A stretch of 64,000 nucleotides of DNA, taken from NCBI GenBank assembly GCA_049322915.1, contig JBMOPW010000001.1, positions 14,093-78,092 of the forward strand, given 5' to 3'. This DNA comes from Candidatus Zhuqueibacterota bacterium. Lineage in GTDB: Bacteria; Zhuqueibacterota; Zhuqueibacteria; Thermofontimicrobiales; Thermofontimicrobiaceae. Position 1 is the stretch's first letter, and each line of letters starts with the position of its first letter. The notes under the pieces were generated by a model, which was given only the letters and a program-made list of their open reading frames with translations, searched no databases and was not told where the DNA came from. Position numbers and translations under genes: made by a program. Below, piece after piece: positions 1 to 64,000 of this stretch.

Positions 1-945
1 TTGATTGGCATATCAAGTATTGAAGAATTGGGACAGGCCGAAATAGGCGGGAAGGTCGTTCTTTTATATGGCGAGATTGCGAAAGAACAGTTAATGCCGA
101 AAAATTTTGTGTTCTATAATCCTGAAGAACATCAGAGAGTCATTGCCCTGCTTGAAGAAAAAAGGCCTGTCGCTATTATTTCTGCGACTGGAAGAAACTC
201 TGCTCTGGCAGGGGGGGCATATCCGTTTCCGTTAATTGAAGACGGAGATTTTGATATTCCTTCAGTGTATATGACAGAAGAGGAAGGTGAACGACTTTTG
301 TCCCATGCAGGAAAATCGGTCCGGCTGAAATCTCATTCGAAGCGTATCCCGGCCAGAGCTTATAATGTTATTGCTCGAAAAGGAAAAAATGCAACCGGGC
401 GGATTGTCATCACTGCCCATATTGATGCCAAAAAAGGAACACCGGGCGCCATTGACAATGCAACGGGTGTAATAGTTTTACTGCTAATCGCTGAAATGCT
501 CAGAGATTATGACGGAGAAAGAATGCTTGAAATCGTCGCACTGAACGGTGAAGATTATTTTGCTGTGCCCGGTCAGATGGACTATATTCGAAAAAATCAG
601 AATAGATTCAATGAAATCCTTTTGAATATCAACATAGACGGCGCGGGTTACAAAGAGGGTAAATCCACTTTTTCACTTTTTGGCTTGCCTCCGGAAATGG
701 AAGAAAATGTGAAACGCATATTGGCGGAAAATGATGGAATTACAGACGGTATTCCGTGGCCGCAAGGAGACCACAGCATCTTCATTCAGCAGGGCTGCCC
801 TGCCATTGCGGTATCGTCGAAATGGCTAATCGATCATATGGACAGCCAGACTATTACCCATACACCCAAAGATAATCCCGGGATAGTCGATTGTCGCAAA
901 CTGGTCGGGATCGCCGAGGCATTGAATCAGTTACTTTGTAAGTAA
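1..945 (+). CDS. M28-family metallopeptidase with PA domain (probably 5'-truncated by window edge)
   Basis: Zn-ligand motifs AHID, GAIDNATG, NGEDY, NIDG, GDH and THTPKD; PA-like N-terminal part. Confidence 0.85.
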   Translation: MIGISSIEELGQAEIGGKVVLLYGEIAKEQLMPKNFVFYNPEEHQRVIALLEEKRPVAIISATGRNSALAGGAYPFPLIEDGDFDIPSVYMTEEEGERLLSHAGKSVRLKSHSKRIPARAYNVIARKGKNATGRIVITAHIDAKKGTPGAIDNATGVIVLLLIAEMLRDYDGERMLEIVALNGEDYFAVPGQMDYIRKNQNRFNEILLNINIDGAGYKEGKSTFSLFGLPPEMEENVKRILAENDGITDGIPWPQGDHSIFIQQGCPAIAVSSKWLIDHMDSQTITHTPKDNPGIVDCRKLVGIAEALNQLLCK

Positions 946-953
946 GCAAAGAG

Positions 954-1027
954 GCATGACAAATCACTGTACTGGTTTCATACGCTGTTGCGCTCCGTAA
1001 AAACCAGTGAGTTCAAACACGATAGGA
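954..1027 (+). other. Degenerate integron attC-like site
   Basis: Starts 8 nt after the peptidase stop: GCATGAC ... ACTGGTTTCATACG / CGTAAAAACCAGT ... GATAGGA. The AAC and GTT cores each have one mismatch. Confidence 0.5.
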
Positions 1028-1182
1028 TCGGGACAAAGAAGCATTACCCATATCAGAATGAAAATAGCCCTTTGTTTTGTTGCAGAAGCGGAGATGTCCA
1101 ATGAAACTGCGACTCAGTTTGTCCCGCAAACTTAACTGAAAACATCATGCGTAACTCAGAACATTTTAAGGTGGAGATGACC

Positions 1183-3618
1183 ATGCAAGATTTTGAAAAA
1201 TTAGGTGTGTTTTATCTGGGTCGCGAATACGATCTTGAAAAAGGCGCGCCCAAAGAAAATTTGCTCCTGTACGAGACCAAAGATCTGGTGACTCACGCGG
1301 TGTGCATTGGCATGACCGGCAGTGGAAAGACCGGCTTGTGCATCGGTCTGCTGGAAGAAGCGGCCATCGATGGCATTCCGGCTATTGTGATTGATCCAAA
1401 GGGCGATTTGCCGAATTTGCTGCTGGCGTTTCCCGGGTTGACCGGCGCGGAATTCCAGCCCTGGGTGAATGAAGACGATGCCAATAAAAAGGGGATCACC
1501 GTGGCCGAATACGCCGAGCAACAGGCAGCGCTCTGGAAAAAGGGTCTGGCTGAATGGGGTCAGGATGCGACGCGGATTCAACGGTACAAGGATTCGGTGG
1601 ATATTTGTATCTACACGCCGGGCAGCAACGCCGGTTTGCCAGTGTCCATCCTCAAATCGTTCGCCGCGCCGGAGGCGGTCATTGCCGGGGATGGTGATTT
1701 GCTGAGTGAGCAGATCGACACGACGGTCACGAGCCTGCTCAATTTGCTGGGCATCGAGGCTGATCCGCTGCAAAGCCGCGAGCACATTTTGCTTTCGACG
1801 ATTCTCGAAACCACATGGCGCGACGGAAAGGATCTGGACCTGGCCGGCCTGATTCAGGCGATTCAAAAACCGTCCTTCTCGCACATCGGCGTGTTCGATC
1901 TGGAGTCGTTTTACCCATCAAAGGATAGATTCGGTCTGGCCATGAAAATCAACAACCTGCTCGCAGCGCCCGGCTTTGGCACGTGGATGGAAGGCCAGCC
2001 CCTGGATATCGACAATATTTTATACACCGGCGAGGGCAAACCGCGCATCGCCATCTTCTCCATTTCGCATCTCAATGACGCGGAGCGTATGTTCTTTGTG
2101 TCGCTCCTGCTCACCCGGGTCCTGGGCTGGATGCGGGCGCAGTCCGGCACAACCAGTTTGCGCGCGTTGCTGTACATGGATGAAATTTTTGGTTATTTCC
2201 CGCCGGTGGCCAATCCGCCGTCCAAGGCGCCGCTGCTGACTTTGCTGAAACAGGCGCGCGCGTTTGGTTTGGGCGTTGTGCTGGCTACGCAGAATCCGGT
2301 GGACCTGGATTATAAAGGCCTGTCCAATACCGGGACCTGGTTCATTGGCCGGCTCCAGACGGACCGAGACAAACAGCGCGTGCTGGATGGCCTGGAAGGC
2401 GCCGGCGCCGGTTCGTCTTTCGATCGCCAAAAAATGGAGCAGATACTCGCCGGACTTGGCAAGCGCGTATTTTTGATGAACAATGTGAACGAAGACGCGC
2501 CCATCATTTTTACCACGCGCTGGGCGATGTCCTATCTCCGCGGGCCGCTGACGCGCAATCAAATTAAGTTATTGATGGACAAGGAACAGACTGCTTCGTC
2601 AGCCGCGGTTCAAACCAAAGATCAGCCGGCCCGGACGAAAGAGCACCCGGCGGCTGTGAAAACTGATACGCCGGTGCTGCCGCCGGATATTCCGCAATAT
2701 TACATCCCGGCGCAAACGGAGAGTTCGGAGAATGCATCCCTGTTTTATGAGCCAATGCTCATCGGCATGGGATCTATCTACTTCGCCGATGCAAAGACCA
2801 ATAGCCGTTCGGAGAAGAAGCTCGCCCATATCACCGCTTTTTCAGAAACGCCTTCCCGAATCGATTGGGATGAGGGACAGGCTGCCGGACTGTCTGAGGA
2901 TGATCTGCTCACATCGCCGGAGAAGGAAGGCGCTTCATTCGGTGAATTTCCCAAAGAGGTCAGCAACAAGAAGAGCTACCTTGAGTGGAGCAAAAACTAC
3001 AACGAGTGGCTCTATCGCAATCAGCAATTGGAGTTGCTGAAAAGTCCGCAGTTGGCAGTCGTCTCACAGCCGGGCGAATCGGAGCGGGATTTCCGAATTC
3101 GGCTGCAGATGATCGCCAGGGAGAAGCGCGATGAGTTTGCTGAGCGTCTGCGCCAGAAGTACGCATCAAAGATTACCAGCCTGGAAGAGCGCATTCGCCG
3201 CGCGTCGTACGCCGTGGAGCGGGAAAAGGAACAGTCCCAGCAGCAAAAATTGCAGACCGCAATCTCCATCGGCACGACATTGCTGGGAGCGTTCATGGGC
3301 CGAAAGACAGTGAACCGCTCCACGTTAGGAAGGGCCACCACCGCTGCCCGCGGCGCCAGCCGTACCATGAAGGAGGCGAAAGACGTGAACCGCGCGGAAG
3401 AAAATTTGACTGTGCTTCAGGAACAATTGAATGAGCTTCAGGCGCAATTCGATCAGGAGATTCAGCAGGCCAAAGACAGCATCGACCCCATGACCGAAAA
3501 TCTGGAGACGATGATCGTTCGCCCCAAAAAGACCGACATAGCCGTCGCTTTTGTAGCTCTGGCCTGGGCGCCGTACTGGCAGGATGAAAAAGGCGGCATA
3601 AAGCCAGCCTGGCAATAG
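1183..3618 (+). CDS. HerA/FtsK-superfamily P-loop ATPase (DUF853-like) with C-terminal coiled coil
   Basis: Walker A GMTGSGKT, IDPKGD, Walker B LYMDE, ATQNP; GGAG RBS before ATG 1183. Confidence 0.8.
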   Translation: MQDFEKLGVFYLGREYDLEKGAPKENLLLYETKDLVTHAVCIGMTGSGKTGLCIGLLEEAAIDGIPAIVIDPKGDLPNLLLAFPGLTGAEFQPWVNEDDANKKGITVAEYAEQQAALWKKGLAEWGQDATRIQRYKDSVDICIYTPGSNAGLPVSILKSFAAPEAVIAGDGDLLSEQIDTTVTSLLNLLGIEADPLQSREHILLSTILETTWRDGKDLDLAGLIQAIQKPSFSHIGVFDLESFYPSKDRFGLAMKINNLLAAPGFGTWMEGQPLDIDNILYTGEGKPRIAIFSISHLNDAERMFFVSLLLTRVLGWMRAQSGTTSLRALLYMDEIFGYFPPVANPPSKAPLLTLLKQARAFGLGVVLATQNPVDLDYKGLSNTGTWFIGRLQTDRDKQRVLDGLEGAGAGSSFDRQKMEQILAGLGKRVFLMNNVNEDAPIIFTTRWAMSYLRGPLTRNQIKLLMDKEQTASSAAVQTKDQPARTKEHPAAVKTDTPVLPPDIPQYYIPAQTESSENASLFYEPMLIGMGSIYFADAKTNSRSEKKLAHITAFSETPSRIDWDEGQAAGLSEDDLLTSPEKEGASFGEFPKEVSNKKSYLEWSKNYNEWLYRNQQLELLKSPQLAVVSQPGESERDFRIRLQMIAREKRDEFAERLRQKYASKITSLEERIRRASYAVEREKEQSQQQKLQTAISIGTTLLGAFMGRKTVNRSTLGRATTAARGASRTMKEAKDVNRAEENLTVLQEQLNELQAQFDQEIQQAKDSIDPMTENLETMIVRPKKTDIAVAFVALAWAPYWQDEKGGIKPAWQ

Positions 3619-3832
3619 AGAGGTGCAACCTGCCGGGAACCCCAGGCATGATTGCATGCGGCGAGGAATTTTCTTTCAATTTCACTTTCACTTTAAAAAT
3701 AGTGGATTGGTCTTGTCAAAGCCCACTTTTATTGAGGAGTGCAGTCTGGCCGACTGCCAGCGCTGCACTCCTGATGTCATTCAAATCTGATGATGTGGAG
3801 TTACCGGGACATTCGACTGCTCGTCCTCGCGT

Positions 3833-4180
3833 CTATTCCGTGGAATTGATGGGTTCTTTTTCCGGGAAATAACGCGCGTAAAGGATGTCAGTGAATACCA
3901 CTGCTGCCGGCGCGTGTAACTCGATATTTCGTCTGGCCAGCGTTTTTTCGACCTGCGCCAGCGCGTTTTTCCACTCCGAAATCCCCTGCAATTCAGCGAT
4001 GCAGTCTTCGTACTCTTTTTCATTGTTACCAAAAAGACTTTTAATGATTTTTTTCTTCTGCTGATTGGAGATGCATAGCTTTATCGGCGCCAATGGAACC
4101 TTTTTCCTGTCATTGGCGCTGTTCAATCTGATCACCTTGTTGCCGTCGGTGTCATTAAAACGCTTGTGAAGTTCTACCAT
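3833..4180 (-). CDS. Hypothetical protein
   Basis: GAGGG RBS before ATG at 4180; natural-looking helical sequence. Confidence 0.65.
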   Translation of the reverse strand: MVELHKRFNDTDGNKVIRLNSANDRKKVPLAPIKLCISNQQKKKIIKSLFGNNEKEYEDCIAELQGISEWKNALAQVEKTLARRNIELHAPAAVVFTDILYARYFPEKEPINSTE

Positions 4181-4320
4181 TGCTGTACCCTCGTGATGTA
4201 GTGAAAGGTTCAGTGAATTTTTCAAACGCATGCAGCCTCGATACAATTAAAATCACCATCCATTGATTCCCGTGTGTGATGCAAAGGGTGAAACGTCCGG
4301 TTGGACTGCTTATAGCAAAC

Positions 4321-4527
4321 TTAGCCGGACGCTTTGTTCGCGCTGCCTGTTCCAAATTGTCTATTTTTTCTTGAATGATTCGCGGCGGATTTGCCTTTCG
4401 CTGATTCTGTCGCTCCGCCTTTATTTTTTTCAAGATCTGTTTTGGAAAATAGAACAAGAATAAATGCATATAATGTAATGCCCGCAACAGCCGCGACCAG
4501 AACGATTAAAAGAATCGTTGACCACAT
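4321..4527 (-). CDS. Small single-pass membrane protein
   Basis: GAGGAG RBS; hydrophobic N-terminus then basic tail. Confidence 0.6.
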   Translation of the reverse strand: MWSTILLIVLVAAVAGITLYAFILVLFSKTDLEKNKGGATESAKGKSAANHSRKNRQFGTGSANKASG

Positions 4528-5020
4528 TGTTTTCTCCTCTTCATTATAAAGTGAATACAATAGTGAGTGGCATCAGAATGAGACGCTGCCGAGCGATCCG
4601 ATCGCTACGACCAGTTCGCGCCTGCGAATGAACCATGCGGCAGAATCCGGGTATTGGTTCAAGGCCAGATGGTTGCGATCCGAATTCCAATGCGCAGGGC
4701 AAAGCCCTTTCCATGCTTCAACAACCAGAGTTGCGACAGGCAACGTGGCGGAATCAGCGGATTGCATTGGGGTCATGAACGCAATGCACGGATTTTCAGC
4801 CGGCATAATTCAGAAGTTGGGGCTGCTTGCCGCAACGGACATCGCTGAAAAGGCCTTGCCTGCTGCTATTCCTGAAAAGCAACGCAAATTCAGAGCAAAT
4901 CAAAAGGGCCGGCATAGCATTGCTGAAATAGCTATTCGCCGCCGACATCGATTCGTAAACTCGGAATCGTCAGGATATGGAGTCGCTCAGAGGGTTTATC
5001 CATGTGGAAAAATGAGGTAT

Positions 5021-5377
5021 TCAGCCTTTGTCGCCATGTTCGCTGCGGGGAAAATTGAAGCACATCCGGGGGAGATTATATTGCAGTAAATTATTAACGT
5101 TATAATCTTTGCAAAGCACATCATTGCTGGTTTTCGTCGTGATCTTCAGCGTCAGTTTGCTGAACGCCAAAGATTTCGCCAGCTTTGTCTCGAGATTCTT
5201 GGTGAACTGGGGGACGGAGAGAAAGTCAGAGGCTTCAGTCCAGATAAGCGTCGCATCCTCATCCCCTGAATTCAGCAGGCCCCTGTCCCAATTGTTCCAG
5301 CCATCGACCAGGCAGAAACTCGTCGAGAGATAAAGAGCCAGGTTGAGGATCGAAAGAATATGTAGTAATCGCTTCAT
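5021..5377 (-). CDS. Hypothetical protein with signal-peptide-like N-terminus
   Basis: MKRLLHILSILNLALYLS start; divergent from the perR promoter; no recognisable domain. Confidence 0.4.
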   Translation of the reverse strand: MKRLLHILSILNLALYLSTSFCLVDGWNNWDRGLLNSGDEDATLIWTEASDFLSVPQFTKNLETKLAKSLAFSKLTLKITTKTSNDVLCKDYNVNNLLQYNLPRMCFNFPRSEHGDKG

Positions 5378-5514
5378 CAAGAGGGGATACTGTCCTTTCG
5401 TTACAATGACATTTAACATCGCTGCCCGTTATAAGTTTCAGCATTTTTTACAGTCCGGGCAAGTATTTCAGACTATGTGGCTCCGGACAAAATACGCTGC
5501 TCCGGATTTTTTCC

Positions 5515-5590
5515 TTGACTTTTTTAAAAAGAGTTCTATATTAATCTGTAACAATTACAAAATGTAATTATGCTGATTGTAACAACTAAG
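5515..5590 (+). promoter_or_regulatory. Sigma70-type promoter plus PerR/Fur-type operator
   Basis: TTGACT(5515)-16 nt-TATATT(5537); palindrome TGTAA-CAA-TTACA at 5547-5559; further TGTAA half-sites at 5563 and 5578. Confidence 0.7.
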
Positions 5591-5859
5591 TCTGATGCAA
5601 CTCACTTGACAATTGACAGTTAGCCTGAATTTTGAATGTAGCGTACTGATCCGATTGAACCGGGATTTCTCCCCGTCCATTTCGTCCTGCCCGAAATGAA
5701 AAGAAATTTGAGTGACTGAATTGATGAAGAGAGTAAAGTCAATTCATTTTCCAATTCAGCGATGCTACATGTTCCCTCCCTGCCTGTTATTTTGCTTCCC
5801 TGTTTGTTACCCGATAATTAGTTTGTTTTGTTTCATTACCTGATAGAGGATGATTTGCA

Positions 5860-6315
5860 ATGAACTATGGTCAACTTGCAACGACGACGCACCTGCGAGA
5901 ATTGCTGGTTAAAAAAGGAGTGAAACCGTCTTTTCAGAGAGTATACATTTTGCAGTATATCATGAATTCGATAGCGCACCCTTCAGTGGATGAAGTTTAT
6001 AATGCACTGTACAATGAAATACCGACATTGTCCAAAACGACGGTGTACAACACGTTGAAAATGTTTGCTGAGAAGGGCCTTGTTTCTGCCCTCACGATTT
6101 CTGATACGGAAATGAGATATGATCATGCCGGAACGCGACATGCTCATTTCATGTGTCTTGTTTGCCACAGGATTTATGATATTCCATTGGAATCAAATTT
6201 ATTGACCATCGAGAAGATAGATGATCATGAGATAGTTCAAACTGAAATTTCGTTCAAAGGTATTTGCAAGTCGTGTCTGAATTCAAAATCCGATGAGCGT
6301 TCCATTGAAACCTAA
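5860..6315 (+). CDS. perR: Fur-family peroxide-responsive regulator (PerR type)
   Basis: HPS, TVYNTL helix, RYD-x5-HAH-x2-CxxC-x4-D (Asp as in PerR), C-terminal CxxC. Confidence 0.85.
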   Translation: MNYGQLATTTHLRELLVKKGVKPSFQRVYILQYIMNSIAHPSVDEVYNALYNEIPTLSKTTVYNTLKMFAEKGLVSALTISDTEMRYDHAGTRHAHFMCLVCHRIYDIPLESNLLTIEKIDDHEIVQTEISFKGICKSCLNSKSDERSIET

Positions 6316-6498
6316 CGTTTGTCTTTGACGACCTGTTCGAAGCCGAGGACACAGGGAATACGCGAAGAGCTCCTGACGGATCGATATAGCTGAGCGTCTC
6401 GTGCTGTGCAATTCGCCGCCTGAAAAAGGACCATTCGTTTCATTGGACACTTGAAGGATGCAACATTGATACACCTATTTTCTTTCAGGAGGTTTTGT

Positions 6499-7839
6499 AT
6501 GGAATGGCCTATTTTTCAGATGCCATTTATCGGTAATCGTTTGTTGGTAGCAATTGTCGGTGTGATTCATGTATGCATTTCGCACGGAATGGCCGTGGGG
6601 GGAAGCTATTTTATCGTGTTTCTCCACTACAAGTCTCTCCGTGAAAATGACATGAGACTGAATGAACTGGCCCTCAAGGTGCTACGGGTTTTTTTCATCG
6701 TTACAACATCATTTGGAGCGCTGACCGGAGTGGGCATTTGGCTCACAACAGCCACCGTCTCGCCCGTGACCATCGGCTCCATGCTGCGCATCTTCTTCTG
6801 GGTTTGGTTCATTGAATGGATCGTCTTTGTCTCCGAGGTTGTGTTGATCATGTTCTATTACCTGGGCTGGCAAAAATATGGTCCAAAGAAAGGCTTCAGA
6901 ATCGGGATCATCTACGTCGTCGTCTCGTGGCTGACCATGATGCTGATCACCGGCATTCTCGGCGCCATGCTGACGCCGGGAAAATGGCTGGCCACCCAAT
7001 CCGTCTGGGATGGCTTCTTCAATCCCACCTATCTGCCCCAGTTGATGAGTCGTACTTTTTTAGCGGCAATTTTGTCCGTGAGTTTCGGTCTGCTCATCAT
7101 GCGGTTCATGAAAAGCTACCGGGACATGTGGCCCAAAGTGTGGCGATTCGCCGGCATCAGCCTGATGGTGACCGCTCCCATCTATCTTTACGGCGTGCTC
7201 AGCTACTATCACGTCCTGCCGCAGCACATTGGCAACCTCATTCCCACCGCACTGATGACGCTGAAATTCTCCGCCTACGCCCATATCAGCAAACTGTACT
7301 ATCTGGTGACGATGCTCATCCTGTTCGTTTTTGGCGCGATTCTCCTGATCCGCAAAAAGGATTATGTCGTCATCTCCATCATCCCGATTATCCTGATGAT
7401 CGGCGCGGTAGGCCAGTTTGAACGGGTGCGGGAATTCATCCGCAAGCCGTTCACCATTCACGAGTACCTCTATTCCAACGCCATCCGCGCGGCGGAGCAG
7501 CCGTTTCTCGAAAAAGATGGCATTCTCAAATACGCTGGCTGGGCGGCTCGTTCAGCGAAAGAGACCGACCCAGTTCTGAGAAACGGCGAGATGATTTTCA
7601 AAGTGGAATGCTCCACCTGCCACACCTATACCGGCGTCAACGGCATCACCAAAAAGACCAACATCCTGCAGAGCCAGGAACTCAACGAAAATTTCCTCAA
7701 AACATACAAACGCTCCCATCCCTACATGCCTCCTTTCACCGGAACCGATGAGGAGCGAGTTGCGCTGGCCGCCTATCTGGATAAAATCGTGAAGCAGGCC
7801 CACGGCGTGAAAACACAACTGACGGAGGTGAAAAACTGA
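6499..7839 (+). CDS. CydA-like (cytochrome bd superfamily) membrane protein fused to a C-terminal monoheme cytochrome c
   Basis: Aligns by eye with the CydA in this window (GALTG, IEW..FVSE, MLTPG, REFIRKPF); CSTCH plus distal YMPPF; AGGAGG RBS. Confidence 0.8.
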   Translation: MEWPIFQMPFIGNRLLVAIVGVIHVCISHGMAVGGSYFIVFLHYKSLRENDMRLNELALKVLRVFFIVTTSFGALTGVGIWLTTATVSPVTIGSMLRIFFWVWFIEWIVFVSEVVLIMFYYLGWQKYGPKKGFRIGIIYVVVSWLTMMLITGILGAMLTPGKWLATQSVWDGFFNPTYLPQLMSRTFLAAILSVSFGLLIMRFMKSYRDMWPKVWRFAGISLMVTAPIYLYGVLSYYHVLPQHIGNLIPTALMTLKFSAYAHISKLYYLVTMLILFVFGAILLIRKKDYVVISIIPIILMIGAVGQFERVREFIRKPFTIHEYLYSNAIRAAEQPFLEKDGILKYAGWAARSAKETDPVLRNGEMIFKVECSTCHTYTGVNGITKKTNILQSQELNENFLKTYKRSHPYMPPFTGTDEERVALAAYLDKIVKQAHGVKTQLTEVKN

Positions 7840-7840
7840 C

Positions 7841-9127
7841 ATGGATATTTTACCCATCGATATTCCGCTCGATCTGCCAGCCGCACTATGGTTTTTGAAA
7901 TTTGTATTGATCGCTTTTTTCCTGCTGCACATCCTGTTCATCAATTTTATGATCGGGGGGACAATCTGGACGGTGTTCATGAAAATGCTGGGCCGCGAGG
8001 ATCCATTCTGGCACCGAGTGGCAAAGGATATTGGCAATACAGTCACGGTGAACAAGAGTCTCGCGGTCGTGCTTGGAATTGCGCCGCTGCTGACAGTCAG
8101 TCTGGTGTACACTCAGTTTTTCTATTCGGCCAACAATATCACAGCGCCTTTGTGGTTGTCCATCATCTGGCTGGTGCCGACAGCGTTCATCTCCCTTTAC
8201 ATTTTCAAATACACCTGGGATTCCCGACATTACAGCGAGAAATTCAAGTATTTCTGGGGCCTGCTGGCCGTCGCCATTTTCATGTTCGTGCCGCTGATTT
8301 TTCTTTCGAATATTAATTTGATGCTGTACCCGGATCAGTGGAAAAACGTGTACAATTTCTGGCAGGCCATCTGGGTACCCAATGTGCTGCCGCGCTATCT
8401 TCATTTCATGAATGCCAGTCTGGCCATCACCGGTTTTTTTGCCTATGGCTATTTTCATGTCAAAGGAAGGAACAAGCCGGACGATCTGGCCTATTACAAG
8501 CGGGCCAGTCGGCTGGGCATGAAGTGGGCGCTGTTCGCCACGCTGCTGCAAATGGTGTTCGGCGTTTTGAATTACGCGACTCTGCCCATGATCGCGGATT
8601 CGGCGCTGGTGTTGATTTTGATACTGATCACGGTTGTTATCGCCGGCATCGTGGTGTACCTGTTGTCGCTCAATTTATTCGCTGAAAAAAATATTCGTCC
8701 TGCGGTGATTCTGACGCTGGCGTTGATCGTGGTGGCTCTCATGGCCACGCAGCGTCATTTCATCCGGGAAAATGCATTGACAGAGCCGAAGAAAATGCTG
8801 GCCAATAAAACGGACATCTACCGAACGCGACTGGCGGCATTCCTGAAAAACTATTCGCCCACCGGGGAAATAAAGGTGACCGGACAGTCCATTTTTCAGG
8901 ATGTGTGCATGTCCTGTCACGCAATTGACCGGAAGGTGGTTGGCCCGCCCATGTCGTACGCGATTGATAAATATAAAAATACTCCGGATGCCATGGTCGC
9001 CTTTGTCAATAGTCCGAAAAAAGTGAATCCCGACTACCCGGTCATGCCCAAACCGCCGGTCTCGCCGGCTGAAATCGACATGGTGGTAGATTATTTATTA
9101 AACCTGGAGAAGGGAAAAAATGAATAA
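7841..9127 (+). CDS. Second, divergent CydA-like membrane protein fused to a monoheme cytochrome c
   Basis: LLHILF in TM1, LMLYP, PRYLHF (cf. CydA QRYTHT); CMSCH..VVGP and VMPKP. Confidence 0.75.
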   Translation: MDILPIDIPLDLPAALWFLKFVLIAFFLLHILFINFMIGGTIWTVFMKMLGREDPFWHRVAKDIGNTVTVNKSLAVVLGIAPLLTVSLVYTQFFYSANNITAPLWLSIIWLVPTAFISLYIFKYTWDSRHYSEKFKYFWGLLAVAIFMFVPLIFLSNINLMLYPDQWKNVYNFWQAIWVPNVLPRYLHFMNASLAITGFFAYGYFHVKGRNKPDDLAYYKRASRLGMKWALFATLLQMVFGVLNYATLPMIADSALVLILILITVVIAGIVVYLLSLNLFAEKNIRPAVILTLALIVVALMATQRHFIRENALTEPKKMLANKTDIYRTRLAAFLKNYSPTGEIKVTGQSIFQDVCMSCHAIDRKVVGPPMSYAIDKYKNTPDAMVAFVNSPKKVNPDYPVMPKPPVSPAEIDMVVDYLLNLEKGKNE

Positions 9128-9665
9128 GAAATTGCCCATGATATTGGCTGGTTTAGCGGTGGTGTGGATTGTTGCGGTCGTCGCACTGGTCTATGCCTCC
9201 CACCTGATCATCCACCGTTTCGGGCCGCTGCCTCAGCAGCCGATTCAATTTTCGCACACCACTCATGTCAACAAATTGAACATGGAGTGCCTGTATTGCC
9301 ACGCCGCCGCTGAGAAATCGATTCATGCGACCATTCCGGAAGGCGAGCTCTGTTACTCGTGCCACGAAGACGCCGATATCGACAAGCCCGAAGTGAAAAA
9401 AATGCTGGCCATGTTTGAAGCGCAGAATAAAATCTACTGGGATCGTGTCTACACGGTGAAAGATCACGTGTATTTCAGCCATCGCGTTCATACCATGGTC
9501 GCGAAACTGGAATGCCAGGAATGCCACGGCCCCATCGAGAATATGACAGTGGCGATTCGTTCATCCGGCGGGGCATCGGATCGGGGATTTCTGGAAATGG
9601 GCTGGTGCGTCACCTGCCATAAGAAACGCGGCGCCCCGCGGGAATGCATCACATGCCACAAGTGA
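9120..9665 (+). CDS. actA: Alternative complex III pentaheme cytochrome c
   Basis: N-terminal TM, QPIQFSH, five CxxCH, YFSHRVH, MGWC. Confidence 0.9.
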   Translation: MNKKLPMILAGLAVVWIVAVVALVYASHLIIHRFGPLPQQPIQFSHTTHVNKLNMECLYCHAAAEKSIHATIPEGELCYSCHEDADIDKPEVKKMLAMFEAQNKIYWDRVYTVKDHVYFSHRVHTMVAKLECQECHGPIENMTVAIRSSGGASDRGFLEMGWCVTCHKKRGAPRECITCHK

Positions 9666-9824
9666 AAATGGCCGCCGCCGATGGCGTCTCTCCATCCGTT
9701 TGATTGCGGCATTGGGTGGTGCGCGTTGCACGAAATGTAGTTTGTACCTGGACATAGAAAACTGACGAAGCTCTCATCGAATGATTTCGAATGTGAACTG
9801 AGTCAGAAATGAGGAGAAGTGAAC

Positions 9825-12704
9825 ATGAATTTGGATAGACGAGATTTCATAAAATCATTGGGGTCATTGAGCCTGGTGATGGTGCCGGATCTCAGCCAGG
9901 GCCCGTTGCGGAAATTATTCCCGATGCTGATTCCGGCTGAGGAGATCATCCCGGGCGTGCCGTACTGGTATGTGTCGACCTGCCGCGAGTGCCCGGCTGG
10001 CTGCGGCGTTTTGCTCAAAGTCCGCAATGACAATGTGATCAAAATAGAAGGGAATCCCAACCATCCGGTCAATTGCGGCGGACTCTGTGCCCGCGGACAG
10101 GCGGCGCTTCAGGAATTGTACAGCGCAGAGCGGCTGCAAGCGCCCATGAAAATTCCGGCCTCTGGCCCGCGCGAGCGAACCACGTGGGATGCTGTCATTC
10201 CTGAGTTGAAGGCGAAGATGGGCGCCGGCAAAACCGTCGTGCTCAGCGGCGATCTTTCCGGCAGCCAAAAATCCTTTGTGGAAAAATGGATTGCAGGAAT
10301 CGCCGGCAACGCTGAACTTGTCATGTACGAGCCGTTCCATCGGGCCGGCTATCGCCGGGCGAACGAGATTGTGTTCGGTAAAAATGTGGATTCCAGGTAT
10401 CATCTCGATAAAGCGGATTATGTGTTGTCTTTCGGCGCTGATTTTATGGAAACCTGGCAATCGCCTGTTGCATTGAGCCGCGACTTTTCCGATGCGCGGC
10501 GATTCAGAAATGGCCGGTCGGCAAAACTGGCGTACGTGGGAATCGCCGACAGCATCACCGCCACAAACGCCGATGAAGAGTACAAAATTAATCCGCTGTC
10601 CGAGACCGTGCTGCTGCTGGCGCTGGCCAGTCAGTTGCTGGAGAAAAATTCCAGGCTGAACATGGAAAGCCGGGAGAGGCAACGCTGGCGGTCTCTTCTC
10701 GGGAAATACACGCCGGAATTGGCCGCGGAATATTCCGGGCTGACGGTTCAGAACGTGGTTCATCTGGCTGAGCAATTGCTGGCGTTCAAAAACAGCGTCC
10801 TGCTTTGCGGCGAATCGCTGGCTGCTCATGAACATGCCACAGCGTCGCTCGTGGCCGCCAATCTGGTCAATTACTTTGCCGGCAATTACGGCGTCACTAT
10901 TTCGCTGGGCAGCCCGGACGCGACCGTTGGTTCCATGACTGCGCTGGAGCAGTTGCTGCGCGAGATGGAAGCCGGACAGGTCGCTCACCTCATCATGTAC
11001 AACACCAATCCGGCGTTCACCTATCCGGACAGGGAGCGGTTGGCTGCGGCCTTCAAAAAAGTCGGACTGAAAATCGCCCTGGCCACGACGCCCAACGAGA
11101 CGACGGAATTGGCGGATTACGCACTGCCGGTCTCCCATGCCATTGAAACGTGGGGCATTGAATCCCCGCAGCCCGATGTATTTTCGCTGGTTCAGCCGGG
11201 AATGAAACCGGTGTTCGATTCAAAGCCCATGGAAGAGGCGCTGATTGCCCTGGCGCCTGTGGCATCGCTGCCGGACTCGCTGGAGAAATTTATCGAAGAT
11301 GAATGGCAATCCATTTTCCGGCTGAAACCGGCGGCATCGTCGTTTCCTGACAACTGGAAAGAATTGCTATTGACCGGGGGAGTCTGGCTAACGAGCGAAG
11401 CCGTACCGCCTGCGCCAGCGCTTTCTTCGCGATTGTCCGGCTATCTGAATGCCCTGGCGATGCCGGAAAAATCGGCTGGTGTTGCGCTGCTTGTCAATTT
11501 CAGCCATCGCTTTTTTGACGGCCGCGGCGCCAATAAACCCTGGCTCTGGGAGGTGCCCAATGCCCTGTCTCACACGGTGTGGGATACTCCGCTCCGAATT
11601 CATCCGAAACGCGCCGAGCCACTGGCCCTGAAGGAAGGCGACATCGTCGCCATTTCGGCCAATGGCCGCACCATCGAAGCGCCGGTCTTGCTGACGGAGC
11701 ACGTCCATCCGTCTGTCGTTGCCATGGAATTCGGCGCCGGGCATGCGCATTACGGCGCTGCGGCTGTCAAAGAGACCGGCAATCCGTGGCTGCTGCTCTC
11801 CGGCGCCGGGGACGACAATGGCGATGTGATGCTGGTGACCCGGGATATTCAGATGAAAAAGACCGGCAAATGGCGCAAGCTGGTCCGAATTCAGGGCGGC
11901 TATGACCAGGGCGAGCGCAACATCATCCAGCAGATGCATTTAGACCATGCCATTCAACTCGAAAATAGTCACGCGAAGCGGATCGAGCCGCATCATCCGC
12001 AGATTTATCCAGTGCACGAGCACAAGAAATACGACTGGACCATGGTGGTTGACCTGTCCGCATGCATCGGCTGCGGCGCGTGCGCTGTGGCCTGTTACGC
12101 TGAAAATAACCTGGCAACGGTCGGCAAAACTCAATGCGACAATGGCCGGGAAATGGCATGGCTGCGCATCGAGCGGTTTGATGTGGACGGCCGTTCGCGG
12201 TTCATCCCGGTGATGTGCCAGCACTGCGAAAATGCGCCGTGCGAAACGGTCTGCCCTGTCTACGCCACAGTGCACAGCGACGAAGGGCTCAATGTGCAGG
12301 TGTACAATCGCTGCGTGGGCACACGGTATTGCTCGAACAACTGTCCCTACAAAGCGCGACGGTTCAATTTTTTCCATTACACATGGGAGGAACCGGCAAA
12401 ACGTCAGCTCAATCCGGACATTTATCATCGGCCCAAAGGCGTCATGGAAAAGTGCACGTTTTGCGTGCATCGGATTCGAAAGGCCAAAGAAGACGCCAAA
12501 TTGGAGGGCCGCGTTGTGGCCGATGGTGAGGTGATGCCGGCATGCGCTCAGTCCTGTCCGACGCAGGCGATCACCTTCGGCAATATCAATGATCCTGAAA
12601 GCAAAGTCTCGAAACTGCTGCATGATTTCAGGGGTTATCAACTATTCGAAAATTTGAACACCCAACCCTCGGTCATCTATCTAAAAGGGATTAAACATGA
12701 ATAA
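9825..12704 (+). CDS. actB: Alternative complex III ActB (molybdopterin-oxidoreductase-like domain fused to NrfC-type Fe-S domain)
   Basis: Tat signal RRDFIK; CRECPAGC..CARG; CIGCGAC, CQHCENAPC, CVGTRYCSNNCPY, EKCTFC. Confidence 0.9.
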   Translation: MNLDRRDFIKSLGSLSLVMVPDLSQGPLRKLFPMLIPAEEIIPGVPYWYVSTCRECPAGCGVLLKVRNDNVIKIEGNPNHPVNCGGLCARGQAALQELYSAERLQAPMKIPASGPRERTTWDAVIPELKAKMGAGKTVVLSGDLSGSQKSFVEKWIAGIAGNAELVMYEPFHRAGYRRANEIVFGKNVDSRYHLDKADYVLSFGADFMETWQSPVALSRDFSDARRFRNGRSAKLAYVGIADSITATNADEEYKINPLSETVLLLALASQLLEKNSRLNMESRERQRWRSLLGKYTPELAAEYSGLTVQNVVHLAEQLLAFKNSVLLCGESLAAHEHATASLVAANLVNYFAGNYGVTISLGSPDATVGSMTALEQLLREMEAGQVAHLIMYNTNPAFTYPDRERLAAAFKKVGLKIALATTPNETTELADYALPVSHAIETWGIESPQPDVFSLVQPGMKPVFDSKPMEEALIALAPVASLPDSLEKFIEDEWQSIFRLKPAASSFPDNWKELLLTGGVWLTSEAVPPAPALSSRLSGYLNALAMPEKSAGVALLVNFSHRFFDGRGANKPWLWEVPNALSHTVWDTPLRIHPKRAEPLALKEGDIVAISANGRTIEAPVLLTEHVHPSVVAMEFGAGHAHYGAAAVKETGNPWLLLSGAGDDNGDVMLVTRDIQMKKTGKWRKLVRIQGGYDQGERNIIQQMHLDHAIQLENSHAKRIEPHHPQIYPVHEHKKYDWTMVVDLSACIGCGACAVACYAENNLATVGKTQCDNGREMAWLRIERFDVDGRSRFIPVMCQHCENAPCETVCPVYATVHSDEGLNVQVYNRCVGTRYCSNNCPYKARRFNFFHYTWEEPAKRQLNPDIYHRPKGVMEKCTFCVHRIRKAKEDAKLEGRVVADGEVMPACAQSCPTQAITFGNINDPESKVSKLLHDFRGYQLFENLNTQPSVIYLKGIKHE

Positions 12705-14040
12705 GGAAAATTACTTTTCTCCCATGCTCACCGCTGATGATATCAACCGCCGGGTACTCGATCCAATCCGCAAGCCGGGAATCGGTTTCTATTTGCTGAT
12801 GCTGCTATTCCTGAGCTTTGTGGCGTTTGGCGTGACATGTCTGGGGTTGCAGATATTCAAGGGGCTTGGACTTGCCGGGATAAATAACCCGGTCGGCTGG
12901 GGCATTTATCTGGTGAACTTCGTCTTCTGGGTTGGAATTGCCCATTCCGGAACGCTCATCTCTGCGATACTCTATCTCTTCCGATCTCGTTGGCGAACCA
13001 GCGTCAATCGGATTGCCGAAGCCATGACCGTATTTGCCGTGATGATGGCCGGCCTTTTCCCGCTGATTCATGTCGGGCGAATCTGGTTTGCCTACTGGCT
13101 TTTCCCGTATCCCAACGCGCGAACCCTGTGGGTGAATTTCCGCTCACCGTTGAACTGGGACGTATTCGCCGTGTCCACGTACATGACGGTGAGTACGTTG
13201 TTTTTCATCGTCGGCATGATCCCGGATATGGCCGTATTGCGGGACAGATTCAAAGGGTTGCGCAGCAAAATTTACGGCGTCTTCGCGTTGGGCTGGCGTG
13301 GCACGCACAAGCAATGGCATCATTATGAGACTGCCTACATATTGTTCGCGGCGCTGGCCACGCCGCTGGTGATTTCAGTTCACAGCATCGTGTCGTGGGA
13401 TTTCGCCATGTCGGTGCTGCCCGGCTGGCATAGCACTATTTTCGCGCCCTATTTCGTCGCCGGGGCCATTTTCTCCGGCTGCGCCATGGTCATCACCATC
13501 CTTTTCCCATTGCGCAAAGTTTTTCATCTGGAGGAACTCATCACCGAAAAACATTTCACCCGCCTCTCGCAAATGATGCTGCTGACGTCGCTCATCGTCA
13601 CCTATTCGTACGCAACGGAGTTTTTCATTGCCTGGTACGGGCATAATATTTTTGAACAGGATTCCTTTTACAACCGCGCGTTCGGATTTTATGGCCCCTA
13701 TTTCTGGGCCATGTTGTTCTGCAATTCGATTTTACCCATGTCCATCTTCTTCAAAAAAATCCGGACGAATGTGAAAATCCTGTTCACCATTTCCATTTTC
13801 GTGAATATCGGCATGTGGCTGGAGCGATTTGTCATTATCATCAGTTCACTTGCCCACGACTTCGATCCCTACTCCTGGGGAAAATACGCGCCGACCTATA
13901 TCGAATGGGGCGTGTTCATCGGCAGCGTCGGCGGATTTTTAATCCTGTTTTTCTCCTTTGTGAAATTTGCGCCGGTCGTGGCAATCAGCGAGGTCAAAGG
14001 ACAAATTCACCATGATGTTCATGGAGGTGCGCATGACTGA
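12697..14040 (+). CDS. actC: Alternative complex III ActC (NrfD/PsrC-family quinol-site subunit)
   Basis: NFVFWVGIAHSGTLISA, NFRSPLNWD, SVHSIVSWDFA..PGWHST. Confidence 0.92.
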   Translation: MNKENYFSPMLTADDINRRVLDPIRKPGIGFYLLMLLFLSFVAFGVTCLGLQIFKGLGLAGINNPVGWGIYLVNFVFWVGIAHSGTLISAILYLFRSRWRTSVNRIAEAMTVFAVMMAGLFPLIHVGRIWFAYWLFPYPNARTLWVNFRSPLNWDVFAVSTYMTVSTLFFIVGMIPDMAVLRDRFKGLRSKIYGVFALGWRGTHKQWHHYETAYILFAALATPLVISVHSIVSWDFAMSVLPGWHSTIFAPYFVAGAIFSGCAMVITILFPLRKVFHLEELITEKHFTRLSQMMLLTSLIVTYSYATEFFIAWYGHNIFEQDSFYNRAFGFYGPYFWAMLFCNSILPMSIFFKKIRTNVKILFTISIFVNIGMWLERFVIIISSLAHDFDPYSWGKYAPTYIEWGVFIGSVGGFLILFFSFVKFAPVVAISEVKGQIHHDVHGGAHD

Positions 14041-14566
14041 GATGAAGAAACGTGTGAAATCAGTGTATTCTGATTATGGTAAATTCATCGCTGCGTTGAA
14101 ATTGCTGGCAACGAAATCGGGTCTGGACATGGAAGTGTTTTCGCCCATGCCGCTGCATGATGTGGAAAAAATTCTGCCGCAAAAGCCAAGTCCGGTGCGC
14201 TGGTTCACTTTTGTGGGTGGCTTGCTTGGGATGAGCATCGGATTCGGTTTCCCGATTTATACAGTGTTGCAGTGGCCGCTCATCACCGGCGGAAAGCCGG
14301 TGGTCACGATACAGGTTTTCATCATCATCGCTTTTGAATTGCTTATCCTGTTCGGCGCCATCTTCACACTGATCGGATTGCTGATCACTGCCCGGCTGCC
14401 CCGCGGCAAGCTGGCCAATTACGATACGCGATTTTCAGAAAACTCTTTTGGTATGATTATCAGGACGGATCCGGCCAACGTGGCGGAGCTTCGCGATATT
14501 CTGAAACAGGCGGACGATCTGGCCGTCGATGATGTGGAAGTGCTCGCTGTCGGCGCCAATGCCTGA
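14033..14566 (+). CDS. actD: Alternative complex III ActD (DUF3341)
   Basis: FSPMPLH, WPLITGGKP, AFELLIL, YDTRFS; 8-nt overlap with actC. Confidence 0.88.
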   Translation: MTEMKKRVKSVYSDYGKFIAALKLLATKSGLDMEVFSPMPLHDVEKILPQKPSPVRWFTFVGGLLGMSIGFGFPIYTVLQWPLITGGKPVVTIQVFIIIAFELLILFGAIFTLIGLLITARLPRGKLANYDTRFSENSFGMIIRTDPANVAELRDILKQADDLAVDDVEVLAVGANA

Positions 14567-14690
14567 CAGCGCGGCTGACCCGGGCGCAGAAGCCGATGGA
14601 CGCCCCAAAAAGGAGTGGCTCGATGCGAGTCCGATCGGCGTCACCACCGGAAGCGATACTCAAAACCATTTTACAGAGGTAAGCTCATGA
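14559..14690 (+). pseudogene. 43-codon ORF at the actE position, possible in-frame deletion scar
   Basis: MPDSAADPGAEADGRPKKEWLDASPIGVTTGSDTQNHFTEVSS*; overlaps actD stop (ATGCCTGA) and actF start (ATGA); no CxxCH or lipobox. Confidence 0.45.
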
Positions 14691-15790
14691 GAGACAATAA
14701 TGCATTGCTAAAAAATATACGAATCATTGTTGCGGCCTTCATTCTGGCAGGTATCTTTTTTATAGTTCGGGGCGGAGCAGGCGACTATCCCGTCCGAATG
14801 TGGCAGATTTATCTCGTCAATTTTCTGCTGTGGACCGGCATTGCTCAGGGAGGCGTTGTTTTCTCCGCCATTCTGGAAGTGACCAATGCCCGCTGGGGAA
14901 AGCAGATGCGCCAGGTGGCGGAATCCTTCGTGGTGTTTCTGCCGCTCTCGCTCATCCTGCTGCTGGTTATGCTCCTCGGCGCTGACCATATTTTCCCCTG
15001 GATCTCCAAAGTGCCCATCTCCGAAGAGAAGCGAATTTATCTCAATCTGCCCTTTCTGTTTGGACGCGCCTTCCTTGGCCTGGGGCTGTTGACATTGCTT
15101 AGCTTCACGTTCATTCGGAAACGGCGCAGCGCGGACATCGGACAGGGGGAGCGCCCCCGAAAATTAGCTGTGGGCTTGCTGATTATCTACGCGATTGTCT
15201 ATACATACATTTCCTTTGATTTTATCATGTCGTTGGCCCCGCACTGGTACAGCACCATCATGGGAATGCATTTCTTCACCGCCTGTTTTTACACCGGCCT
15301 GGCCGTGATCACCGTGTCCGCTGTATTCGGCCGATGGTCTCTGTTCCCTAAAGACTTCATGAGCCAGAGCGATTTTCATGATCTGGGCAAATTGCTGTTC
15401 GGATTTTCCATTTTCTGGATGTCGCTGCTGTGGTCGCAATTTCTGGTTATCTGGTACGGCAATATCCCTGAGGAGACAGAATTCCTGCATCTCCGCTTGT
15501 ACGAGCTCCCCTGGAAATCATTCACCTGGGCGGTCATTGTGCTTGGATTCATCGTGCCGCTGGTGATTCTGCTCAACAAAAAAGGGAAGACCACACAGTT
15601 TGTCATTGGCGCAGTGGGGCTGCTCATTTTGATCGGCTCCTTTTTTCATGTCTACATACTCATCGTTCCATCATTGAATCCGCACCATCTATATTTTGGG
15701 CTGAGCGAAATATTGATCTCATCAGGCTTTCTTGGATTGTTCATCATCAGCCAGGATATCGGGCTGAAGCGTCTGCCAATTGCCGAGTGA
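14687..15790 (+). CDS. actF: Alternative complex III ActF
   Basis: FDFIMSLAPHWYST, HDLGKLLFGF, SQFLVIWYGNIPEET. Confidence 0.88.
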   Translation: MRDNNALLKNIRIIVAAFILAGIFFIVRGGAGDYPVRMWQIYLVNFLLWTGIAQGGVVFSAILEVTNARWGKQMRQVAESFVVFLPLSLILLLVMLLGADHIFPWISKVPISEEKRIYLNLPFLFGRAFLGLGLLTLLSFTFIRKRRSADIGQGERPRKLAVGLLIIYAIVYTYISFDFIMSLAPHWYSTIMGMHFFTACFYTGLAVITVSAVFGRWSLFPKDFMSQSDFHDLGKLLFGFSIFWMSLLWSQFLVIWYGNIPEETEFLHLRLYELPWKSFTWAVIVLGFIVPLVILLNKKGKTTQFVIGAVGLLILIGSFFHVYILIVPSLNPHHLYFGLSEILISSGFLGLFIISQDIGLKRLPIAE

Positions 15791-15873
15791 TGCGCCCACC
15801 CATTTGGCTGAAATGAGCCAGGCCGATACATCGATCCGCTACCCACCGAAATGGGCGGCATTCTCAGCGTTAC

Positions 15874-15900
15874 AAAAAGCCCAATCCGGGCTTTTTTTTT
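15874..15900 (+). terminator. Intrinsic terminator after actF
   Basis: AAAAAGCCC-AATCC-GGGC followed by T9. Confidence 0.8.
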
Positions 15901-15991
15901 GGCCATACGTTTCGTGGTATGTTACCTGGATTCCGGTCGATTGGATCGGGAAAATTCATGGAGCTAAAATGACAACGGTTTAATTTTTCTC

Positions 15992-16046
15992 TTGACAAAG
16001 AAGAAAATAATTTTATATTTAAAGGGGACAAAAAAGGTCATGTTTA
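15992..16046 (+). promoter_or_regulatory. Promoter plus Rrf2/IscR-like operator
   Basis: TTGACA(15992)-16 nt-TATATT(16014); palindrome TAAA-N3-GAC-N7-GTC-N3-TTTA at 16020-16046. Confidence 0.7.
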
Positions 16047-16082
16047 TCTTTTACTGAGATAGTCCAAATTTAAAGGTACTCC

Positions 16083-16520
16083 ATGCAATTATCCCGGGCA
16101 GGGGAATATGCGGTGCGTGCGATGCTTCATCTGGCCGCCATGGAAAATAAAGGCGTCAGCCAGATTCCAGCGATTTCCAAAATTTGGGATGTGCCGGAAA
16201 GTTTCCTGCGCAAAATTTTGAATTCCCTGGTTAAAGCGCAACTGGTGATTTCCATGCGGGGGACAGGCGGTGGATTTCTGTTGGCCCGTGCGGCGAGCGA
16301 TATTACGCTCCTGGATATTTTTGAAGCCATCGAGGGGAAGGTGTATCTGAACCAGTGCCTCGTCGGGCCGGGGTCATGCAAGAACAGAACCTGGTGCCCG
16401 GTTCACGACGTCTGGCGCGAGGCGCAAAAATCGTTCACCGATGTGCTGAGCCGGAAGAGCCTGGCGGATATGGTGTCCAATCCTGAATTTAAAAGCCGTT
16501 TCGAAAAAATGTTGGAATGA
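16083..16520 (+). CDS. Rrf2-family regulator with IscR-like Fe-S ligands
   Basis: EYAVRAM, RGTGGGF.LAR, C-x5-C-x5-C-x2-H. Confidence 0.9.
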   Translation: MQLSRAGEYAVRAMLHLAAMENKGVSQIPAISKIWDVPESFLRKILNSLVKAQLVISMRGTGGGFLLARAASDITLLDIFEAIEGKVYLNQCLVGPGSCKNRTWCPVHDVWREAQKSFTDVLSRKSLADMVSNPEFKSRFEKMLE

Positions 16521-16689
16521 CGACGTGTATCCAATCCTGAATACAATGCGCGAATGAAAGATTCACAAAAAGCAAAGGAGAATTCTTTATGACCTGAGGG
16601 AGAGCGATTTTTTTCTCTGCTGTTTCACAAACTGTATCAAAACATAGCTACTGAGCTGCACAAACACGGATTACTTTAGGGAGGTAAAA

Positions 16690-18015
16690 ATGGATCCAGT
16701 ATTTTTGTCGCGTTTGCAATTTGCTTTTGCCGCTGGCTTTCATTTTCTGTTTCCCCCATTGACAATGGGATTGACATTAATCATATTTATTCTTGAAAGC
16801 CTCTATCTGAAAAAGGGCGAGGAAGTCTATAAAAATGTATCCGATTTTCTCATCAAAATTTTCGCCCTGGTTTTTGTGTTGGGAACCGCCACCGGAATTA
16901 CGCTTGAATTCGCGTTCGGTACCAACTGGTCCAATTATTCGAGAATGGTGGGCGATATCTTTGGCGCGCCTCTGGCTGCTGAAGGTGTGTTCGCCTTTTT
17001 CATGGAATCTATCTTTTTAGGCATTCTGATTTTCGGTCGCAACAAAGTCTCCAAAAAGATGTACCGTCTGTCGGCCTTTTTAGTGTTCTTCGGCGCGCAT
17101 CTTTCCGGGCTGTGGATTATCATCGCCAATTCGTTCATGCAGACGCCGGCCGGGTATGCCATCGAAGGCGGCCGGGCGGTGCTGACTGACTTTTTTGAAG
17201 CGGCCATCAACCATTCGACAATTCAACGCTATACGCACACCATCGTCGGCGGCTGGATTACCGGCTCGCTGCTGGCAGCCGGCATTGGCGCCTGGTATGT
17301 ACTCAAAAATAAACATCTGGATTTAGCAAAAAAATTAGTGCAGGTGTCTCTGGTTGTCTTTATTGTCGCCGGAGTATTGCAATTACTCACCGGCCACCAG
17401 CATGGCATTCAGGTCGGGAAAACGCAACCGGCGAAATTGGCCGCGTACGAAGGACTCTGGGAAACACAGCAAGGAGCCAGTCTGAGTCTGTTCGGCATCC
17501 CGGATGAAACAAAGGAGACGACCCATCTCAGCATCGGCATTCCCAAACTGCTGAGCATTTTTGTCTATCTGGACCCCAACGCTGAAATCAAAGGGCTGAA
17601 AGATTTTCCGAAAGATGAACGTCCGCCGGTTCTCATTTCCTTCACGACGTACCATATCATGATAATCCTGGGGACGTTATTCGTGCTCATTGCTGTCATC
17701 GCGGCGTTTCTGCTGTGGAAGGACAAATTATGGGAGACGAAGTGGTTCCTGTATGCGCTGCTGTTCTCCATTCCGCTGCCGCACATTGCCAATCAAACCG
17801 GGTGGATGGCCGCAGAAATTGGTCGCCAGCCCTGGGCAGTTTATGGCGTGCTGAAGACCGCGGACGCGGCGTCCGTCGTTGTTCCGGCCGGACAAATTCT
17901 GTTCACGCTCATCATGTTCATTCTCATCTATGCATTTCTTTTCTGGATCTTCATCAAACTATTGTTGAAAATGGTACGCAAAGGCCCTTCGGAATTAACC
18001 GGTTACAGCTATTAA
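16690..18015 (+). CDS. cydA: Cytochrome bd quinol oxidase subunit I (short Q-loop)
   Basis: SRLQFA, FHFLFPP, EFAFGTNW, QPAKLAAYE, AEIGRQPW. Confidence 0.96.
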   Translation: MDPVFLSRLQFAFAAGFHFLFPPLTMGLTLIIFILESLYLKKGEEVYKNVSDFLIKIFALVFVLGTATGITLEFAFGTNWSNYSRMVGDIFGAPLAAEGVFAFFMESIFLGILIFGRNKVSKKMYRLSAFLVFFGAHLSGLWIIIANSFMQTPAGYAIEGGRAVLTDFFEAAINHSTIQRYTHTIVGGWITGSLLAAGIGAWYVLKNKHLDLAKKLVQVSLVVFIVAGVLQLLTGHQHGIQVGKTQPAKLAAYEGLWETQQGASLSLFGIPDETKETTHLSIGIPKLLSIFVYLDPNAEIKGLKDFPKDERPPVLISFTTYHIMIILGTLFVLIAVIAAFLLWKDKLWETKWFLYALLFSIPLPHIANQTGWMAAEIGRQPWAVYGVLKTADAASVVVPAGQILFTLIMFILIYAFLFWIFIKLLLKMVRKGPSELTGYSY

Positions 18016-18030
18016 ACAAGGAGGATGAAA

Positions 18031-19029
18031 ATGGATTTATATCTTTTACAGAATATCTGGTATATCCTGGTCGGCGTGTTGCTGATGGGATATGCAATTC
18101 TTGACGGATTTGACCTGGGGGTTGGTTCGCTGCTGCCGTTCTTGGGCAAGAATGAAAAAGAAAAACGCGCGTTGTTAAATACAGTCGGGCCTTTCTGGGA
18201 TGGCAATGAAGTCTGGCTGCTGACCGGCGGTGGCGCACTCTTCGCCTCGTTCCCCCATGCATACGCGACGGTCTTCAGCGGCTTTTACCTGGCCCTGATG
18301 CTGGTGCTGTTCGCATTGATTTTCCGGGCAGTTTCCATGGAGTTTTACGCCCACGATGACGAGCGACGAACATTCTGGCAATGGGCTTTCGTCGTCGGCA
18401 GCTTGCTGCCGTCGCTGCTGTACGGCGTGGCGCTGGGCAATGTCATTCTCGGCGTTCCACTGGATGTGAACAAGGAATTCACCGGGAATTTCTTCACGCT
18501 GCTGCGACCATTCCCATTGGCCATTGGTCTCCTCGGATTGAACGCGATTCTGTTGCAGGGCAGCACCTACGCCGCATTGAAAACCTCCGGCGATATTCAG
18601 GCCAGAGCGAAAAAACTGGCCAACTCTCTCTGGCTGTCGTTCATCGTGCTGTTCATCCTCGCGTCGGTTCTCGCATTTCTCATGGTGCCTGGCTCAGCCA
18701 CCCGGATTTTGGCCTGGCTGGCTACGATCGTCGTTCTTGCTGCATGGGTCATGATTAAATCATCGCTGAGCAAAGGCAAAGAAGTGATGGCGTTTTTGAT
18801 GTCGTCTCTCGTGTTTGTCGGACTGTGGGGAATTGTCGGCGCCATTCATTTCCCCAACCTGGTGAAAGCAAGCAACGATGCAGCGCTCAGTCTGACCATT
18901 GTCAATGCTTCATCCACCCAGCTCACGCTGACAGTCATGCTGATCATCGCCTTGCTGGGGATGCCGCTGGTTTTACTGTATACCTATTACATTTTCAAAG
19001 TGTTTAAAGGCAAAGTGGAAGCTGCATAA
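18031..19029 (+). CDS. cydB: Cytochrome bd quinol oxidase subunit II
   Basis: LDGFDLGVG, GPFWDGNEVWL. Confidence 0.96.
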   Translation: MDLYLLQNIWYILVGVLLMGYAILDGFDLGVGSLLPFLGKNEKEKRALLNTVGPFWDGNEVWLLTGGGALFASFPHAYATVFSGFYLALMLVLFALIFRAVSMEFYAHDDERRTFWQWAFVVGSLLPSLLYGVALGNVILGVPLDVNKEFTGNFFTLLRPFPLAIGLLGLNAILLQGSTYAALKTSGDIQARAKKLANSLWLSFIVLFILASVLAFLMVPGSATRILAWLATIVVLAAWVMIKSSLSKGKEVMAFLMSSLVFVGLWGIVGAIHFPNLVKASNDAALSLTIVNASSTQLTLTVMLIIALLGMPLVLLYTYYIFKVFKGKVEAA

Positions 19030-19050
19030 TTCATTCATTCAGAATTTTTC

Positions 19051-19086
19051 AAAGGCTGGAACAACTGCTGTACGTTCCAGCCTTTT
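19051..19086 (+). terminator. Intrinsic terminator after cydB
   Basis: Stem AAAGGCTGGAAC / GTTCCAGCCTTT with T-rich tail. Confidence 0.75.
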
Positions 19087-19190
19087 CTATTTGATTCCCG
19101 TTTAAAATTAAATCGCGGTCTGGATGAGCCGATTGCACGCGCTCAAGCTAATAAACCGGATTCCTTTGAGAAATGAAAAATAAATTTAAC

Positions 19191-19219
19191 TTGATTTTGT
19201 AATTATTTTAAATTATATT
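19191..19219 (+). promoter_or_regulatory. Promoter with a Per-box-like operator in the spacer
   Basis: TTGATT-17 nt-TATATT; TTGTAATTATTTTAA lies within it; 19-bp exact reverse-complement copy at 46711. Confidence 0.75.
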
Positions 19220-19261
19220 TGGTTTAAATTGAATTTGTTATCATATCGTGTGGTGAACAGA

Positions 19262-19681
19262 ATGGAATACTACAAAAATATCCTGATTGAAAAAGGAATC
19301 AAACCGACATTCCAGAGAATGAAGATTTTAGAGTTCCTTGATAAAACAGATATCCACGCCACCGTCGATATGATTTATGCCTCGTTGTTCAGAAAAGTGC
19401 CGACGCTCTCCAAAACGACCGTTTACAACACGCTGGATGTTCTCAGAAAACACGGACTGGTCAACGTTTTGACGATCACTGAATCGGAGCTACGGTACGA
19501 GTACTTTCATGAAATCCACCATCATTTCCTTTGTAGAAATTGCAGGCAGATTATTGATTTGCATGTGAAATGTACCTACGAAGAAATGATGCAGATTGAA
19601 GGACATAAAATAGAAGAGATCCATGGATATTTTAAAGGAGTCTGCAGAGACTGTCTCGGCAAAATGAATAACAGTGAATGA
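19262..19681 (+). CDS. Second Fur-family (PerR-like) regulator
   Basis: PTLSKTTVYNTL shared with 5860; HHHFLCRNC..IID; C-terminal CRDC. Confidence 0.88.
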   Translation: MEYYKNILIEKGIKPTFQRMKILEFLDKTDIHATVDMIYASLFRKVPTLSKTTVYNTLDVLRKHGLVNVLTITESELRYEYFHEIHHHFLCRNCRQIIDLHVKCTYEEMMQIEGHKIEEIHGYFKGVCRDCLGKMNNSE

Positions 19682-19702
19682 TTTATTTTCGAGGAGGTTT
19701 GT

Positions 19703-20203
19703 ATGGCTGAAGCGAAGGTTCTGGATATTTTGAAAGGCGCGATATTGCTGGAGAAAAAGGGGAAGGTGTTCTATGAAAAGACGGCTGCTCAAACAGAAAG
19801 CGCCGCTGTTCGGGAAGTGTTTGAAACGATGGCAAAGGAGGAAGACCATCACGTGGAAATTCTCACCAACCAGTTTGAATCCTACAGGAAGAACGGTCGC
19901 CTGGCAGCGCTGAAATATAATGCCAGTCCCGAACCGGTGAGTAATGCCGTCCTGACGCGACAGATTCGCGACGAGATCCATGCTTCAAGCTACGAAGCTG
20001 CGGCGATTTCAGCGGCGATGGCCATGGAGGATAAAGCGGTCGCCTATTATTCGGGAAGAGCCCATGCGACGGACGATGCCGAAGAAAAGAGGCTATACGA
20101 GTGGTTGGCAATCTGGGAAAAAACACACCTGCAATTCTTGAGTGATATCGATAAAGAACTTCAGCAAAATGTATGGTACGATAATCAATTCTGGCCCATG
20201 TAA
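19703..20203 (+). CDS. Ferritin-like / rubrerythrin-family di-iron protein without rubredoxin domain
   Basis: Two E...ExxH pairs (EEDHH, WEKTH). Confidence 0.85.
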   Translation: MAEAKVLDILKGAILLEKKGKVFYEKTAAQTESAAVREVFETMAKEEDHHVEILTNQFESYRKNGRLAALKYNASPEPVSNAVLTRQIRDEIHASSYEAAAISAAMAMEDKAVAYYSGRAHATDDAEEKRLYEWLAIWEKTHLQFLSDIDKELQQNVWYDNQFWPM

Positions 20204-20378
20204 AATTGCCCCGAATTTTTGAATCACCGGGAGCATCGCAGCAGCTCGTTGGATTATTGCGGACAGCACAGCGCGATGAAGTGAATGGAGCATGATCCGA
20301 AAATTGTAACTGCTGAAAGATGATAACTGAATTGTCAAAATAACACCCGTAACTATTTTATCGACAGGAGGAGTAGTA

Positions 20379-20885
20379 ATGAAAAAGATGACAGAGAAAT
20401 CCCTGCAGGAAGCGTTTGCTGGCGAATCCATGGCTCACATGAAATATCTCATTTTCAGCGATGTGGCTGAGAAAGAAGGATTCCCCAAGATTGCCAAATT
20501 GTTCAAAGCGATCGCCTATGCGGAACAGGTTCATGCGACAAACCATGCGCGTAACCTGGGATATATCAAATCAACGTCGGAAAATCTGATGACCGGAATT
20601 GAAGGTGAGTCATTCGAAGTGGATGAAATGTACCCGGCCTACGACGCCATTGCAAAATTGCAGGGCGAAAAAGCCGCCGAGAAATCTATTTTCTATGCTG
20701 TAGAAGCTGAGAAAATTCATGCGGAATTCTATAAACAAGCCAGGAAAAAAGTCGAGAGCAAAAAGGACTTTGTCCTGGAATCGGTGTATATTTGCCCGGT
20801 CTGCGGCTTTACCCACATTGACGATGATTTGCCGGAATTCTGCCCGGTCTGCGGCGTGTCCAGTGAAAAATTCAAAAAGTTCTAG
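20379..20885 (+). CDS. rbr: Rubrerythrin
   Basis: AFAGES, AEQVHA, EMYP, AEKIHA, CPVCG..CPVCG. Confidence 0.93.
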   Translation: MKKMTEKSLQEAFAGESMAHMKYLIFSDVAEKEGFPKIAKLFKAIAYAEQVHATNHARNLGYIKSTSENLMTGIEGESFEVDEMYPAYDAIAKLQGEKAAEKSIFYAVEAEKIHAEFYKQARKKVESKKDFVLESVYICPVCGFTHIDDDLPEFCPVCGVSSEKFKKF

Positions 20886-20907
20886 GACCGAATAGAATGG
20901 AGTCGAC

Positions 20908-20951
20908 AAAAGGCTGTTTACCGGAATGATTTCCTGAATGGCCTTTTTTTT
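20908..20951 (+). terminator. Probable intrinsic terminator
   Basis: Imperfect stem AAAAGGC..GCC followed by T8. Confidence 0.55.
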
Positions 20952-21376
20952 CATACAGCAGTGTTCTCAGAAATCAATGGCCTCGTTGGAAATTACCGGG
21001 GTTGAATCATTTTTCATTGGAAATCATCTAAGAATTACATCTAAAAAATGTAGTTACTCAGGCATGTTTTCTTGCCGCAAAGACTCCAAGTCACGAAGTT
21101 ACACGAAGATGTCAATTTCTTAGTCAATTGTTTTAAAACCAAATTTAACTTTTAAGAATTCATTCTTTTAGTTGTTTCTTTTTCTTTGTGCCTTTGAAGC
21201 TTCGTGGCTGAAGAGTTTCAAAATGAATTATGTAACCTGAAAAGAATGGCCATTTCAATTGCGGAGCGGAGTTAGCAAATCGACTGGTGAAAAAAAGCCG
21301 GCGGACAGTATATTTGGCCGGCAGCGCTTCAACCCCGCGCTGGAATGTCTTGATGAAAAGGAAAGGAAAATTGACC

Positions 21377-21985
21377 ATGATTAAAATGTACATAGGTATC
21401 GCGATGCTCATGATGGGCGTTGTATTCACAATGGACGGAATGGCCGGTGAGAAGAGCCAGCCGGAGGAGAACACGAGCATGCATTCAATTTACGATTTTA
21501 CAGTGAAGGACATTGATGGCAATGAAGTGAAACTGGATCGCTACAAAGGCAATGTCGTCCTCATTGTCAATGTGGCCAGCAAATGCGGTTTCACATCGCA
21601 GTACGAAGGGCTGCAAGAGATTTACGCGAAGTACAAAGAACTGGGATTTGTGGTGTTGGGCTTTCCGGCCAATAACTTTTTAGGTCAGGAGCCGGGGACC
21701 AATGAGGAGATCAAACAGTTCTGTTCTGCAAAATACAATGTCACGTTTCCCATGTTCTCCAAGATTTCTGTGAAAGGGAAAGATATAGCCCCGTTGTATA
21801 AATTTCTGACCGAGAAGGAGTCGAACAAGGAATTTGCCGGCGACATCGGTTGGAATTTCAACAAGTTCCTGGTGAACAGGGAGGGCAGAGTTGTCGGGCG
21901 TTTCGATTCCCGCACCCGTCCTGACAGCGAGAAGATGATTCGCGCCATTGAGCAGCATTTGAATGCCGCGTCGGATGCGAAATGA
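21377..21985 (+). CDS. Glutathione-peroxidase-family (Cys-type) peroxidase with signal-peptide-like N-terminus
   Basis: NVASKCGFT, GFPANNFLGQEPG, WNFNKFL; active-site codon TGC. Confidence 0.93.
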   Translation: MIKMYIGIAMLMMGVVFTMDGMAGEKSQPEENTSMHSIYDFTVKDIDGNEVKLDRYKGNVVLIVNVASKCGFTSQYEGLQEIYAKYKELGFVVLGFPANNFLGQEPGTNEEIKQFCSAKYNVTFPMFSKISVKGKDIAPLYKFLTEKESNKEFAGDIGWNFNKFLVNREGRVVGRFDSRTRPDSEKMIRAIEQHLNAASDAK

Positions 21986-22372
21986 TAGCGCCGGGCGGAG
22001 TGCGATTTTTAATGTTTCATGCCGGTCTGATCGGCGTGAATGAAGCCGGTCTGTACCGCCCTTCGTGAGCGTGCCGCGCTGTTCAGCGGCTATTTCAATG
22101 ATCGTTCAGGATATTTATCCCGAACGGTGCGACTATCCGGGGACATACGTTCCAAAATATTTACCACGCTGGATACATATCCAGCGCGATCAGGTTCCCG
22201 CTAAAAACATGTGACCGAAGGGAATGCCTGTGGTACGGGAATGACAGCATTCTATGAATGCGTTTTTAAAATCTTCAAACCTTATATAAATTTCTGAAAT
22301 GGTGTACTTAGCGCTTTTGTGGCTATTGCATCAGCCTGGTGAAAATGAATCCATATTGTCTGGAGGTGTTAC

Positions 22373-22564
22373 GTGATTAAAATGATAGAAGTTGTCGGTA
22401 TGTCGAAACAGAGTTTTTCAGATGCGGCCGGAACGGTGGTCCGAAAACTGGCGGACGATGGCCATAAAATTTACTGGTTCGAGGTCATGGAACAACGCGG
22501 CGCCATGCGCGGCAATGACATCGAATTTCAGGTGAAAGTGAATGTGGCTGTCGAAGATAAATAA
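22373..22564 (+). CDS. Dodecin-family flavin-binding protein
   Basis: KMIEVVG.S..SFSDA, WFEV.EQRG, EFQVKV; GGAGG RBS. Confidence 0.88.
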   Translation: MIKMIEVVGMSKQSFSDAAGTVVRKLADDGHKIYWFEVMEQRGAMRGNDIEFQVKVNVAVEDK

Positions 22565-22686
22565 AGTGGCGCAGGGACGAAAGTCACTACACAAATAGCG
22601 GAGAGTATGGGTGAAGATTCACACCTTCGTTCGCTGATCGTCCCAAACAATCATCAACAATGAATCAAACCAATTCGGAGGAAAAA

Positions 22687-22887
22687 ATGAAAACCAATGT
22701 CGGTCAAATAGATAGAATCATTCGCATTGTCGTCGGTCTGACAATCATCGCCCTGGGAGTTATCAACCATTCGTGGTGGGGCGCCGTTGGCCTGATTCCC
22801 ATGATGACAGCGGTGACGCGTCGTTGCCCGGCCTATACGCCGCTTGGCATTTCAACGTGTAAAATTGACGAATCAAAAAAGTCGTGA
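22687..22887 (+). CDS. DUF2892 (YgaP-like) small membrane protein
   Basis: NVGQIDRIIR ... CPAYTPLGISTC. Confidence 0.88.
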   Translation: MKTNVGQIDRIIRIVVGLTIIALGVINHSWWGAVGLIPMMTAVTRRCPAYTPLGISTCKIDESKKS

Positions 22888-22921
22888 TTTCTCTTTGCCA
22901 ATAATGATGAACCTTCACGAG

Positions 22922-22962
22922 ACCCCGACGGGACAGCAATGGAACGTCGGGGTATTTTTTTT
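22922..22962 (+). terminator. Intrinsic terminator
   Basis: ACCCCGACG / CGTCGGGGT followed by A and T8. Confidence 0.8.
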
Positions 22963-23239
22963 CCTGAGACGGCGGCTCCGATGAGCAGGGAATCGTAGTT
23001 CCAGGCGAAATGGGAAGACAGCCGCAATGCCTTCACTGCCCGGACCACTCATTGAAAAGAAAGCCCTTTTTCACTGGATTTAAAAGCTCTTGCTGCTCAT
23101 GTCTGAACCGAATTGCCTGATGCGTCATTCCGGGATGGCGGTGGAAATCGGACGGCGATCATCAGGATGGCCTGGCTTCTCTTGCCACTGCGACGCAGTT
23201 TGGATGCAACATCGCTGCACCAAAAAATGAAAAAATGCC

Positions 23240-23268
23240 TTGACTTTATATCTGCTTTAATTTATATT
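23240..23268 (+). promoter_or_regulatory. Sigma70-type promoter for sdhA/frdA
   Basis: TTGACT-17 nt-TATATT. Confidence 0.65.
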
Positions 23269-23415
23269 CATTTCAATTTCGAATGTCTTGCAATTGCAGT
23301 CGCACAGCGATTGGCCTGTTCCGATGCTGTTCCCGGTTACATCAGGAGTTCATTTGAGTAGCGAGTGTTGGATAAAGTTGTTGACAGAGAAACATGCAAA
23401 GCGGAGGATTTGTTC

Positions 23416-25113
23416 ATGCGCATTTCGGAAGAATTCACACATGATATTGTAATCATCGGCGCCGGGCTGGCCGGATTGAGCGCTGCCCTGGAGGTGAAAG
23501 AGTCGGACAGTTCCGTGGATGTGGCCGTGGTGACGAAAGTGCACCCGGTGCGCTCGCATTCCGGTGCAGCCCAGGGCGGGATAAACGCGGCGCTGCGGTT
23601 CGATGATAGCTGGCATTCGCACATGTACGATACAGTCAAGGGGTCGTGGTTCCTGGCGGATCAGGATGCGGCGCGGGTTTTGTGCAGCGAGGCTAAGGAA
23701 TGTATTTCGCGATTGGACAAATACGGCGCGCTGTTCGACCGGAATGAAGACGGAACGATAGCCCAGCGGGCCTTCGGCGGACAGAGTCGCCTGCGAACCT
23801 GCTATGTCGCGGACAAGACCGGCCATAACCTGCTGCACACGCTGTACGAGCAGGCGTTGAAGCGAGACGTGAACATTTACTGGGAATGGTTTGTCCCGGC
23901 ATTGCTCATCGAAGACGGCGCATTCAGAGGCATCATAGCCATCGATTTAATCACGGGCAATGTCAATCTCATCCGGGCCAAGTCGTTGATCATCGCTACA
24001 GGCGGCGCTGGAAGAATTTACGGCCAGAGCAGCAATGCGCTCATCAACACCGGCGACGGCACTGCATTGGCGTACCGGGCCGGCATTCCGCTCAAAGATA
24101 TGGAATTTTTTCAAATTCATCCCACCGGTCTCTTGAACGGGATTCTCATCACCGAGGGCGCGCGTGGTGAGGGTGGTTACCTGCTCAATAGCAACGGCGA
24201 GCGCTTCATGCAGCGCTATGCCCCGAAATTTATGGAACTTGCTCCGCGCGATTTTGTAGCCCGGTCCATTCATCTGGAAATTCAGGAAGGACGGGGAATT
24301 AACAACGAGTATGTGCATCTGGATTTGCGGCATCTGGGCGAGGAGAAAATTAAGACGCGCCTGCCGCAGATTCGCGAAATTGCCATGGTGTTTGCCGGCG
24401 TTGATCCGGTGCACGAGCCAATTCCCATCCGACCCACGGTGCATTACACCATGGGCGGCATTGATGTGGACGTCAACGCGCGCACGCGCATCCCCGGCGT
24501 TTTCGCTGCCGGCGAGTGCAGTTGCGTGAGCGTGCACGGCGCCAATCGGCTGGGCGGAAATTCACTGCTGGAGACCGTAGTCTTCGGTGTTCGCAGCGGC
24601 ATTGAGGCGATGAAATTTGTCAAACAGCACGCGCTGTTAGCCTGCTCAAACGAGTTGATAGCGGACGCGTTGCAGCCGTTGAATGAGCTATTGGCCCGCA
24701 CCGGCGGCGAAACCGTAGCAACCATTCGTAACGATATGGAAAAGACCATGATCCGCAGTTTCGGCATTTTCAGAAAAGGCGATCTGATGGAACAGGGTCT
24801 CAATGAAATAAGGCGACTGAAACAGCGGTACGCCGGGATTATCGTGAAGGATAAAGGGACAATCTACAATCTGAACCTCGTCCGAACGCTGGAATTGGGT
24901 TTCATGCTGGACCTGGCAGAGGCGATTGCCATCGGCGCGATTGCCCGGAAGGAAAGCCGCGGCGCGCACTTCCGCGAGGATTATCCCAAAATGGACAATC
25001 AACATTTCCTCAGGCATACCCTGATTCAGTATGCCGGCGCCGATGTCCCGCAACTGAGTTACAAGGATGTGGTGATTGAAGACATTGAGCCACTGGCGGA
25101 AATTCGGTATTGA
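23416..25113 (+). CDS. sdhA: Succinate dehydrogenase / fumarate reductase flavoprotein subunit
   Basis: GAGLAG, RSHSGAAQGG (covalent-FAD His), QIHPT, TEGARGEGG, HYTMGG, HGANRLGGNSL, ESRGAH; reaction direction not determinable. Confidence 0.9.
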   Translation: MRISEEFTHDIVIIGAGLAGLSAALEVKESDSSVDVAVVTKVHPVRSHSGAAQGGINAALRFDDSWHSHMYDTVKGSWFLADQDAARVLCSEAKECISRLDKYGALFDRNEDGTIAQRAFGGQSRLRTCYVADKTGHNLLHTLYEQALKRDVNIYWEWFVPALLIEDGAFRGIIAIDLITGNVNLIRAKSLIIATGGAGRIYGQSSNALINTGDGTALAYRAGIPLKDMEFFQIHPTGLLNGILITEGARGEGGYLLNSNGERFMQRYAPKFMELAPRDFVARSIHLEIQEGRGINNEYVHLDLRHLGEEKIKTRLPQIREIAMVFAGVDPVHEPIPIRPTVHYTMGGIDVDVNARTRIPGVFAAGECSCVSVHGANRLGGNSLLETVVFGVRSGIEAMKFVKQHALLACSNELIADALQPLNELLARTGGETVATIRNDMEKTMIRSFGIFRKGDLMEQGLNEIRRLKQRYAGIIVKDKGTIYNLNLVRTLELGFMLDLAEAIAIGAIARKESRGAHFREDYPKMDNQHFLRHTLIQYAGADVPQLSYKDVVIEDIEPLAEIRY

Positions 25114-25228
25114 GTCGCTCCATCGGCGTCAGAACAGAGCAGCCGTGCGCATCGGCAACGGTTGGCGCGCTGAAATCACCTGAAAAGTGAAAAAATATTC
25201 CAAGCGTATCAGATTGATTTTTCTTGGA

Positions 25229-25270
25229 GCTGATGGCTGATAGCTGATGGCTGATAGCTGAAAGCTGAAA
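25229..25270. repeat. Six tandem heptamers GCTGA(TG/TA/AA)
   Basis: GCTGATG GCTGATA GCTGATG GCTGATA GCTGAAA GCTGAAA. Confidence 0.9.
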
Positions 25271-25361
25271 GCGAATCGCTCAAAGTAGGCTGAATAAAAA
25301 ATGAATGCACGAACATCACCTATGAACACATATTGCGTTGGATTGAAGAAGAGGAGTTCCC

Positions 25362-26072
25362 ATGAAAGTCAAGGTTCGAATTTTCAGATATAATCCGGAA
25401 GAAAACCGGGAAGGCAGATTGGTCGATTACACCGCCGAACTGGAGCCAGGCATGTCGGTGCTGGCGCTACTGCATCAGATTCACGATGAGCAGGACGAAA
25501 CGCTGGCCTATCGCTATTCCTGCCGCGGCGCGATTTGCGGCACCTGCGCGCTTCGGATTAATGGCATGGCTCGGCTGGCGTGTAAAACACAGGTGGCGGA
25601 TTTGTTGAAGGAGACCGAGACCATCACCCTGGAGCCACTGGCCCATTTCGGCGTGGTCAAAGATCTGGTCGTGGATCGCGTTCCGTTCTGGCAGGCGGTG
25701 AAAGCCACCATGCCCTGGCTTGTCCGCGAAAAAGAGATGGCTGATGAGCGGCTGACCTACGAATCCCATCTGGATAAAATGTCGCTGGATCAATTGAATC
25801 ACTCGGCAGATTGTATCAAATGCACCTGCTGTTATTCGGACTGCCCCAAAGTGGATGAAGCGCCGGAATTCGTTGGGCCGGCGGTGTCCATTCAGGTGTA
25901 TCGGCAGATGTTCGATCCGCGCGACAGAAACACAGAGGCGCGGGCGAAGTTTATCGGCGCTGAAAACGGGGTCTCTGCCTGCGATAAACATGCAGTCTGC
26001 GTGAAAGTTTGTCCCAAGGACTGCCGGCCATTGCGGGCGATTACATTTATTCAAAAACGTATTGGGGCGTGA
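25362..26072 (+). CDS. sdhB: Succinate dehydrogenase / fumarate reductase Fe-S subunit
   Basis: SCRGAICGTC..LAC, VKDLVVD, CIKCTCCYSDCP, C-x5-C-x3-CP. Confidence 0.9.
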   Translation: MKVKVRIFRYNPEENREGRLVDYTAELEPGMSVLALLHQIHDEQDETLAYRYSCRGAICGTCALRINGMARLACKTQVADLLKETETITLEPLAHFGVVKDLVVDRVPFWQAVKATMPWLVREKEMADERLTYESHLDKMSLDQLNHSADCIKCTCCYSDCPKVDEAPEFVGPAVSIQVYRQMFDPRDRNTEARAKFIGAENGVSACDKHAVCVKVCPKDCRPLRAITFIQKRIGA

Positions 26073-26109
26073 AAACAGCTAACGAGGAGACAACCATTGT
26101 GAGGAAATC

Positions 26110-27273
26110 ATGGGACGGATGATAAATTTCGATCATAATTCTGCAACCCAACCGTTGCCTGAAGTGGTAGAGAGCATGCTGCCATTCCTGCGTGAAAATT
26201 TTGGCAATCCATCCAGCATGCACAGCGAGGGACAAAAGGCGAAAGCAGCCCTGGAAAATGCCAGGGAACAAGTGGCGGCGCTGATCAATGCATCTCCGGA
26301 AGAGATTTATTTCACGGCGTCCGGCAGCGAGTCCAACAATTTTGCTATCAAAGGCGTTGCGGTCGGAAATCAGAAAAAGGGGAATCATATCGTCGTGTCA
26401 GCGATCGAGCATTTCTCGGTGCTGCAATCGGCAAAGTCGCTGGAGAAACTGGGATTCGCTGTGACCCTTTTACCTGTGGATGGCGCGGGCATGGTGAATC
26501 CCGCGGATGTGAAACAGGCGATCACGGACGAAACCATTCTCGTGTCCATCATGCACGCCAATAATGAAGTGGGCACGATTGAGCCCATCGAAGAGATCGG
26601 GCAGATTGTGAAAGAGCGGGGAATTCTCTTTCACAGCGACGCAGTTCAGACGGCCGGATCCATTCTGGTGGATGTCCGCCGGTTGAATGTCGATCTGCTG
26701 AGCCTTGCGGCGCAGAATTTCTATGGCCCGAAAGGCGTTGCAGCGCTTTACATCAAAAAAGGAACGCGCATTAATCCGCTCATCGATGGCGGCATCCAGG
26801 AAGGCGGGCGTCGCGCCGGCACGGAGAACATGATGGGAATTGTGGGCATGGGCGCTGCCGCAGAAATTGCGCTTCAAAGAATGGACGAGCGGATGACCCA
26901 CGTTCGGTCCCTGCGCGATGCCATGATTCGCACCATCGAGGAGAAGATTGAGCATGTCTATCTCCACGGGCATCGGGAGAAGCGGCTGCCGAATAATGTC
27001 AGTTTTGGATTTGAGTACATCGAAGGCGAGTCGATTTTACTCTTCCTCGGAATGGATCAAATCATCGCGTCGAGCGGCTCTGCCTGCGCATCCAAAGCCT
27101 TGAAGGCGTCCCACGTTCTTTTGGCTGTCGGCGTTTCCCATGCCATTGCCAACGGGACGATTCTGTTCACACTGGGAATCGATAATACCCGGGACGACAT
27201 CGCGCTGTTGGGCGAAAAATTGCCCGGCGTGGTGAACAGGCTCCGGGAGATGTCGCCGTTGTACAAACGATGA
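26110..27273 (+). CDS. iscS: IscS/NifS-like protein lacking the PLP-binding lysine
   Basis: NPSS, SGSESNN, IEH, NNEVGT, DAVQ, RAGTEN, SSGSACAS; QNFYGPKG in place of HKFYGPKG. Confidence 0.85.
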   Translation: MGRMINFDHNSATQPLPEVVESMLPFLRENFGNPSSMHSEGQKAKAALENAREQVAALINASPEEIYFTASGSESNNFAIKGVAVGNQKKGNHIVVSAIEHFSVLQSAKSLEKLGFAVTLLPVDGAGMVNPADVKQAITDETILVSIMHANNEVGTIEPIEEIGQIVKERGILFHSDAVQTAGSILVDVRRLNVDLLSLAAQNFYGPKGVAALYIKKGTRINPLIDGGIQEGGRRAGTENMMGIVGMGAAAEIALQRMDERMTHVRSLRDAMIRTIEEKIEHVYLHGHREKRLPNNVSFGFEYIEGESILLFLGMDQIIASSGSACASKALKASHVLLAVGVSHAIANGTILFTLGIDNTRDDIALLGEKLPGVVNRLREMSPLYKR

Positions 27274-27486
27274 ATTTATGGAATTAATAAAAAAATCCGG
27301 ATTTCAAAATAAATGGATTGAATCTAGCCAGCATTATTCATAGTATTTTTAAAGGAGGCTGGCTAACCTGAATGGTGCTCTTTTTAGAATAAACGTATAA
27401 AAGCTGAGTTTCAAAATAGCTTAGCCTTTAGCTAATTGAAAATCTAAATGTTGACTCAAATTCTGAGCAAGTTCATGAATAATTCA

Positions 27487-27650
27487 GGCTAAAAAGCCTT
27501 ATGAGGCTTTGATATGCTATGTGTGATATTTTTCCCACGTCATAAATGACGTGGCTATTCAATTGAAAAAAATGAAAGTCAGATTACCTGAATAGCCCCG
27601 ACTTTTAAGTCAGGGAACAGAATTTACCTTTGATTATTGGGCTTTAGCCC
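27487..27650. repeat. REP-like inverted doublet of palindromes
   Basis: GGCTAAAAAGCC..CCACGTCAT-AA-ATGACGTGG-CTATTC / GAATAG-CCCCGACTTTTAAGTCAGGG..GGGCTTTAGCCC. Confidence 0.7.
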
Positions 27651-27689
27651 TTTGTAGAGTGGACTTATAAATAGAAGGAAGAAAATCGG

Positions 27690-28118
27690 ATGAATGGCCC
27701 ATACACAGAAAAAGTCATGGATCATTTCATGAATCCCCGAAACGTGGGCGAGATTGCGGACGCCGACGGCGTGGGCACTGTGGGCAATCCTGCCTGCGGC
27801 GATATCATGCAAATGTTCATTAAAGTCAAAGACGACGTCATCGTCGATGCCAAGTTCAAGACATTTGGCTGCGGCGCCGCCATTGCCACCAGCAGCATGG
27901 CGACTGAACTCATCAAAGGCAGGACCATCAGCGATGCGCTCAAGGTTACCAATGAAAAAGTGACCAAAGAGTTGGGCGGACTGCCCAAGGTGAAACGCCA
28001 TTGCTCGGTCCTCGCGGAGCAGGCGTTGCAAAGCGCGCTGGATGATTATTACAAGAAAAAAGGTATCCCTTCTCCGGTCCTGTTGAAAACCGAAGAAGAG
28101 ATGCACGAAGAAGAATAA
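27690..28118 (+). CDS. iscU: Fe-S scaffold IscU/NifU-N
   Basis: DHFMNPRNVG, GNPACGD, FKTFGCG, LPKVKRHCS. Confidence 0.95.
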   Translation: MNGPYTEKVMDHFMNPRNVGEIADADGVGTVGNPACGDIMQMFIKVKDDVIVDAKFKTFGCGAAIATSSMATELIKGRTISDALKVTNEKVTKELGGLPKVKRHCSVLAEQALQSALDDYYKKKGIPSPVLLKTEEEMHEEE

Positions 28119-28244
28119 ATCGAAAAGCGAATGTAGTCCGCGCATAACCGGTCGGCCGTGGGCCTGTCTATTCCGGCTCGGGACGCCCGCGTTAGTTTGG
28201 AGTGAAACGTCACCGAGGAGTGATGCAGCGTGAAATTCATAGCG

Positions 28245-28287
28245 AGTGGCAGAGAAAAAATGGATGCGTGTCTGCCACTTTTTTTTT
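28245..28287 (+). terminator. Terminator-like hairpin between iscU and tusA
   Basis: AGTGGCAGA / TCTGCCACT followed by a T run. Confidence 0.65.
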
Positions 28288-28308
28288 GTCACGTATCAGG
28301 GATATTTG

Positions 28309-28542
28309 ATGATGAAACATGATGCAGTTGAAGATTGCCTGGGTCTGTACTGTCCCATGCCAATTATCAAAACAGCGGAGCGCATGAAGACGCTGGCTCC
28401 GGGCCAGATTCTTCAGGTGATTTCTGATGATTCGGGCATTGTTGAAGATATGCCGAACTGGTGCAAAATGACCGGCCAGGAATATCTGGGAATCGAGCAG
28501 CATCACGATGAATATCGGGTGTATGTCAGGAAAGTGCGATAA
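28309..28542 (+). CDS. tusA: TusA/SirA-family sulfur carrier
   Basis: DCLGLYCPMPI, ISDD, DMPNWC. Confidence 0.9.
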   Translation: MMKHDAVEDCLGLYCPMPIIKTAERMKTLAPGQILQVISDDSGIVEDMPNWCKMTGQEYLGIEQHHDEYRVYVRKVR

Positions 28543-28601
28543 TTCATTTGTCTGAATCGAATCGGCTCCAATGAAGCGCCGACACATCCGGGAAGGGAAC
28601 A

Positions 28602-30683
<2,082 letters not shown>

Positions 30684-31072
30684 CTGAATGGTGATGAAAA
30701 TCCCGAATGAAACCCTGGTTCCCTGACGTTCCCTCCGGATTTTCTCACAAAGTCATTTCACATAATCTGTTCGAATCAAACCCTATTCTCATTGGCGCTG
30801 TAAACGAAGCTCAAACCATGGGGTCGAAGGCGTGCCCGGCGAACGGTCCGCAGAAGGACAACCGCGCTGAGCATGCGAGGTTTGCAGGGATGGATGTAAA
30901 AACATAGGGAGAGTGCAAGTCAGCTTATTTTTACAATGCGCTATTTGGCGAGTAATTGCATGGAGTCCCGGCCGGCATGCAGATGAAGATATGTGAAAGT
31001 ATCATGTCGCGATTCCCAGGACGATGCAATGCATTCCCGGATTGGCGCGAATTGATCTCGAGAGGCAAGCAT

Positions 31073-33445
31073 ATGGACACCACAGAAGAGATAATGAAGC
31101 GCCTTCAGAGTGAAATTACGAAATTGCAGCGACGAGTAGCGGAACAGAAAGCGGTCATTGAAGCGAAAAAGACGATTGAATCGACGCTTCGTGAATCTGA
31201 GGAGAAGTACCGTTTTATTGTGGAAAACGCCGGCGAGGCGATTATCATTGCACAGGATGGATTGATTAAATTTTACAATCCCAAAGCGCGTGAAATTTTG
31301 AACATGGCGGACGAGACTATCATCGATGTTCCTTTCGGAGATATTATTCACCCGGAGGATCGAAAGATGGTTCTGGGCCGGCACTATCGACGCATCAACG
31401 GAGAGGAACCACCGTCCGTCTACCCGTTCAGGATTGTGCGAAAAAATGGTGAAGTGACATGGGTAGAAATTAACGTCGAATTAATCGACTGGCAAGGAAA
31501 ACCGGCTACACTCAGTTTCCTCAACACGATTCAGGATCGGATGAAGTGGCAGGAGGCGCTGCAGGAGAGTGAAGAACGGTTCCGGGCGATTTTTGAGACA
31601 GCGCGGGATTGCATTTTCATCAAAGACAAAAGCCTTCGATACACGCACGTCAATCCGTACATGGCTGAATTGTTCGACATACCAGTCGCTCAAATGATCG
31701 GAAGGACAGATAGCGATCTGTTCAGTCCGGAAATTGTGCAGAATATTCAGGAATGGGATCAGCGGGTGTTGCAAGGAGAGGTGATCGCCTATGAAGATAG
31801 CAAACCGGTGCGGGGCAATGATGTGACATTTGATGTAAAGAAGGTGCCGATATATAACCGAACTCGCGAAATCATCGGCCTGTGCGGCATTGCCCGCAAC
31901 ATCACCGCCCGAAAACGCGCCGAGCTGGAATTGGCGCATGAGCGCGAAAAGCTGGCTGTCACGTTGCGGAGTCTCGGCGAGGGCGTCATTGCAGCGGATA
32001 AAAATTCTACGGTGTTGCTGCTGAATAAGGTCGCCGAAACGCTGACAGGATTCACCCAGGAAGAAGCGGTTGGACGGCCGTTGAATGAAGTGTATTTATT
32101 GATCGACGAGCAGACCCGCAGTCGCTACGAAAATTTTGCCGATGAAGTCATGAACAGCGTCGCGCTTGAATTGAATAGCGAAAAAATTCTCATCGATCGG
32201 CAGGGCAACGAGCGGCTCATTGCCCAGACCGGCGCTCCGCTAAAGGATCAGGAGAGCAAAGTGATCGGATTGGTGGTGGCGTTTCGGGACATCACCCATG
32301 AGCGGAAGATGGAACTGGAATTGTCCCGCGCGCAGAAACTCGATTCGCTCAGCATACTCGCTGGCGGGATCGCGCACAACTTCAACAATTTTCTCACCGG
32401 AATTCTGGGCAATATCACTTTAGCCATGATGGAATTGACTCCCCAACACAAAGCCTACAAGATCCTGTCGGACTCAGAAAACGCCGCAGTCACAGCCAAA
32501 TCATTGACGCAACAGCTCCTCACATTTTCTGCCGGGGGATATCCCATACGAAGAGTGACACAGATTAAGGACCTGCTGATCACGACTGTGAATTTCTGCC
32601 TCACGGGTTCCAATGTGAAATGCGAATTTGGCATTGCGGACGATTTATGGTGCGCTGAGGTTGACCCGGCGATGATTGATCAGGCTATCACGAATCTGGT
32701 CATTAACGCCGACCAGGCCATGCCTGAAGGTGGTACTTTAACCATTTCGGCGGAGAACACGACCATCCCGGAAGGATTCCGTTTGCCGCTGAAACCGGGG
32801 AGGTACGTCATCATTCGTGTCAGAGACCAGGGCGTGGGAATTCCTGAGAGCCATCTTGCAAAAATTTTCGATCCTTATTTTACGACAAAACAAAAAGGCA
32901 GCGGATTGGGTCTGGCGACCAGCTATTCCATCATTCGCAGCCACGATGGCTATATCGAAGTCGACTCGCACCTGGAAAAAGGGTCAACATTCACTGTTTA
33001 TCTGCCGGCGACGACCAGGTCACCCGAAAATAAACGGGATAGGGCGCTGGCCAAACCAGGGAATTCCCAGCGCATTTTGATAATGGACGATGAGGAGATC
33101 ATCAGAAAAGTATTGAAGCGGATGCTCATCAATCTGGGCTACACGGTGGATACGTCCAATGAAGGACAAGAAATGATTGATATGTATCGGGAGGCGATGA
33201 AAACGGCTCAGCCATACGAGCTTGTCATTATGGATTTGACAGTGGTCGGCGGCCTGGGCGGCAAGGAAGCCATTAATAAATTATTGACTGTTGATCCGAA
33301 TGTGAAAGCCATTGTCTCCAGCGGCTATTCCAATGATGCCATCATGGCCAATTTCAGTCAATACGGCTTTTCATCGGTCATTCCGAAACCCTACAAACCG
33401 GAGGAATTGGGAGAAATCGTGTCTGAAGTGCTGGCTCGGAAATGA
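31073..33445 (+). CDS. Multi-PAS hybrid histidine kinase with C-terminal receiver
   Basis: Three PAS/PAC repeats, AGGIAHNFNN, NLVINA, FDPYFTTK..GSGLGL, receiver MDDE..MDL..KP. Confidence 0.92.
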   Translation: MDTTEEIMKRLQSEITKLQRRVAEQKAVIEAKKTIESTLRESEEKYRFIVENAGEAIIIAQDGLIKFYNPKAREILNMADETIIDVPFGDIIHPEDRKMVLGRHYRRINGEEPPSVYPFRIVRKNGEVTWVEINVELIDWQGKPATLSFLNTIQDRMKWQEALQESEERFRAIFETARDCIFIKDKSLRYTHVNPYMAELFDIPVAQMIGRTDSDLFSPEIVQNIQEWDQRVLQGEVIAYEDSKPVRGNDVTFDVKKVPIYNRTREIIGLCGIARNITARKRAELELAHEREKLAVTLRSLGEGVIAADKNSTVLLLNKVAETLTGFTQEEAVGRPLNEVYLLIDEQTRSRYENFADEVMNSVALELNSEKILIDRQGNERLIAQTGAPLKDQESKVIGLVVAFRDITHERKMELELSRAQKLDSLSILAGGIAHNFNNFLTGILGNITLAMMELTPQHKAYKILSDSENAAVTAKSLTQQLLTFSAGGYPIRRVTQIKDLLITTVNFCLTGSNVKCEFGIADDLWCAEVDPAMIDQAITNLVINADQAMPEGGTLTISAENTTIPEGFRLPLKPGRYVIIRVRDQGVGIPESHLAKIFDPYFTTKQKGSGLGLATSYSIIRSHDGYIEVDSHLEKGSTFTVYLPATTRSPENKRDRALAKPGNSQRILIMDDEEIIRKVLKRMLINLGYTVDTSNEGQEMIDMYREAMKTAQPYELVIMDLTVVGGLGGKEAINKLLTVDPNVKAIVSSGYSNDAIMANFSQYGFSSVIPKPYKPEELGEIVSEVLARK

Positions 33446-33809
33446 TTCGTCGCGAGGCTGAGATGTGAAAAAACCTCTCCCGCGCCTGGCGCGCTGTGTT
33501 TCAATTCAGCCTGTCCCGCTCCAATGAGGTGATGGATCAGGGCCGATGATGTTCAAGTTAGATTTTTTTTTGACAGAAATTTTATGGAACACTGATAACG
33601 CTGTTGATCCGCCAAAAAGATGGCGGACGCGCCGCACGGATCCTGCAAAAGGCGGATGACACGGATTAAGAATCCGTGAAGATCAGCGCCATCCGCGTTC
33701 TATTTCTTTTTCTGCTCTGGTTTGTGCGGGTCAACAGTCAGAATTTTAATAACCGGGATGGATTTTTTTTAATTCCCACAGACATATAAAACCGAATACA
33801 GAGGAAGCG

Positions 33810-34157
33810 ATGAAAAAAGTTGCCCTGGTTGCATTCAATGGTGATGCGATGTGTTTTGTCCATGTTTTGTTGAACGCGCTGGATATGGCGGACGCCGGAT
33901 TCGATGTCAAAGTTGTGATCGAAGGTTCAGCGACAAAGCTGGTGAAGGAATTGGTGGATCCTGCAAAACCATTTGCCGGACTTTATAAAAAAGTCAAAGA
34001 CAGGGGATTGATCGATTGCGTCTGCAAAGCCTGTTCCGTCAAAATGGACTCGATCCATGCGGCGCAGGAACAAGGCTTGCCGCTGTGCGATGATATCTCC
34101 GGTCATCCGAGTTTGCGCAAATATATGGATCAGGGATTTGAGATCATCACATTTTAG
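33810..34157 (+). CDS. DsrE-family protein
   Basis: HVLLNALD, EGSAT, CVCKACS, GHPS, GFEIITF. Confidence 0.8.
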   Translation: MKKVALVAFNGDAMCFVHVLLNALDMADAGFDVKVVIEGSATKLVKELVDPAKPFAGLYKKVKDRGLIDCVCKACSVKMDSIHAAQEQGLPLCDDISGHPSLRKYMDQGFEIITF

Positions 34158-34231
34158 ACAAACGCTGTGAGTTCGCGGGGATAGCTAAACGCTTGATCAG
34201 ACGATTGGGGTGTACCTAAGGAGGCGAATGA

Positions 34232-37200
34232 ATGCCATCACAATTCAATTTGGAAGACGATGAGAGTCCTGGACAATTAACGACGACCATCAGACAATTG
34301 CGTCCGGGGGATCACCTGTGCTCTATATTCGAAACTATCCAGGAGCATCGGTCGATAATCACGACGTTCATTCTGACTGGTTTCGATCGTAATGAACGGG
34401 TGGTGTACATTGGCGATGATCATTCTGTTGCGCAAATTGAAGCGTACCTGACGGATGCTCAGGTTAATCTCGCTTCGTACATTGAAGCAGGTCAGTTTAT
34501 CTTCCTCAAAGCATCGGATATTTATATTGCCGACGGCACATTCGAACCGGAAAAGATGATTCAATATTTGAAGGACCAGACCGAATACTCGCTGGCGTGT
34601 GGATACGACGCGCTGCGGGTTTCTGGTGAAATGTCCTGGATGTTGAAGGGAAATTTTGGTACAGATCAGTTGATTCAATACGAAGCCATGTTGCTTGAGT
34701 TTTTCCTTCAACATCGATGCCTGGCCCTGTGCCAATACGATAAGACAAAGTTCAGCGCCGATGTGTTGCTGGATGTCTTGCGCACCCATCCTTTGGCCAT
34801 TGTCGGCGACGATGTCTATAAAAACTTTTATTACCTTCCACCCTGCGAAATTCTCAATCCGGATCGCAACGAAGCCAAACTTAAATACTGGCTTGAAAAT
34901 TTGAAAAAATTCAATCGGACTGAAGAACAACTTCACGAGGTTGACCGCAGGTTTCTAACGCTGATTAAAAACCTGCCAGGCTTTGTCTATCAATGCCTGA
35001 ATGACCGCGATTGGACGATGAATTTTATCAGCGAAGGTATTACCAATACGTTGGGTTACACCGTTGACGAAATGAAAAAAATGAGTTATGCCGGCATCAT
35101 TCATCCAAACGATAGTGAGCTGGTCTGGGATGAAATTCAAGAAGCCTTGCACCAGAAACAGCCATTCCGGATTCATTACCGGGCAAGGACGAAAGCCGGG
35201 GCCTATCGCTGGATGCTGGAACAGGGTTGTGGCGTTTTCGACCGCAACGGTGAATTAAAACACCTGGAAGGATTCATTACAGATGTCCACGATGAGCGAT
35301 TCGCAAAAGAAGATCGCGATCGGTTTTTTAATCTGACCACCGATTTGATCTGCATGATAACCGCCCGGGGCATTTTCAAATTCGTCAACCAGGAATGGGA
35401 AAAGGTGCTGGGGTATAAACAGATCGAAATGGTTTCCCGGCCGGTTTTGAATTTCATTCATCCCAATGATGTTGCGGAGTACAAACGAATCATCAGACGA
35501 TTGAAAAAAAGCGAAAGCACGATTCGATTTGAAAATCGCTATGTACACAAGGATGGCTCCGTTAAACTCATCGAATGGACTGCGACGCCCAGCGTTGAAT
35601 CGGGATTAATTTACTGCATTGGCCGCGATGTCACTGATGACCGCCGCTTGCACACTATGCTTCTTGAGAATGAGCGACGGTTGCGAAACGCTCAAAAAGC
35701 CGGTAAAATTGGCAGTTGGGAAGTGGATTGCAAAACAGAGACATGGACAGTCTCGGATGAGTTTAGACGAATTCACGGCGTCGAGTCGAATTACTTCTCC
35801 ATGAAAAAAATGCGAGCCTTTGTTTTTAAAGACGATGTGCAGTTATTTGAACACGCTTATCGGAGGACAGTGGAAAAGCAGTCGCCCTTTACCTTCGAGC
35901 ATCGCATAATCAAACAGGACACTCGAGAAATCCGCTGGGTGCTGAAGCAGGGCGAATTGGTCTGTGACGAGCGGAATCGACCCATCCAGTTGATTGGAAC
36001 GACGCAGGACATCACCGATCGGAAGCAGATTGAACTCGCACTGCAACGGGAGAAGGAACGCGCTCAGTATTATCTCGATATCGTCGGGGTGATGCTCGTT
36101 GTTCTGGATCGCAGTGGACAGGTTCGTCTCATCAATAAAAAGGGGTGCGCCATTCTGGGGTATTCCGAAGCGCAGGTCATCGGGAAAAATTGGTTCGATC
36201 ATTTTTTACCTGAATCCAACAGGGATGAGGTGAAGCATGTGTTCACCCAACTGATGGCTGGAAAAATAAAGACGGTTGAATACTTTGAAAACGACGTGAT
36301 AACCAGCGATGGAAATCCCCGATTGATCGCCTGGAAAAATTCAATCCTGTGGGACGAATTGCATCGGCCGACCGGCATACTGAGTTCCGGCGAAGATATA
36401 ACTGAAAAGCGGCAGGCGGAACAACAGATACAGTTCAGTAAAAAAATGCTTTCCGACACAGGCAAGATGGCGAAGATAGGAGGATGGGAGCATGATCTCA
36501 TCACCGGGAAAGCAGATTGGACGGATACGCTGTATGAAATTGTTGAAATTCAACCGGGCAGCACCCCCCCCGGAGTTCAGGAACACCTCAGTTATTATCC
36601 TCCCAAAGACCGGGCTATTCTCGAAAGTGAGTATCAACGCGCTATTGAGGAAAAGCGGCCGTTCGATCTTCGGCTTCAGGCATACACGGCCACTGGAAAA
36701 CTGTTATGGTGCCATGTGCGCGGCGAACCAGTCATTGAAAACCAAAAATGTGTGAGGTTCCGAGGCGTGCTTCAGGATATTACAGAGCAGATGCGGATCG
36801 AGGAAGCGCTGCGGCAATCTGAAACGCGCTATCGGTACCTGTTCGAGAATGCGTCCATTGCCATCGGCATGTCAGATGCCGACGGCAGGGTGATCGCTGC
36901 CAATCAGGTGATGGAGCAACTCACCGGTTTTTCGTCGGAGGAATTCCAGAAGATAAAACTCATGGACATTTACGTCGTGCCCGAGGATAGGGATCGATTA
37001 ATCGCCACAATACGGAAGGAGGGCAAAGTCAGAAATTTCGAAACGCATCTTCATCGAAAAGATGGAACCCTCTATCTTGCCCGATTGAATGTGGATGTGA
37101 TCAGGATCGGCGGGGAAGAAATGCTCCTCACGATCGCGCAGGACATCACAGAGAGCAGACGGATGGAAGAAGCGCTTCGCATGGAGCGGGAGCAGCTTCT

Positions 37201-38278
37201 CTCGCTGTTCGACAGCATTGACGAGATGATTTATGTGTCCGACCCTATGACCTACGAAATGGTCTATGTGAATAAAAAATTGCAGCGCATGCTGAATTCA
37301 GACGGAGCGGGCGAAACCTGTTACAGGCTTCTTCAACGCAAAGAAGCGCCCTGCGAATTCTGCACCAATCATTTTATTCTGTCAAATGACCATCAGCCGT
37401 ATCAGTGGGAATATCATAATCCATGGTTGAACAAAGATTTCATGCTGACGGACCGCTTGATTCGCTGGCCAGATGGCCGGGATGTACGATTTGAACTGGC
37501 GATCGATATTACCGATCGGAAAATTGCTGAGGCCGAAATTCAAAAATTGAACCGGGAATTGGAGCAGCGCGTCAAGGATCGGACTTTTGAACTGGAAGCG
37601 GTGAACAAAGAATTGGAAGCGTTCAGCTATTCGGTCTCTCATGATCTGCGCGCCCCGCTTCGCCACATCAGCGGATTTGTAGACATGTTGCGAAAAAATA
37701 TGGGCGAGACAACCTGTGAGAAGAACTCTCACTATCTGGATGTCATTCGCGAATCCGCCCAGCGGATGGGAAACCTGATCGATGAGCTATTGGCGTTCTC
37801 GCGGACGGGCCGCTCCGAAATTGCCTGGAAAAATTTCGATGCCGATACATTAATTCAGGAAGTGATTCAGGAATTGCAGCCTGAGATTGGCGCGCGAACC
37901 ATCACCTGGAAGCTCTTGCCGTTGCCTGAAATTTATGCCGATCCATTGAAACTGCGTCACGTATTTGTGAATCTGATTTCCAATGCCATTAAATTTACAC
38001 GACAGCAGCAGAATCCGGTGATTGAGGTGAGCGCGACCAGAGGCGACAGCAAGGAATACGTGTTTGCCGTGCGGGACAATGGGGTTGGTTTTGATATGAA
38101 ATACGCGAATAAACTTTTTGGGGTATTCCAGCGGCTGCATCGGACAGAAGAATTCGAGGGCAATGGCATTGGGCTGGCGAATGTTCGTCGCATAATCCAT
38201 CGACACGGCGGTCGGACCTGGGCTGAAGGAAAGTTGAACGAAGGAGCCACTTTTTACTTCACCGTTCCCATGAAGTAG
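34232..38278 (+). CDS. MEDS-domain multi-PAS sensor histidine kinase
   Basis: GDHLC..LRVSGEM.W..ALCQYD (MEDS); many PAS/PAC; FSYSVSHDLRAPLRH; FQRLH..GIGLA. Confidence 0.92.
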   Translation: MPSQFNLEDDESPGQLTTTIRQLRPGDHLCSIFETIQEHRSIITTFILTGFDRNERVVYIGDDHSVAQIEAYLTDAQVNLASYIEAGQFIFLKASDIYIADGTFEPEKMIQYLKDQTEYSLACGYDALRVSGEMSWMLKGNFGTDQLIQYEAMLLEFFLQHRCLALCQYDKTKFSADVLLDVLRTHPLAIVGDDVYKNFYYLPPCEILNPDRNEAKLKYWLENLKKFNRTEEQLHEVDRRFLTLIKNLPGFVYQCLNDRDWTMNFISEGITNTLGYTVDEMKKMSYAGIIHPNDSELVWDEIQEALHQKQPFRIHYRARTKAGAYRWMLEQGCGVFDRNGELKHLEGFITDVHDERFAKEDRDRFFNLTTDLICMITARGIFKFVNQEWEKVLGYKQIEMVSRPVLNFIHPNDVAEYKRIIRRLKKSESTIRFENRYVHKDGSVKLIEWTATPSVESGLIYCIGRDVTDDRRLHTMLLENERRLRNAQKAGKIGSWEVDCKTETWTVSDEFRRIHGVESNYFSMKKMRAFVFKDDVQLFEHAYRRTVEKQSPFTFEHRIIKQDTREIRWVLKQGELVCDERNRPIQLIGTTQDITDRKQIELALQREKERAQYYLDIVGVMLVVLDRSGQVRLINKKGCAILGYSEAQVIGKNWFDHFLPESNRDEVKHVFTQLMAGKIKTVEYFENDVITSDGNPRLIAWKNSILWDELHRPTGILSSGEDITEKRQAEQQIQFSKKMLSDTGKMAKIGGWEHDLITGKADWTDTLYEIVEIQPGSTPPGVQEHLSYYPPKDRAILESEYQRAIEEKRPFDLRLQAYTATGKLLWCHVRGEPVIENQKCVRFRGVLQDITEQMRIEEALRQSETRYRYLFENASIAIGMSDADGRVIAANQVMEQLTGFSSEEFQKIKLMDIYVVPEDRDRLIATIRKEGKVRNFETHLHRKDGTLYLARLNVDVIRIGGEEMLLTIAQDITESRRMEEALRMEREQLLSLFDSIDEMIYVSDPMTYEMVYVNKKLQRMLNSDGAGETCYRLLQRKEAPCEFCTNHFILSNDHQPYQWEYHNPWLNKDFMLTDRLIRWPDGRDVRFELAIDITDRKIAEAEIQKLNRELEQRVKDRTFELEAVNKELEAFSYSVSHDLRAPLRHISGFVDMLRKNMGETTCEKNSHYLDVIRESAQRMGNLIDELLAFSRTGRSEIAWKNFDADTLIQEVIQELQPEIGARTITWKLLPLPEIYADPLKLRHVFVNLISNAIKFTRQQQNPVIEVSATRGDSKEYVFAVRDNGVGFDMKYANKLFGVFQRLHRTEEFEGNGIGLANVRRIIHRHGGRTWAEGKLNEGATFYFTVPMK

Positions 38279-38514
38279 TTCGCGCCGGTATTGATACATG
38301 CTGAGATGCACCCGCTTCTGCCAATAATCGAAGAGGCGGTTATCATTGGAGACTATACGAATCAGAGATTTCAATTTCGATGTAAGAAAATGACACGCAG
38401 TAAATGATGGTGGAATCCACTGAAAATCAGGGTCTGAATCGGAATGTCGTTTGAACCAACACTCCGACGAAATGTCCTGTGGCGGATAAATCATATCAAC
38501 AGAAAGGATGAATC

Positions 38515-38964
38515 ATGGAGGGATTAAAACGAATTTTGCTGGTTGAAGATGATGTGAACGATGTGGAATTGACGCTCGAATCACTCAGGGAATACAATCT
38601 GGCAAATGAAGTTATTATCGCCCGCGATGGTGAAGAGGCGCTGGAGTATCTCTACAGGAAGAACAGATTCGAGCATGCCCCGGAAGGCCAGCCGGTGGTC
38701 ATTTTCCTGGACATTAAAATGCCGCGCGTGAACGGATTGGAGGTGCTGCGAATCATCAAAAACGATCCGGATTTACGCCTGATCCCGGTGGTGATGGTCA
38801 CCTCGTCCCAGGAAGAGCCGGATCTGAAAGAGGCGTACGAGATGGGGGCCAATGCGTATGTGGTGAAGCCGGTGGATGTGCAGCAGTTCATGAATGCGAT
38901 CAAAGAACTGGGAGTTTTTTGGGCTGTTTTCAATATGCCTCCTCCCGGCTGCATTAAAGATTAA
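38515..38964 (+). CDS. Single-domain response regulator (Rcp1-like)
   Basis: LLVEDD, FLDIKMP, TSS, GANAYVVKP, FW. Confidence 0.93.
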   Translation: MEGLKRILLVEDDVNDVELTLESLREYNLANEVIIARDGEEALEYLYRKNRFEHAPEGQPVVIFLDIKMPRVNGLEVLRIIKNDPDLRLIPVVMVTSSQEEPDLKEAYEMGANAYVVKPVDVQQFMNAIKELGVFWAVFNMPPPGCIKD

Positions 38965-39175
38965 ATCCCTGATATGTTCTTTCAATTCCGTGAGAGGCCC
39001 GGCTCAGGCTGATGCCGCGCATCGGAGAGGATTCGGTGTTGCATCGGACGACTGAGATGGATATGGCGCTTACCTGAAATTGAAAAAAGGTCGCGTCCAC
39101 TCAGGACAAATCCGCGACAGGGAACAGTCAACCGATGATTGAAATGGTATTGATTCAGAAAAGGAGACGCACATC

Positions 39176-41104
39176 ATGGGGACTTGCTTGAACATCCTCC
39201 ATTTAGAGGACGATCCCATTGATACTGAAATTGTTCAGGAGGCGCTGAAGGCGGAGAATCCCTTTTGCGAGATATTACGAGTGGATACCCGGGACGATTT
39301 TGTCGCTGCACTGGAGGCGCGGACGTTCGACCTGATTCTGGCCGACTACTCGCTGCCCATGTTCGATGGATTGAGTGCATTGTCGTATGTCAAAGAACAT
39401 TATCCCGAGATACCATTCATCCTGATCTCCGGGACGCTGGGCGAAGAATTGGCCATAGACAGTCTCAAATTGGGCGCCACCGATTATGTCATCAAACAAC
39501 GGTTGTCGCGGCTGGTACCTTCGGTGAAACGCGCACTCAAAGAAGTGGATGACAGGAATGAGCGACGGAGAACAGAGGCTCAATTGGCGCGGCTGGCATC
39601 CGTGGTGGAGCAGGCAAGTGAAAGTATTGTCATCGTTGATTTGAATGGCGATATTGAATATGTCAATCCCAATTTTGAACGCCTCACCGGGTACACTGCC
39701 GCAGAAGTCCTGGGCAAAAACCCAAAAATCCTGAAAAGCGGAGCCCAACCTGAAAGTTACTACCGGGATTTGTGGCAGACCATTTCATCCGGTAAAACCT
39801 GGTTCGGTATTTTTCAGAACAAACGAAAAGATGGGGTCCTTTTCTTCGAAGACGCCGTCATTTTTCCCATTAAAAATCAACAGGGCGTTATCATCAACTA
39901 TGCAGCGGTCAAGCGGGATATCACCAGTGAAAAATTATTGGAAGAACAGCTACTCCAGTCCCAGAAACTGGAGGCCATCGGCCAGTTGGCTGGCGGGATT
40001 GCTCATGATTTCAACAATATTCTCACGGCAATTATGGGGTACTCTGAGGTGGCATTGATGAACCTCAATTCGAACGACCAGGTTTACTGGGATGTCAAAG
40101 CCATTATCAAGGCCGGGCAAAAAGCGAGCAACCTGACGAGACAATTGCTGACGTTCAGCCGCAAGCAGATCATTCAGCCGAAAATTATCGATATCAACCG
40201 GCTCATCACCGATCTGGAAAAGCTGCTCTATCGTCTCATCAGCGAAGATATCAAATTGAAGATGGCTCTTTCGGATAAAATAGGCAGAATTCATGCGGAC
40301 CCCGGCCAGATCGAGCAGGTTTTAATCAACCTGGTGGTCAATGCCCGGGATGCGGTCAATCACCCGTCGATTGCAGTGACGCGCCGAAATATAACCATCG
40401 AAACGCGCGATGTCATGGTGGACGATGCATCTCTGTTGACTCACACCGACATGGCGCCCGGTCGCTATCTGCTCTTGTCAGTCAGCGACACGGGCATTGG
40501 CATGATCGATGAGATAAAGCGAAAAATATTTGAGCCCTTTTTCACGACAAAAAAAATCAGCCAGGGTACCGGCCTGGGCCTGTCGACTGTCTATGGCATT
40601 GTGAAACAAAACAATGCCACCATTCTGGTTGACAGCCAGGTCGATCGAGGCAGCACTTTCACGATCTATTGGCCTTGCGCTGAAAGCGCTGAACCACTTT
40701 ACGACACGCCTGAAGAAGAAACACCGCTGGTTGGCGGAAATGAGAGGATCCTGTTTGTGGAAGATGACGATCGAGTCCGCGCTTTCTCTGTCAAAGCGCT
40801 CAAATCCCTGGGTTACGAAGTGATCCCGGCTCGTGATGGCGCTGATGCGTTGAGGATAGTCAGACGGAAAAAAATCACATTTGATCTGCTCATCACCGAT
40901 GTCGTGATGCCGGAAATGGGCGGCATTGAATTGGCTGAAAAATTATCCGCAGACAGAGATGGATTTAAAGTGCTGTTCACTTCGGGCTATCTGGACAGAG
41001 ATTATACCGATCATGACATTCTCAAAGAGGAAATAAACTTCATTCAAAAGCCTTATAGAATCCACTCGATGGCGAAGAAAATCCGGGAGGTTTTGCTGCG
41101 GTAG
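39176..41104 (+). CDS. Receiver-PAS-histidine kinase-receiver hybrid
   Basis: HLEDD..ADYSLP, PAS NPKILKSG, AHDFNN, TDVVMP. Confidence 0.92.
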   Translation: MGTCLNILHLEDDPIDTEIVQEALKAENPFCEILRVDTRDDFVAALEARTFDLILADYSLPMFDGLSALSYVKEHYPEIPFILISGTLGEELAIDSLKLGATDYVIKQRLSRLVPSVKRALKEVDDRNERRRTEAQLARLASVVEQASESIVIVDLNGDIEYVNPNFERLTGYTAAEVLGKNPKILKSGAQPESYYRDLWQTISSGKTWFGIFQNKRKDGVLFFEDAVIFPIKNQQGVIINYAAVKRDITSEKLLEEQLLQSQKLEAIGQLAGGIAHDFNNILTAIMGYSEVALMNLNSNDQVYWDVKAIIKAGQKASNLTRQLLTFSRKQIIQPKIIDINRLITDLEKLLYRLISEDIKLKMALSDKIGRIHADPGQIEQVLINLVVNARDAVNHPSIAVTRRNITIETRDVMVDDASLLTHTDMAPGRYLLLSVSDTGIGMIDEIKRKIFEPFFTTKKISQGTGLGLSTVYGIVKQNNATILVDSQVDRGSTFTIYWPCAESAEPLYDTPEEETPLVGGNERILFVEDDDRVRAFSVKALKSLGYEVIPARDGADALRIVRRKKITFDLLITDVVMPEMGGIELAEKLSADRDGFKVLFTSGYLDRDYTDHDILKEEINFIQKPYRIHSMAKKIREVLLR

Positions 41105-41170
41105 TCATCCGTGCCCTCATCAGGCCAGTTGCATTTTCACATTAAAACAATTTAATCTGTGAAATAGATT

Positions 41171-41290
41171 TTGACTTTTAAAATATTTTTTGATATATTA
41201 TACCCTAAAATTTTCCAGACGGCCAGCCGTTCGGTTGGCCAGTGAAATACCAGATAATTATATATCTAAATTTCAATAAGTAACCGTTAC
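41171..41290 (+). promoter_or_regulatory. Promoter and operator-like palindrome upstream of fdx-nqr
   Basis: TTGACT(41171)-17 nt-TATATT(41194); GTAA-CCG-TTAC at 41280-41290. Confidence 0.6.
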
Positions 41291-41317
41291 GAATTAACAA
41301 ACTCAGGAGGTGTTCCA

Positions 41318-41506
41318 ATGAAAGCGAAAATTGATCCCGAATTATGCACAGGTTGTGAGCTTTGTGTCGAGACATGCCCGGAAGTATTTGAAATGGGCGA
41401 TGATGTTGCTGTTGTTATTGTCGATGTCGTCCCGGAAGATGCGGAAGATTGCTGCCAGGATGCCGCTAATGACTGCCCCTCAGAGGCGATTGCTATTGAA
41501 AACTAA
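41318..41506 (+). CDS. Monocluster [4Fe-4S] ferredoxin
   Basis: CTGCELCVETCP ... CPSEAI; acidic; AGGAGG RBS. Confidence 0.93.
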   Translation: MKAKIDPELCTGCELCVETCPEVFEMGDDVAVVIVDVVPEDAEDCCQDAANDCPSEAIAIEN

Positions 41507-41662
41507 GCGATTGGCGCTTTCAGCGACAATTGATTGAAAAGTCGAAGTGCGCAAAAATACAATTTAAGTTCATGGTTCAAATTTTTTCAAATAAAATTCG
41601 TTCTATGCAATTTATTTTTGCGCACTGCCAACTTGATTGAATAGCATTATAACAGGTAAATT

Positions 41663-42673
41663 ATGGAATTTAAAATAGCTTTTCAAAAGCAGAACGTAAT
41701 GCGGATGGTTGTGTATTCATTGCTGCCGGCGGTTTTGGGAAGCGTGTATTTCTTTGGCTGGGTGAGCCTGGCCATTGTTCTCGTCTCGGTCGTCACGTGC
41801 GTGTTGACTGAATGGCTGTTCGTTCGGGGAAAAAATGGCAAGGTGACCGAAGCTGTTTTTGTTACGGCTGTCCTCTACGCGCTGACGTTGCCGCCGACAC
41901 TGCCGTTTTACATGGTCATTATTGGCGCTATTTTTGGAATAACCTTTGGCAAGATGGCGTTCGGCGGTTTTGGAAATAATCCCTTTAACCCGGCTCTGGT
42001 GGGTCGCGGATTTGTGTATATCACATTCCCGATTCAAATGACCAATGTTTGGCTGCCCGCAGCAAATTTTTCTGATTTCCCCGGCGGTTTTGTCGCGTGG
42101 AAATTTTCCGCTCTCTCCGATGGCCTCAGTGCAATCACATCTGCAACCCCATTGAGCGCATTTCGCGCCGGCGCAACCACTCTTCCTGACTACTGGCAGT
42201 TGCTTCTCGGAAATATAAACGGCACTTTTCAAAATCTGGGGGAAACCACGCGCATCGGCGGCGGCTCGATTGGAGAAACGTCGGCTGTTCTGTTGATGAT
42301 TGGCGGTCTGTATCTTGTTTTTAAAAAAATTGCCAACTGGAAATTGGTGGTGAGTTTTTTCGGCACATTCATCATATTCCAGTCGCTGCTTCATGTTTTG
42401 GCCCCGGCCAAAGTGCCCCATCCTTTATTCGGACTATTCGCCGGCGGCGTTGTGTTAGCCGGCTTTTTTATGGTGACAGACCCGGTCTCTGCCTCGCGCA
42501 CTGAAATTGGCCGGTGGATTTACGGCGCGATGATTGCCATTCTAACGATTATCATTCGGGCATTCTCGCTGTTTGCCGGGGGCGTGATGTTTGCCATCCT
42601 CCTTGCCAATATGTTCGGCCCGTTGATCGATTACGGCATAACCAGCTATCAACAAAGGAGCAAAACCAAATGA
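41663..42673 (+). CDS. nqrB: NqrB/RnfD-family membrane subunit (short N-terminus)
   Basis: FGGFGNNPFNPALVGR, FMN-attachment site TSATP, GSIGETS, FMVTDPVS. Confidence 0.85.
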   Translation: MEFKIAFQKQNVMRMVVYSLLPAVLGSVYFFGWVSLAIVLVSVVTCVLTEWLFVRGKNGKVTEAVFVTAVLYALTLPPTLPFYMVIIGAIFGITFGKMAFGGFGNNPFNPALVGRGFVYITFPIQMTNVWLPAANFSDFPGGFVAWKFSALSDGLSAITSATPLSAFRAGATTLPDYWQLLLGNINGTFQNLGETTRIGGGSIGETSAVLLMIGGLYLVFKKIANWKLVVSFFGTFIIFQSLLHVLAPAKVPHPLFGLFAGGVVLAGFFMVTDPVSASRTEIGRWIYGAMIAILTIIIRAFSLFAGGVMFAILLANMFGPLIDYGITSYQQRSKTK

Positions 42674-43437
42674 AGAAAAGTCTGAGTACAATTGGTTTTA
42701 TGGTCCTGATCACGGTTTTATTCATTTCAGCCCTGGCGTCCATTAACGAGTTAACAAAAGAACAGATCGATCGAAATTTACAGATTGAAAAATATAAATC
42801 TATGCTGTACGCCTTCAATATTTTTCCGAAGGGAATTAACGAAAGCCAGTTTTCGCTGACGAGCACAACGGATGATATTCCCTGGGAAACGGCCCAAATT
42901 CGTGAAAATTATGAAACACAAATAATCAGTAAAAAAATTCCCATGGAAAAGGGCGACCCGGAATTATTGAAAAATAGCTTCCTCGCTTTGACTGATTCCG
43001 TGGAAGTATTCATTCGCCTGAATGAGGAAAACCAGCCGACGGCCTACGGGTTCCCCATGAGGGGAAAAGGATTGTGGGGCACAATTACCGCTTTCGGCGT
43101 GATTTCAGCGGACCTGACAAAAATGGTTGGTATCGATTTCACAGAGCAAGTCGAAACGCCCGGCCTCGGCGCCCGGATTCTCGAAATAGAGTTCAAGCAA
43201 TTCTTTCGCAATCTGGATCTGAGCAGACTCCAAAATTCATCGGCGGCCCGACCGGCCATCATCATGGTTCGCAAAAAAGAAATTACCAACATGGATGAAT
43301 CGACCAACAGCCTCCAGGCAATCACAGGCGCAACTTTAACGTGCAGCGGTGTTCTTAATATGATAAATACCGATTTGAAGTTTTACGTGAATCTGCTTCG
43401 AATGAACGAGCAGTACTTGAAAAATAGGGACAGTTAG
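42670..43437 (+). CDS. nqrC: NqrC (FMN-binding) subunit
   Basis: N-terminal TM, GKGLWG, ETPGLGA, AITGATLT. Confidence 0.85.
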   Translation: MKKSLSTIGFMVLITVLFISALASINELTKEQIDRNLQIEKYKSMLYAFNIFPKGINESQFSLTSTTDDIPWETAQIRENYETQIISKKIPMEKGDPELLKNSFLALTDSVEVFIRLNEENQPTAYGFPMRGKGLWGTITAFGVISADLTKMVGIDFTEQVETPGLGARILEIEFKQFFRNLDLSRLQNSSAARPAIIMVRKKEITNMDESTNSLQAITGATLTCSGVLNMINTDLKFYVNLLRMNEQYLKNRDS

Positions 43438-43513
43438 CAGGCTGTTGTGAAATCGAATCATTTAGCATTTCACCATTTTAAGGATTTCATAGCGTTCAAC
43501 GCATGAGGTTTTC

Positions 43514-44158
43514 ATGGCAAAGATTAAAGCGATTGATATTATAAAAGAGGATCTGTGGAAAAATAATCCGGTAACCGTGCAAATCCTCGGGATTTGTTCT
43601 ACTCTGGCCGTGACCAATATTTTCCTGAACACGTTGATCATGGGGCTGGGATTGACATTTGTCACTGCCTTTTCTTCGCTGACAGTTTCGGTGATTCGAA
43701 ATATCATTCCGGCGCGAGTGCGAATGATGGTACAAACGCTCATCATCGCCAGTTTTGTGGTGATCGTCGATATCATCTTAAAAGCGTATGTGCCGAATAT
43801 CAGCAAAGCGCTGGGGCCGTACGTCGGTTTGATCATCACCAATTGCATTATCATGGGTCGGCTCGAGGCTTTCGCTTCATCGAACAAGCCATCGATGGCT
43901 TTTCTGGACGGAATTATGTCCGGCATTGGTTATACGTACGTTCTGTTGATCATTGCATTTTTCAGGGAACTGCTGGGCTTCGGAACCGTTCTTGGCTTTG
44001 AGGTGATGAATCCGTTGATGACTGCTATTGGCCAGACCGATGGCTGGACTCAATGGGCATTTATGATTATGGCGCCGGGCGGATTTTTTATGCTGGCCAT
44101 TTTTATCTGGATCAGTAAAAATCTCACAAGTTTGAAGGTGTCGCATTCACAAAAATAG
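43514..44158 (+). CDS. nqrD: NqrD subunit
   Basis: NNPVTVQILGICSTLAVT, VGLIITNCIIMGRLEAFA. Confidence 0.9.
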   Translation: MAKIKAIDIIKEDLWKNNPVTVQILGICSTLAVTNIFLNTLIMGLGLTFVTAFSSLTVSVIRNIIPARVRMMVQTLIIASFVVIVDIILKAYVPNISKALGPYVGLIITNCIIMGRLEAFASSNKPSMAFLDGIMSGIGYTYVLLIIAFFRELLGFGTVLGFEVMNPLMTAIGQTDGWTQWAFMIMAPGGFFMLAIFIWISKNLTSLKVSHSQK

Positions 44159-44170
44159 GAGTTCATTTAA

Positions 44171-44761
44171 ATGGAAGGCTTATCCCCCTGGGTAATATTT
44201 TTTGCATCCATTTTCACCGGCAATATTTTGCTGGTATATTTTCTCGGCATGTGCTCGTTTCTATCCGTGTCCAGTCAGGTGAAAACATCGATGGGACTGG
44301 GACTTGCCGTAACCTTTGTACTGACAATCACCTCCGCATTGAATTATGTGGTGTTCAATTATATTTTAGTGCCAATGGGCATTGACTATTTGCGCTATAT
44401 TGCATTTATCGTCGTCATTGCAGCTGTCGTGCAGTTGCTGGAAATGATTATTGAGCGATTCTCCGAAGCGTTGTATTTGAACCTCGGCATCTTCCTGCCT
44501 TTGATCACGGTGAACTGCGCCATCCTCGGCGTGTCGTTATTTATGGTCATTCGAAATTACACATTCATCCAGAGCGTCATGTTCGGCGCCGGAAGCGGTA
44601 TCGGATGGATGCTGGCAATTCTGGCCATGGCAGGCATTCGCCAGCGCATCAATATGCAGCGCATTCCGGTCGCTTTGAGAGGGCCCGGCATTGCGTTGAT
44701 TATTTCCGGAATAATGGCCATGGCATTCATTGGTTTTTCAGGCATGGTTCAAATACAGTAA
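44171..44761 (+). CDS. nqrE: NqrE subunit
   Basis: FLGMCSFLSVS, LGIFLPLITVNCAILG, MAFIGFSG. Confidence 0.9.
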   Translation: MEGLSPWVIFFASIFTGNILLVYFLGMCSFLSVSSQVKTSMGLGLAVTFVLTITSALNYVVFNYILVPMGIDYLRYIAFIVVIAAVVQLLEMIIERFSEALYLNLGIFLPLITVNCAILGVSLFMVIRNYTFIQSVMFGAGSGIGWMLAILAMAGIRQRINMQRIPVALRGPGIALIISGIMAMAFIGFSGMVQIQ

Positions 44762-44835
44762 GTACCAACGCTGTCTTCCTAAATTTCAGGTTCAACCGGA
44801 AAATGCAGAAATTGAATAGGTATTAAGGCAATAAT

Positions 44836-45945
44836 ATGGTTGCAAAAATTATTATCGCCACGGCCGCAATGGCCGGAATTAGCGGCATTCTTTCCATTCT
44901 GCTGGTGATTGCAGAGCGGTTTCTGGGGAATTATGGTGAATGCAAAATTCTCATCAACAATGAAAAAGAACTGACGGTCAACGGCGGCGCTTCGATTCTG
45001 GCGTCGCTGAATCAGCAGAAAATTTTTCTGCCCTCGGCGTGCGGCGGACGGGGCACGTGCGCGTACTGCAAATGCAAGGTTTTCGAAGGTGTGGGACCGC
45101 TGCTGCCTACGGAAGAACCATTGCTCACCAAGCAGGAAATCGACTCTCATGTGCGGCTGGCGTGCCAGGTGAAAGTGAAGCAGGACATAAAAATTGAAAT
45201 ACCTGAAGAATTGTTCAACATTAAAGAATTCGATGTTGACGTGGAGTCCATTAAAAATTTAACGTATGATATAAAATTGCTTCGATTGAAGCTGGTGGAA
45301 CCGAAGGAGATAAATTTCATTCCTGGGCAATATGTGCTGTTGATTTCGAAACCATATCCCGGTGTGAAAGAATCGGTTTCGCGTGCATATTCCATTGCCT
45401 CACCCAATTATGAAAAAAACCATCTCGATTTAATGGTGAGATTGGTGCCGGAAGGTATTTGCACCACATGGGTTCACCAGCATCTGCAGGAAAATGAGCG
45501 AATTAAAATTGTCGGGCCTATGGGCGATTTTCAATTGCACAAGGGCGACGGCGAAATAATTATGATCGCCGGTGGTTCCGGTATGGCGCCTATGGTTTCG
45601 CTCTTGGCCGAAATCGCTGAAAAGAAAATCGATAGAAAAGTCACCTATTTTTTTGGATCCGTTGCAAAAAGAGATTTGTTTTACCTCGAAGAAATGGCTG
45701 CTTTTGAAAAACAGATCAGCAATTTTAAATTCGTTCCGGCCCTGTCTCAACCGGCAGAAGGCGATGAGTGGGAGGGCGAAACAGGGCTGATTACAATTCC
45801 GCTTTCACAGTATATCAAAGACAATGACAATTCCAAAAGCCAGGCTTACTTGTGCGGCTCACCCGGAATGATAAACGCCTGCACAGTTATTTTGAAGAAA
45901 TACAATTTTACAACCGACCGTATTTATTTCGATCCGTTCGCCTGA
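44836..45945 (+). CDS. nqrF: NqrF-type NADH-oxidising subunit (TM, [2Fe-2S], FAD/NAD domains)
   Basis: SACGGRGTCAYC..RLACQVKV, RAYSIAS, GGSGMAP, YLCGSP. Confidence 0.88.
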   Translation: MVAKIIIATAAMAGISGILSILLVIAERFLGNYGECKILINNEKELTVNGGASILASLNQQKIFLPSACGGRGTCAYCKCKVFEGVGPLLPTEEPLLTKQEIDSHVRLACQVKVKQDIKIEIPEELFNIKEFDVDVESIKNLTYDIKLLRLKLVEPKEINFIPGQYVLLISKPYPGVKESVSRAYSIASPNYEKNHLDLMVRLVPEGICTTWVHQHLQENERIKIVGPMGDFQLHKGDGEIIMIAGGSGMAPMVSLLAEIAEKKIDRKVTYFFGSVAKRDLFYLEEMAAFEKQISNFKFVPALSQPAEGDEWEGETGLITIPLSQYIKDNDNSKSQAYLCGSPGMINACTVILKKYNFTTDRIYFDPFA

Positions 45946-45972
45946 GATTTTAAGACGCAGAGGAGCTTCGCA

Positions 45973-46428
45973 ATGAAACCCACGCCTCATGAAAATAAAA
46001 TTATTACAAATTTTCTGCCAGGGAAAATTTCCATGGATGGCTTTTTAGGAACCGATACCAGGCATGTGCACGATATTATTGCCGACGACAACCTGATACT
46101 GGAACGATTGGGAGTTACGCATGAACAAATCGCTGATCGACTTCAGTTTTTCATCAATGAAGGGAAAAAAGCTATTGAGGGCGAAGCCTCGGTTAATCAT
46201 TATCGTGTGAAAACGATTTGGAGCAGGGGAATGCTGGCATGCCCGTTCGGGGAACCGCGACTGCATCATAAAATTGTAACGACGGTGATCAATACAAAAT
46301 TGGGTCAGGAAATCGTTTACTCGCAACTTAATGTGCACATGATCCGGGATCATGGATTTTTTGAAGGAAAAGGAGCGAAATTCAGAGTTGAACCGGAACG
46401 TGTTGTTCGTGTTCTGGAATTAAAATAA
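45973..46428 (+). CDS. Hypothetical protein at the end of the nqr operon
   Basis: AGGAG RBS; natural-looking motifs GFLG.D.R, CPF, HMIRDHGFFEG. Confidence 0.8.
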   Translation: MKPTPHENKIITNFLPGKISMDGFLGTDTRHVHDIIADDNLILERLGVTHEQIADRLQFFINEGKKAIEGEASVNHYRVKTIWSRGMLACPFGEPRLHHKIVTTVINTKLGQEIVYSQLNVHMIRDHGFFEGKGAKFRVEPERVVRVLELK

Positions 46429-46675
46429 TTGCTGCAATCGACTCGCTTGTATTTTTATTTCTATCCCCAATTAGAACGCGTTTCAGATTGAAAAGTCGAA
46501 ATACGCCTGGCTGTTCAACAGGTGTTCCTAACCGATAATAACAATTGCCATGCCTCTTCCCTTCAGAGATACCTGTCATTAATCAACGGTAATACTGACA
46601 ATTTATTTCAGCGTGAAAACAAGAGGCGATTTTCAAGTGGCAACCCTGATGACTGTAAAAAATACAAAAAAAACC

Positions 46676-46729
46676 TTGATTCTAAATCTAATTTAAATTA
46701 TATTTGTTTCAATTTAAAATAATTACAAA
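46676..46729 (+). promoter_or_regulatory. Promoter plus Per-box-like operator for ferritin-SOR-tpx
   Basis: TTGATT-17 nt-TATATT; AATTTAAAATAATTACAAA (46711-46729) is the reverse complement of 19196-19214. Confidence 0.75.
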
Positions 46730-46869
46730 TAAACTACTGTCTCCCTGATTGCACCGAGCCTTGAAAAGGCGGAAGGGTAAACAGTTGTTCATACATCAAT
46801 TGGTATTTGAAAATTCATCAGTTGAAAATTTTCAAATGAAAAATTCACCTATAACAGAAAGAGGCTATT

Positions 46870-47388
46870 ATGATTTCCAATAAAATGACCGAGCAGATAA
46901 ACGAACAGATTAAGAATGAGTTATTCTCCGGCCATCTGTATTTATCGATGGCAGCCTATTGCGCTTCCAAGGATATGGACGGCTTTGCCAATTTCTTTGT
47001 CGTGCAGGAACAGGAAGAACGATTCCATGCGATGAAATTCTTCCACTACCTCGTCGAGCAAAACCAGGATGTTAAAATTTTCGGGTTGGATCAACCGCAG
47101 ACGGAATTTAAATCGCTGGAAATAGTCATCGAGGAAGCCTGGAAGCATGAGCAAAAAGTGACAGCCATGATCAACAAATTGATGAAGTTAGCCGTGGAAG
47201 AGAATGATTATGCCACTCAGAATTTGTTGAAATGGTATATCGATGAGCAGGTGGAAGAAGAGGCGACCATGCTGGGGCTTCTCAAAAAAATCAGATTAGT
47301 CGGCGAGAAGGGGCATGGCATTTTCATGATCGACCGCGATCTGGCGCAGCGAACCTACACTCCGCCAGCCGCTGCCGAGGAAGAATGA
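46870..47388 (+). CDS. ftnA: Bacterial non-heme ferritin
   Basis: LYLSMA, EERFHA, HEQKVT, WYIDEQVEEE. Confidence 0.93.
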   Translation: MISNKMTEQINEQIKNELFSGHLYLSMAAYCASKDMDGFANFFVVQEQEERFHAMKFFHYLVEQNQDVKIFGLDQPQTEFKSLEIVIEEAWKHEQKVTAMINKLMKLAVEENDYATQNLLKWYIDEQVEEEATMLGLLKKIRLVGEKGHGIFMIDRDLAQRTYTPPAAAEEE

Positions 47389-47493
47389 TCAACTCATTTT
47401 ACATGTATCTTTCGACGGATCGAATAAGACCATTTTCATTTATTCAATTTTGAAATTTTCACATCGCTGTTTAACTGTGACAGGAGGTTAATC

Positions 47494-47868
47494 ATGACTC
47501 AATTAAATCAGGTGTACAAGTGCAGTGTTTGCGGGAACATCGTCGAAGTCGTCCATACCGGCGCAGGCGAATTGGTCTGCTGTGGTCAGCCGATGAAGTT
47601 GCTCAAAGAGAACACAACTGAAGCGTCCACGGAAAAACACATTCCGGTGATTGAAAAATCAGGTTCGAAAGTAACGGTGACCATCGGCAGCGTGGAGCAT
47701 CCCATGGAAGAGAAACATTACATCGAATGGATTGAAGTGCTGGCGGATGGTAAAGTGTACAGAAAGTACCTGAAGCCCGGCGACAAACCTCAGGCTGAAT
47801 TTGAGATCACCGCGAATAAGATCGAAGCTCGCGAGTACTGCAATTTGCATGGATTATGGAAAGCTTAA
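47494..47868 (+). CDS. dfx: Desulfoferrodoxin (2Fe superoxide reductase)
   Basis: [36 protein letters not shown]. Confidence 0.96.
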
Positions 47869-47916
47869 TCGCTGATTGGAAGCGTTCAAATTTCATTGGA
47901 AAATAAAGGAATCATT

Positions 47917-48444
47917 ATGGATAAATACAATGAACGTAAAGGATTGTATGCGCTGAAAGGCAATCCGCTCACGTTGCTGGGGCCGGCGCTCAAAGTCGGC
48001 GATAAGGCACCGGCGTTTCAGGTCGTCGATAATGGACTCAAGCCGGTGAATCTGAGCGATTTTGCCGGGAAGGTGATCGTGCTGAGCGTCACTCCCTCGG
48101 TTGATACAACGGTCTGCGATCTCCAGGCCAAGCGTTTCAACAAAATGGCGACAGAGGTTTCAGGCGATGTCGCGATTCTGAACATCAGTCTGGACATCCC
48201 ATATGCCTTATCGCGCTGGTGCGCGGCCACCGGCTCGGATCAGATCAAAACGTTGAGCGATTATCAGGAGCGCGAGTTCAGTCTGAAGTATGGCCTGCTG
48301 GTCAAGGAATTGAAATTATTGGCCCGCTCCGTCTGGTTGCTGGACAAAGAGGGGATTATTCGGTACATCGAAATCGTCCCTGAAATGGCGCAGGAACCAA
48401 ATTATGAAAAAGCTCTGCACCATTTAACACAATTAGTTTCATAG
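47917..48444 (+). CDS. tpx: Thiol peroxidase (Tpx)
   Basis: PSVDTTVC, SRWC, LLARS, EPNY. Confidence 0.92.
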   Translation: MDKYNERKGLYALKGNPLTLLGPALKVGDKAPAFQVVDNGLKPVNLSDFAGKVIVLSVTPSVDTTVCDLQAKRFNKMATEVSGDVAILNISLDIPYALSRWCAATGSDQIKTLSDYQEREFSLKYGLLVKELKLLARSVWLLDKEGIIRYIEIVPEMAQEPNYEKALHHLTQLVS

Positions 48445-48461
48445 ACTAAGTACCACAAGAC

Positions 48462-48505
48462 AATTCCAACACCTGGCCTTCAAAAAAGCAGGTGTTGGAA
48501 TTTTT
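48462..48505 (+). terminator. Intrinsic terminator after tpx
   Basis: 14-bp stem AATTCCAACACCTG / CAGGTGTTGGAATT followed by T. Confidence 0.75.
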
Positions 48506-48614
48506 ATGTTCATCCGGAGAGAACTGGATATTCGGGATTGCAATCGGCAGGGGCACGGTCAAGTTTCTACCGAAACAATTCTTGGGCGATTCACCTACTT
48601 TTTCAGGAGATCCA

Positions 48615-49961
48615 ATGAAAAACTTTTTATTCTTTCTCACCTTACTGTTGGTGTGCGTTTCAGTGGTATTCGCACAGGATTTACCTGGCGGCGATGAAGC
48701 GCTTGGCACCAAAAAGTACGATCAATATGAAAAACCGGAGGCGTGTAAAAGCTGTCATCCGGATATTTATCAGCAGTGGACCCAGGCTATGATGTCACAG
48801 GCGTACACGCACCATTGGGATGAAATCGAATACTTCGATCTGGCGGTCGCGCACAGCAACGTCGATCCCAAAATCAAACCCGTCTCCGATGGCTGCAATG
48901 GCTGCCATACTCCGCTGGCCTTTCTGGCCGGCGATGTTCCGCCGCCCCGTCCCGCTGAGAATTCGCGCGCCAATGAAAGCGTGAGCTGCGATGTGTGCCA
49001 TACGATTAACTCTTTCAAAGGCGATACCCCATTCAACTTCAGTTTCGTTTCGCAGCCGGGCCGTAAAAAATGGGGCAACAAGCCGGGATTGGTTTCGCCC
49101 CATCACGATACTGAAGAGAGCGATTTCATGAAGCAGGCCGAGTTCTGCGGTAATTGTCACAATGAAAAAGACCCGTACGGCATCTGGGTGAAATCGACTC
49201 ACCTGGAATGGAAAGATGGTCCCTATTCCAAAGAGGGCGTTCCCTGTCATCGCTGCCACATGCCGCAGGCCTGGGGCAAAAATGCAACCATGGCCAACGA
49301 GGCAATGGTGTCCCAGCATCTCTTCCACGGCGCGCATGATCCCGGTAAACTTGCCGGCGCGATTGAATTGCGCATGCATCCGGAAGAGCGGGACGTTCAA
49401 TATGACGACGTGGTTGTGCTCAAAGTTCAGCTATTCAACGCGAAAGCCGGACACAAAATTCCCACTGGCTCGGTTGAAGATCGCATCCTCTGGCTACATG
49501 TAACCGCCACCGATGCCAACGGAAAAACGTACCATCTCCTGGTGGATAAGAAAGGCTTTGATGGAGAGGAATACACGATTGCCGCGGATGTCCTTGCTTA
49601 TCAGGATATGGGAATCCCCAAAGGCATCGCGGACTTCGCCGGCGTGCAACGCGATGGTGTGCCTGTGGGCGACCGTATTTTCCGCATGCCCTATTTCGAT
49701 CCCCAGGGAAGAATGACCATCATGCAATGGAATACAGCTTCGCTCGGCGTGGATTACCGGATTGGGCCGCGAGAAACAAAAATTGAAACGTTTTCATGGA
49801 CGCTGCCTGCGGATATTCCGCCAGGAAAAGTGACATTTAAAGCAGTACTCAATTATCAAAAACTGGTCAAACCCGTGGCTGATTACCTCAATGTTCCTGC
49901 CGATGAGAGCGAAATCATGGTCATCAATTCAGCCAGCACCTGGGTCGAAGTGTACGACTAA
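48615..49961 (+). CDS. Exported pentaheme cytochrome c (c554-like) with heme-free C-terminal domain
   Basis: Signal peptide; CKSCH, CNGCH, CDVCH, CGNCH, CHRCH; AGHKIPTG. Confidence 0.88.
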   Translation: MKNFLFFLTLLLVCVSVVFAQDLPGGDEALGTKKYDQYEKPEACKSCHPDIYQQWTQAMMSQAYTHHWDEIEYFDLAVAHSNVDPKIKPVSDGCNGCHTPLAFLAGDVPPPRPAENSRANESVSCDVCHTINSFKGDTPFNFSFVSQPGRKKWGNKPGLVSPHHDTEESDFMKQAEFCGNCHNEKDPYGIWVKSTHLEWKDGPYSKEGVPCHRCHMPQAWGKNATMANEAMVSQHLFHGAHDPGKLAGAIELRMHPEERDVQYDDVVVLKVQLFNAKAGHKIPTGSVEDRILWLHVTATDANGKTYHLLVDKKGFDGEEYTIAADVLAYQDMGIPKGIADFAGVQRDGVPVGDRIFRMPYFDPQGRMTIMQWNTASLGVDYRIGPRETKIETFSWTLPADIPPGKVTFKAVLNYQKLVKPVADYLNVPADESEIMVINSASTWVEVYD

Positions 49962-49983
49962 AACTTAATGGAGGGTTCCTGAA

Positions 49984-51165
49984 ATGAGTTATAAAAAAAC
50001 GATGAATTTTATCATGGTGGGATTGCTCGGACTCGGTTTCATTCTCCCAGAGAGCGTCAGCGCCATTCCTGCGTTCGCCAGACGCTACAAAATTTCCTGC
50101 TCCACCTGCCATGCTCCGATTCCGAAATTAAAACCATACGGACTCGATTTTGCCGGCGATGGTTTTATCATGAAAGAGAACGAGGTGGAGCGCGATTACG
50201 TCACTGCCGGCGATGACCTGCTGTGGTTGAATCGGGACTTCCCCATCGGCGTTCGGTTTGATTCGTACGTTCAGTACGAGCAGGACAATGATGTCGATAA
50301 GGATTTGCAAATTCCCTATGGTCTGAAAGTGCTCTCCGGCGGGACGCTGTACAAAAATATCGGGTATTATTTCTATTTCTATCTATACGAGCAGGGCGAG
50401 GTGGCCGGCATTGAGGACGCCTATATTCATTTCAACGATGTGTTCGGTGTGCCACTGGATATTATGGTCGGTCAATTTCAGACATCGGATCCGCTCATGA
50501 AACGCGAACTGCGGTTGACCTACGAGGACTATGTTTTTTACAAAACGCGGATTGGCGACTCCCAAACCAATTTGACCTACGATCGCGGTCTCATGTTTGT
50601 CTACGGAATTGAAAAAACCAGCACGGATCTCGTGGCTCTGGCGGTCAATGGCAATGGCAAAGGGGAAGCTGGTGAAGATTCCAAATTTGATGACGACGCA
50701 TTTAAAAATTTTGGCTTTCGCGTGAGTCAGGGCATTGGCAAATATCTGACTGTCGGCGGATATTATTATCAGGGCAAGGAAAAATACCTTTCCCCGGCAG
50801 CGGGCGATTTGCAGAATGAGATCACCTATTTTGGCCCGGATATCAATATTACTGTCGGCCCGATCGAATTGACCGCTCAGTATCTGGAGCGGGAAGACAG
50901 CAACCCATTTTTCGCGGCTCAGGCGAAGAGCTACACATCAAAGGGAACCATTGCGGAGCTCATTCTTGCGCCGCAATTGGATCGTTCCCGGTTCTATATC
51001 ACCGGCCTGTACAACAAGGTGGACTCAGAATTTTACAAGTATGAAACCGCAACGCTGAGCGGGACCTATCTCCTCGCGAGGAATTTACGGCTGGTTGCAG
51101 AATTCACACGCGACCTGGAAATAGACATCAACCGCATCACATTCGGCATGGTCAGCGGATTTTAA
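49984..51165 (+). CDS. Cyc2-like fused monoheme cytochrome / outer-membrane beta-barrel
   Basis: Signal peptide then AIPAFARRYKISCSTCHAPIPKL; beta-strand-like Tyr/Gly-rich body; C-terminal Phe. Confidence 0.75.
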   Translation: MSYKKTMNFIMVGLLGLGFILPESVSAIPAFARRYKISCSTCHAPIPKLKPYGLDFAGDGFIMKENEVERDYVTAGDDLLWLNRDFPIGVRFDSYVQYEQDNDVDKDLQIPYGLKVLSGGTLYKNIGYYFYFYLYEQGEVAGIEDAYIHFNDVFGVPLDIMVGQFQTSDPLMKRELRLTYEDYVFYKTRIGDSQTNLTYDRGLMFVYGIEKTSTDLVALAVNGNGKGEAGEDSKFDDDAFKNFGFRVSQGIGKYLTVGGYYYQGKEKYLSPAAGDLQNEITYFGPDINITVGPIELTAQYLEREDSNPFFAAQAKSYTSKGTIAELILAPQLDRSRFYITGLYNKVDSEFYKYETATLSGTYLLARNLRLVAEFTRDLEIDINRITFGMVSGF

Positions 51166-51315
51166 CGCTCGCCGGGAGCTGACCCTTCGCGTCGGATGAA
51201 TTCCAGTGGGGTGATTCTATCCGCAATAATGGATTTTATAGAATTTTCAAAACGACCAAGTAATGCTGTTACAGACAGCGGGGCCAAGTCTTGAACAAAG
51301 ATGGAGGAGAACATA

Positions 51316-52035
51316 ATGTCACAGGGACGAAGAGAATTTTTAAAACGGATGGGAATTGGCAGCGGCGTGCTGCTGGCGAGCGGTAGTTTCGCAGAGGTGA
51401 TGGATTTGTCAGCGGCGCAGTCCGGCGATAGCCCGATTGGCGCGCATCAATTGCCGCCATTGCCCTATGCTTACAATGCTCTGGAACCGGTCATGGACGA
51501 GATGACCGTCACGCTTCATCACGACAAACATCACGCGGCGTACGTTGCCGGCTTGAATAAGGCGGAGATTGAAATGGCCGAAGCGCGCAAGGCTGGCAGT
51601 TATTCGCTGGTGAAGCACTGGGAGCGCGAACTGGCGTTCCACGGCTCCGGGCATATTTTGCATACCATCTTCTGGGAAAATCTCTCACCCACAGGCGGTG
51701 GTCTTCCCCAAGGCAAATTGGCCGAAGCCATTCAATCCGAGTTCGGCAGTTTCGATGTTTTCAAAGCTCAATTGATGGCGGCGACCAATGCTGTCGAAGG
51801 CAGCGGCTGGGGGATTTTGGCCTATTCGCTTCTGCTGAAAAAACTGGTCATTTTGCAATCCGAAAAGCATCAGAACCTCACGCAGTGGGGAGCTGTCCCG
51901 CTGCTGGTCATCGATGTCTGGGAGCATGCCTACTATTTGAAATACCAGAATCGACGGACCGAATTTGTTGAAAACATTTTCAAAATTATCAACTGGGAAA
52001 ATGTGGCGGAGAGATATTCGGGCGCAGTGCTATGA
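51316..52035 (+). CDS. Tat-exported Fe/Mn superoxide dismutase
   Basis: RREFLK signal; LPY..NALEP, HHDKHH, GSGW, DVWEHAYY. Confidence 0.93.
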   Translation: MSQGRREFLKRMGIGSGVLLASGSFAEVMDLSAAQSGDSPIGAHQLPPLPYAYNALEPVMDEMTVTLHHDKHHAAYVAGLNKAEIEMAEARKAGSYSLVKHWERELAFHGSGHILHTIFWENLSPTGGGLPQGKLAEAIQSEFGSFDVFKAQLMAATNAVEGSGWGILAYSLLLKKLVILQSEKHQNLTQWGAVPLLVIDVWEHAYYLKYQNRRTEFVENIFKIINWENVAERYSGAVL

Positions 52036-53102
52036 GCGCCAGCCTGACCTCGCGGGAGCGCTTTCAGCGAATGTTCGAGCATCGGGACGCGGATCGGGTG
52101 CCCATTATCGATGATCCCTGGAACGCCACCATCGAGCGCTGGCAAAACGAAGGAATGCCGGCGAACGCCCATTATGTGGAATTTTTCGGTCTCGATTACG
52201 TGGCTGATATATACGTGGACAATTCGCCGGGCTTCGAGAAAAAAGTCATCGAGGAGACCGGCGACTATGTCATCTACACGACTGAGTGGGGCGCCACGCT
52301 GAAAAATTGGAAGCATGCCGCATCAACGCCGGAGTTCATCGATTTCACGCTGAAAGACAGGGAGTCCTGGAGGAAATTCAGGGAGCGGATCCGACCTGAC
52401 GCTGATCGCGTCAACTGGGACTATCTTCGGAAGAATTACGCTGCCTGGAAAAAGCAGGGCTACTGGATTCAGACTTGTCTGTGGTTCGGATTTGACGTCA
52501 CCCATTCGTGGATTGTCGGCACAGAAAAGCTGCTCATGGCGTTGGTCGAGGATCCGCAGTGGTGCGTGGATATTTTTTCGCACACGCTGGAAACAAATCT
52601 CAGCCTCATGGACAGGGTCTGGGACGCCGGCTATCATTTCGATTCCGTCCGATGGCCGGATGATATGGGCTACAAGCACAACCAATTTTTCTCGATTGCA
52701 ATGTACAGAGAACTGCTCAAGCCGTTTCATCGTCGCGCCATCGAATGGGCGCATCGAAAAGGAGTCAAAGCGCATTTACATTCGTGCGGCGATGTCAATC
52801 CGTTCATCCCGGAATTCATCGAAATGGGCCTGGATGGGCTCAATCCGCTCGAAGTGAAAGCCGGTATGGATGCGGTTCATCTCAAAAAAACCTATGGACA
52901 ACAATTGCTGTTGCACGGCGGCATCAATGCCGTTCTGTGGGACGACCGGGAGGCGATTGAACAGGAAATCCTCGAGAAAGTCCCGCGGTTGAAGGAATCT
53001 GGGGGCTATATTTTTTCATCCGATCATTCGGTGCCATCCAGCGTGAGCCTCACGGATTTTCAATACATCGTTGATCTGGCCAAACGCGTCGGCGCTTATT
53101 AG
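52032..53102 (+). CDS. Uroporphyrinogen decarboxylase / MtaA-CmuA-superfamily protein
   Basis: DRVP, DDMG, LHSCG, GLNPLE, GGYIFSSDHS; substrate unknown. Confidence 0.8.
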   Translation: MSASLTSRERFQRMFEHRDADRVPIIDDPWNATIERWQNEGMPANAHYVEFFGLDYVADIYVDNSPGFEKKVIEETGDYVIYTTEWGATLKNWKHAASTPEFIDFTLKDRESWRKFRERIRPDADRVNWDYLRKNYAAWKKQGYWIQTCLWFGFDVTHSWIVGTEKLLMALVEDPQWCVDIFSHTLETNLSLMDRVWDAGYHFDSVRWPDDMGYKHNQFFSIAMYRELLKPFHRRAIEWAHRKGVKAHLHSCGDVNPFIPEFIEMGLDGLNPLEVKAGMDAVHLKKTYGQQLLLHGGINAVLWDDREAIEQEILEKVPRLKESGGYIFSSDHSVPSSVSLTDFQYIVDLAKRVGAY

Positions 53103-53506
53103 AAGCTGGATGGAAAATATTCTCGCCATCGCAGTCAGCGTTGAGATGAAATACCTCCCTTTATTCTAAACTGAAGTTTTGTAAATGACACGATTGGAAT
53201 ATCACATTACTGAATATCAATTTACAAATTTAACTATCGAATTGCCGGAACTGAGAGACTTTGTACTGCGTCGAGGGGCAACCTGTGGACGTCTGGGGGA
53301 GCAATTCTGAAAAGTATCCCGATTCATCGAGGTGGAATTTAAAAAAACAAGATGTTGGAAGCCGTTTCAACGGTTACCCAGGTTTAAGGCGTTGCTCCGT
53401 TCTGGCGTCGGGGGATTTTGATAAAAAAAGTTCATATTTATTAACGACTTTTTTGTTGCTAATAACAATAAAATTTGTATAATTGTAAAACTCATCGGAG
53501 CGATAA

Positions 53507-53713
53507 ATGAAGAGAAATGTTGGCGGTGCAGACAAGACAGTTCGTATCCTGATTGGGGTCGTCATCCTTGGTTTGGGCCTGGCTTCGAAGTGCTGGTTGG
53601 GGTTGATTGGGTTGGTACCATTGCTGACCGGGCTGACAGGACGATGCCTTTTGTACTATCCCCTGGGTGTTTCGACATGCACGTCCGAACGAAGAAAAAA
53701 AGACGTGGAATGA
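53507..53713 (+). CDS. DUF2892 (YgaP-like) small membrane protein, second copy
   Basis: NVGGADKTVR..CLLYYPLGVSTC. Confidence 0.88.
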   Translation: MKRNVGGADKTVRILIGVVILGLGLASKCWLGLIGLVPLLTGLTGRCLLYYPLGVSTCTSERRKKDVE

Positions 53714-53725
53714 GGTGTTAGGTCA

Positions 53726-54283
53726 ATGAGTCTGTTAGAGTTACTCAATCAAAGAAAAGCCTCCCGCGCTATCTCGTCGAGGTCAATCGATGCAGGAATG
53801 ATCGAAACACTGATGCAGGCGGCTCAACTCTCTGCGTCGTGTTTCAATAATCAATCCTGGCGATTTTTGGTTTTAACGGAAGAGGCCGCCCTGGAAAAAG
53901 GAAGAAAGGCCATCTCCGCCGGCAATAGCTGGGCAAATACTGCTCCGTTGCTGTTCATCGGGTTTTCCAGGTCGGATCTGGATTGCCAGTTGAAGGACGG
54001 ACGGCAATACTACCTGTTTGATCTCGGTATGGCGGTGCAACTCATTTTGCTGCAAGCCACGGAATTAAATCTGGTGGCGCGTCCCTTTGTCGGTTTCTCT
54101 CCGTCGGTGATTCGGGATGAATTCAATCTGGGAGATGACTTCGAAATATATGTGATGATCGCTGTGGGGTTTGAGGGCGATATCGATGCTCTCGATGAAC
54201 GGTTGCAGGCCATGTCCCGTGGGCCGCGGACGAGAAATCCTCTGTCGAAAAATTTCTTCCTGAATGAAATCGAAATGCAATGA
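53726..54283 (+). CDS. Nitroreductase-family flavoprotein
   Basis: RKASR, SASCFNNQSWRF, FDLGMA. Confidence 0.9.
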   Translation: MSLLELLNQRKASRAISSRSIDAGMIETLMQAAQLSASCFNNQSWRFLVLTEEAALEKGRKAISAGNSWANTAPLLFIGFSRSDLDCQLKDGRQYYLFDLGMAVQLILLQATELNLVARPFVGFSPSVIRDEFNLGDDFEIYVMIAVGFEGDIDALDERLQAMSRGPRTRNPLSKNFFLNEIEMQ

Positions 54284-54490
54284 CCGGGTGAATTCTCAAA
54301 CAGTGAACGTCCCGATTCATCGGGAGAAGATTTCTGAAGGGACCGGGCGCTTGAAAAGTTCTAAATAAATAAATAGAAACATCGGGATTTACATTGGAGA
54401 CTGGTGTCGACCTTTAATAACACTGCCGGTATGAATTCCTGAAAACGTAATCCATAACCATGCTGAAATCTGTAACCTGGAGAGGACACG

Positions 54491-55054
54491 ATGAAAGATT
54501 TGAAAGGATCAAAGACAGAACAGAATTTGAAAGAGGCATTTTCTGGCGAATCACAGGCGAGGAACAAATATACCTATTTTGCCAAAGTTGCGCGCAAAGA
54601 GGGTTATCACTACATTGCCAAAATATTCGAGGAGACGGCCGAGAACGAGCGCCAGCACGCCAAGAGCGAATTCAAGCTGCTCAATGGCATTGGCGACACG
54701 CGCGCCAATTTGCAGGCAGCCATCGATGGCGAGCATTACGAGACCACAACAATGTACCCTGATTTTGCTGCCGAAGCTGAGAAAGAGGGCTTCCCTGAAG
54801 CGGCCATGTTATTTCGTCAGATTGCCCGGGTTGAGATGGAACACGAACGGCGCTATCAAAAATTGCTGGAGCTGGTGGAGCAAGGTAAGGTCTTCAAACG
54901 CGAAAATCCGGTGCGCTGGAAATGCTCCAAATGCGGCTATATTCTCGAAGCCAAAGAACCGCCGGCCAAATGCCCGGCCTGCGATCATCCTCGCGAATAT
55001 TTCGAGCCGGAATGCATGTGCTTTGATGAAGGCTGTGATTGCTGCTGTTCGTAA
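54491..55054 (+). CDS. rbr: Rubrerythrin with Cys-rich C-terminal tail
   Basis: [35 protein letters not shown], tail [13 protein letters not shown]. Confidence 0.93.
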
Positions 55055-55152
55055 CGAAGATGGCAGCGTCTGTAAGTTCAGAGAGAGAAGCATGATAGCG
55101 TTGTGACAGAGTTCGGTTGGAACAGTACTCATGTAAATTGAAGAGGCCGTTT

Positions 55153-55629
55153 ATGAGAAAATTACTATCCGTCGCTGTGATGGCGATGTTCATGGCTGGC
55201 GTGGTTTTCAGTCAGCCGAATAGTGGACAACAAGCGAAGAAGAACCCAACGCAGAGACCGGAGGCGACTCAGAAAGTGTCAGCGTTGTTTAAACAGCACT
55301 GCAGTGTGGCGGGTTGCCATCGCGGCGCTTTTGCGAAGAAAAAGCTGAATCTTGAAGATGGCAAATTTGAGGCCGCGCTCATTGATAAACCCAGCTTGCA
55401 GGTCGATTCGCTGAAGCTGGTCGATTCTCTCCGCCCGGGAAAAAGCTATCTCCTTGTGAAAGTGAAGGGCGGAAAAGACATGGTCGGCGATTTGATGCCG
55501 GAAGAAGCTCCGCCATTGAAGCCGGCGGAAATCGAAGTCATCGAAAAATGGATCGCTCATGTGAAAGAATCGAAAGCCTCAGCAAAGGCGGCGCCCGGGG
55601 CCGAGGTTAAAACAGAATCCAAAAATTGA
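55153..55629 (+). CDS. Exported c-type cytochrome with atypical CX4CH motif
   Basis: Signal peptide; CSVAGCH; PGKSYL; LMP (distal Met); IEKWI. Confidence 0.7.
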   Translation: MRKLLSVAVMAMFMAGVVFSQPNSGQQAKKNPTQRPEATQKVSALFKQHCSVAGCHRGAFAKKKLNLEDGKFEAALIDKPSLQVDSLKLVDSLRPGKSYLLVKVKGGKDMVGDLMPEEAPPLKPAEIEVIEKWIAHVKESKASAKAAPGAEVKTESKN

Positions 55630-55793
55630 GAAGAACGCCCGGCCAGGGTTGCATCGTTTGATTCATTCCAGGCTCCGATCTGGAAAAGGAGTCGTTGACG
55701 CTGCCGGCGAAAAGGCATGGCCTGATGCGGTCAGGACGAATGGCGCACCGGGCTCCCTCTTGTAAATCGTGAACCATTGAAAGGAATTCGGCG

Positions 55794-56261
55794 GTGAAGT
55801 CAAACAGACAGGTGTTGAATCTGATCGTCGCTCTCTTTTTCATCTCATTGGGCGGTTGGTTGCTGCATCTGCGGGTCCATCCGATCGCAGATAATCCGGC
55901 CCATTACATCCCCTTTGTGTTTGGGCTGCTCAATGTGTTTGTCGCGCCGTTTTTATTTTACTTCAAACCGACAGCGCTGTTGGCCTATCTCATCAATGGA
56001 TTTGGCGTCATTCTGGGCGCGATCACGATGGCGGCATTCAGCCTGTCGGCGTTGTCCCAGCCGGTCACTGCGAGCGAACTCATCCTGAAAACGACCCTGG
56101 CTGACATTTTCATCCTTTTCCCGAAACTGATGCTGGGCCAGATGATTTTGAAACAATTTTACCCCGCCGGAATGGGACGGCTGTTCACTCCGCTCTGGTG
56201 GATCAAGCATTTCGGCTACGTATCGATTGTCTATGCTCTGGGCGTTTACCTGGGGAGATAA
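55794..56261 (+). CDS. Multi-pass membrane protein with intramembrane His residues
   Basis: Several hydrophobic segments; WLLHLRVH, WWIKH. Confidence 0.75.
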   Translation: MKSNRQVLNLIVALFFISLGGWLLHLRVHPIADNPAHYIPFVFGLLNVFVAPFLFYFKPTALLAYLINGFGVILGAITMAAFSLSALSQPVTASELILKTTLADIFILFPKLMLGQMILKQFYPAGMGRLFTPLWWIKHFGYVSIVYALGVYLGR

Positions 56262-56265
56262 CATC

Positions 56266-56364
56266 ATGGTGAAACATTTTATCCGCGGTCGCTTGGGCTG
56301 GTGGATTCTGCATCTCCTGGCGATCGCCCTGTTTTTATGGCTGGGATATTTCATTAAATTCTGA
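56266..56364 (+). CDS. 32-aa single-TM peptide (not in ORF track)
   Basis: GGGGAG RBS; MVKHFIRGRLGWWILHLLAIALFLWLGYFIKF*. Confidence 0.6.
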   Translation: MVKHFIRGRLGWWILHLLAIALFLWLGYFIKF

Positions 56365-56682
56365 TCCGGCAGACATTCGCCGGATTCAGTCAGACGAACC
56401 GGCGCAGAGATACAAACGGTCGTTTGGGCTTGTTTGTGTTGAATGCGAAAGCGGCCAATGCGGGCCGACGGCGTACATTTTTGAATAGCACTCCGATTCA
56501 TTCCGGATCGGGCGCCAGGTCAAAGCGCGCCTTTTCGCAACCGAAGGGACAATGAAAATTCACCGGCTGGAATTGTCCCAGGAAGACGCCTGGACGGGTC
56601 GGATAACTGTTGGTGAAGCTGGCAGAACAGAACGTGTTTAATTCACATCATAACCATAGACCTATTTATAAGGAGCTACAGT

Positions 56683-57123
56683 ATGAAGGTGAGAGATATT
56701 TTGGAAAAGAAGGGCAGGCTCGTTGTTACCATACCTCAAACGTGCACCGTTTTCGAGGCGATCTCCACGTTCGCGGCGCATCGGGTTGGTTCTTTGCTGG
56801 TCTTGGATGAAAATGAAATCATCGTAGGAATCATCGGCGCCCGCGACGTGCTGATGGCTGTTAACCGCTCGTACGGGAATGTGAAAACGCTGCCGGTCAA
56901 AGACATCATGACCCGGGACGTCATCATTGGCAACTCCGAGGATGATCTGGAAAAAGTACGGGCGCTGATGACGGAAAACAGAATCCGGCATTTGCCCATC
57001 ATCGATGAGGAGACATTGTCCGGCATCATTTCCATCGGCGATGTGGTGAAGGCCGAACTGACCGAAATTCATGTGGAGAACAGGTATTTGAGAGATTTCA
57101 TCGAAGGCAAATATCCGGCTTAA
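56683..57123 (+). CDS. CBS-domain protein
   Basis: VGSLLV, VKDIMT, RIRHLPI, GIISIGDVVK. Confidence 0.93.
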   Translation: MKVRDILEKKGRLVVTIPQTCTVFEAISTFAAHRVGSLLVLDENEIIVGIIGARDVLMAVNRSYGNVKTLPVKDIMTRDVIIGNSEDDLEKVRALMTENRIRHLPIIDEETLSGIISIGDVVKAELTEIHVENRYLRDFIEGKYPA

Positions 57124-57200
57124 TTGACACTGTCAAGTCATTCGTAATCAAATAGAATCAGAGTGGCTTCAAACCAATAATTAACAGAGGAGATGACACA

Positions 57201-57362
57201 ATGAAAAAGTATGTGTGCGTGATCTGCGGTTATATTTATGATCCTAAAAAAGGCGATCCGGATTCAGATATCGAACCGGGAACCGGTTTTGATGATCTGC
57301 CCGATGACTGGGTGTGCCCGGTGTGCGGCGCAGACAAGAGCCAGTTCGAAGAGACCGAGTAA
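57201..57362 (+). CDS. Rubredoxin (not in ORF track)
   Basis: [62 protein letters not shown]. Confidence 0.97.
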
Positions 57363-57467
57363 TCCGGAACGCGGTATTTCATGGCGATTTGAGTTTAGCG
57401 GTGGTCGGTGAGTGTTGCAAACACTCATCGATCGCACTTATTGTTGCAACCTAATCCGGAGTCATTC

Positions 57468-57929
57468 ATGTTAAAACAAGGAAATAAAGCGCCCGATTTT
57501 ACCCTGCTTTCTCACGATGGCAGGAAAGTGAGTCTATCTGATTTTGCGGGAAAATCGGATGTCATTTTGTACTTTTATCCCAAAGACAACACCAGCGGCT
57601 GCACAAAAGAGGCGTGTTCCTTTCGGGATAACCTCGAGACCATCGACGCAAAAGGCGCTGCGGTGCTGGGCGTGAGCCCGGACAGCGTGAAATCTCACCA
57701 GAATTTCATTCAGAAGCAAAGTCTGAATTTCACCCTGCTGAGCGATCCGGACCACCAGGTGGCGGAAGCCTATGGCGCCTGGGGTGAAAAATCCATGTAC
57801 GGCAAAAAATATATGGGCATCATCCGGTCGACGTTCATCATCGGAAAAGATGGCGTCATCAAATATGTTTTCGAGAAGGTGAAGGTGGAAAGTCACGCGA
57901 CTTACGTGATCACCGCGTTAAAGGATTGA
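57468..57929 (+). CDS. bcp: Peroxiredoxin Q / Bcp
   Basis: YFYPKDNTSGCTKEACSFRD, IRSTF. Confidence 0.95.
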   Translation: MLKQGNKAPDFTLLSHDGRKVSLSDFAGKSDVILYFYPKDNTSGCTKEACSFRDNLETIDAKGAAVLGVSPDSVKSHQNFIQKQSLNFTLLSDPDHQVAEAYGAWGEKSMYGKKYMGIIRSTFIIGKDGVIKYVFEKVKVESHATYVITALKD

Positions 57930-57978
57930 AATCGAATTGTATTTTGCACATAGACTTGTCAGGAAGTGGAGTGATAGT

Positions 57979-58248
57979 ATGTACGAACAAGAAGTGATGA
58001 ATCGGATCCCGATTTTGCTGGCAATCAGCACATGTCCCCGATGCGAACGCGTGAAGAAGTTTTTGAAATTGCACCAGATCACGGCCAAAATCATCGACGT
58101 GGATTTGCTGCCCATCGAGGAAAAAAGGACGCACATGCGATTCCTGCAGCCGTTCAATCCGCGATTGTCGTTTCCCACACTCATCATTGGCGATTTCGCC
58201 GTGGTGGGCGAGGACTACGACGGCATCAAGGAGGTGTTGGGATTATGA
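57979..58248 (+). CDS. Glutaredoxin/NrdH-like redoxin
   Basis: STCPRC, NPRLSFPT. Confidence 0.85.
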   Translation: MYEQEVMNRIPILLAISTCPRCERVKKFLKLHQITAKIIDVDLLPIEEKRTHMRFLQPFNPRLSFPTLIIGDFAVVGEDYDGIKEVLGL

Positions 58249-58583
58249 TTACCGTAGAAAAATATTTTGAGACGCTGAAACAATACGCGCCCAAACAGGG
58301 ACTGATTTTGAACGAAGACTGGGACATTGTGAAGCCGCTGCTTGTGGGACTGCTCCAGAATGGCGAGCGCTACAAAGCGCGAACCTGTCCGTGCCGCACT
58401 GCAACCGGCGACCTGGAAAAAGATCGCGATATCGTGTGCCCGTGCGTTTATGCAAAGCAGGATATCGAGGAATTCGGCGCCTGCTACTGCTGGCTTTATG
58501 TGTCAGACGATTGGAACGCCGGGCGAATTCCGCACGTGCAGGTGCCGGAGCGTCGACCCATTGAAAAAATATTGGATTTTTAG
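58245..58583 (+). CDS. Ferredoxin:thioredoxin reductase catalytic-subunit-like protein
   Basis: CPCR, CPC, CYC motifs; ATGA overlap with the redoxin; true start 58245. Confidence 0.9.
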   Translation: MITVEKYFETLKQYAPKQGLILNEDWDIVKPLLVGLLQNGERYKARTCPCRTATGDLEKDRDIVCPCVYAKQDIEEFGACYCWLYVSDDWNAGRIPHVQVPERRPIEKILDF

Positions 58584-58685
58584 ACGAGTCCGGATGCGTG
58601 TGTGTCAGCAAAAGAGAGAGTCCGCACCGGGGCAGGGAAGCATTATTCCCTCCGGTACCATGACCGCCTGCGATACGTTATTATT

Positions 58686-60197
58686 ATGATGAATACAATC
58701 GACCTGAAAATAGCCGGAGATATTTACACAGATCCGCACACCCTGGAGCGGTTCAGCAAAGATGCGAGCTCCTATAAAATCGTGCCGGCCATTGTCGTTG
58801 CTCCGAAGACCGAGAACGACATCGTCGCGGCGGTGAATTACGCGCGCGCGCAGGGCTTGGCTGTGACATGCCGCGCCGGCGGCAGCGGACTCAGCGGCGC
58901 CGGGGTGGGCAGCGGCCTGATTTTGAATTTGAAAAAATACATGAACGAGGTCGTCTCGGTTGGCGAAGAAACCGTGGTTCAACCGGGCACTATCCTCGAT
59001 GATTTCCTGCGCCGGATGTCCGAACAAAATTTAATGCTGCCGGCCGTCCCTTCCAGCAGTGCGCTCTGCGCTCTGGGCGGCAATGTGGCGACGCGCTCCA
59101 CCGGGCCGCGAACCGCGCGTTACGGCACCATTGATTCGTTCCTTTCATCGCTGAAATTTGTCACGGCGCGCGGAGAAATCGTTGACACCAGCGACGGAGT
59201 GCCGACGTACCTGGCCGATGGACTGCGCCGCATCGTGCGGCAATACGCTGCTGATGAAACGAGCCAGCGCATTGTCCGCAACCGGCCGTTCATTGCCGGC
59301 GGGTACAATCTCGCGACGCTGTTGAAATACTCTGATGTGCGCGAACTGGCCGCTCATTTGATGGTCGGGAGCGTGGGCACGCTGGGGATCGTCACGGAGT
59401 TGCGGCTGCGGCTGATCCCGCGCCGGTCGTCGCAGGGCGCATTTGTCGCCCAGTTCAGAAATTTCGATGAATTCGCCGATGCTGCCAACCGGCTCAAGGA
59501 GCTTCAACCGTCAGCGCTGGAATTTTCGGACGCGTCGTGCTCGCGCCATGTGAATGGCAAAATTCTGAACTATTCGGACCCTACCATTGTCGGCGCGCTC
59601 ATCGCTGAATTCGATGAATCCCGGGAACAGGCGCAGGAAGGCCGCGCCATTCTGGAAAAATACGACATCACCCGAATTTGGGAAATCCGCTCGACCAGCG
59701 ATGAGGAAGTGACCCTGTGGGAGGAGCGGAAGCGCATTCTGCCGTCGCTCTGGAAATATGCGCGCGAGCAAAAGTGGATTCTCCCCTCCATCATCGATGA
59801 CATCGCCATTCATGTGAAGGATTTCGGCCCGGTCCGCCGGGACATCGAAATCCTCATGCGCGAACTGGGACATGAGATTTCGTTCTTCGGCCACCTCGGT
59901 TTCGGCAGCATTCATGCGCGACCCTATTTCGATCCGAACCACAAAAATCTGGTCGAACAAATTTTGGAGGTATCCCGAAAGACGTTCGATGTCCTCCGAA
60001 AGTACAACGGCACGTTGGTCGGGGAGCATAATGCCGGCCGTTCGCGCTCGGTTTACCTGGAGCAGGAATTGGGGCCGGCCTTCCGCTACATGAAAGCGAT
60101 CAAAGACCTGTTCGATCCGGAAGACGTGCTCAACCCGGGCACGGTCTTCAACACAGCGCCGATTTACGAGAAAATGGAGCTGGGGGTGACTTCGTGA
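58686..60197 (+). CDS. FAD-linked oxidoreductase (GlcD / D-lactate dehydrogenase family)
   Basis: RAGGSGLSG, LGGNVAT, GSVGTLGIVT, GEH, FDPEDVLNPG. Confidence 0.88.
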   Translation: MMNTIDLKIAGDIYTDPHTLERFSKDASSYKIVPAIVVAPKTENDIVAAVNYARAQGLAVTCRAGGSGLSGAGVGSGLILNLKKYMNEVVSVGEETVVQPGTILDDFLRRMSEQNLMLPAVPSSSALCALGGNVATRSTGPRTARYGTIDSFLSSLKFVTARGEIVDTSDGVPTYLADGLRRIVRQYAADETSQRIVRNRPFIAGGYNLATLLKYSDVRELAAHLMVGSVGTLGIVTELRLRLIPRRSSQGAFVAQFRNFDEFADAANRLKELQPSALEFSDASCSRHVNGKILNYSDPTIVGALIAEFDESREQAQEGRAILEKYDITRIWEIRSTSDEEVTLWEERKRILPSLWKYAREQKWILPSIIDDIAIHVKDFGPVRRDIEILMRELGHEISFFGHLGFGSIHARPYFDPNHKNLVEQILEVSRKTFDVLRKYNGTLVGEHNAGRSRSVYLEQELGPAFRYMKAIKDLFDPEDVLNPGTVFNTAPIYEKMELGVTS

Positions 60198-60368
60198 GTT
60201 TCATTTTCGAATCTTTCTCTTTTCAATTTTCAATAAGCGAATAAGGTTAAGGTATGTGAGGACTCTTTTCCCACTAAGGTTTTGCCTGAAAAAATAGAAT
60301 AAAATTTCGAAGTTTTTCTTTGAGTCTTCACGTCTTCGAGGCAAACAACAAAAAAAATGGGTGCAAAA

Positions 60369-60848
60369 ATGAATTTCAAACGACTCGATCATATTGCATT
60401 CCGCGTGGCGGAGTTGGAACCGGTGGTGGAGTTTTATACAAAGACGCTCGGCTTCCAGATTGTTCAAAAAATGGAAATGGATTTTCGGGGCACGAAAGCC
60501 ATCTCCAATGTGCTGAATCTGCCGGGCGCGCCGTTTTTCATCTTTGTCGACCAGGGTCTGGATTGGGACAATATCATCACCAAATGGGTGAAGACCTACG
60601 GCAGCGGTCTCCATCACATGGCCTATCTGGTCGATGATATCGAGACGACGTGGCAGGATCTGAAAATGCAGGGCATGAAATTCACCACCGACAACATAAT
60701 CGATACCGGCGGTGGGCTGAAGCAACTCTTTTCCGAGCCCAATCCGGTGACCGGCATTTTGACTGAAATCATTCAGCGGGAAAAAGAAGATGTGTTCTTT
60801 GTTCAGGAGAACGTCGTGAAACTCATCGAGTCGACTGAAGGGCTTTGA
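60369..60848 (+). CDS. VOC/glyoxalase-superfamily metalloprotein (HPPD C-domain-like)
   Basis: LDHIA, GLHHMA, LKQLF, EIIQR. Confidence 0.8.
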   Translation: MNFKRLDHIAFRVAELEPVVEFYTKTLGFQIVQKMEMDFRGTKAISNVLNLPGAPFFIFVDQGLDWDNIITKWVKTYGSGLHHMAYLVDDIETTWQDLKMQGMKFTTDNIIDTGGGLKQLFSEPNPVTGILTEIIQREKEDVFFVQENVVKLIESTEGL

Positions 60849-61078
60849 TTGCACGTCCCGGCAATGGGGAATTCGAACAGGCGGCAGCGATTTGGGCGCA
60901 CGCCATGATTGCCCGGTAGAAAAAATCAGCGCTTGCACAGGCTGACGTCGGATTCTTTGTGATGTGTCAGTGTTACGCCGTCGATGGAGTCGACCGCAAG
61001 GCATGGTTCGTTCTCCGGCAACAGGCAGAGATGTTTTGCAGCCGGTCGCGAACTTTGTATTTTCAAACGAGGCAGGAG

Positions 61079-63784
61079 ATGAAAGAAAATTCGTTTCGAA
61101 CGAAGAAAAAAATCAGGATTGATGGCGCAGACTATGTGATGTTTCATGTGCAGAAATTGGACGAGCAACATACCGGGAAAACCGGGCATCTGCCTTTTTC
61201 GATAAAGATTTTGCTGGAAGCTCTGCTGCGCAATGAAAATGGGCGCGAGGTGCAGCGGAAAGATATCGAGAACCTGGCCAACTGGGACGCTAAAAAAGTG
61301 AAGTCCGTGGAGATGCCTTTTCAGCCGGGTCGGGTGCTTTTGCAGGATTTCACCGGCGTGCCGGCAGTAGTGGATCTGGCGGCGCTGCGTTCGGCCGCCA
61401 TTCGTTTGGGCGGCGATCCTCAGAAGATCAATCCGCAGATCCCGGTAGATCTGGTCATCGATCACTCCGTCTCCGTGGATTTTTTCGGATCACGATTGGC
61501 GCTGCAAAAAAATTCGGATCTGGAGTTCGGGCGAAATCGCGAGCGCTACGAGTTTCTCAAATGGGCGGCCAGAGCGTTCAGCAATTTCCGCGCAGTGCCG
61601 CCAGCCACGGGCATTGTTCATCAGGTCAATCTGGAATTTTTGGCCAATGTCGTTCAGACGCAGCAGACCGCTGCCGGGGAAGTTGCGATTTTTCCGGATA
61701 CAGTGGTGGGGACAGATTCGCACACGCCGATGATCAACGGGCTTGGCGTTGTTGGCTGGGGCGTCGGCGGCATTGAGGCGGAAGCCACCATGCTGGGCCA
61801 GCCAATTTATATGCTCATTCCGGAAGTGATCGGATTCAAGCTGACGGGCGAGCTGCAGGAGGGGGCAACCGCCACGGACCTGGTGCTGACTATCACTCAG
61901 ATGCTGCGCGCGCGGGGTGTGGTTGGTAAATTTGTAGAATTTTTCGGTCCTGGCCTGGATTCCTTAGCCCTTCCGGACAGGGCAACCATCGCCAACATGT
62001 CCCCGGAATACGGCGCGACCATTGGCTTTTTCCCGGTGGATCGCGAGACGCTGAATTATCTGCGCAGCACCGGCCGTCCTGAAAAGCTGATTCGATTGGT
62101 CGAAGTTTACTGCAAAGAGCAGGGATTATTTCGAACTGCGGACACGCCGGATCCGACGTTCACCGATACGCTGGAACTGAACCAGGGTGATGTTGTTCCC
62201 AGTCTTGCCGGCCCCAAGCGGCCGCAGGATCGCATCTCGCTCAGGGAGATGAAACAATCGTGGCATGCGGCGCTGGAAGCTCCGCCGGAAAAACGCGGAT
62301 TTGGCGTGCCGCCGGCTGAGGGCGGAAAATCAGCGACAATATCGCGCGACGGCTTTTCATTTGAAATCTCCCACGGCGCTGTCGTCATTGCCGCCATCAC
62401 ATCGTGTACGAATACGTCCAATCCCAACGTGATGATCGCCGCCGGTCTGTTGGCCAAAAAGGCGGTGCAGGCCGGTCTGCGGACCAAACCCTGGGTGAAG
62501 ACATCCATCGCGCCCGGTTCAAAGGCGGTGACGCAGTACTTGGACGCCTGCGGTCTGACGCCGTATCTGGAAGGGTTGGGGTTCCATACCGTCGGCTACG
62601 GCTGCACCACGTGCATTGGTAACTCCGGCCCATTGCCTGAGCCCATTTCCCGGGCAGTCAATGAGAACAAGCTCATCGTGGCGTCGGTATTGTCCGGCAA
62701 TCGTAATTTCGAAGGCCGCATCAATCCGGAAGTGCAGGCGAATTTCCTGGCATCGCCGCCGCTCGTGGTCGCGTACGCCATTGCCGGCACAGTGAATATC
62801 GATCTGGCCAGTGAGCCGCTTGGCCTGGATCCCAATGGCCAGACGGTTTTTCTCAAAGATATTTGGCCGACGAATGCGGAAGTGCAACAGGCGGTTCAGA
62901 CCTATCTTTCATCGGATATCTACCGCCGGCAGTACAGCAATGTCTACGACGGAAATGCCACCTGGAACGAAGTGGAGGTCCCGCAGGGCGCTGTGTACCA
63001 CTGGCGCGCGGAGAGCAGCTATATTCAGGAACCGCCGTTCTTCAAAACCATTACCGATGAAGCGCCTCCCATTCACGAGATTCGCGGCGCAAAAGTCCTG
63101 GCATGGCTGCCGGATTCAACCACGACCGACCATATCTCACCGGCAGGCGCCATTGCGGAGACATCGCCGGCCGGAAAGTACCTTATTTCGAGGGGTGTGC
63201 AGAAGCGGGATTTCAACTCATACGGCAGTCGCCGCGGCAATCACGAAGTGATGATGCGCGGCACCCTGGCCAATATTCGCATCAAAAATAAACTGATGCC
63301 GGGCGTGGAAGGCGGCTACACCATCTATCAGCCGACCGGCGAGCATTTGGCGATGTGGGACGCTGCGGTGAAATATATGGCGGATGGCGCGCCGCTCATC
63401 ATTCTGGCTGGCAAGGAATACGGCGCCGGCTCATCCCGCGATTGGGCTGCCAAAGGCGTGTACCTCCAGGGCGTCAAAGCTGTGATCGCGGAAAGCTATG
63501 AGCGGATTCACCGTTCGAATCTGGTGGGCATGGGCATTGCGCCGCTCCAATTTCGGCCCGGGCAGAGTGCGGCGTCACTGGGACTGACGGGCCGGGAGCG
63601 ATTTGACACCGCCGGTCTGAGCGATGCGTTGCAGCCCGGCGCGACAGTGACTGTCCGCGCGACGAAGCCGGACGGCGGCCTCATCGAATTTGAGACGCTC
63701 TGCCGCATCGATACGCCGGTGGAAGTGGACTATTTCCGCAATGGCGGAATTTTGAATATGGTGCTGCGGCGGCTGTTGAAGTGA
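61079..63784 (+). CDS. acnA: Aconitate hydratase A
   Basis: [48 protein letters not shown]. Confidence 0.97.
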
Positions 63785-63930
63785 TCGCACAACGCGCCGT
63801 CGGCATCGTGCATCGTCTTAACCACGATTTCTACAAGATGAAAGGATGACCAGGATGAAAAACATGACCAATTAAGGTAATCCTAAAATCCTGCAAATCC
63901 CTGTTAAGACAAAGGAGGATTAAAAACCAG

Positions 63931-64000
63931 ATGTATGTTAATCTTGCTTCGCTCAATGATGCCGATATTACCTGCTCCGAGGAAGAAAAACGTCTTAACC
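63931..64000 (+). CDS. Start of next ORF (truncated by window end)
   Basis: AAGGAGG upstream; MYVNLASLNDADITCSEEEKRLN... is open to the edge. Confidence 0.5.
   Translation, partial: MYVNLASLNDADITCSEEEKRLN

Follow-up and report, generated by a model that had tools for sequence, protein, structure and literature searches.

The operon analyzed here encodes two CydA-fold proteins, A and B, followed by the subunits of an ACIII, and represents a candidate new wiring of oxygen respiration. We consider it probable that electrons pass from quinol through ACIII to the haem c of B, then to A and finally to O2, and that the seven genes constitute one copper-free respiratory unit. By analogy with characterized ACIII, ActC would oxidize quinol and deliver the electrons via an Fe-S cluster to the haem wire of ActA. 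According to our docking model, B would then substitute for the missing ActE, with its stalked haem c receiving the electrons from ActA. The electrons may reach A via the fixed haem c of A, via a putative His188/Met301 b-haem in B or via both. As in the bd superfamily, A would turn O2 into water at a two-haem site of the bd type, drawing cytoplasmic protons through Glu106/Glu113. The likely role of such a unit is low-oxygen respiration or oxygen scavenging.

The genes lie within a contiguous stretch of 64,000 nucleotides (hereafter the window) and are all located on the plus strand in the order perR, A, B and actA-B-C-D-F, as the initial annotation had described (Table 1). The intergenic gaps are 183 nt between perR and A, 1 nt between A and B, -8 nt between B and actA (the overlap noted earlier), 159 nt between actA and actB, -8 nt between actB and actC, -8 nt between actC and actD and 120 nt between actD and actF. 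The terminator expected after the act genes is present as a hairpin 3' of actF, which a consensus terminator scan does not list. Gene calls and Pfam searches of the perR-to-actF run reveal neither cydB nor a haem-copper gene. Moreover, all frames from actC to ~300 bases beyond actF are free of CxxCH motifs, and actE is therefore taken to be absent from the operon. The run thus lacks cydB, actE and a haem-copper oxidase, as claimed. Judging from the sequence, co-transcription of the operon behind perR is plausible.

Table 1. Features of the operon and its upstream region, with positions in the window
Feature	Position	Strand	Supporting detail
Sigma70-like promoter (10/12), then palindrome 5547-5559 (possible Fur/PerR-type operator)	5515-5561	+	
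Fur/PerR-family gene	5860-6315	+	PF01475 E 4e-23
Subunit A (OR-C1a type)	6499-7839	+	446 aa; CSTCH at 371, Met410
Subunit B (OR-C1b type)	7841-9127	+	428 aa; CMSCH at 356, Met402
actA, compact pentahaem cytochrome c, single N-terminal membrane helix	9120-9665	+	5 CxxCH; best hits among solved structures: ACIII ActA chains
actB, fused B1-B2, twin-arginine-like signal, Fe-S domain	9825-12704	+	top solved matches are ACIII ActB, E 2e-129
actC, predicted quinol-binding membrane subunit	12697-14040	+	R. marinus ActC, E 5e-141
actD	14033-14566	+	PF11821 E 4e-38
actF, second NrfD-type membrane subunit	14687-15790	+	PF03916 E 1.5e-8; position kept in related loci
Terminator-like hairpin, 9-T tail	~15874-15900	+	sequence; fold -13.7 kcal/mol

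Both proteins are CydA-like, as proposed earlier, and fold searches provide the evidence. The model of A (pLDDT 88.5) contains eight long helices together with a C-terminal His/Met haem c and matches E. coli CydA with a Z score of 28.1 and an rmsd of 3.1 Å over 309 residues. The model of B (pLDDT 89.2) combines eight long helices with a long helical stalk and a C-terminal His/Met haem c, and matches Geobacillus CydA with a Z score of 26.9 and an rmsd of 3.0 Å over 304 residues. Hydropathy analysis counts eight helices in A and seven in B. The sequence of A matches Geobacillus CydA weakly (E 3e-4 as a single sequence; 9e-12 as a profile), Pfam and NCBIfam searches recognize neither A nor B as CydA and return no PF01654 or PF02322 match, and a three-way alignment that includes the CydA of the window is too weak for residue mapping. 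The loop between helices 6 and 7 is short in both proteins (~14 residues for A, 9 for B), versus ~88 in the CydA of the window, indicating that A and B lack the quinol-binding Q-loop. These short loops and the C-terminal CxxCH motifs bear out the earlier view of the two proteins as Q-loop-less, cytochrome c-fused CydA relatives of the OR-C/OR-N groups, and the fit here is to OR-C.

The two subunits share the CydA fold but are not equivalent, which qualifies their original description as a pair of CydA-like subunits. A carries the residues of the oxygen site and of the proton channel. In an alignment of 81 homologues, R14, H24, H29, E106, E113, E312, R315 and CxxCH/M410 are invariant, and at least 1205 homologues of A exist. 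E106 and E113 align with Geobacillus E101 and E108, the proton-channel glutamates with six residues between them, and the equivalence of E312 with Geobacillus E378 depends on a part of the profile alignment that lies below threshold. Neither the profile nor the homologue alignment shows a b558-site His in A. Outside haem c, A contains only two invariant His residues, with His29 as the extra one. The missing b558 His and the extra His29 weigh against the preferred route. In B, the active-site His of helix 1, H30, is found in 77 of 77 paired sequences, and H188 and M301 occur jointly in 66 of the 77. Helix 3 of B has no conserved Glu; that is, the channel glutamates are absent. In two genomes, B has more than one haem-c domain (two or three), which fits the expectation for an input arm.

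These properties fit an OR-C1a/OR-C1b pair of the cytochrome bd superfamily. In its available text, the preprint of Murali, Gennis and Hemp (bioRxiv 10.1101/2021.01.16.426971) describes OR-C1a and OR-C1b as adjacent CydA paralogues with eight helices, no quinol site and a C-terminal CxxCH, for which cytochrome c is the proposed donor, and assigns the channel glutamates to the 'a' subunit and not to the 'b' subunit. A and B likewise combine the CydA fold and a helix-1 His with the loss of the Q-loop, eight helices and one C-terminal CxxCH each; their genes are adjacent, and the channel glutamates are confined to A. The Q-loop quinol site and the CydB partner that define canonical qOR cytochrome bd are found in neither protein. 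OR-N5, with ~10 membrane helices, is set apart by description from the eight helices plus cytochrome c domain seen here. The pair type is catalogued and has never been purified, and our literature search retrieved no published assay of any OR-C enzyme. From its conserved residues, A is a putative O2-reducing subunit, and B is the predicted ACIII-docking subunit of our model.

The act genes encode a membrane-anchored pentahaem ActA, a fused ActB with an Fe-S domain, ActC with its quinol-site residues and the R395 equivalent, ActD and ActF. Specifically, ActC H125, S150, D155, D235 and R377 correspond to H139, S164, D169, D253 and R395 of R. marinus, and this actD is the single ActD match in the whole host genome. 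The monohaem ActE is not found in the actC-actF region. Because ActE is dispensable and not universal in ACIII, as stated in the available part of PMC8552683, we class the operon as an ActE-less ACIII. ActB keeps N-terminal cysteines 53, 56, 60 and 88 and has no lipobox cysteine; the four-cysteine motif is absent from solved ACIII and occurs also in the ActE-bearing ACIII of the phylum.

The A-B-act block is conserved as a neighborhood, the check that had been proposed for the initial annotation. A, B and actA are adjacent in 17 of 17 subclade genomes, which are mostly incomplete and related and thus do not provide independent counts. The full order A, B, actA, actB, actC, actD and actF is found on one contig in 13 of them; in the remaining four, contig ends cut the block and the other act genes reside on another contig. 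The accompanying loss of actE is also observed, as a search of nine related loci yields just three short stray frames, none at the ActE position. B and actA overlap or nearly abut in most loci, and the seven-gene block, which is common to two bacterial lineages, is kept while the flanking genes vary. A metagenome scan with B identified five close loci, separate from the 17 genomes, with actA next in all five. ActC proteins of A/B-linked operons form one clade (97/96) with two sub-branches that match those of B in a quick tree of 69 rows, in which the non-linked B sequences are a random sample of 28 and the split locus L019 is omitted. This tree has a long branch to the lone B relatives described below, and an HMM control was added. 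None of the 70 more distant OR-C loci shows the A-B-actA order. Overall, 70 of 80 loci hold OR-C pairs without act genes in this order, and the OR-C pair thus does not need ACIII.

A physical link to ACIII, implied by the earlier idea of a supercomplex, is supported by modeling. The predicted B-ActA complex, built without A and ActC/ActD, scores 0.75, compared with 0.00 for the best of three controls. The 0.75 mark is reached by 116 of 157 solved pairs and 2 of 215 mismatched pairs, counts that apply only roughly to our own alignments with haems added. The runs share at least 78% of their contacts, and the partner pLDDT is at least 76. In the model, helices 6-7 of B pack against the membrane helix of ActA; in R. 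castenholzii ACIII, an ActA helix borders the quinol cavity (PMC7439408).

Elsewhere in the phylum, 11 genomes carry a B relative that stands alone, without A, 3' of the gene that closes a caa3-type oxidase operon; in 9 of the 11, actA comes next. Given this position, B looks like a socket that replaces ActE. The lone B relatives have lost H188 and H306 and are labeled just 'cytochrome c' or 'hypothetical' in databases. M. roseus MROS_0033, which has been termed a soluble c551/c552 (PMC3534657), may be another lone B. We tentatively extend this observation to a broader proposal, which may prove right or wrong with the balance slightly against it. B may be a CydA-fold socket and a structural subunit of the ActE-less ACIII lineage, which together with A would form a stable ACIII-bd-like supercomplex and provide the first identified OR-C donor, while in sister lineages A and the internal haem ligands would have been lost and B would pass ACIII electrons to a caa3-type oxidase. 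If so, the supercomplex would parallel complex III-IV without the use of copper, and a terminal-oxidase paralogue would have been recycled as an interchangeable adaptor.

The neighboring perR and cydAB genes, which the initial annotation had placed at the head of the run and next to it, do not belong to the conserved module. We reject perR as a member because, among the 14 subclade genomes in which the upstream DNA extends for at least 1.4 kb, just 2 carry it 5' of A, making it a local addition. The adjacent cydAB (16690-19029) is rejected likewise, since it is seen in this window, in locus L015 and, at a distance, in L146. The best NCBIfam matches of the Fur/PerR gene are PerR models, all below cut-off, and its G+C content is 40% versus 50-53% in the operon. 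The promoter and palindrome are conserved in L015, which is of the same genus, and the palindrome pattern has no match upstream of A in eight other loci checked at up to two mismatches; on these sequences, the promoter-palindrome region is local to this genus. The 6.25-Mb genome contains one exact match, whose uniqueness is circular because this very site supplied the pattern, and 36 one-mismatch matches. A PerR regulon is not supported because, in addition to these 36 matches, the window contains no further palindrome despite its many oxidative-stress genes, including rubrerythrins, glutathione peroxidase, SOD and AhpC.

These stress genes, which also agree with the preferred route to O2, bear on a reading in which the same wiring ends on H2O2 or NO, so that the unit would be a quinol-fed detoxifying reductase and not a respiratory oxidase. 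We regard this as unlikely. The PerR-like gene and palindrome upstream, the stress genes, the extra invariant His29 of A and the two ordinary CydAB of the host would suit such an enzyme, as would the catalase and NO activities of bd oxidases cited in the available text of PMC12342949. However, the perR gene is rarely upstream, and the sole COX1-family gene of the host is a separate qNOR-like gene. The non-haem iron of the NOR type requires three His residues, for which the two invariant ones of A are too few. Furthermore, four incomplete genomes (G168, G170, G175 and G178) yielded no CydB and no O2-reducing haem-copper oxidase. Across the subclade, the finding of O2-reducing haem-copper subunit I in 2 of 17 genomes favors the preferred route, and the CydB matches in 12 of 17 weigh against it. 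With the queries used, the host genome (96% complete) gives no match for bc1 cytochrome b, COX2 or NrfA, which also favors this route; it gives no match for MenD or MqnA/D either, and MenA-like genes are present, which weighs against it. That 15 of 17 genomes show no O2-reducing haem-copper oxidase also opposes a somewhat less likely alternative, in which A and B are a membrane electron relay that prolongs the ACIII wire to a periplasmic acceptor, either a multihaem cytochrome or, if present, a haem-copper oxidase. The host has several multihaem cytochromes, an A-type cox operon directly 3' of actF in L012 (genome G137) is a competing acceptor, and lone B without H188 and H306 beside caa3-type genes indicates that the B fold can turn into a mere haem-c carrier. 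Nonetheless, A retains H24, E106, E113, E312 and R315 in all aligned homologues, and a relay has no need for a proton channel.

Mere co-regulation of the pair and ACIII in an oxygen-response island, with any electron exchange left to soluble carriers, appears improbable to a similar or slightly greater degree. Independent O2-defense genes abound in the window, most OR-C pairs occur without ACIII, and soluble cytochrome c551 or auracyanin connects ACIII to its partners in other bacteria, as far as the available sources describe. Yet conservation is confined to the seven genes while their neighbors change, and the B-actA junction, the congruent trees and the docking model argue for direct contact. 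Reversed operation, in which the act genes would reduce menaquinone in a Qrc-like manner with electrons that a periplasmic donor feeds to the c-haems of A/B, is very unlikely. The compact ActA aligns over the QrcA model, the best NCBIfam matches of ActB are QrcB/QrcC, and the four-cysteine motif of ActB is missing from solved ACIII; against this, every Qrc score falls below cut-off, the motif is shared with ActE-bearing ACIII of the phylum, and A/B offer no evident donor site. The operon also departs from the four-subunit QrcABCD plan, as ActD and ActF are present, ActB is fused in place of separate QrcB and QrcC, and ActC has His125, like ActC His139, in place of the Asp at the QrcD quinone site.

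The preferred quinol-ACIII-B-A-O2 route is significant because OR-C enzymes are widespread, and the available text of Murali et al. names no specific electron donor for them. The operon unites donor, adaptor and putative oxidase in one seven-gene cassette. Three questions thereby become testable: O2 reduction by OR-C, the electron supply of a bd-type site that has neither quinol nor haem b558, and proton pumping by ACIII, which the available part of PMC13059093 gives as proposed and unconfirmed. By our reasoning, a chain without pumping would gain nothing in energy conservation over the neighboring CydAB, and its retention is thus a clue. From the lone-B operons, ACIII would seem to have an accessory subunit that has been overlooked.

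The claim of a new respiratory chain holds in part. Within the text passages covered, our literature search returned no paper on OR-C with ACIII or on lone B. The concept is nevertheless less new than claimed because an ACIII with an OR-N5 pair and ActE-less ACIII clusters have been published, as the available texts of PMC12342949 and PMC8552683 indicate. In Nitrospirales, OR-N5 CydAA' lies directly downstream of ACIII and is thought to have been co-acquired (PMC12342949, in its available part). Both systems adjoin act genes to a Q-loop-less bd-like pair. The Nitrospirales cluster, as described there, reads actA-B1-B2-C-D-E, with ActE present, ActF absent and a pair of ~10-helix proteins downstream, whereas the present operon lacks ActE, contains ActF and a fused ActB, and places the pair upstream with its own c-haems. 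Relative to OR-C1, for which the available text of Murali et al. names neither a specific donor nor an ACIII link, A-B has a fixed place 5' of actA-B-C-D-F in this subclade, and our model predicts docking of B on ActA. A shares with canonical CydAB (E. coli 6RKO, Geobacillus 5DOQ/5IR6) the fold and the equivalents of H19, E99/E107 and E445, and the pair differs in the lack of a Q-loop, CydB and, in A, the b558 His, and in its fused c-haems.

QrcABCD of sulfate reducers resembles the act part in its compact multihaem A subunit, molybdopterin-fold B subunit and NrfD-type membrane subunit, and differs in its four-subunit makeup, in which B and C are separate, in lacking ActD/ActF and in reducing quinone (PMC13059093, available text). 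The ACIII-caa3/aa3 supercomplexes of Rhodothermus marinus and Flavobacterium johnsoniae (PDB 6F0K, 6BTM; PMC5928083 and PMC8552683, as far as available) contain homologous ActA/B/C/D/F with the same quinol-site and gate residues. They hand electrons over directly between c haems without a soluble carrier, the route that our model suggests here. Unlike them, the present system has no ActE, no sixth ActA haem and no copper oxidase; its partner has a CydA fold, and its ActB retains four N-terminal Cys but no lipobox Cys. Other ACIII clusters without ActE occur in Pelobacter carbinolicus, Sphaerobacter and Geobacter M21, and another monohaem domain has been suggested to replace ActE in P. carbinolicus (PMC8552683, available text). 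In contrast, we propose that ActE is replaced here by a membrane subunit with the CydA fold, itself half of a putative oxidase.

The gene run that the initial annotation had described, in which a Fur/PerR-like gene, two CydA-like genes with fused cytochrome c domains (A and B) and actA-B-C-D-F of an alternative complex III (ACIII) follow one another, is present and intact. The 8-nt overlap of B with actA, the lack of an ActE-like CxxCH in the actC-actF region and, past actF, a terminator-like hairpin with a T-run were likewise recovered, and the gap between A and B is 1 nt. The conventional cydAB that had been noted nearby lies downstream, where it and an Rrf2 gene have a promoter-like site of their own. 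Among the matches listed, the closest labelled homologues come from candidate division KSB1.

Features of the gene run (window positions) and loci of two OR-C1b groups
Feature	Position or loci
Fur/PerR-like gene	5860-6315
Subunit A	6499-7839
Subunit B	7841-9127
actA	9120-9665
actB	9825-12704
actC	12697-14040
actD	14033-14566
actF	14687-15790
Hairpin and T-run	~15874-15900
Lone OR-C1b-like cytochrome c, preceded by ctaB of a caa3-type cox operon and followed by actA	L139, L140, L141, L143, L145, L153-L162, L169, L182
Bacteroidota Glu/Tyr/Gln OR-C1b	L072, L075, L040, L054, L082, L062, L051, L035, L076, L032

Neither A nor B matches the CydA family models of Pfam and NCBIfam. The AlphaFold models of A (pLDDT 88.5) and B (pLDDT 89.2) superimpose on CydA with Z 28.1 (rmsd 3.1 Å over 309 residues) and Z 26.9 (3.0 Å over 304 residues), respectively, far above all other folds. 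Each protein has eight membrane helices, one His/Met class I cytochrome c domain and a short helix 6-7 loop at the Q-loop position, and the proposed CydA relatedness and Q-loop absence thus hold. These features fit OR-C1a and OR-C1b as described in the available part of Murali et al. (bioRxiv 10.1101/2021.01.16.426971), in agreement with the OR-C/OR-N relatedness suggested initially. In a Foldseek search with A, all ten best rows are CydA. A H24 aligns with Geobacillus H21, E106/E113 align with E101/E108, and E312/R315 line up, in a sub-threshold alignment stretch, with E378/R381, of which E378 is presumably a haem ligand. These residues and an additional H29 are present in 81/81 aligned A sequences, and the b558 His, which we take to be H186, is not kept in A. 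B retains H30 in 77/77 sequences, has no conserved helix-3 glutamate and places H188 approximately at the b558-His position. H188 and M301 covary (66 His/Met, 10 Glu/Tyr and 1 Phe/Ala among 77 B), which is suggestive of a His/Met haem in B but falls short of statistical proof because all ten Glu/Tyr sequences belong to Bacteroidota and probably reflect one event. In this Bacteroidota subgroup, Glu, Tyr and Gln jointly replace His188, Met301 and His306.

OR-C pairs also vary in haem content. The host carries a second pair (G000:C20:6745-10475, L004) in reversed order and without act genes, consisting of a haem-less B (357 aa) and then an A with 8 CxxCH (886 aa); a table legend of Murali et al. 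(10.1101/2021.01.16.426971, seen in part) gives up to 8 haems in Desulfovibrionia. B with three haem-c domains occurs at L206:3840-5937 and with two at L018:7322-8875.

The proposed co-occurrence with act genes is borne out within a subclade of genomes. Among the best 80 of 595 loci, A-B-actA is found in all 10 loci whose A is at least 49% identical and in 0/70 loci at 34-41% identity, two of which have another ACIII nearby. With the host, three relatives from its phylum and three from that of the Abyssubacteria record, the 10 loci form a subclade of 17 related, mostly incomplete genomes (9/11 of the Abyssubacteria record's phylum, 7/167 of the host's and one record labelled Gemmatimonadota). 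A-B-actA occurs in 17/17; all seven genes share one contig in 13, and contig ends interrupt the other four. At L019:11305-12563, B is broken into separate frames of 221 and 206 aa, either a sequencing error or a real break. ActC of the A-B-act operons forms one clade (11 rows, support 97/96), and its division into two sub-branches mirrors that of B, an agreement indicating that the block has, phylogenetically, been inherited as a unit. Its flanking genes vary freely, and the perR link applies to this locus but to few others, given that a Fur/PerR-like gene lies upstream of A in just 2/14 subclade genomes. An O2-reducing subunit I of the haem-copper type was detected in 2/17 genomes, A-type and directly after actF in G137 and cbb3-like with a second ACIII in G171, with two matches of 760-770 aa assigned to qNOR by length alone; 12/17 have a CydB match. 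In G137, the genes directly past actF (L012:11031-12801/L152) are a small metal-binding-like gene, a sco-like gene and the A-type cox I, and this genome also carries a lone-B/ACIII operon (L145).

How might the pair be connected to ACIII? To our knowledge, there is no solved B-ActA complex. B was docked to ActA with four haems, using alignments of 39 B rows, 10 of them linked, and 19 ActA rows. The model scored 0.75 versus 0.00 for the best control, a mark reached by 116/157 solved and 2/215 mismatched pairs, counts that hold here only roughly; at least 78% of contacts are shared between runs, and partner pLDDT is at least 76. B helices 6-7 pack against the ActA membrane helix, and the B haem-c domain (358-359, 365-367, 399-406) contacts ActA 47-59, 77-86 and 137-147, which surround haem motifs 1 and 2. 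Electrons would leave the haem wire at this end, given that just eight residues separate motif 4 from the unpaired fifth motif (entry haem I), although the published wording could be read in reverse. ActA W16 (Trp in 14/14 linked, Tyr in 5/5 lone-B operons) lies opposite B G269 (Gly/Ala in 10/10 linked; Leu, Val or Ile in 51/67 unlinked), a pattern not independent of the model. The haem-c domain of B follows a 50-residue helix (pTM 0.74), and that of A is better fixed (pTM 0.87). The docking prediction supports binding of B to ActA but is no demonstration of it.

B-type genes also occur without A. In 11/167 genomes of the host's phylum (one split over two contigs), ctaB of a cox operon is immediately followed by a full-length lone B, labelled 'cytochrome c' or 'hypothetical', which is ~430 aa long, has a single CxxCH at its C-terminus and shares 24-31% identity with B. 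A is absent upstream; actA follows directly in 9/11, and the remaining two contigs stop at that point. Inspection of the five longer loci revealed no gene resembling ActE. Lone B has lost H188, H306, R305 and most R309, and keeps H30 in 4/5. A quick tree that includes 28 unlinked B places it on the side of ACIII-linked B (SH-aLRT 100, long branch), and 27/27 lone-B-like membrane domains, 22 of them without genomic context, score higher on the linked-B profile than on four unlinked-B profiles. Taken with the A-B-actA loci, these loci keep the gene before actA constant while the terminal module before that gene varies; a B-type gene before actA is therefore conserved, preceded by A or a caa3-type oxidase. 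More distant relatives carry Ignavibacteriaceae/Bacteroidota labels.

ActC (E 5e-141 to R. marinus ActC) retains R395 and the full set of four quinol-site residues, as given in the accessible portion of PMC8076601. ActA is a compact pentahaem cytochrome. ActB is fused, lacks a lipobox cysteine and keeps N-terminal Cys53, 56, 60 and 88 (window 9825-10100), which are absent from solved ActB; this motif, possibly an extra Fe-S cluster, recurs in 11/11 related subclade ActB listed; within the phylum it is also found in ACIII of the lone-B and cbb3-linked kinds and in some that have ActE. The host genome (96% complete) has this ActD-containing cluster only and no match to bc1 cytochrome b, COX2 or NrfA. 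Its single COX1-family gene (747 aa, unnamed by NCBIfam) looks qNOR-like, as judged from motifs and length. A CcmF-like protein was found by motif match. The host has two MenA-like prenyltransferases (L189, L190) without MenD or MqnA/D matches and possibly relies on imported naphthoate.

Oxygen-defence genes are densely clustered in the window (16083-22000 and 51301-58583), including Rrf2, cydAB, a second Fur/PerR gene, rubrerythrins, glutathione peroxidase, SOD, AhpC and a ferredoxin-thioredoxin reductase-like gene. Five Nqr/Rnf-like genes (B, C, D, E and F-like) lie at 41663-45945, and the ORFs scanned include none resembling NqrA; a similar set comes after actF at L146. For a succinate dehydrogenase/fumarate reductase, flavoprotein and Fe-S genes are present at 23365-26072, and the ORFs of 150 aa or more include no gene for a membrane anchor. 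A cytochrome with five CxxCH and a beta-barrel-like protein with one (48492-51165) are a possible porin-cytochrome pair.

We propose that quinol would be oxidised at ActC/Fe-S, that electrons would pass through the ActA haems to haem c of B, where the contact of B with ActA is modelled, and that they would then move internally through haem c of A, a putative b-haem of B or both, and on to the two-haem site of A, presumably reducing O2. A and B would form a dimer, as family precedent and the 1-nt gap suggest. Genes, folds, residues and linkage are observed; we infer the electron direction. Coupling of ACIII with the pair is very likely and O2, judged from sequence, a likely acceptor, and the entire route from quinol through ACIII, haem c of B and A to O2 is therefore moderately likely. 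At the terminal site, reduction of peroxide or NO by the unit is unlikely, and it is quite unlikely that A/B serve as an electron relay. As to the linkage conserved in the subclade, mere co-regulation of A/B and ACIII is very unlikely, and a Qrc-like reverse reaction run by the act genes is highly improbable.

The OR-C family has already been published from sequence only, and ActE-less ACIII and ActE dispensability have been reported (PMC8552683, in part). OR-N enzymes are proposed to oxidise cytochrome c in the available text of PMC10839748. The literature searched contained no OR-C-ACIII link, B as a docking subunit or lone B, although Murali's Figure 1, supplements and subscription papers (Refojo 2010/2013) may contain one; the accessible parts of 10.1101/2020.07.02.185504, PMC10732223, PMC10579370, PMC5492636, PMC5317091, PMC3362086, PMC3534657, PMC7439408 and PMC13059093 describe none of the three. 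In R. marinus ACIII, according to the part of PMC5928083 at hand, the corresponding ActA helix has almost no neighbours in the membrane, whereas here it is modelled against B. In Nitrospirales, the accessible text of PMC12342949 places a bd-like pair, the OR-N5 CydAA', directly downstream of ACIII, whereas A and B precede actA in the present operon.

Follow-up and report, generated by a model that had tools for sequence, protein, structure and literature searches.

Between positions 41318 and 46428 of the window, by which is meant the whole 64,000-nucleotide stretch of DNA that was analysed, all seven ORFs of a cluster on the + strand are intact, in agreement with the order fdx-B-C-D-E-F-151-aa ORF read there by the first-pass annotation. 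The first of these, fdx (41318..41506, +), codes for a 62-aa single-cluster [4Fe-4S]-type ferredoxin (Pfam Fer4_13, 49.3 bits) and ends 157 bp upstream of B. Next come B of the RnfD/NqrB family (41663..42673, +; 336 aa), with the FMN-threonine motif SAT162 and the TDP aspartate D273, and C of the NqrC/RnfG family (42670..43437, +; 255 aa), with an N-terminal TM helix, an FMN_bind domain and the flavinylation motif ITGAT; the true start of C is at MKKSL, a 307-aa ORF from 42514 being over-extended. They are followed by D of the NqrD/RnfE family (43514..44158, +; 214 aa; Cys28 and Cys111), E of the NqrE/RnfA family (44171..44761, +; 196 aa; Cys28 and Cys116) and F (44836..45945, +; 369 aa), an NqrF-type, predicted NADH-oxidising reductase with a TM helix, a [2Fe-2S] Fer2 domain and FNR-like FAD_binding_6/NAD_binding_1 domains (Pfam). 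The last, X151 (45973..46428, +), is a conserved 151-aa soluble protein. The intergenic gaps from B to X151 are tight (-4, 77, 13, 75 and 28 bp). Across the 59 loci with X151 relatives, a homolog of fdx is found upstream of B only in L014 and L015 besides the window; the ferredoxin is thus not conserved with the class.

B exceeds the cut-off for rnfD (TIGR01946; 257 bits against 207) and stays below that for nqrB (TIGR01937; 189.6 against 349.9), and against the PDB it matches RnfD (7zc6_D, 162 bits) over NqrB (7xk3_B, 130 bits). C reaches 90.5 bits with nqrC (TIGR01938; cut-off 144) and 60.1 with rnfG (cut-off 102), beside its Pfam FMN_bind match; E reaches 222.8 with nqrE (247.55) and 216.7 with rnfA (229.3); F reaches 265.8 with nqrF (TIGR01941; 295). 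D passes the NqrD model NF006777 (245.7 bits against 235) and falls short of TIGR01939 (238 against 244.85). Five of the six Nqr equivalog models are not reached. The residues expected to hold cofactors are kept throughout: in the ITSAT162PL motif of B, A161 is invariant and T162 present in at least 90% of 31 class members, with the TDP aspartate likewise kept in almost all members; motif alignment places ITGAT in C; C28 and C111 of D are cysteine in 40 of 40 aligned sequences, and C28 and C116 of E in 38 and 39 of 40, respectively; and F retains C69/C75/C78/C110, RAYS and GGxGxAP. The alignments of B, C, D and E thus bear out the earlier statement that the FMN-threonine motifs and D/E cysteines are intact, and two features expected of a Na+-NQR, namely threonines for covalent FMN in both B and C and a set of four D/E cysteines, are found in the window. 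Flavinylation would be feasible, as the genome has one ApbE gene.

What sets B and F apart from their canonical counterparts is what they lack. Aligned with canonical NqrB from the same phylum, B begins 9 residues ahead of the conserved M13 of TM1, as the first-pass remark that it starts almost at its first TM segment implied, and it has neither the N-terminal region (~45 aa) nor the insertion of 43 aa between TM1 and TM2. F is likewise without two insertions of canonical NqrF, and shares 31–35% identity with the same-phylum proteins. The N-terminal amphiphilic helices of V. cholerae NqrB are described as forming its high-affinity quinone site (PMC10643135), while a 2025 review gives NqrA neither a cofactor nor an assigned function (PMC12174285). 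NqrA is no longer regarded as the bearer of the quinone site, and of the earlier idea of a site shaped jointly by NqrA and the NqrB N-terminus the part on the helices stands.

Profile searches over the whole genome (G000, 96.3% complete) recovered no NqrA (TIGR01936), the sole match being a 24.1-bit cross-hit on RnfC against a cut-off of 321, and no RnfB over the cut-off (best 58.3 against 68.7). The only RnfC over its cut-off lies on contig C10, beside its own RnfD in a truncated rnfC-rnfD-rnfA' cluster from which rnfG, rnfE and rnfB are absent. The first-pass statement that nqrA, rnfB and rnfC are missing hence holds for the window, and genome-wide for nqrA and rnfB, though not for rnfC. None of five other cluster-carrying genomes, three of them complete chromosomes, has an NqrA over the cut-off, and of the 13 genes that immediately precede B elsewhere in the class none is NqrA- or RnfC-like. 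An Nqr-type complex without NqrA, as first proposed, is what the genome search finds.

Relatives of X151 were found at those 59 loci in many phyla. An F-like gene stands upstream of X151 in 49 of them, within 250 bp in 47, and D and E are also present in 41 of these 49. In many phyla the six genes follow one another in this same order, with identities of 33–86%, and the class to which the window belongs is marked by B-C-D-E-F with X151 within 250 bp and no adjacent A/C-type gene. Two loci from Clostridiales MAGs (L050, L063) show B-C-D-E-F-X151, and a third, at a contig end (L059), shows D-E-F-X151. One locus, L096, is a variant with an FeS-bearing A/C-like protein. In the tree of B, RNF (support 100), NQR (100) and NEW (98) each make up one side of a branch, and the window falls within NEW, opposite the RnfD clade, despite its score over the rnfD cut-off; in the paralog-rooted D/E tree RnfE is basal and ALT, NEW and NQR form a clade at 100, the references in these trees being canonical NQR from one phylum and Rnf from six genomes. 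In both, the window stands together with L014 and loci labelled KSB1. As the trees have it, the class is a clade of its own, on Nqr's side of the division between Rnf and Nqr, and the window cluster is, to judge from sequence and gene order, a member of a distinct and widespread third branch of this family of redox pumps. NqrBCDEF sets without NqrA have been mentioned in passing for Pseudothermotoga thermarum and P. lettingae (PMC4148951), and also appear in accounts of Clostridium ultunense (PMC5924567), Ca. Izimaplasma ZiA1 (PMC6256511) and Miniphocaeibacter halophilus (PMC9558581).

X151 has no match in Pfam or NCBIfam; 90 homologs were collected, with 1729 cluster representatives at E<=1e-3. 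Its AF2 model is confident (pLDDT 92.1), and a structure search with this predicted model gave no fold match. The invariant polar residues are few (D28, R30, D39, K100, H122, R138), there is no Cys-rich or known cofactor motif, and an HxHD motif and Cys90 are not family-wide, so that X151 may carry no redox centre. It occurs naturally fused to rubredoxin (P0169, Rd 74 bits), to rubrerythrin (P0098) and to nitroreductase (P0171); in P0098 it lies ahead of a rubrerythrin diiron domain without a rubredoxin domain of its own. Pairs of X151 with a soluble F-like protein lacking the TM helix are seen in L027 and L042–L044, and they occur in genomes that lack the Rnf/Nqr membrane genes (no PF02508 match in G173–G175). 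By these patterns X151 goes with NqrF and not with the membrane core: it is a partner to reductases of the F type and, within the class, the sixth gene that is consistently present. As for the first-pass suggestion of an extra subunit, X151, by its proximity to F, is linked to the cluster more closely than any other gene, but its pairing with soluble F-like proteins elsewhere ties it to NqrF rather than to the complex as such.

Directly downstream of X151 lie a ferritin (46870-47388, +), a 2Fe superoxide reductase (47494-47868, +) and a thiol peroxidase Tpx (47896-48444, +), a trio that recurs in L014 and L015. Beyond it are a multihaem cytochrome (48492-49961) and, identified by Pfam, an Fe/Mn SOD with an N-terminal extension (51301-52035, +), a nitroreductase (53726-54283, +), a rubrerythrin (54491-55054, +), an AhpC-type peroxiredoxin (57408-57929, +) and an FTR-like catalytic subunit (58032-58583, +). 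A rubredoxin (57207-57347, +; PF00301, 88.4 bits; G000:C1:71299-71439) is present as well, and had been missing from the earlier list. On the upstream side of the cluster, 19229..20885 (+; tblastn G000:C1:33354-34965, i.e., window 19262-20873) holds a regulator of the Fur family together with two genes of the rubrerythrin type. By tblastn tally, 12 of the 19 oxygen-defence-type genes of G000, rubredoxin included, are inside the window: the operon sits in the genome's main oxygen-defence island. Among the other members of the class, L052 and L061 have flavodiiron genes 12–139 bp ahead of B, and L045 has a catalase upstream. At least one oxygen-defence-type gene occurs in the fetched flanks of 23 of 50 loci, set against a crude expectation of ~6% per 20 kb whose baseline is one genome. 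The remaining 27 have none nearby, among them the Moduliflexota-type L019, L020, L022, L023, L031 and L057 and the Cloacimonadota L048 and L060. The link to rubredoxin, superoxide reductase and rubrerythrin raised at first pass thus gains comparative support from the X151 fusions, the neighbourhoods and the G000 island.

In light of this, the cluster might best be read, with a probability of about 0.4, as an NADH-driven ion pump that feeds a rubredoxin-type oxygen defence rather than quinone. The membrane core of B, C, D and E, which keeps the residues for two covalent FMNs and an intramembrane [2Fe-2S] cluster, would receive electrons from NADH oxidised at F along the usual route of the family, from the [2Fe-2S] of F to the D/E cluster, to C-FMN, and on to B-FMN and a flavin in B, and this passage would drive the export of Na+ or H+. 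The electrons would leave not at a canonical quinone site but to a cytoplasmic, higher-potential pool of rubredoxin-type acceptors serving superoxide reductase, rubrerythrin, flavodiiron and peroxiredoxin-type enzymes, with X151 as a putative adaptor or output module coupling the F-type reductase system to the proteins of that pool. Lying inside the main oxygen-defence island, the operon would supply it with electrons from NADH and could conserve energy in doing so. Should X151 work together with a soluble F where the membrane core is missing, F could reduce the acceptor directly and short-circuit the pump. Such direct reduction would leave the role of B-C-D-E unexplained, and it counts against the pump reading. 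More tentatively, the class as a whole may be an ion-pumping, energy-conserving NADH:rubredoxin-type oxidoreductase, in which X151, a new kind of domain for output or adaptation, takes the place of NqrA/RnfC and passes electrons to rubredoxin, rubrerythrin, superoxide reductase and flavodiiron proteins; this is possible rather than probable. Were it so, the detoxification of O2, superoxide and peroxide would yield membrane potential in strict anaerobes from many phyla, and the Rnf/Nqr core, taken together with the L096 variant, would be a pump of general use whose output module can be exchanged.

That the complex is instead an ordinary NADH:menaquinone oxidoreductase, an NQR without NqrA in which riboflavin in B reduces membrane menaquinone and X151 is an accessory of F for assembly, stability or regulation, appears unlikely. 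MenA exceeds its cut-off in G000 (113.6 bits), so menaquinone should be available there, which counts against a non-quinone acceptor; however, of five genomes only one has a MenA over the cut-off, and G167, a complete Cloacimonadales chromosome with the cluster, gave no match to MenA or MqnA. In favour of such an enzyme, NqrA has neither cofactor nor assigned function in NQR (PMC12174285), and D, E and B branch on the Nqr side; yet B is without the insertion and the amphiphilic helices of the quinone site (PMC10643135), and the class has been reported from quinone-poor fermenters (PMC4148951, PMC5924567). Within the phylum, X151 occurs alone in families f1–f3 and NqrA alone in f7, f11 and f14, as also in f10 save for one weak X151 match (G092). 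This largely complementary distribution is also the pattern expected of a functional substitute for NQR, but five genomes (G021, G022, G023, G034, G037), plus one with a weak X151 match, have canonical NqrA alongside X151. The fusions of X151 to rubredoxin and rubrerythrin would be left unexplained.

Less likely again is that X151 transfers no electrons and instead regulates or chaperones NqrF-type reductases, e.g., by O2- or peroxide-responsive gating of NADH oxidation, the pump acceptor not being encoded nearby. Against this, repeated fusions put X151 in the position of an electron-entry domain, as in P0098, and it is a conserved one-to-one partner of F in many phyla; its want of a recognisable cofactor motif or fold match and its few invariant polar residues are nevertheless what such a protein might show.

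A division of labour, with F and X151 as a soluble-type NADH:acceptor reductase and the membrane core either sending electrons to periplasmic acceptors via the FMN of C or running in reverse on the ion gradient, seems improbable. The possible acceptors would be cytochromes or a periplasmic defence against peroxide and superoxide. The TM-less F and X151 pairs of genomes devoid of Rnf/Nqr membrane genes fit this arrangement, as do the multihaem cytochrome and the N-terminally extended SOD downstream in the window; but that cytochrome family is limited to four loci, the window counted, a comparison of the loci gave no conserved gene for a periplasmic partner, and the near-universal flavinylation threonine and TDP aspartate of B argue for use of the whole path through B. 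A decaying Nqr/Rnf remnant without a working complex, to which the truncated cluster on C10 and the mostly sub-cut-off equivalog scores might point, is very improbable, given intact ORFs, retention of every cofactor-binding residue checked and a gene order kept between phyla.

Among the closest known systems are the NqrA-less clusters of the literature, compared here through their published descriptions: they share the B-C-D-E-F order and the absence of NqrA, their acceptor is stated to be unknown, and the passages describing them mention neither a sixth gene nor a link to oxygen defence. In C. ultunense, a rubrerythrin (CUESP_0386) is numbered seven genes after the cluster CUESP_0375-0379 (PMC5924567).

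With Na+-NQR (NqrABCDEF; V. cholerae 7xk3, 8a1t-8a1v) the window shares the B-C-D-E-F order, the NqrF-type input with its TM helix, [2Fe-2S] and FNR-like FAD/NAD domain, the flavinylation threonines of B and C, the four D/E cysteines and, by alignment, an equivalent of NqrB D346 in the TDP aspartate. It differs in having no NqrA in cluster or genome, in an RnfD-sized B without the N-terminal helices and the 43-aa insertion, in an F without the two insertions, and in the extra conserved gene X151. Rnf (RnfCDGEAB; 7zc6, 8ahx, 9erk) has in common with it a core of four membrane and flavin subunits, and by sequence B lies nearer the RnfD of known structure than NqrB. However, Rnf has RnfC and RnfB whereas the cluster has neither (nor the genome an RnfB over the cut-off), NADH enters Rnf at the RnfC side and would enter here at the D/E side via NqrF, and Rnf subunits from genomes of the same kinds fall into clades apart from the class.

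In anaerobes, soluble NADH:rubredoxin oxidoreductases pass electrons via rubredoxin to superoxide reductase, rubrerythrin or flavodiiron proteins, as in the NRO-Rd-ROO chain of Desulfovibrio gigas; the enzyme at the head of these chains is a soluble flavoprotein and no energy is conserved. The overall reaction proposed here, from NADH through rubredoxin-type carriers to the detoxification of O2 and peroxide, would be the same, and the same partner genes neighbour the window cluster. The difference would lie in the proposed NADH oxidase, which here is a subunit of a membrane pump of the Rnf/Nqr type, accompanied by a candidate adaptor protein, X151.

The cluster occupies positions 41318-46428 of the window as seven ORFs on one strand (+), and its first-pass annotation as an Nqr-like fdx-B-C-D-E-F-ORF cluster with the cofactor motifs kept is confirmed. 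A 62-aa single-cluster ferredoxin (fdx, Fer4_13, starting at 41318) is followed by B (336 aa), C (255 aa, starting MKKSL at 42670, with a 4-bp overlap between its ATG and B's stop codon), D (214 aa), E (196 aa), F (369 aa) and, 28 bp 3' of F, the gene for a 151-aa protein, X151 (45973-46428). By NCBIfam the subunits fall between Rnf and Nqr: B passes the rnfD subfamily model only (257 against a cut-off of 207; nqrB, 189.6 against 349.9), C has nqrC as its best model with a score under the cut-off, D passes one NqrD model (245.7 against 235), E lies under both the nqrE and rnfA cut-offs, and the top model of F is nqrF, at 265.8 under a cut-off of 295. X151 has no match in Pfam or NCBIfam. Against solved structures, B scores 162 bits with RnfD 7zc6_D and 158 with 8ahx_D, versus 130 with V. 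cholerae NqrB. A promoter/terminator scan, called uninformative, gave promoter-like sites 5' of fdx and 5' of B and no convincing terminator 3' of X151. The upstream ferredoxin was considered as a conserved seventh part and rejected, as it recurs in the two closest loci only. Directly 5' of the operon, at 30956-41104, lie very large PAS-rich sensor histidine kinases (one of 1348 aa with a MEDS domain) with response-regulator genes alongside, which could be regulators of the operon.

The claim that the FMN-threonine motifs and the D/E cysteines are intact is borne out: B carries the flavinylation motif SAT162 and C carries ITGAT, and in an alignment of sequences from NqrA-less B-C-D-E-F-X151 loci (hereafter the class), Nqr, Rnf and the variant typified by locus L096 (ALT), D Cys28 and Cys111 are cysteine in all 40, E Cys28 in 38 and E Cys116 in 39. 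F retains C69/C75/C78/C110, RAYS, GGxGxAP and the N-terminal TM helix, and B retains the TDP aspartate, equivalent by structure-hit alignment to NqrB D346, for which a part in Na+ translocation has been discussed (PMC7414866). Aligned with canonical NqrB of the same phylum, B has 12 residues ahead of its first conserved TM position and lacks, as the first reading had it, the N-terminal region, which spans ~45 aa, and also a 43-aa insertion. In V. cholerae NqrB, quinone and HQNO draw in amphiphilic helices at the N-terminus, giving a high-affinity site (PMC10643135). These comparisons show, at the level of sequence, a predicted cofactor-binding core that is complete and conserved, to which are added a putative NADH input and a sixth gene tied to F, with a cap subunit missing.

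The genome as a whole (G000; 6.25 Mb, 45 contigs, 96.3% complete) upholds the reported absence of nqrA and rnfB, as a whole-genome profile search found no NqrA and a whole-genome search no RnfB over the cut-off, but not that of rnfC, since one RnfC is present on contig C10. This single RnfC belongs to a truncated three-gene rnfC-rnfD-rnfA' cluster (L013, G000:C10:106000-122000, genes at 7242-10521, - strand), followed by tatC and nadA, which holds the only Rnf genes of the genome; rnfG, rnfE and rnfB are absent from it, and rnfB is absent throughout G000. Its RnfA' (247 aa) is divergent, scoring 125.6 bits versus ~220 in relatives, and the genome has three Rnf-Nqr (PF02508) genes, the third divergent, versus four in most genomes of the order, including the same-genus G124 with the usual four. 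One ApbE gene is present. Five other carriers searched genome-wide, three of them complete chromosomes, have no NqrA over the cut-off (0/5), and all five have a separate RnfC. Across the phylum, NqrA matches occur in 64 of 167 genomes (60 over the cut-off) and in none of the 13 genomes of the window's family or the seven of its order's other two families, and X151 occurs in 35 of the 167. Both are found in G021, G022, G023, G034 and G037, and in G092 with a weak X151 match, such that the two systems are largely complementary but not exclusive; the related genomes being non-independent, no statistic was drawn from this distribution.

A word-index search returned 90 homologs of X151, all unnamed or 'hypothetical', with the named ones from KSB1 and KSB3, and a profile built from 30 homologs reached 1729 cluster representatives at E<=1e-3 and 795 at the stricter E<=1e-10. 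With each species represented by a single genome, a scan gave 59 X151 loci, with titles including KSB1, Moduliflexus/Vecturithrix, Cloacimonadota, WOR-3, Planctomycetaceae, Brocadiaceae, Spirochaetia, Clostridiales, Limnochordia and Thermodesulfobacteriota, among others. The co-occurrence of the 151-aa protein with the cluster holds in most of these loci: an F-like gene lies 5' of X151 on the same strand in 49 of 59 (within 250 bp in 47, with ~1.4 kb of inserted genes in the other two), and D and E are also present in 41 of 59. Of the ten loci that lack F, three run into contig ends and seven are relatives that are distant or partial. Among the 50 closer loci 36 have B, and contig ends truncate most of the rest; none of 13 upstream genes directly 5' of B is NqrA/RnfC-like, and clustering of all flanking ORFs yielded no other family in more than nine loci. 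Small genes split the otherwise tight F-X151 pair in the KSB1-type loci L015 and L017; those of L017 (5977-7220), of toxin-antitoxin type, include a nucleotidyltransferase/HEPN pair. A family of ~300 aa without a Pfam match lies 3' of X151 in nine loci (L027, L030, L032, L033, L035, L037, L040, L041, L044), together with a DUF6599 protein in six (L032, L033, L037, L040, L041, L044) and, in some, an aldo/keto reductase with a 4Fe-4S domain.

The AF2 model of X151 (30-row alignment) is well scored, with pLDDT 92.1 and pTM 0.86. Foldseek against the PDB gave no match at E<=0.001 (weak rows to PqqB and MBL-fold proteins at E~0.1), the best Z in a wide VIA-align search was 2.6, and the ESM Atlas returned 'hypothetical protein' clusters only, with DUF7919 on 13% of one cluster; in Pfam, DUF7919 is touched by the family member P0220 alone, under the cut-off. 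A three-chain prediction of B + F + X151, run without controls, reached a best score of 0.30 against a mark of 0.32. An HxHD metal site was rejected as a family-wide feature, as H31 and H33 are replaced in divergent or fused members. In four loci (L027, L042-L044) X151 comes straight after a TM-less F-like protein and B-E genes are lacking, and PF02508 is absent in three of these genomes, which are MAGs with completeness not given; X151 thus goes with the NqrF-type reductase and not with the membrane core. L017 was rejected as a further such case, its B-C-D-E lying on another contig of the same genome. Among 17 longer family members scanned for fusions, four are clear, joining X151 to rubredoxin (P0169, Rd 74 bits), a rubrerythrin diiron domain (P0098), nitroreductase (P0171) and a rubredoxin-like stretch (P0159); P0204 joins a peroxiredoxin-like fragment to X151, and the other 12 have no domain over the cut-off. 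Distant relatives (L064-L069; 30-36% identity) have no F beside them, two adjoining DUF6345 and some lying within longer proteins without a Pfam domain, and gave no functional clue. Three X151-like stretches are present in each of two long proteins, P0091 (885 aa) and P0157 (2506 aa), neither with a Pfam domain, so that giant proteins also hold the X151 fold in repeated form.

The flanks of the 50 closer loci were queried for SOR, rubrerythrin, rubredoxin, ferritin, Tpx/AhpC, SOD, Fur-family, flavodiiron-type and nitroreductase genes. At least one such homolog was found in 23 (KSB1-type, Planctomycetaceae, Spirochaetia, WOR-3, Brocadiaceae and Clostridiales records), against an expectation, crude and from G000 alone, of ~6% per 20 kb; none was found in the fetched flanks of the other 27, among them the Moduliflexota-type L019, L020, L022, L023, L031 and L057 and the Cloacimonadota L048 and L060. 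A catalase lies 5' of B in the Cloacimonadota locus L045, and flavodiiron genes (ODP + flavodoxin) lie 12 bp 5' of B in L061 and 139 bp in L052. The same queries hit 19 places in G000, 12 of them within the 64-kb window, which is the main oxidative-stress island of the genome: a Fur-family gene lies at 5860-6315, a second with two rubrerythrin-type genes at 19229-20885, ferritin, SOR and Tpx from 46870 directly 3' of X151, and SOD, nitroreductase, rubrerythrin, rubredoxin (57207-57347) and AhpC 3' of Tpx. An FTR-like catalytic subunit (FeThRed_B, 58032-58583) adjoins AhpC at the end of the island. The FTR-like subunit and fdx (41318-41506) could form a ferredoxin-dependent supply line for thiol peroxidases. 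Directly 3' of Tpx is also a multihaem cytochrome c (489 aa, 48492-49961), and next to it a 393-aa protein that weakly matches an S-layer beta-barrel follows; this cytochrome family is near the cluster in four loci, the window included.

The cluster of the window is a member of a widespread Nqr/Rnf pump variant and is more telling here because it sits in the main oxygen-defence island of its genome. By analogy with the established Rnf/Nqr path (PMC12174285), electrons would pass from NADH via F, the D/E cluster and C-FMN to B-FMN and flavin, with ions pumped outward provided that the acceptor lies positive of NADH. The fusions and neighbourhoods suggest that this acceptor may be a rubredoxin-type pool serving oxygen defence, with X151 as a putative adaptor to it. 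The main rival, a plain NADH:menaquinone reductase, gains from the MenA over the cut-off in G000 (a whole-genome search found no MqnA there) and loses both from a B without the quinone-site helices and from a complete Cloacimonadales chromosome that carries the cluster with no match to MenA or MqnA. The interpretation given in the first reading is supported in part. The weak point of the rubredoxin-type route is its topology: with X151 accompanying soluble F elsewhere, it is unclear what would enforce the membrane detour.

For phylogenetic placement, comparison sets of subunits were built from all ORFs, with canonical Nqr references from operons with NqrA over the cut-off in ten genomes, all from the phylum of the window, and Rnf references from the five carriers and G000. 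In a joint D+E paralog tree (quick method, SH-aLRT), in which each half roots the other, RnfE is basal, ALT, the class and canonical NqrD form a clade (100), the class joins NqrD (97), itself monophyletic on a long branch, and the E half gives a three-way split without resolution. The B tree sets each group on one side of a branch, with support of 100 for Rnf, 100 for canonical Nqr and 98 for the class, and has the class and Nqr together opposite Rnf. These positions, with one-phylum Nqr references, six Rnf genomes and a quick search, mark the class as a lineage of its own on the side of Nqr, its B still RnfD-like. A third arrangement, from another family of the same taxonomic class, is seen in L096 (G044:C19:24000-36000, ~4010-11906, - strand): an HdrD-like CCG/4Fe-4S protein (701 aa), an RnfC/NqrA-like protein (478 aa; RnfC_N, NQRA_2nd and 4Fe-4S dicluster, no Complex1_51K match), B (359 aa, with an NqrB-like N-terminus), a gap of ~0.7 kb, D, E and a short NqrF (360 aa). 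X151 is absent from this arrangement, which in the D tree is sister to the class plus canonical Nqr.

Comments on NqrA-less nqrBCDEF operons go back to 2014, and the passages concerned state the acceptor as unknown: as nqrBCDEF or nqrB-F in passing for Pseudothermotoga thermarum and P. lettingae (PMC4148951), for Clostridium ultunense with the suggestion of an acceptor more negative than quinone (PMC5924567), and by mention for Ca. Izimaplasma (PMC6256511) and Miniphocaeibacter (PMC9558581). In the full-text literature, subscription journals lying outside it, no dedicated study, sixth gene, rubredoxin link or biochemistry was found. The present comparisons, drawn from sequences, show that these operons form what appears to be their own widespread clade, accompanied by a putative sixth subunit of unknown fold that is fused or adjacent to predicted rubredoxin-type oxygen-defence proteins, and together these make the acceptor question experimentally approachable. 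Among respiratory ion pumps, Rnf and Nqr make up the two branches known so far of a major family. If confirmed, the pump of the class would mean that the oxygen detoxification of anaerobes can be coupled to energy conservation, and it would stand beside Rnf and Nqr as a third reaction type of their family.
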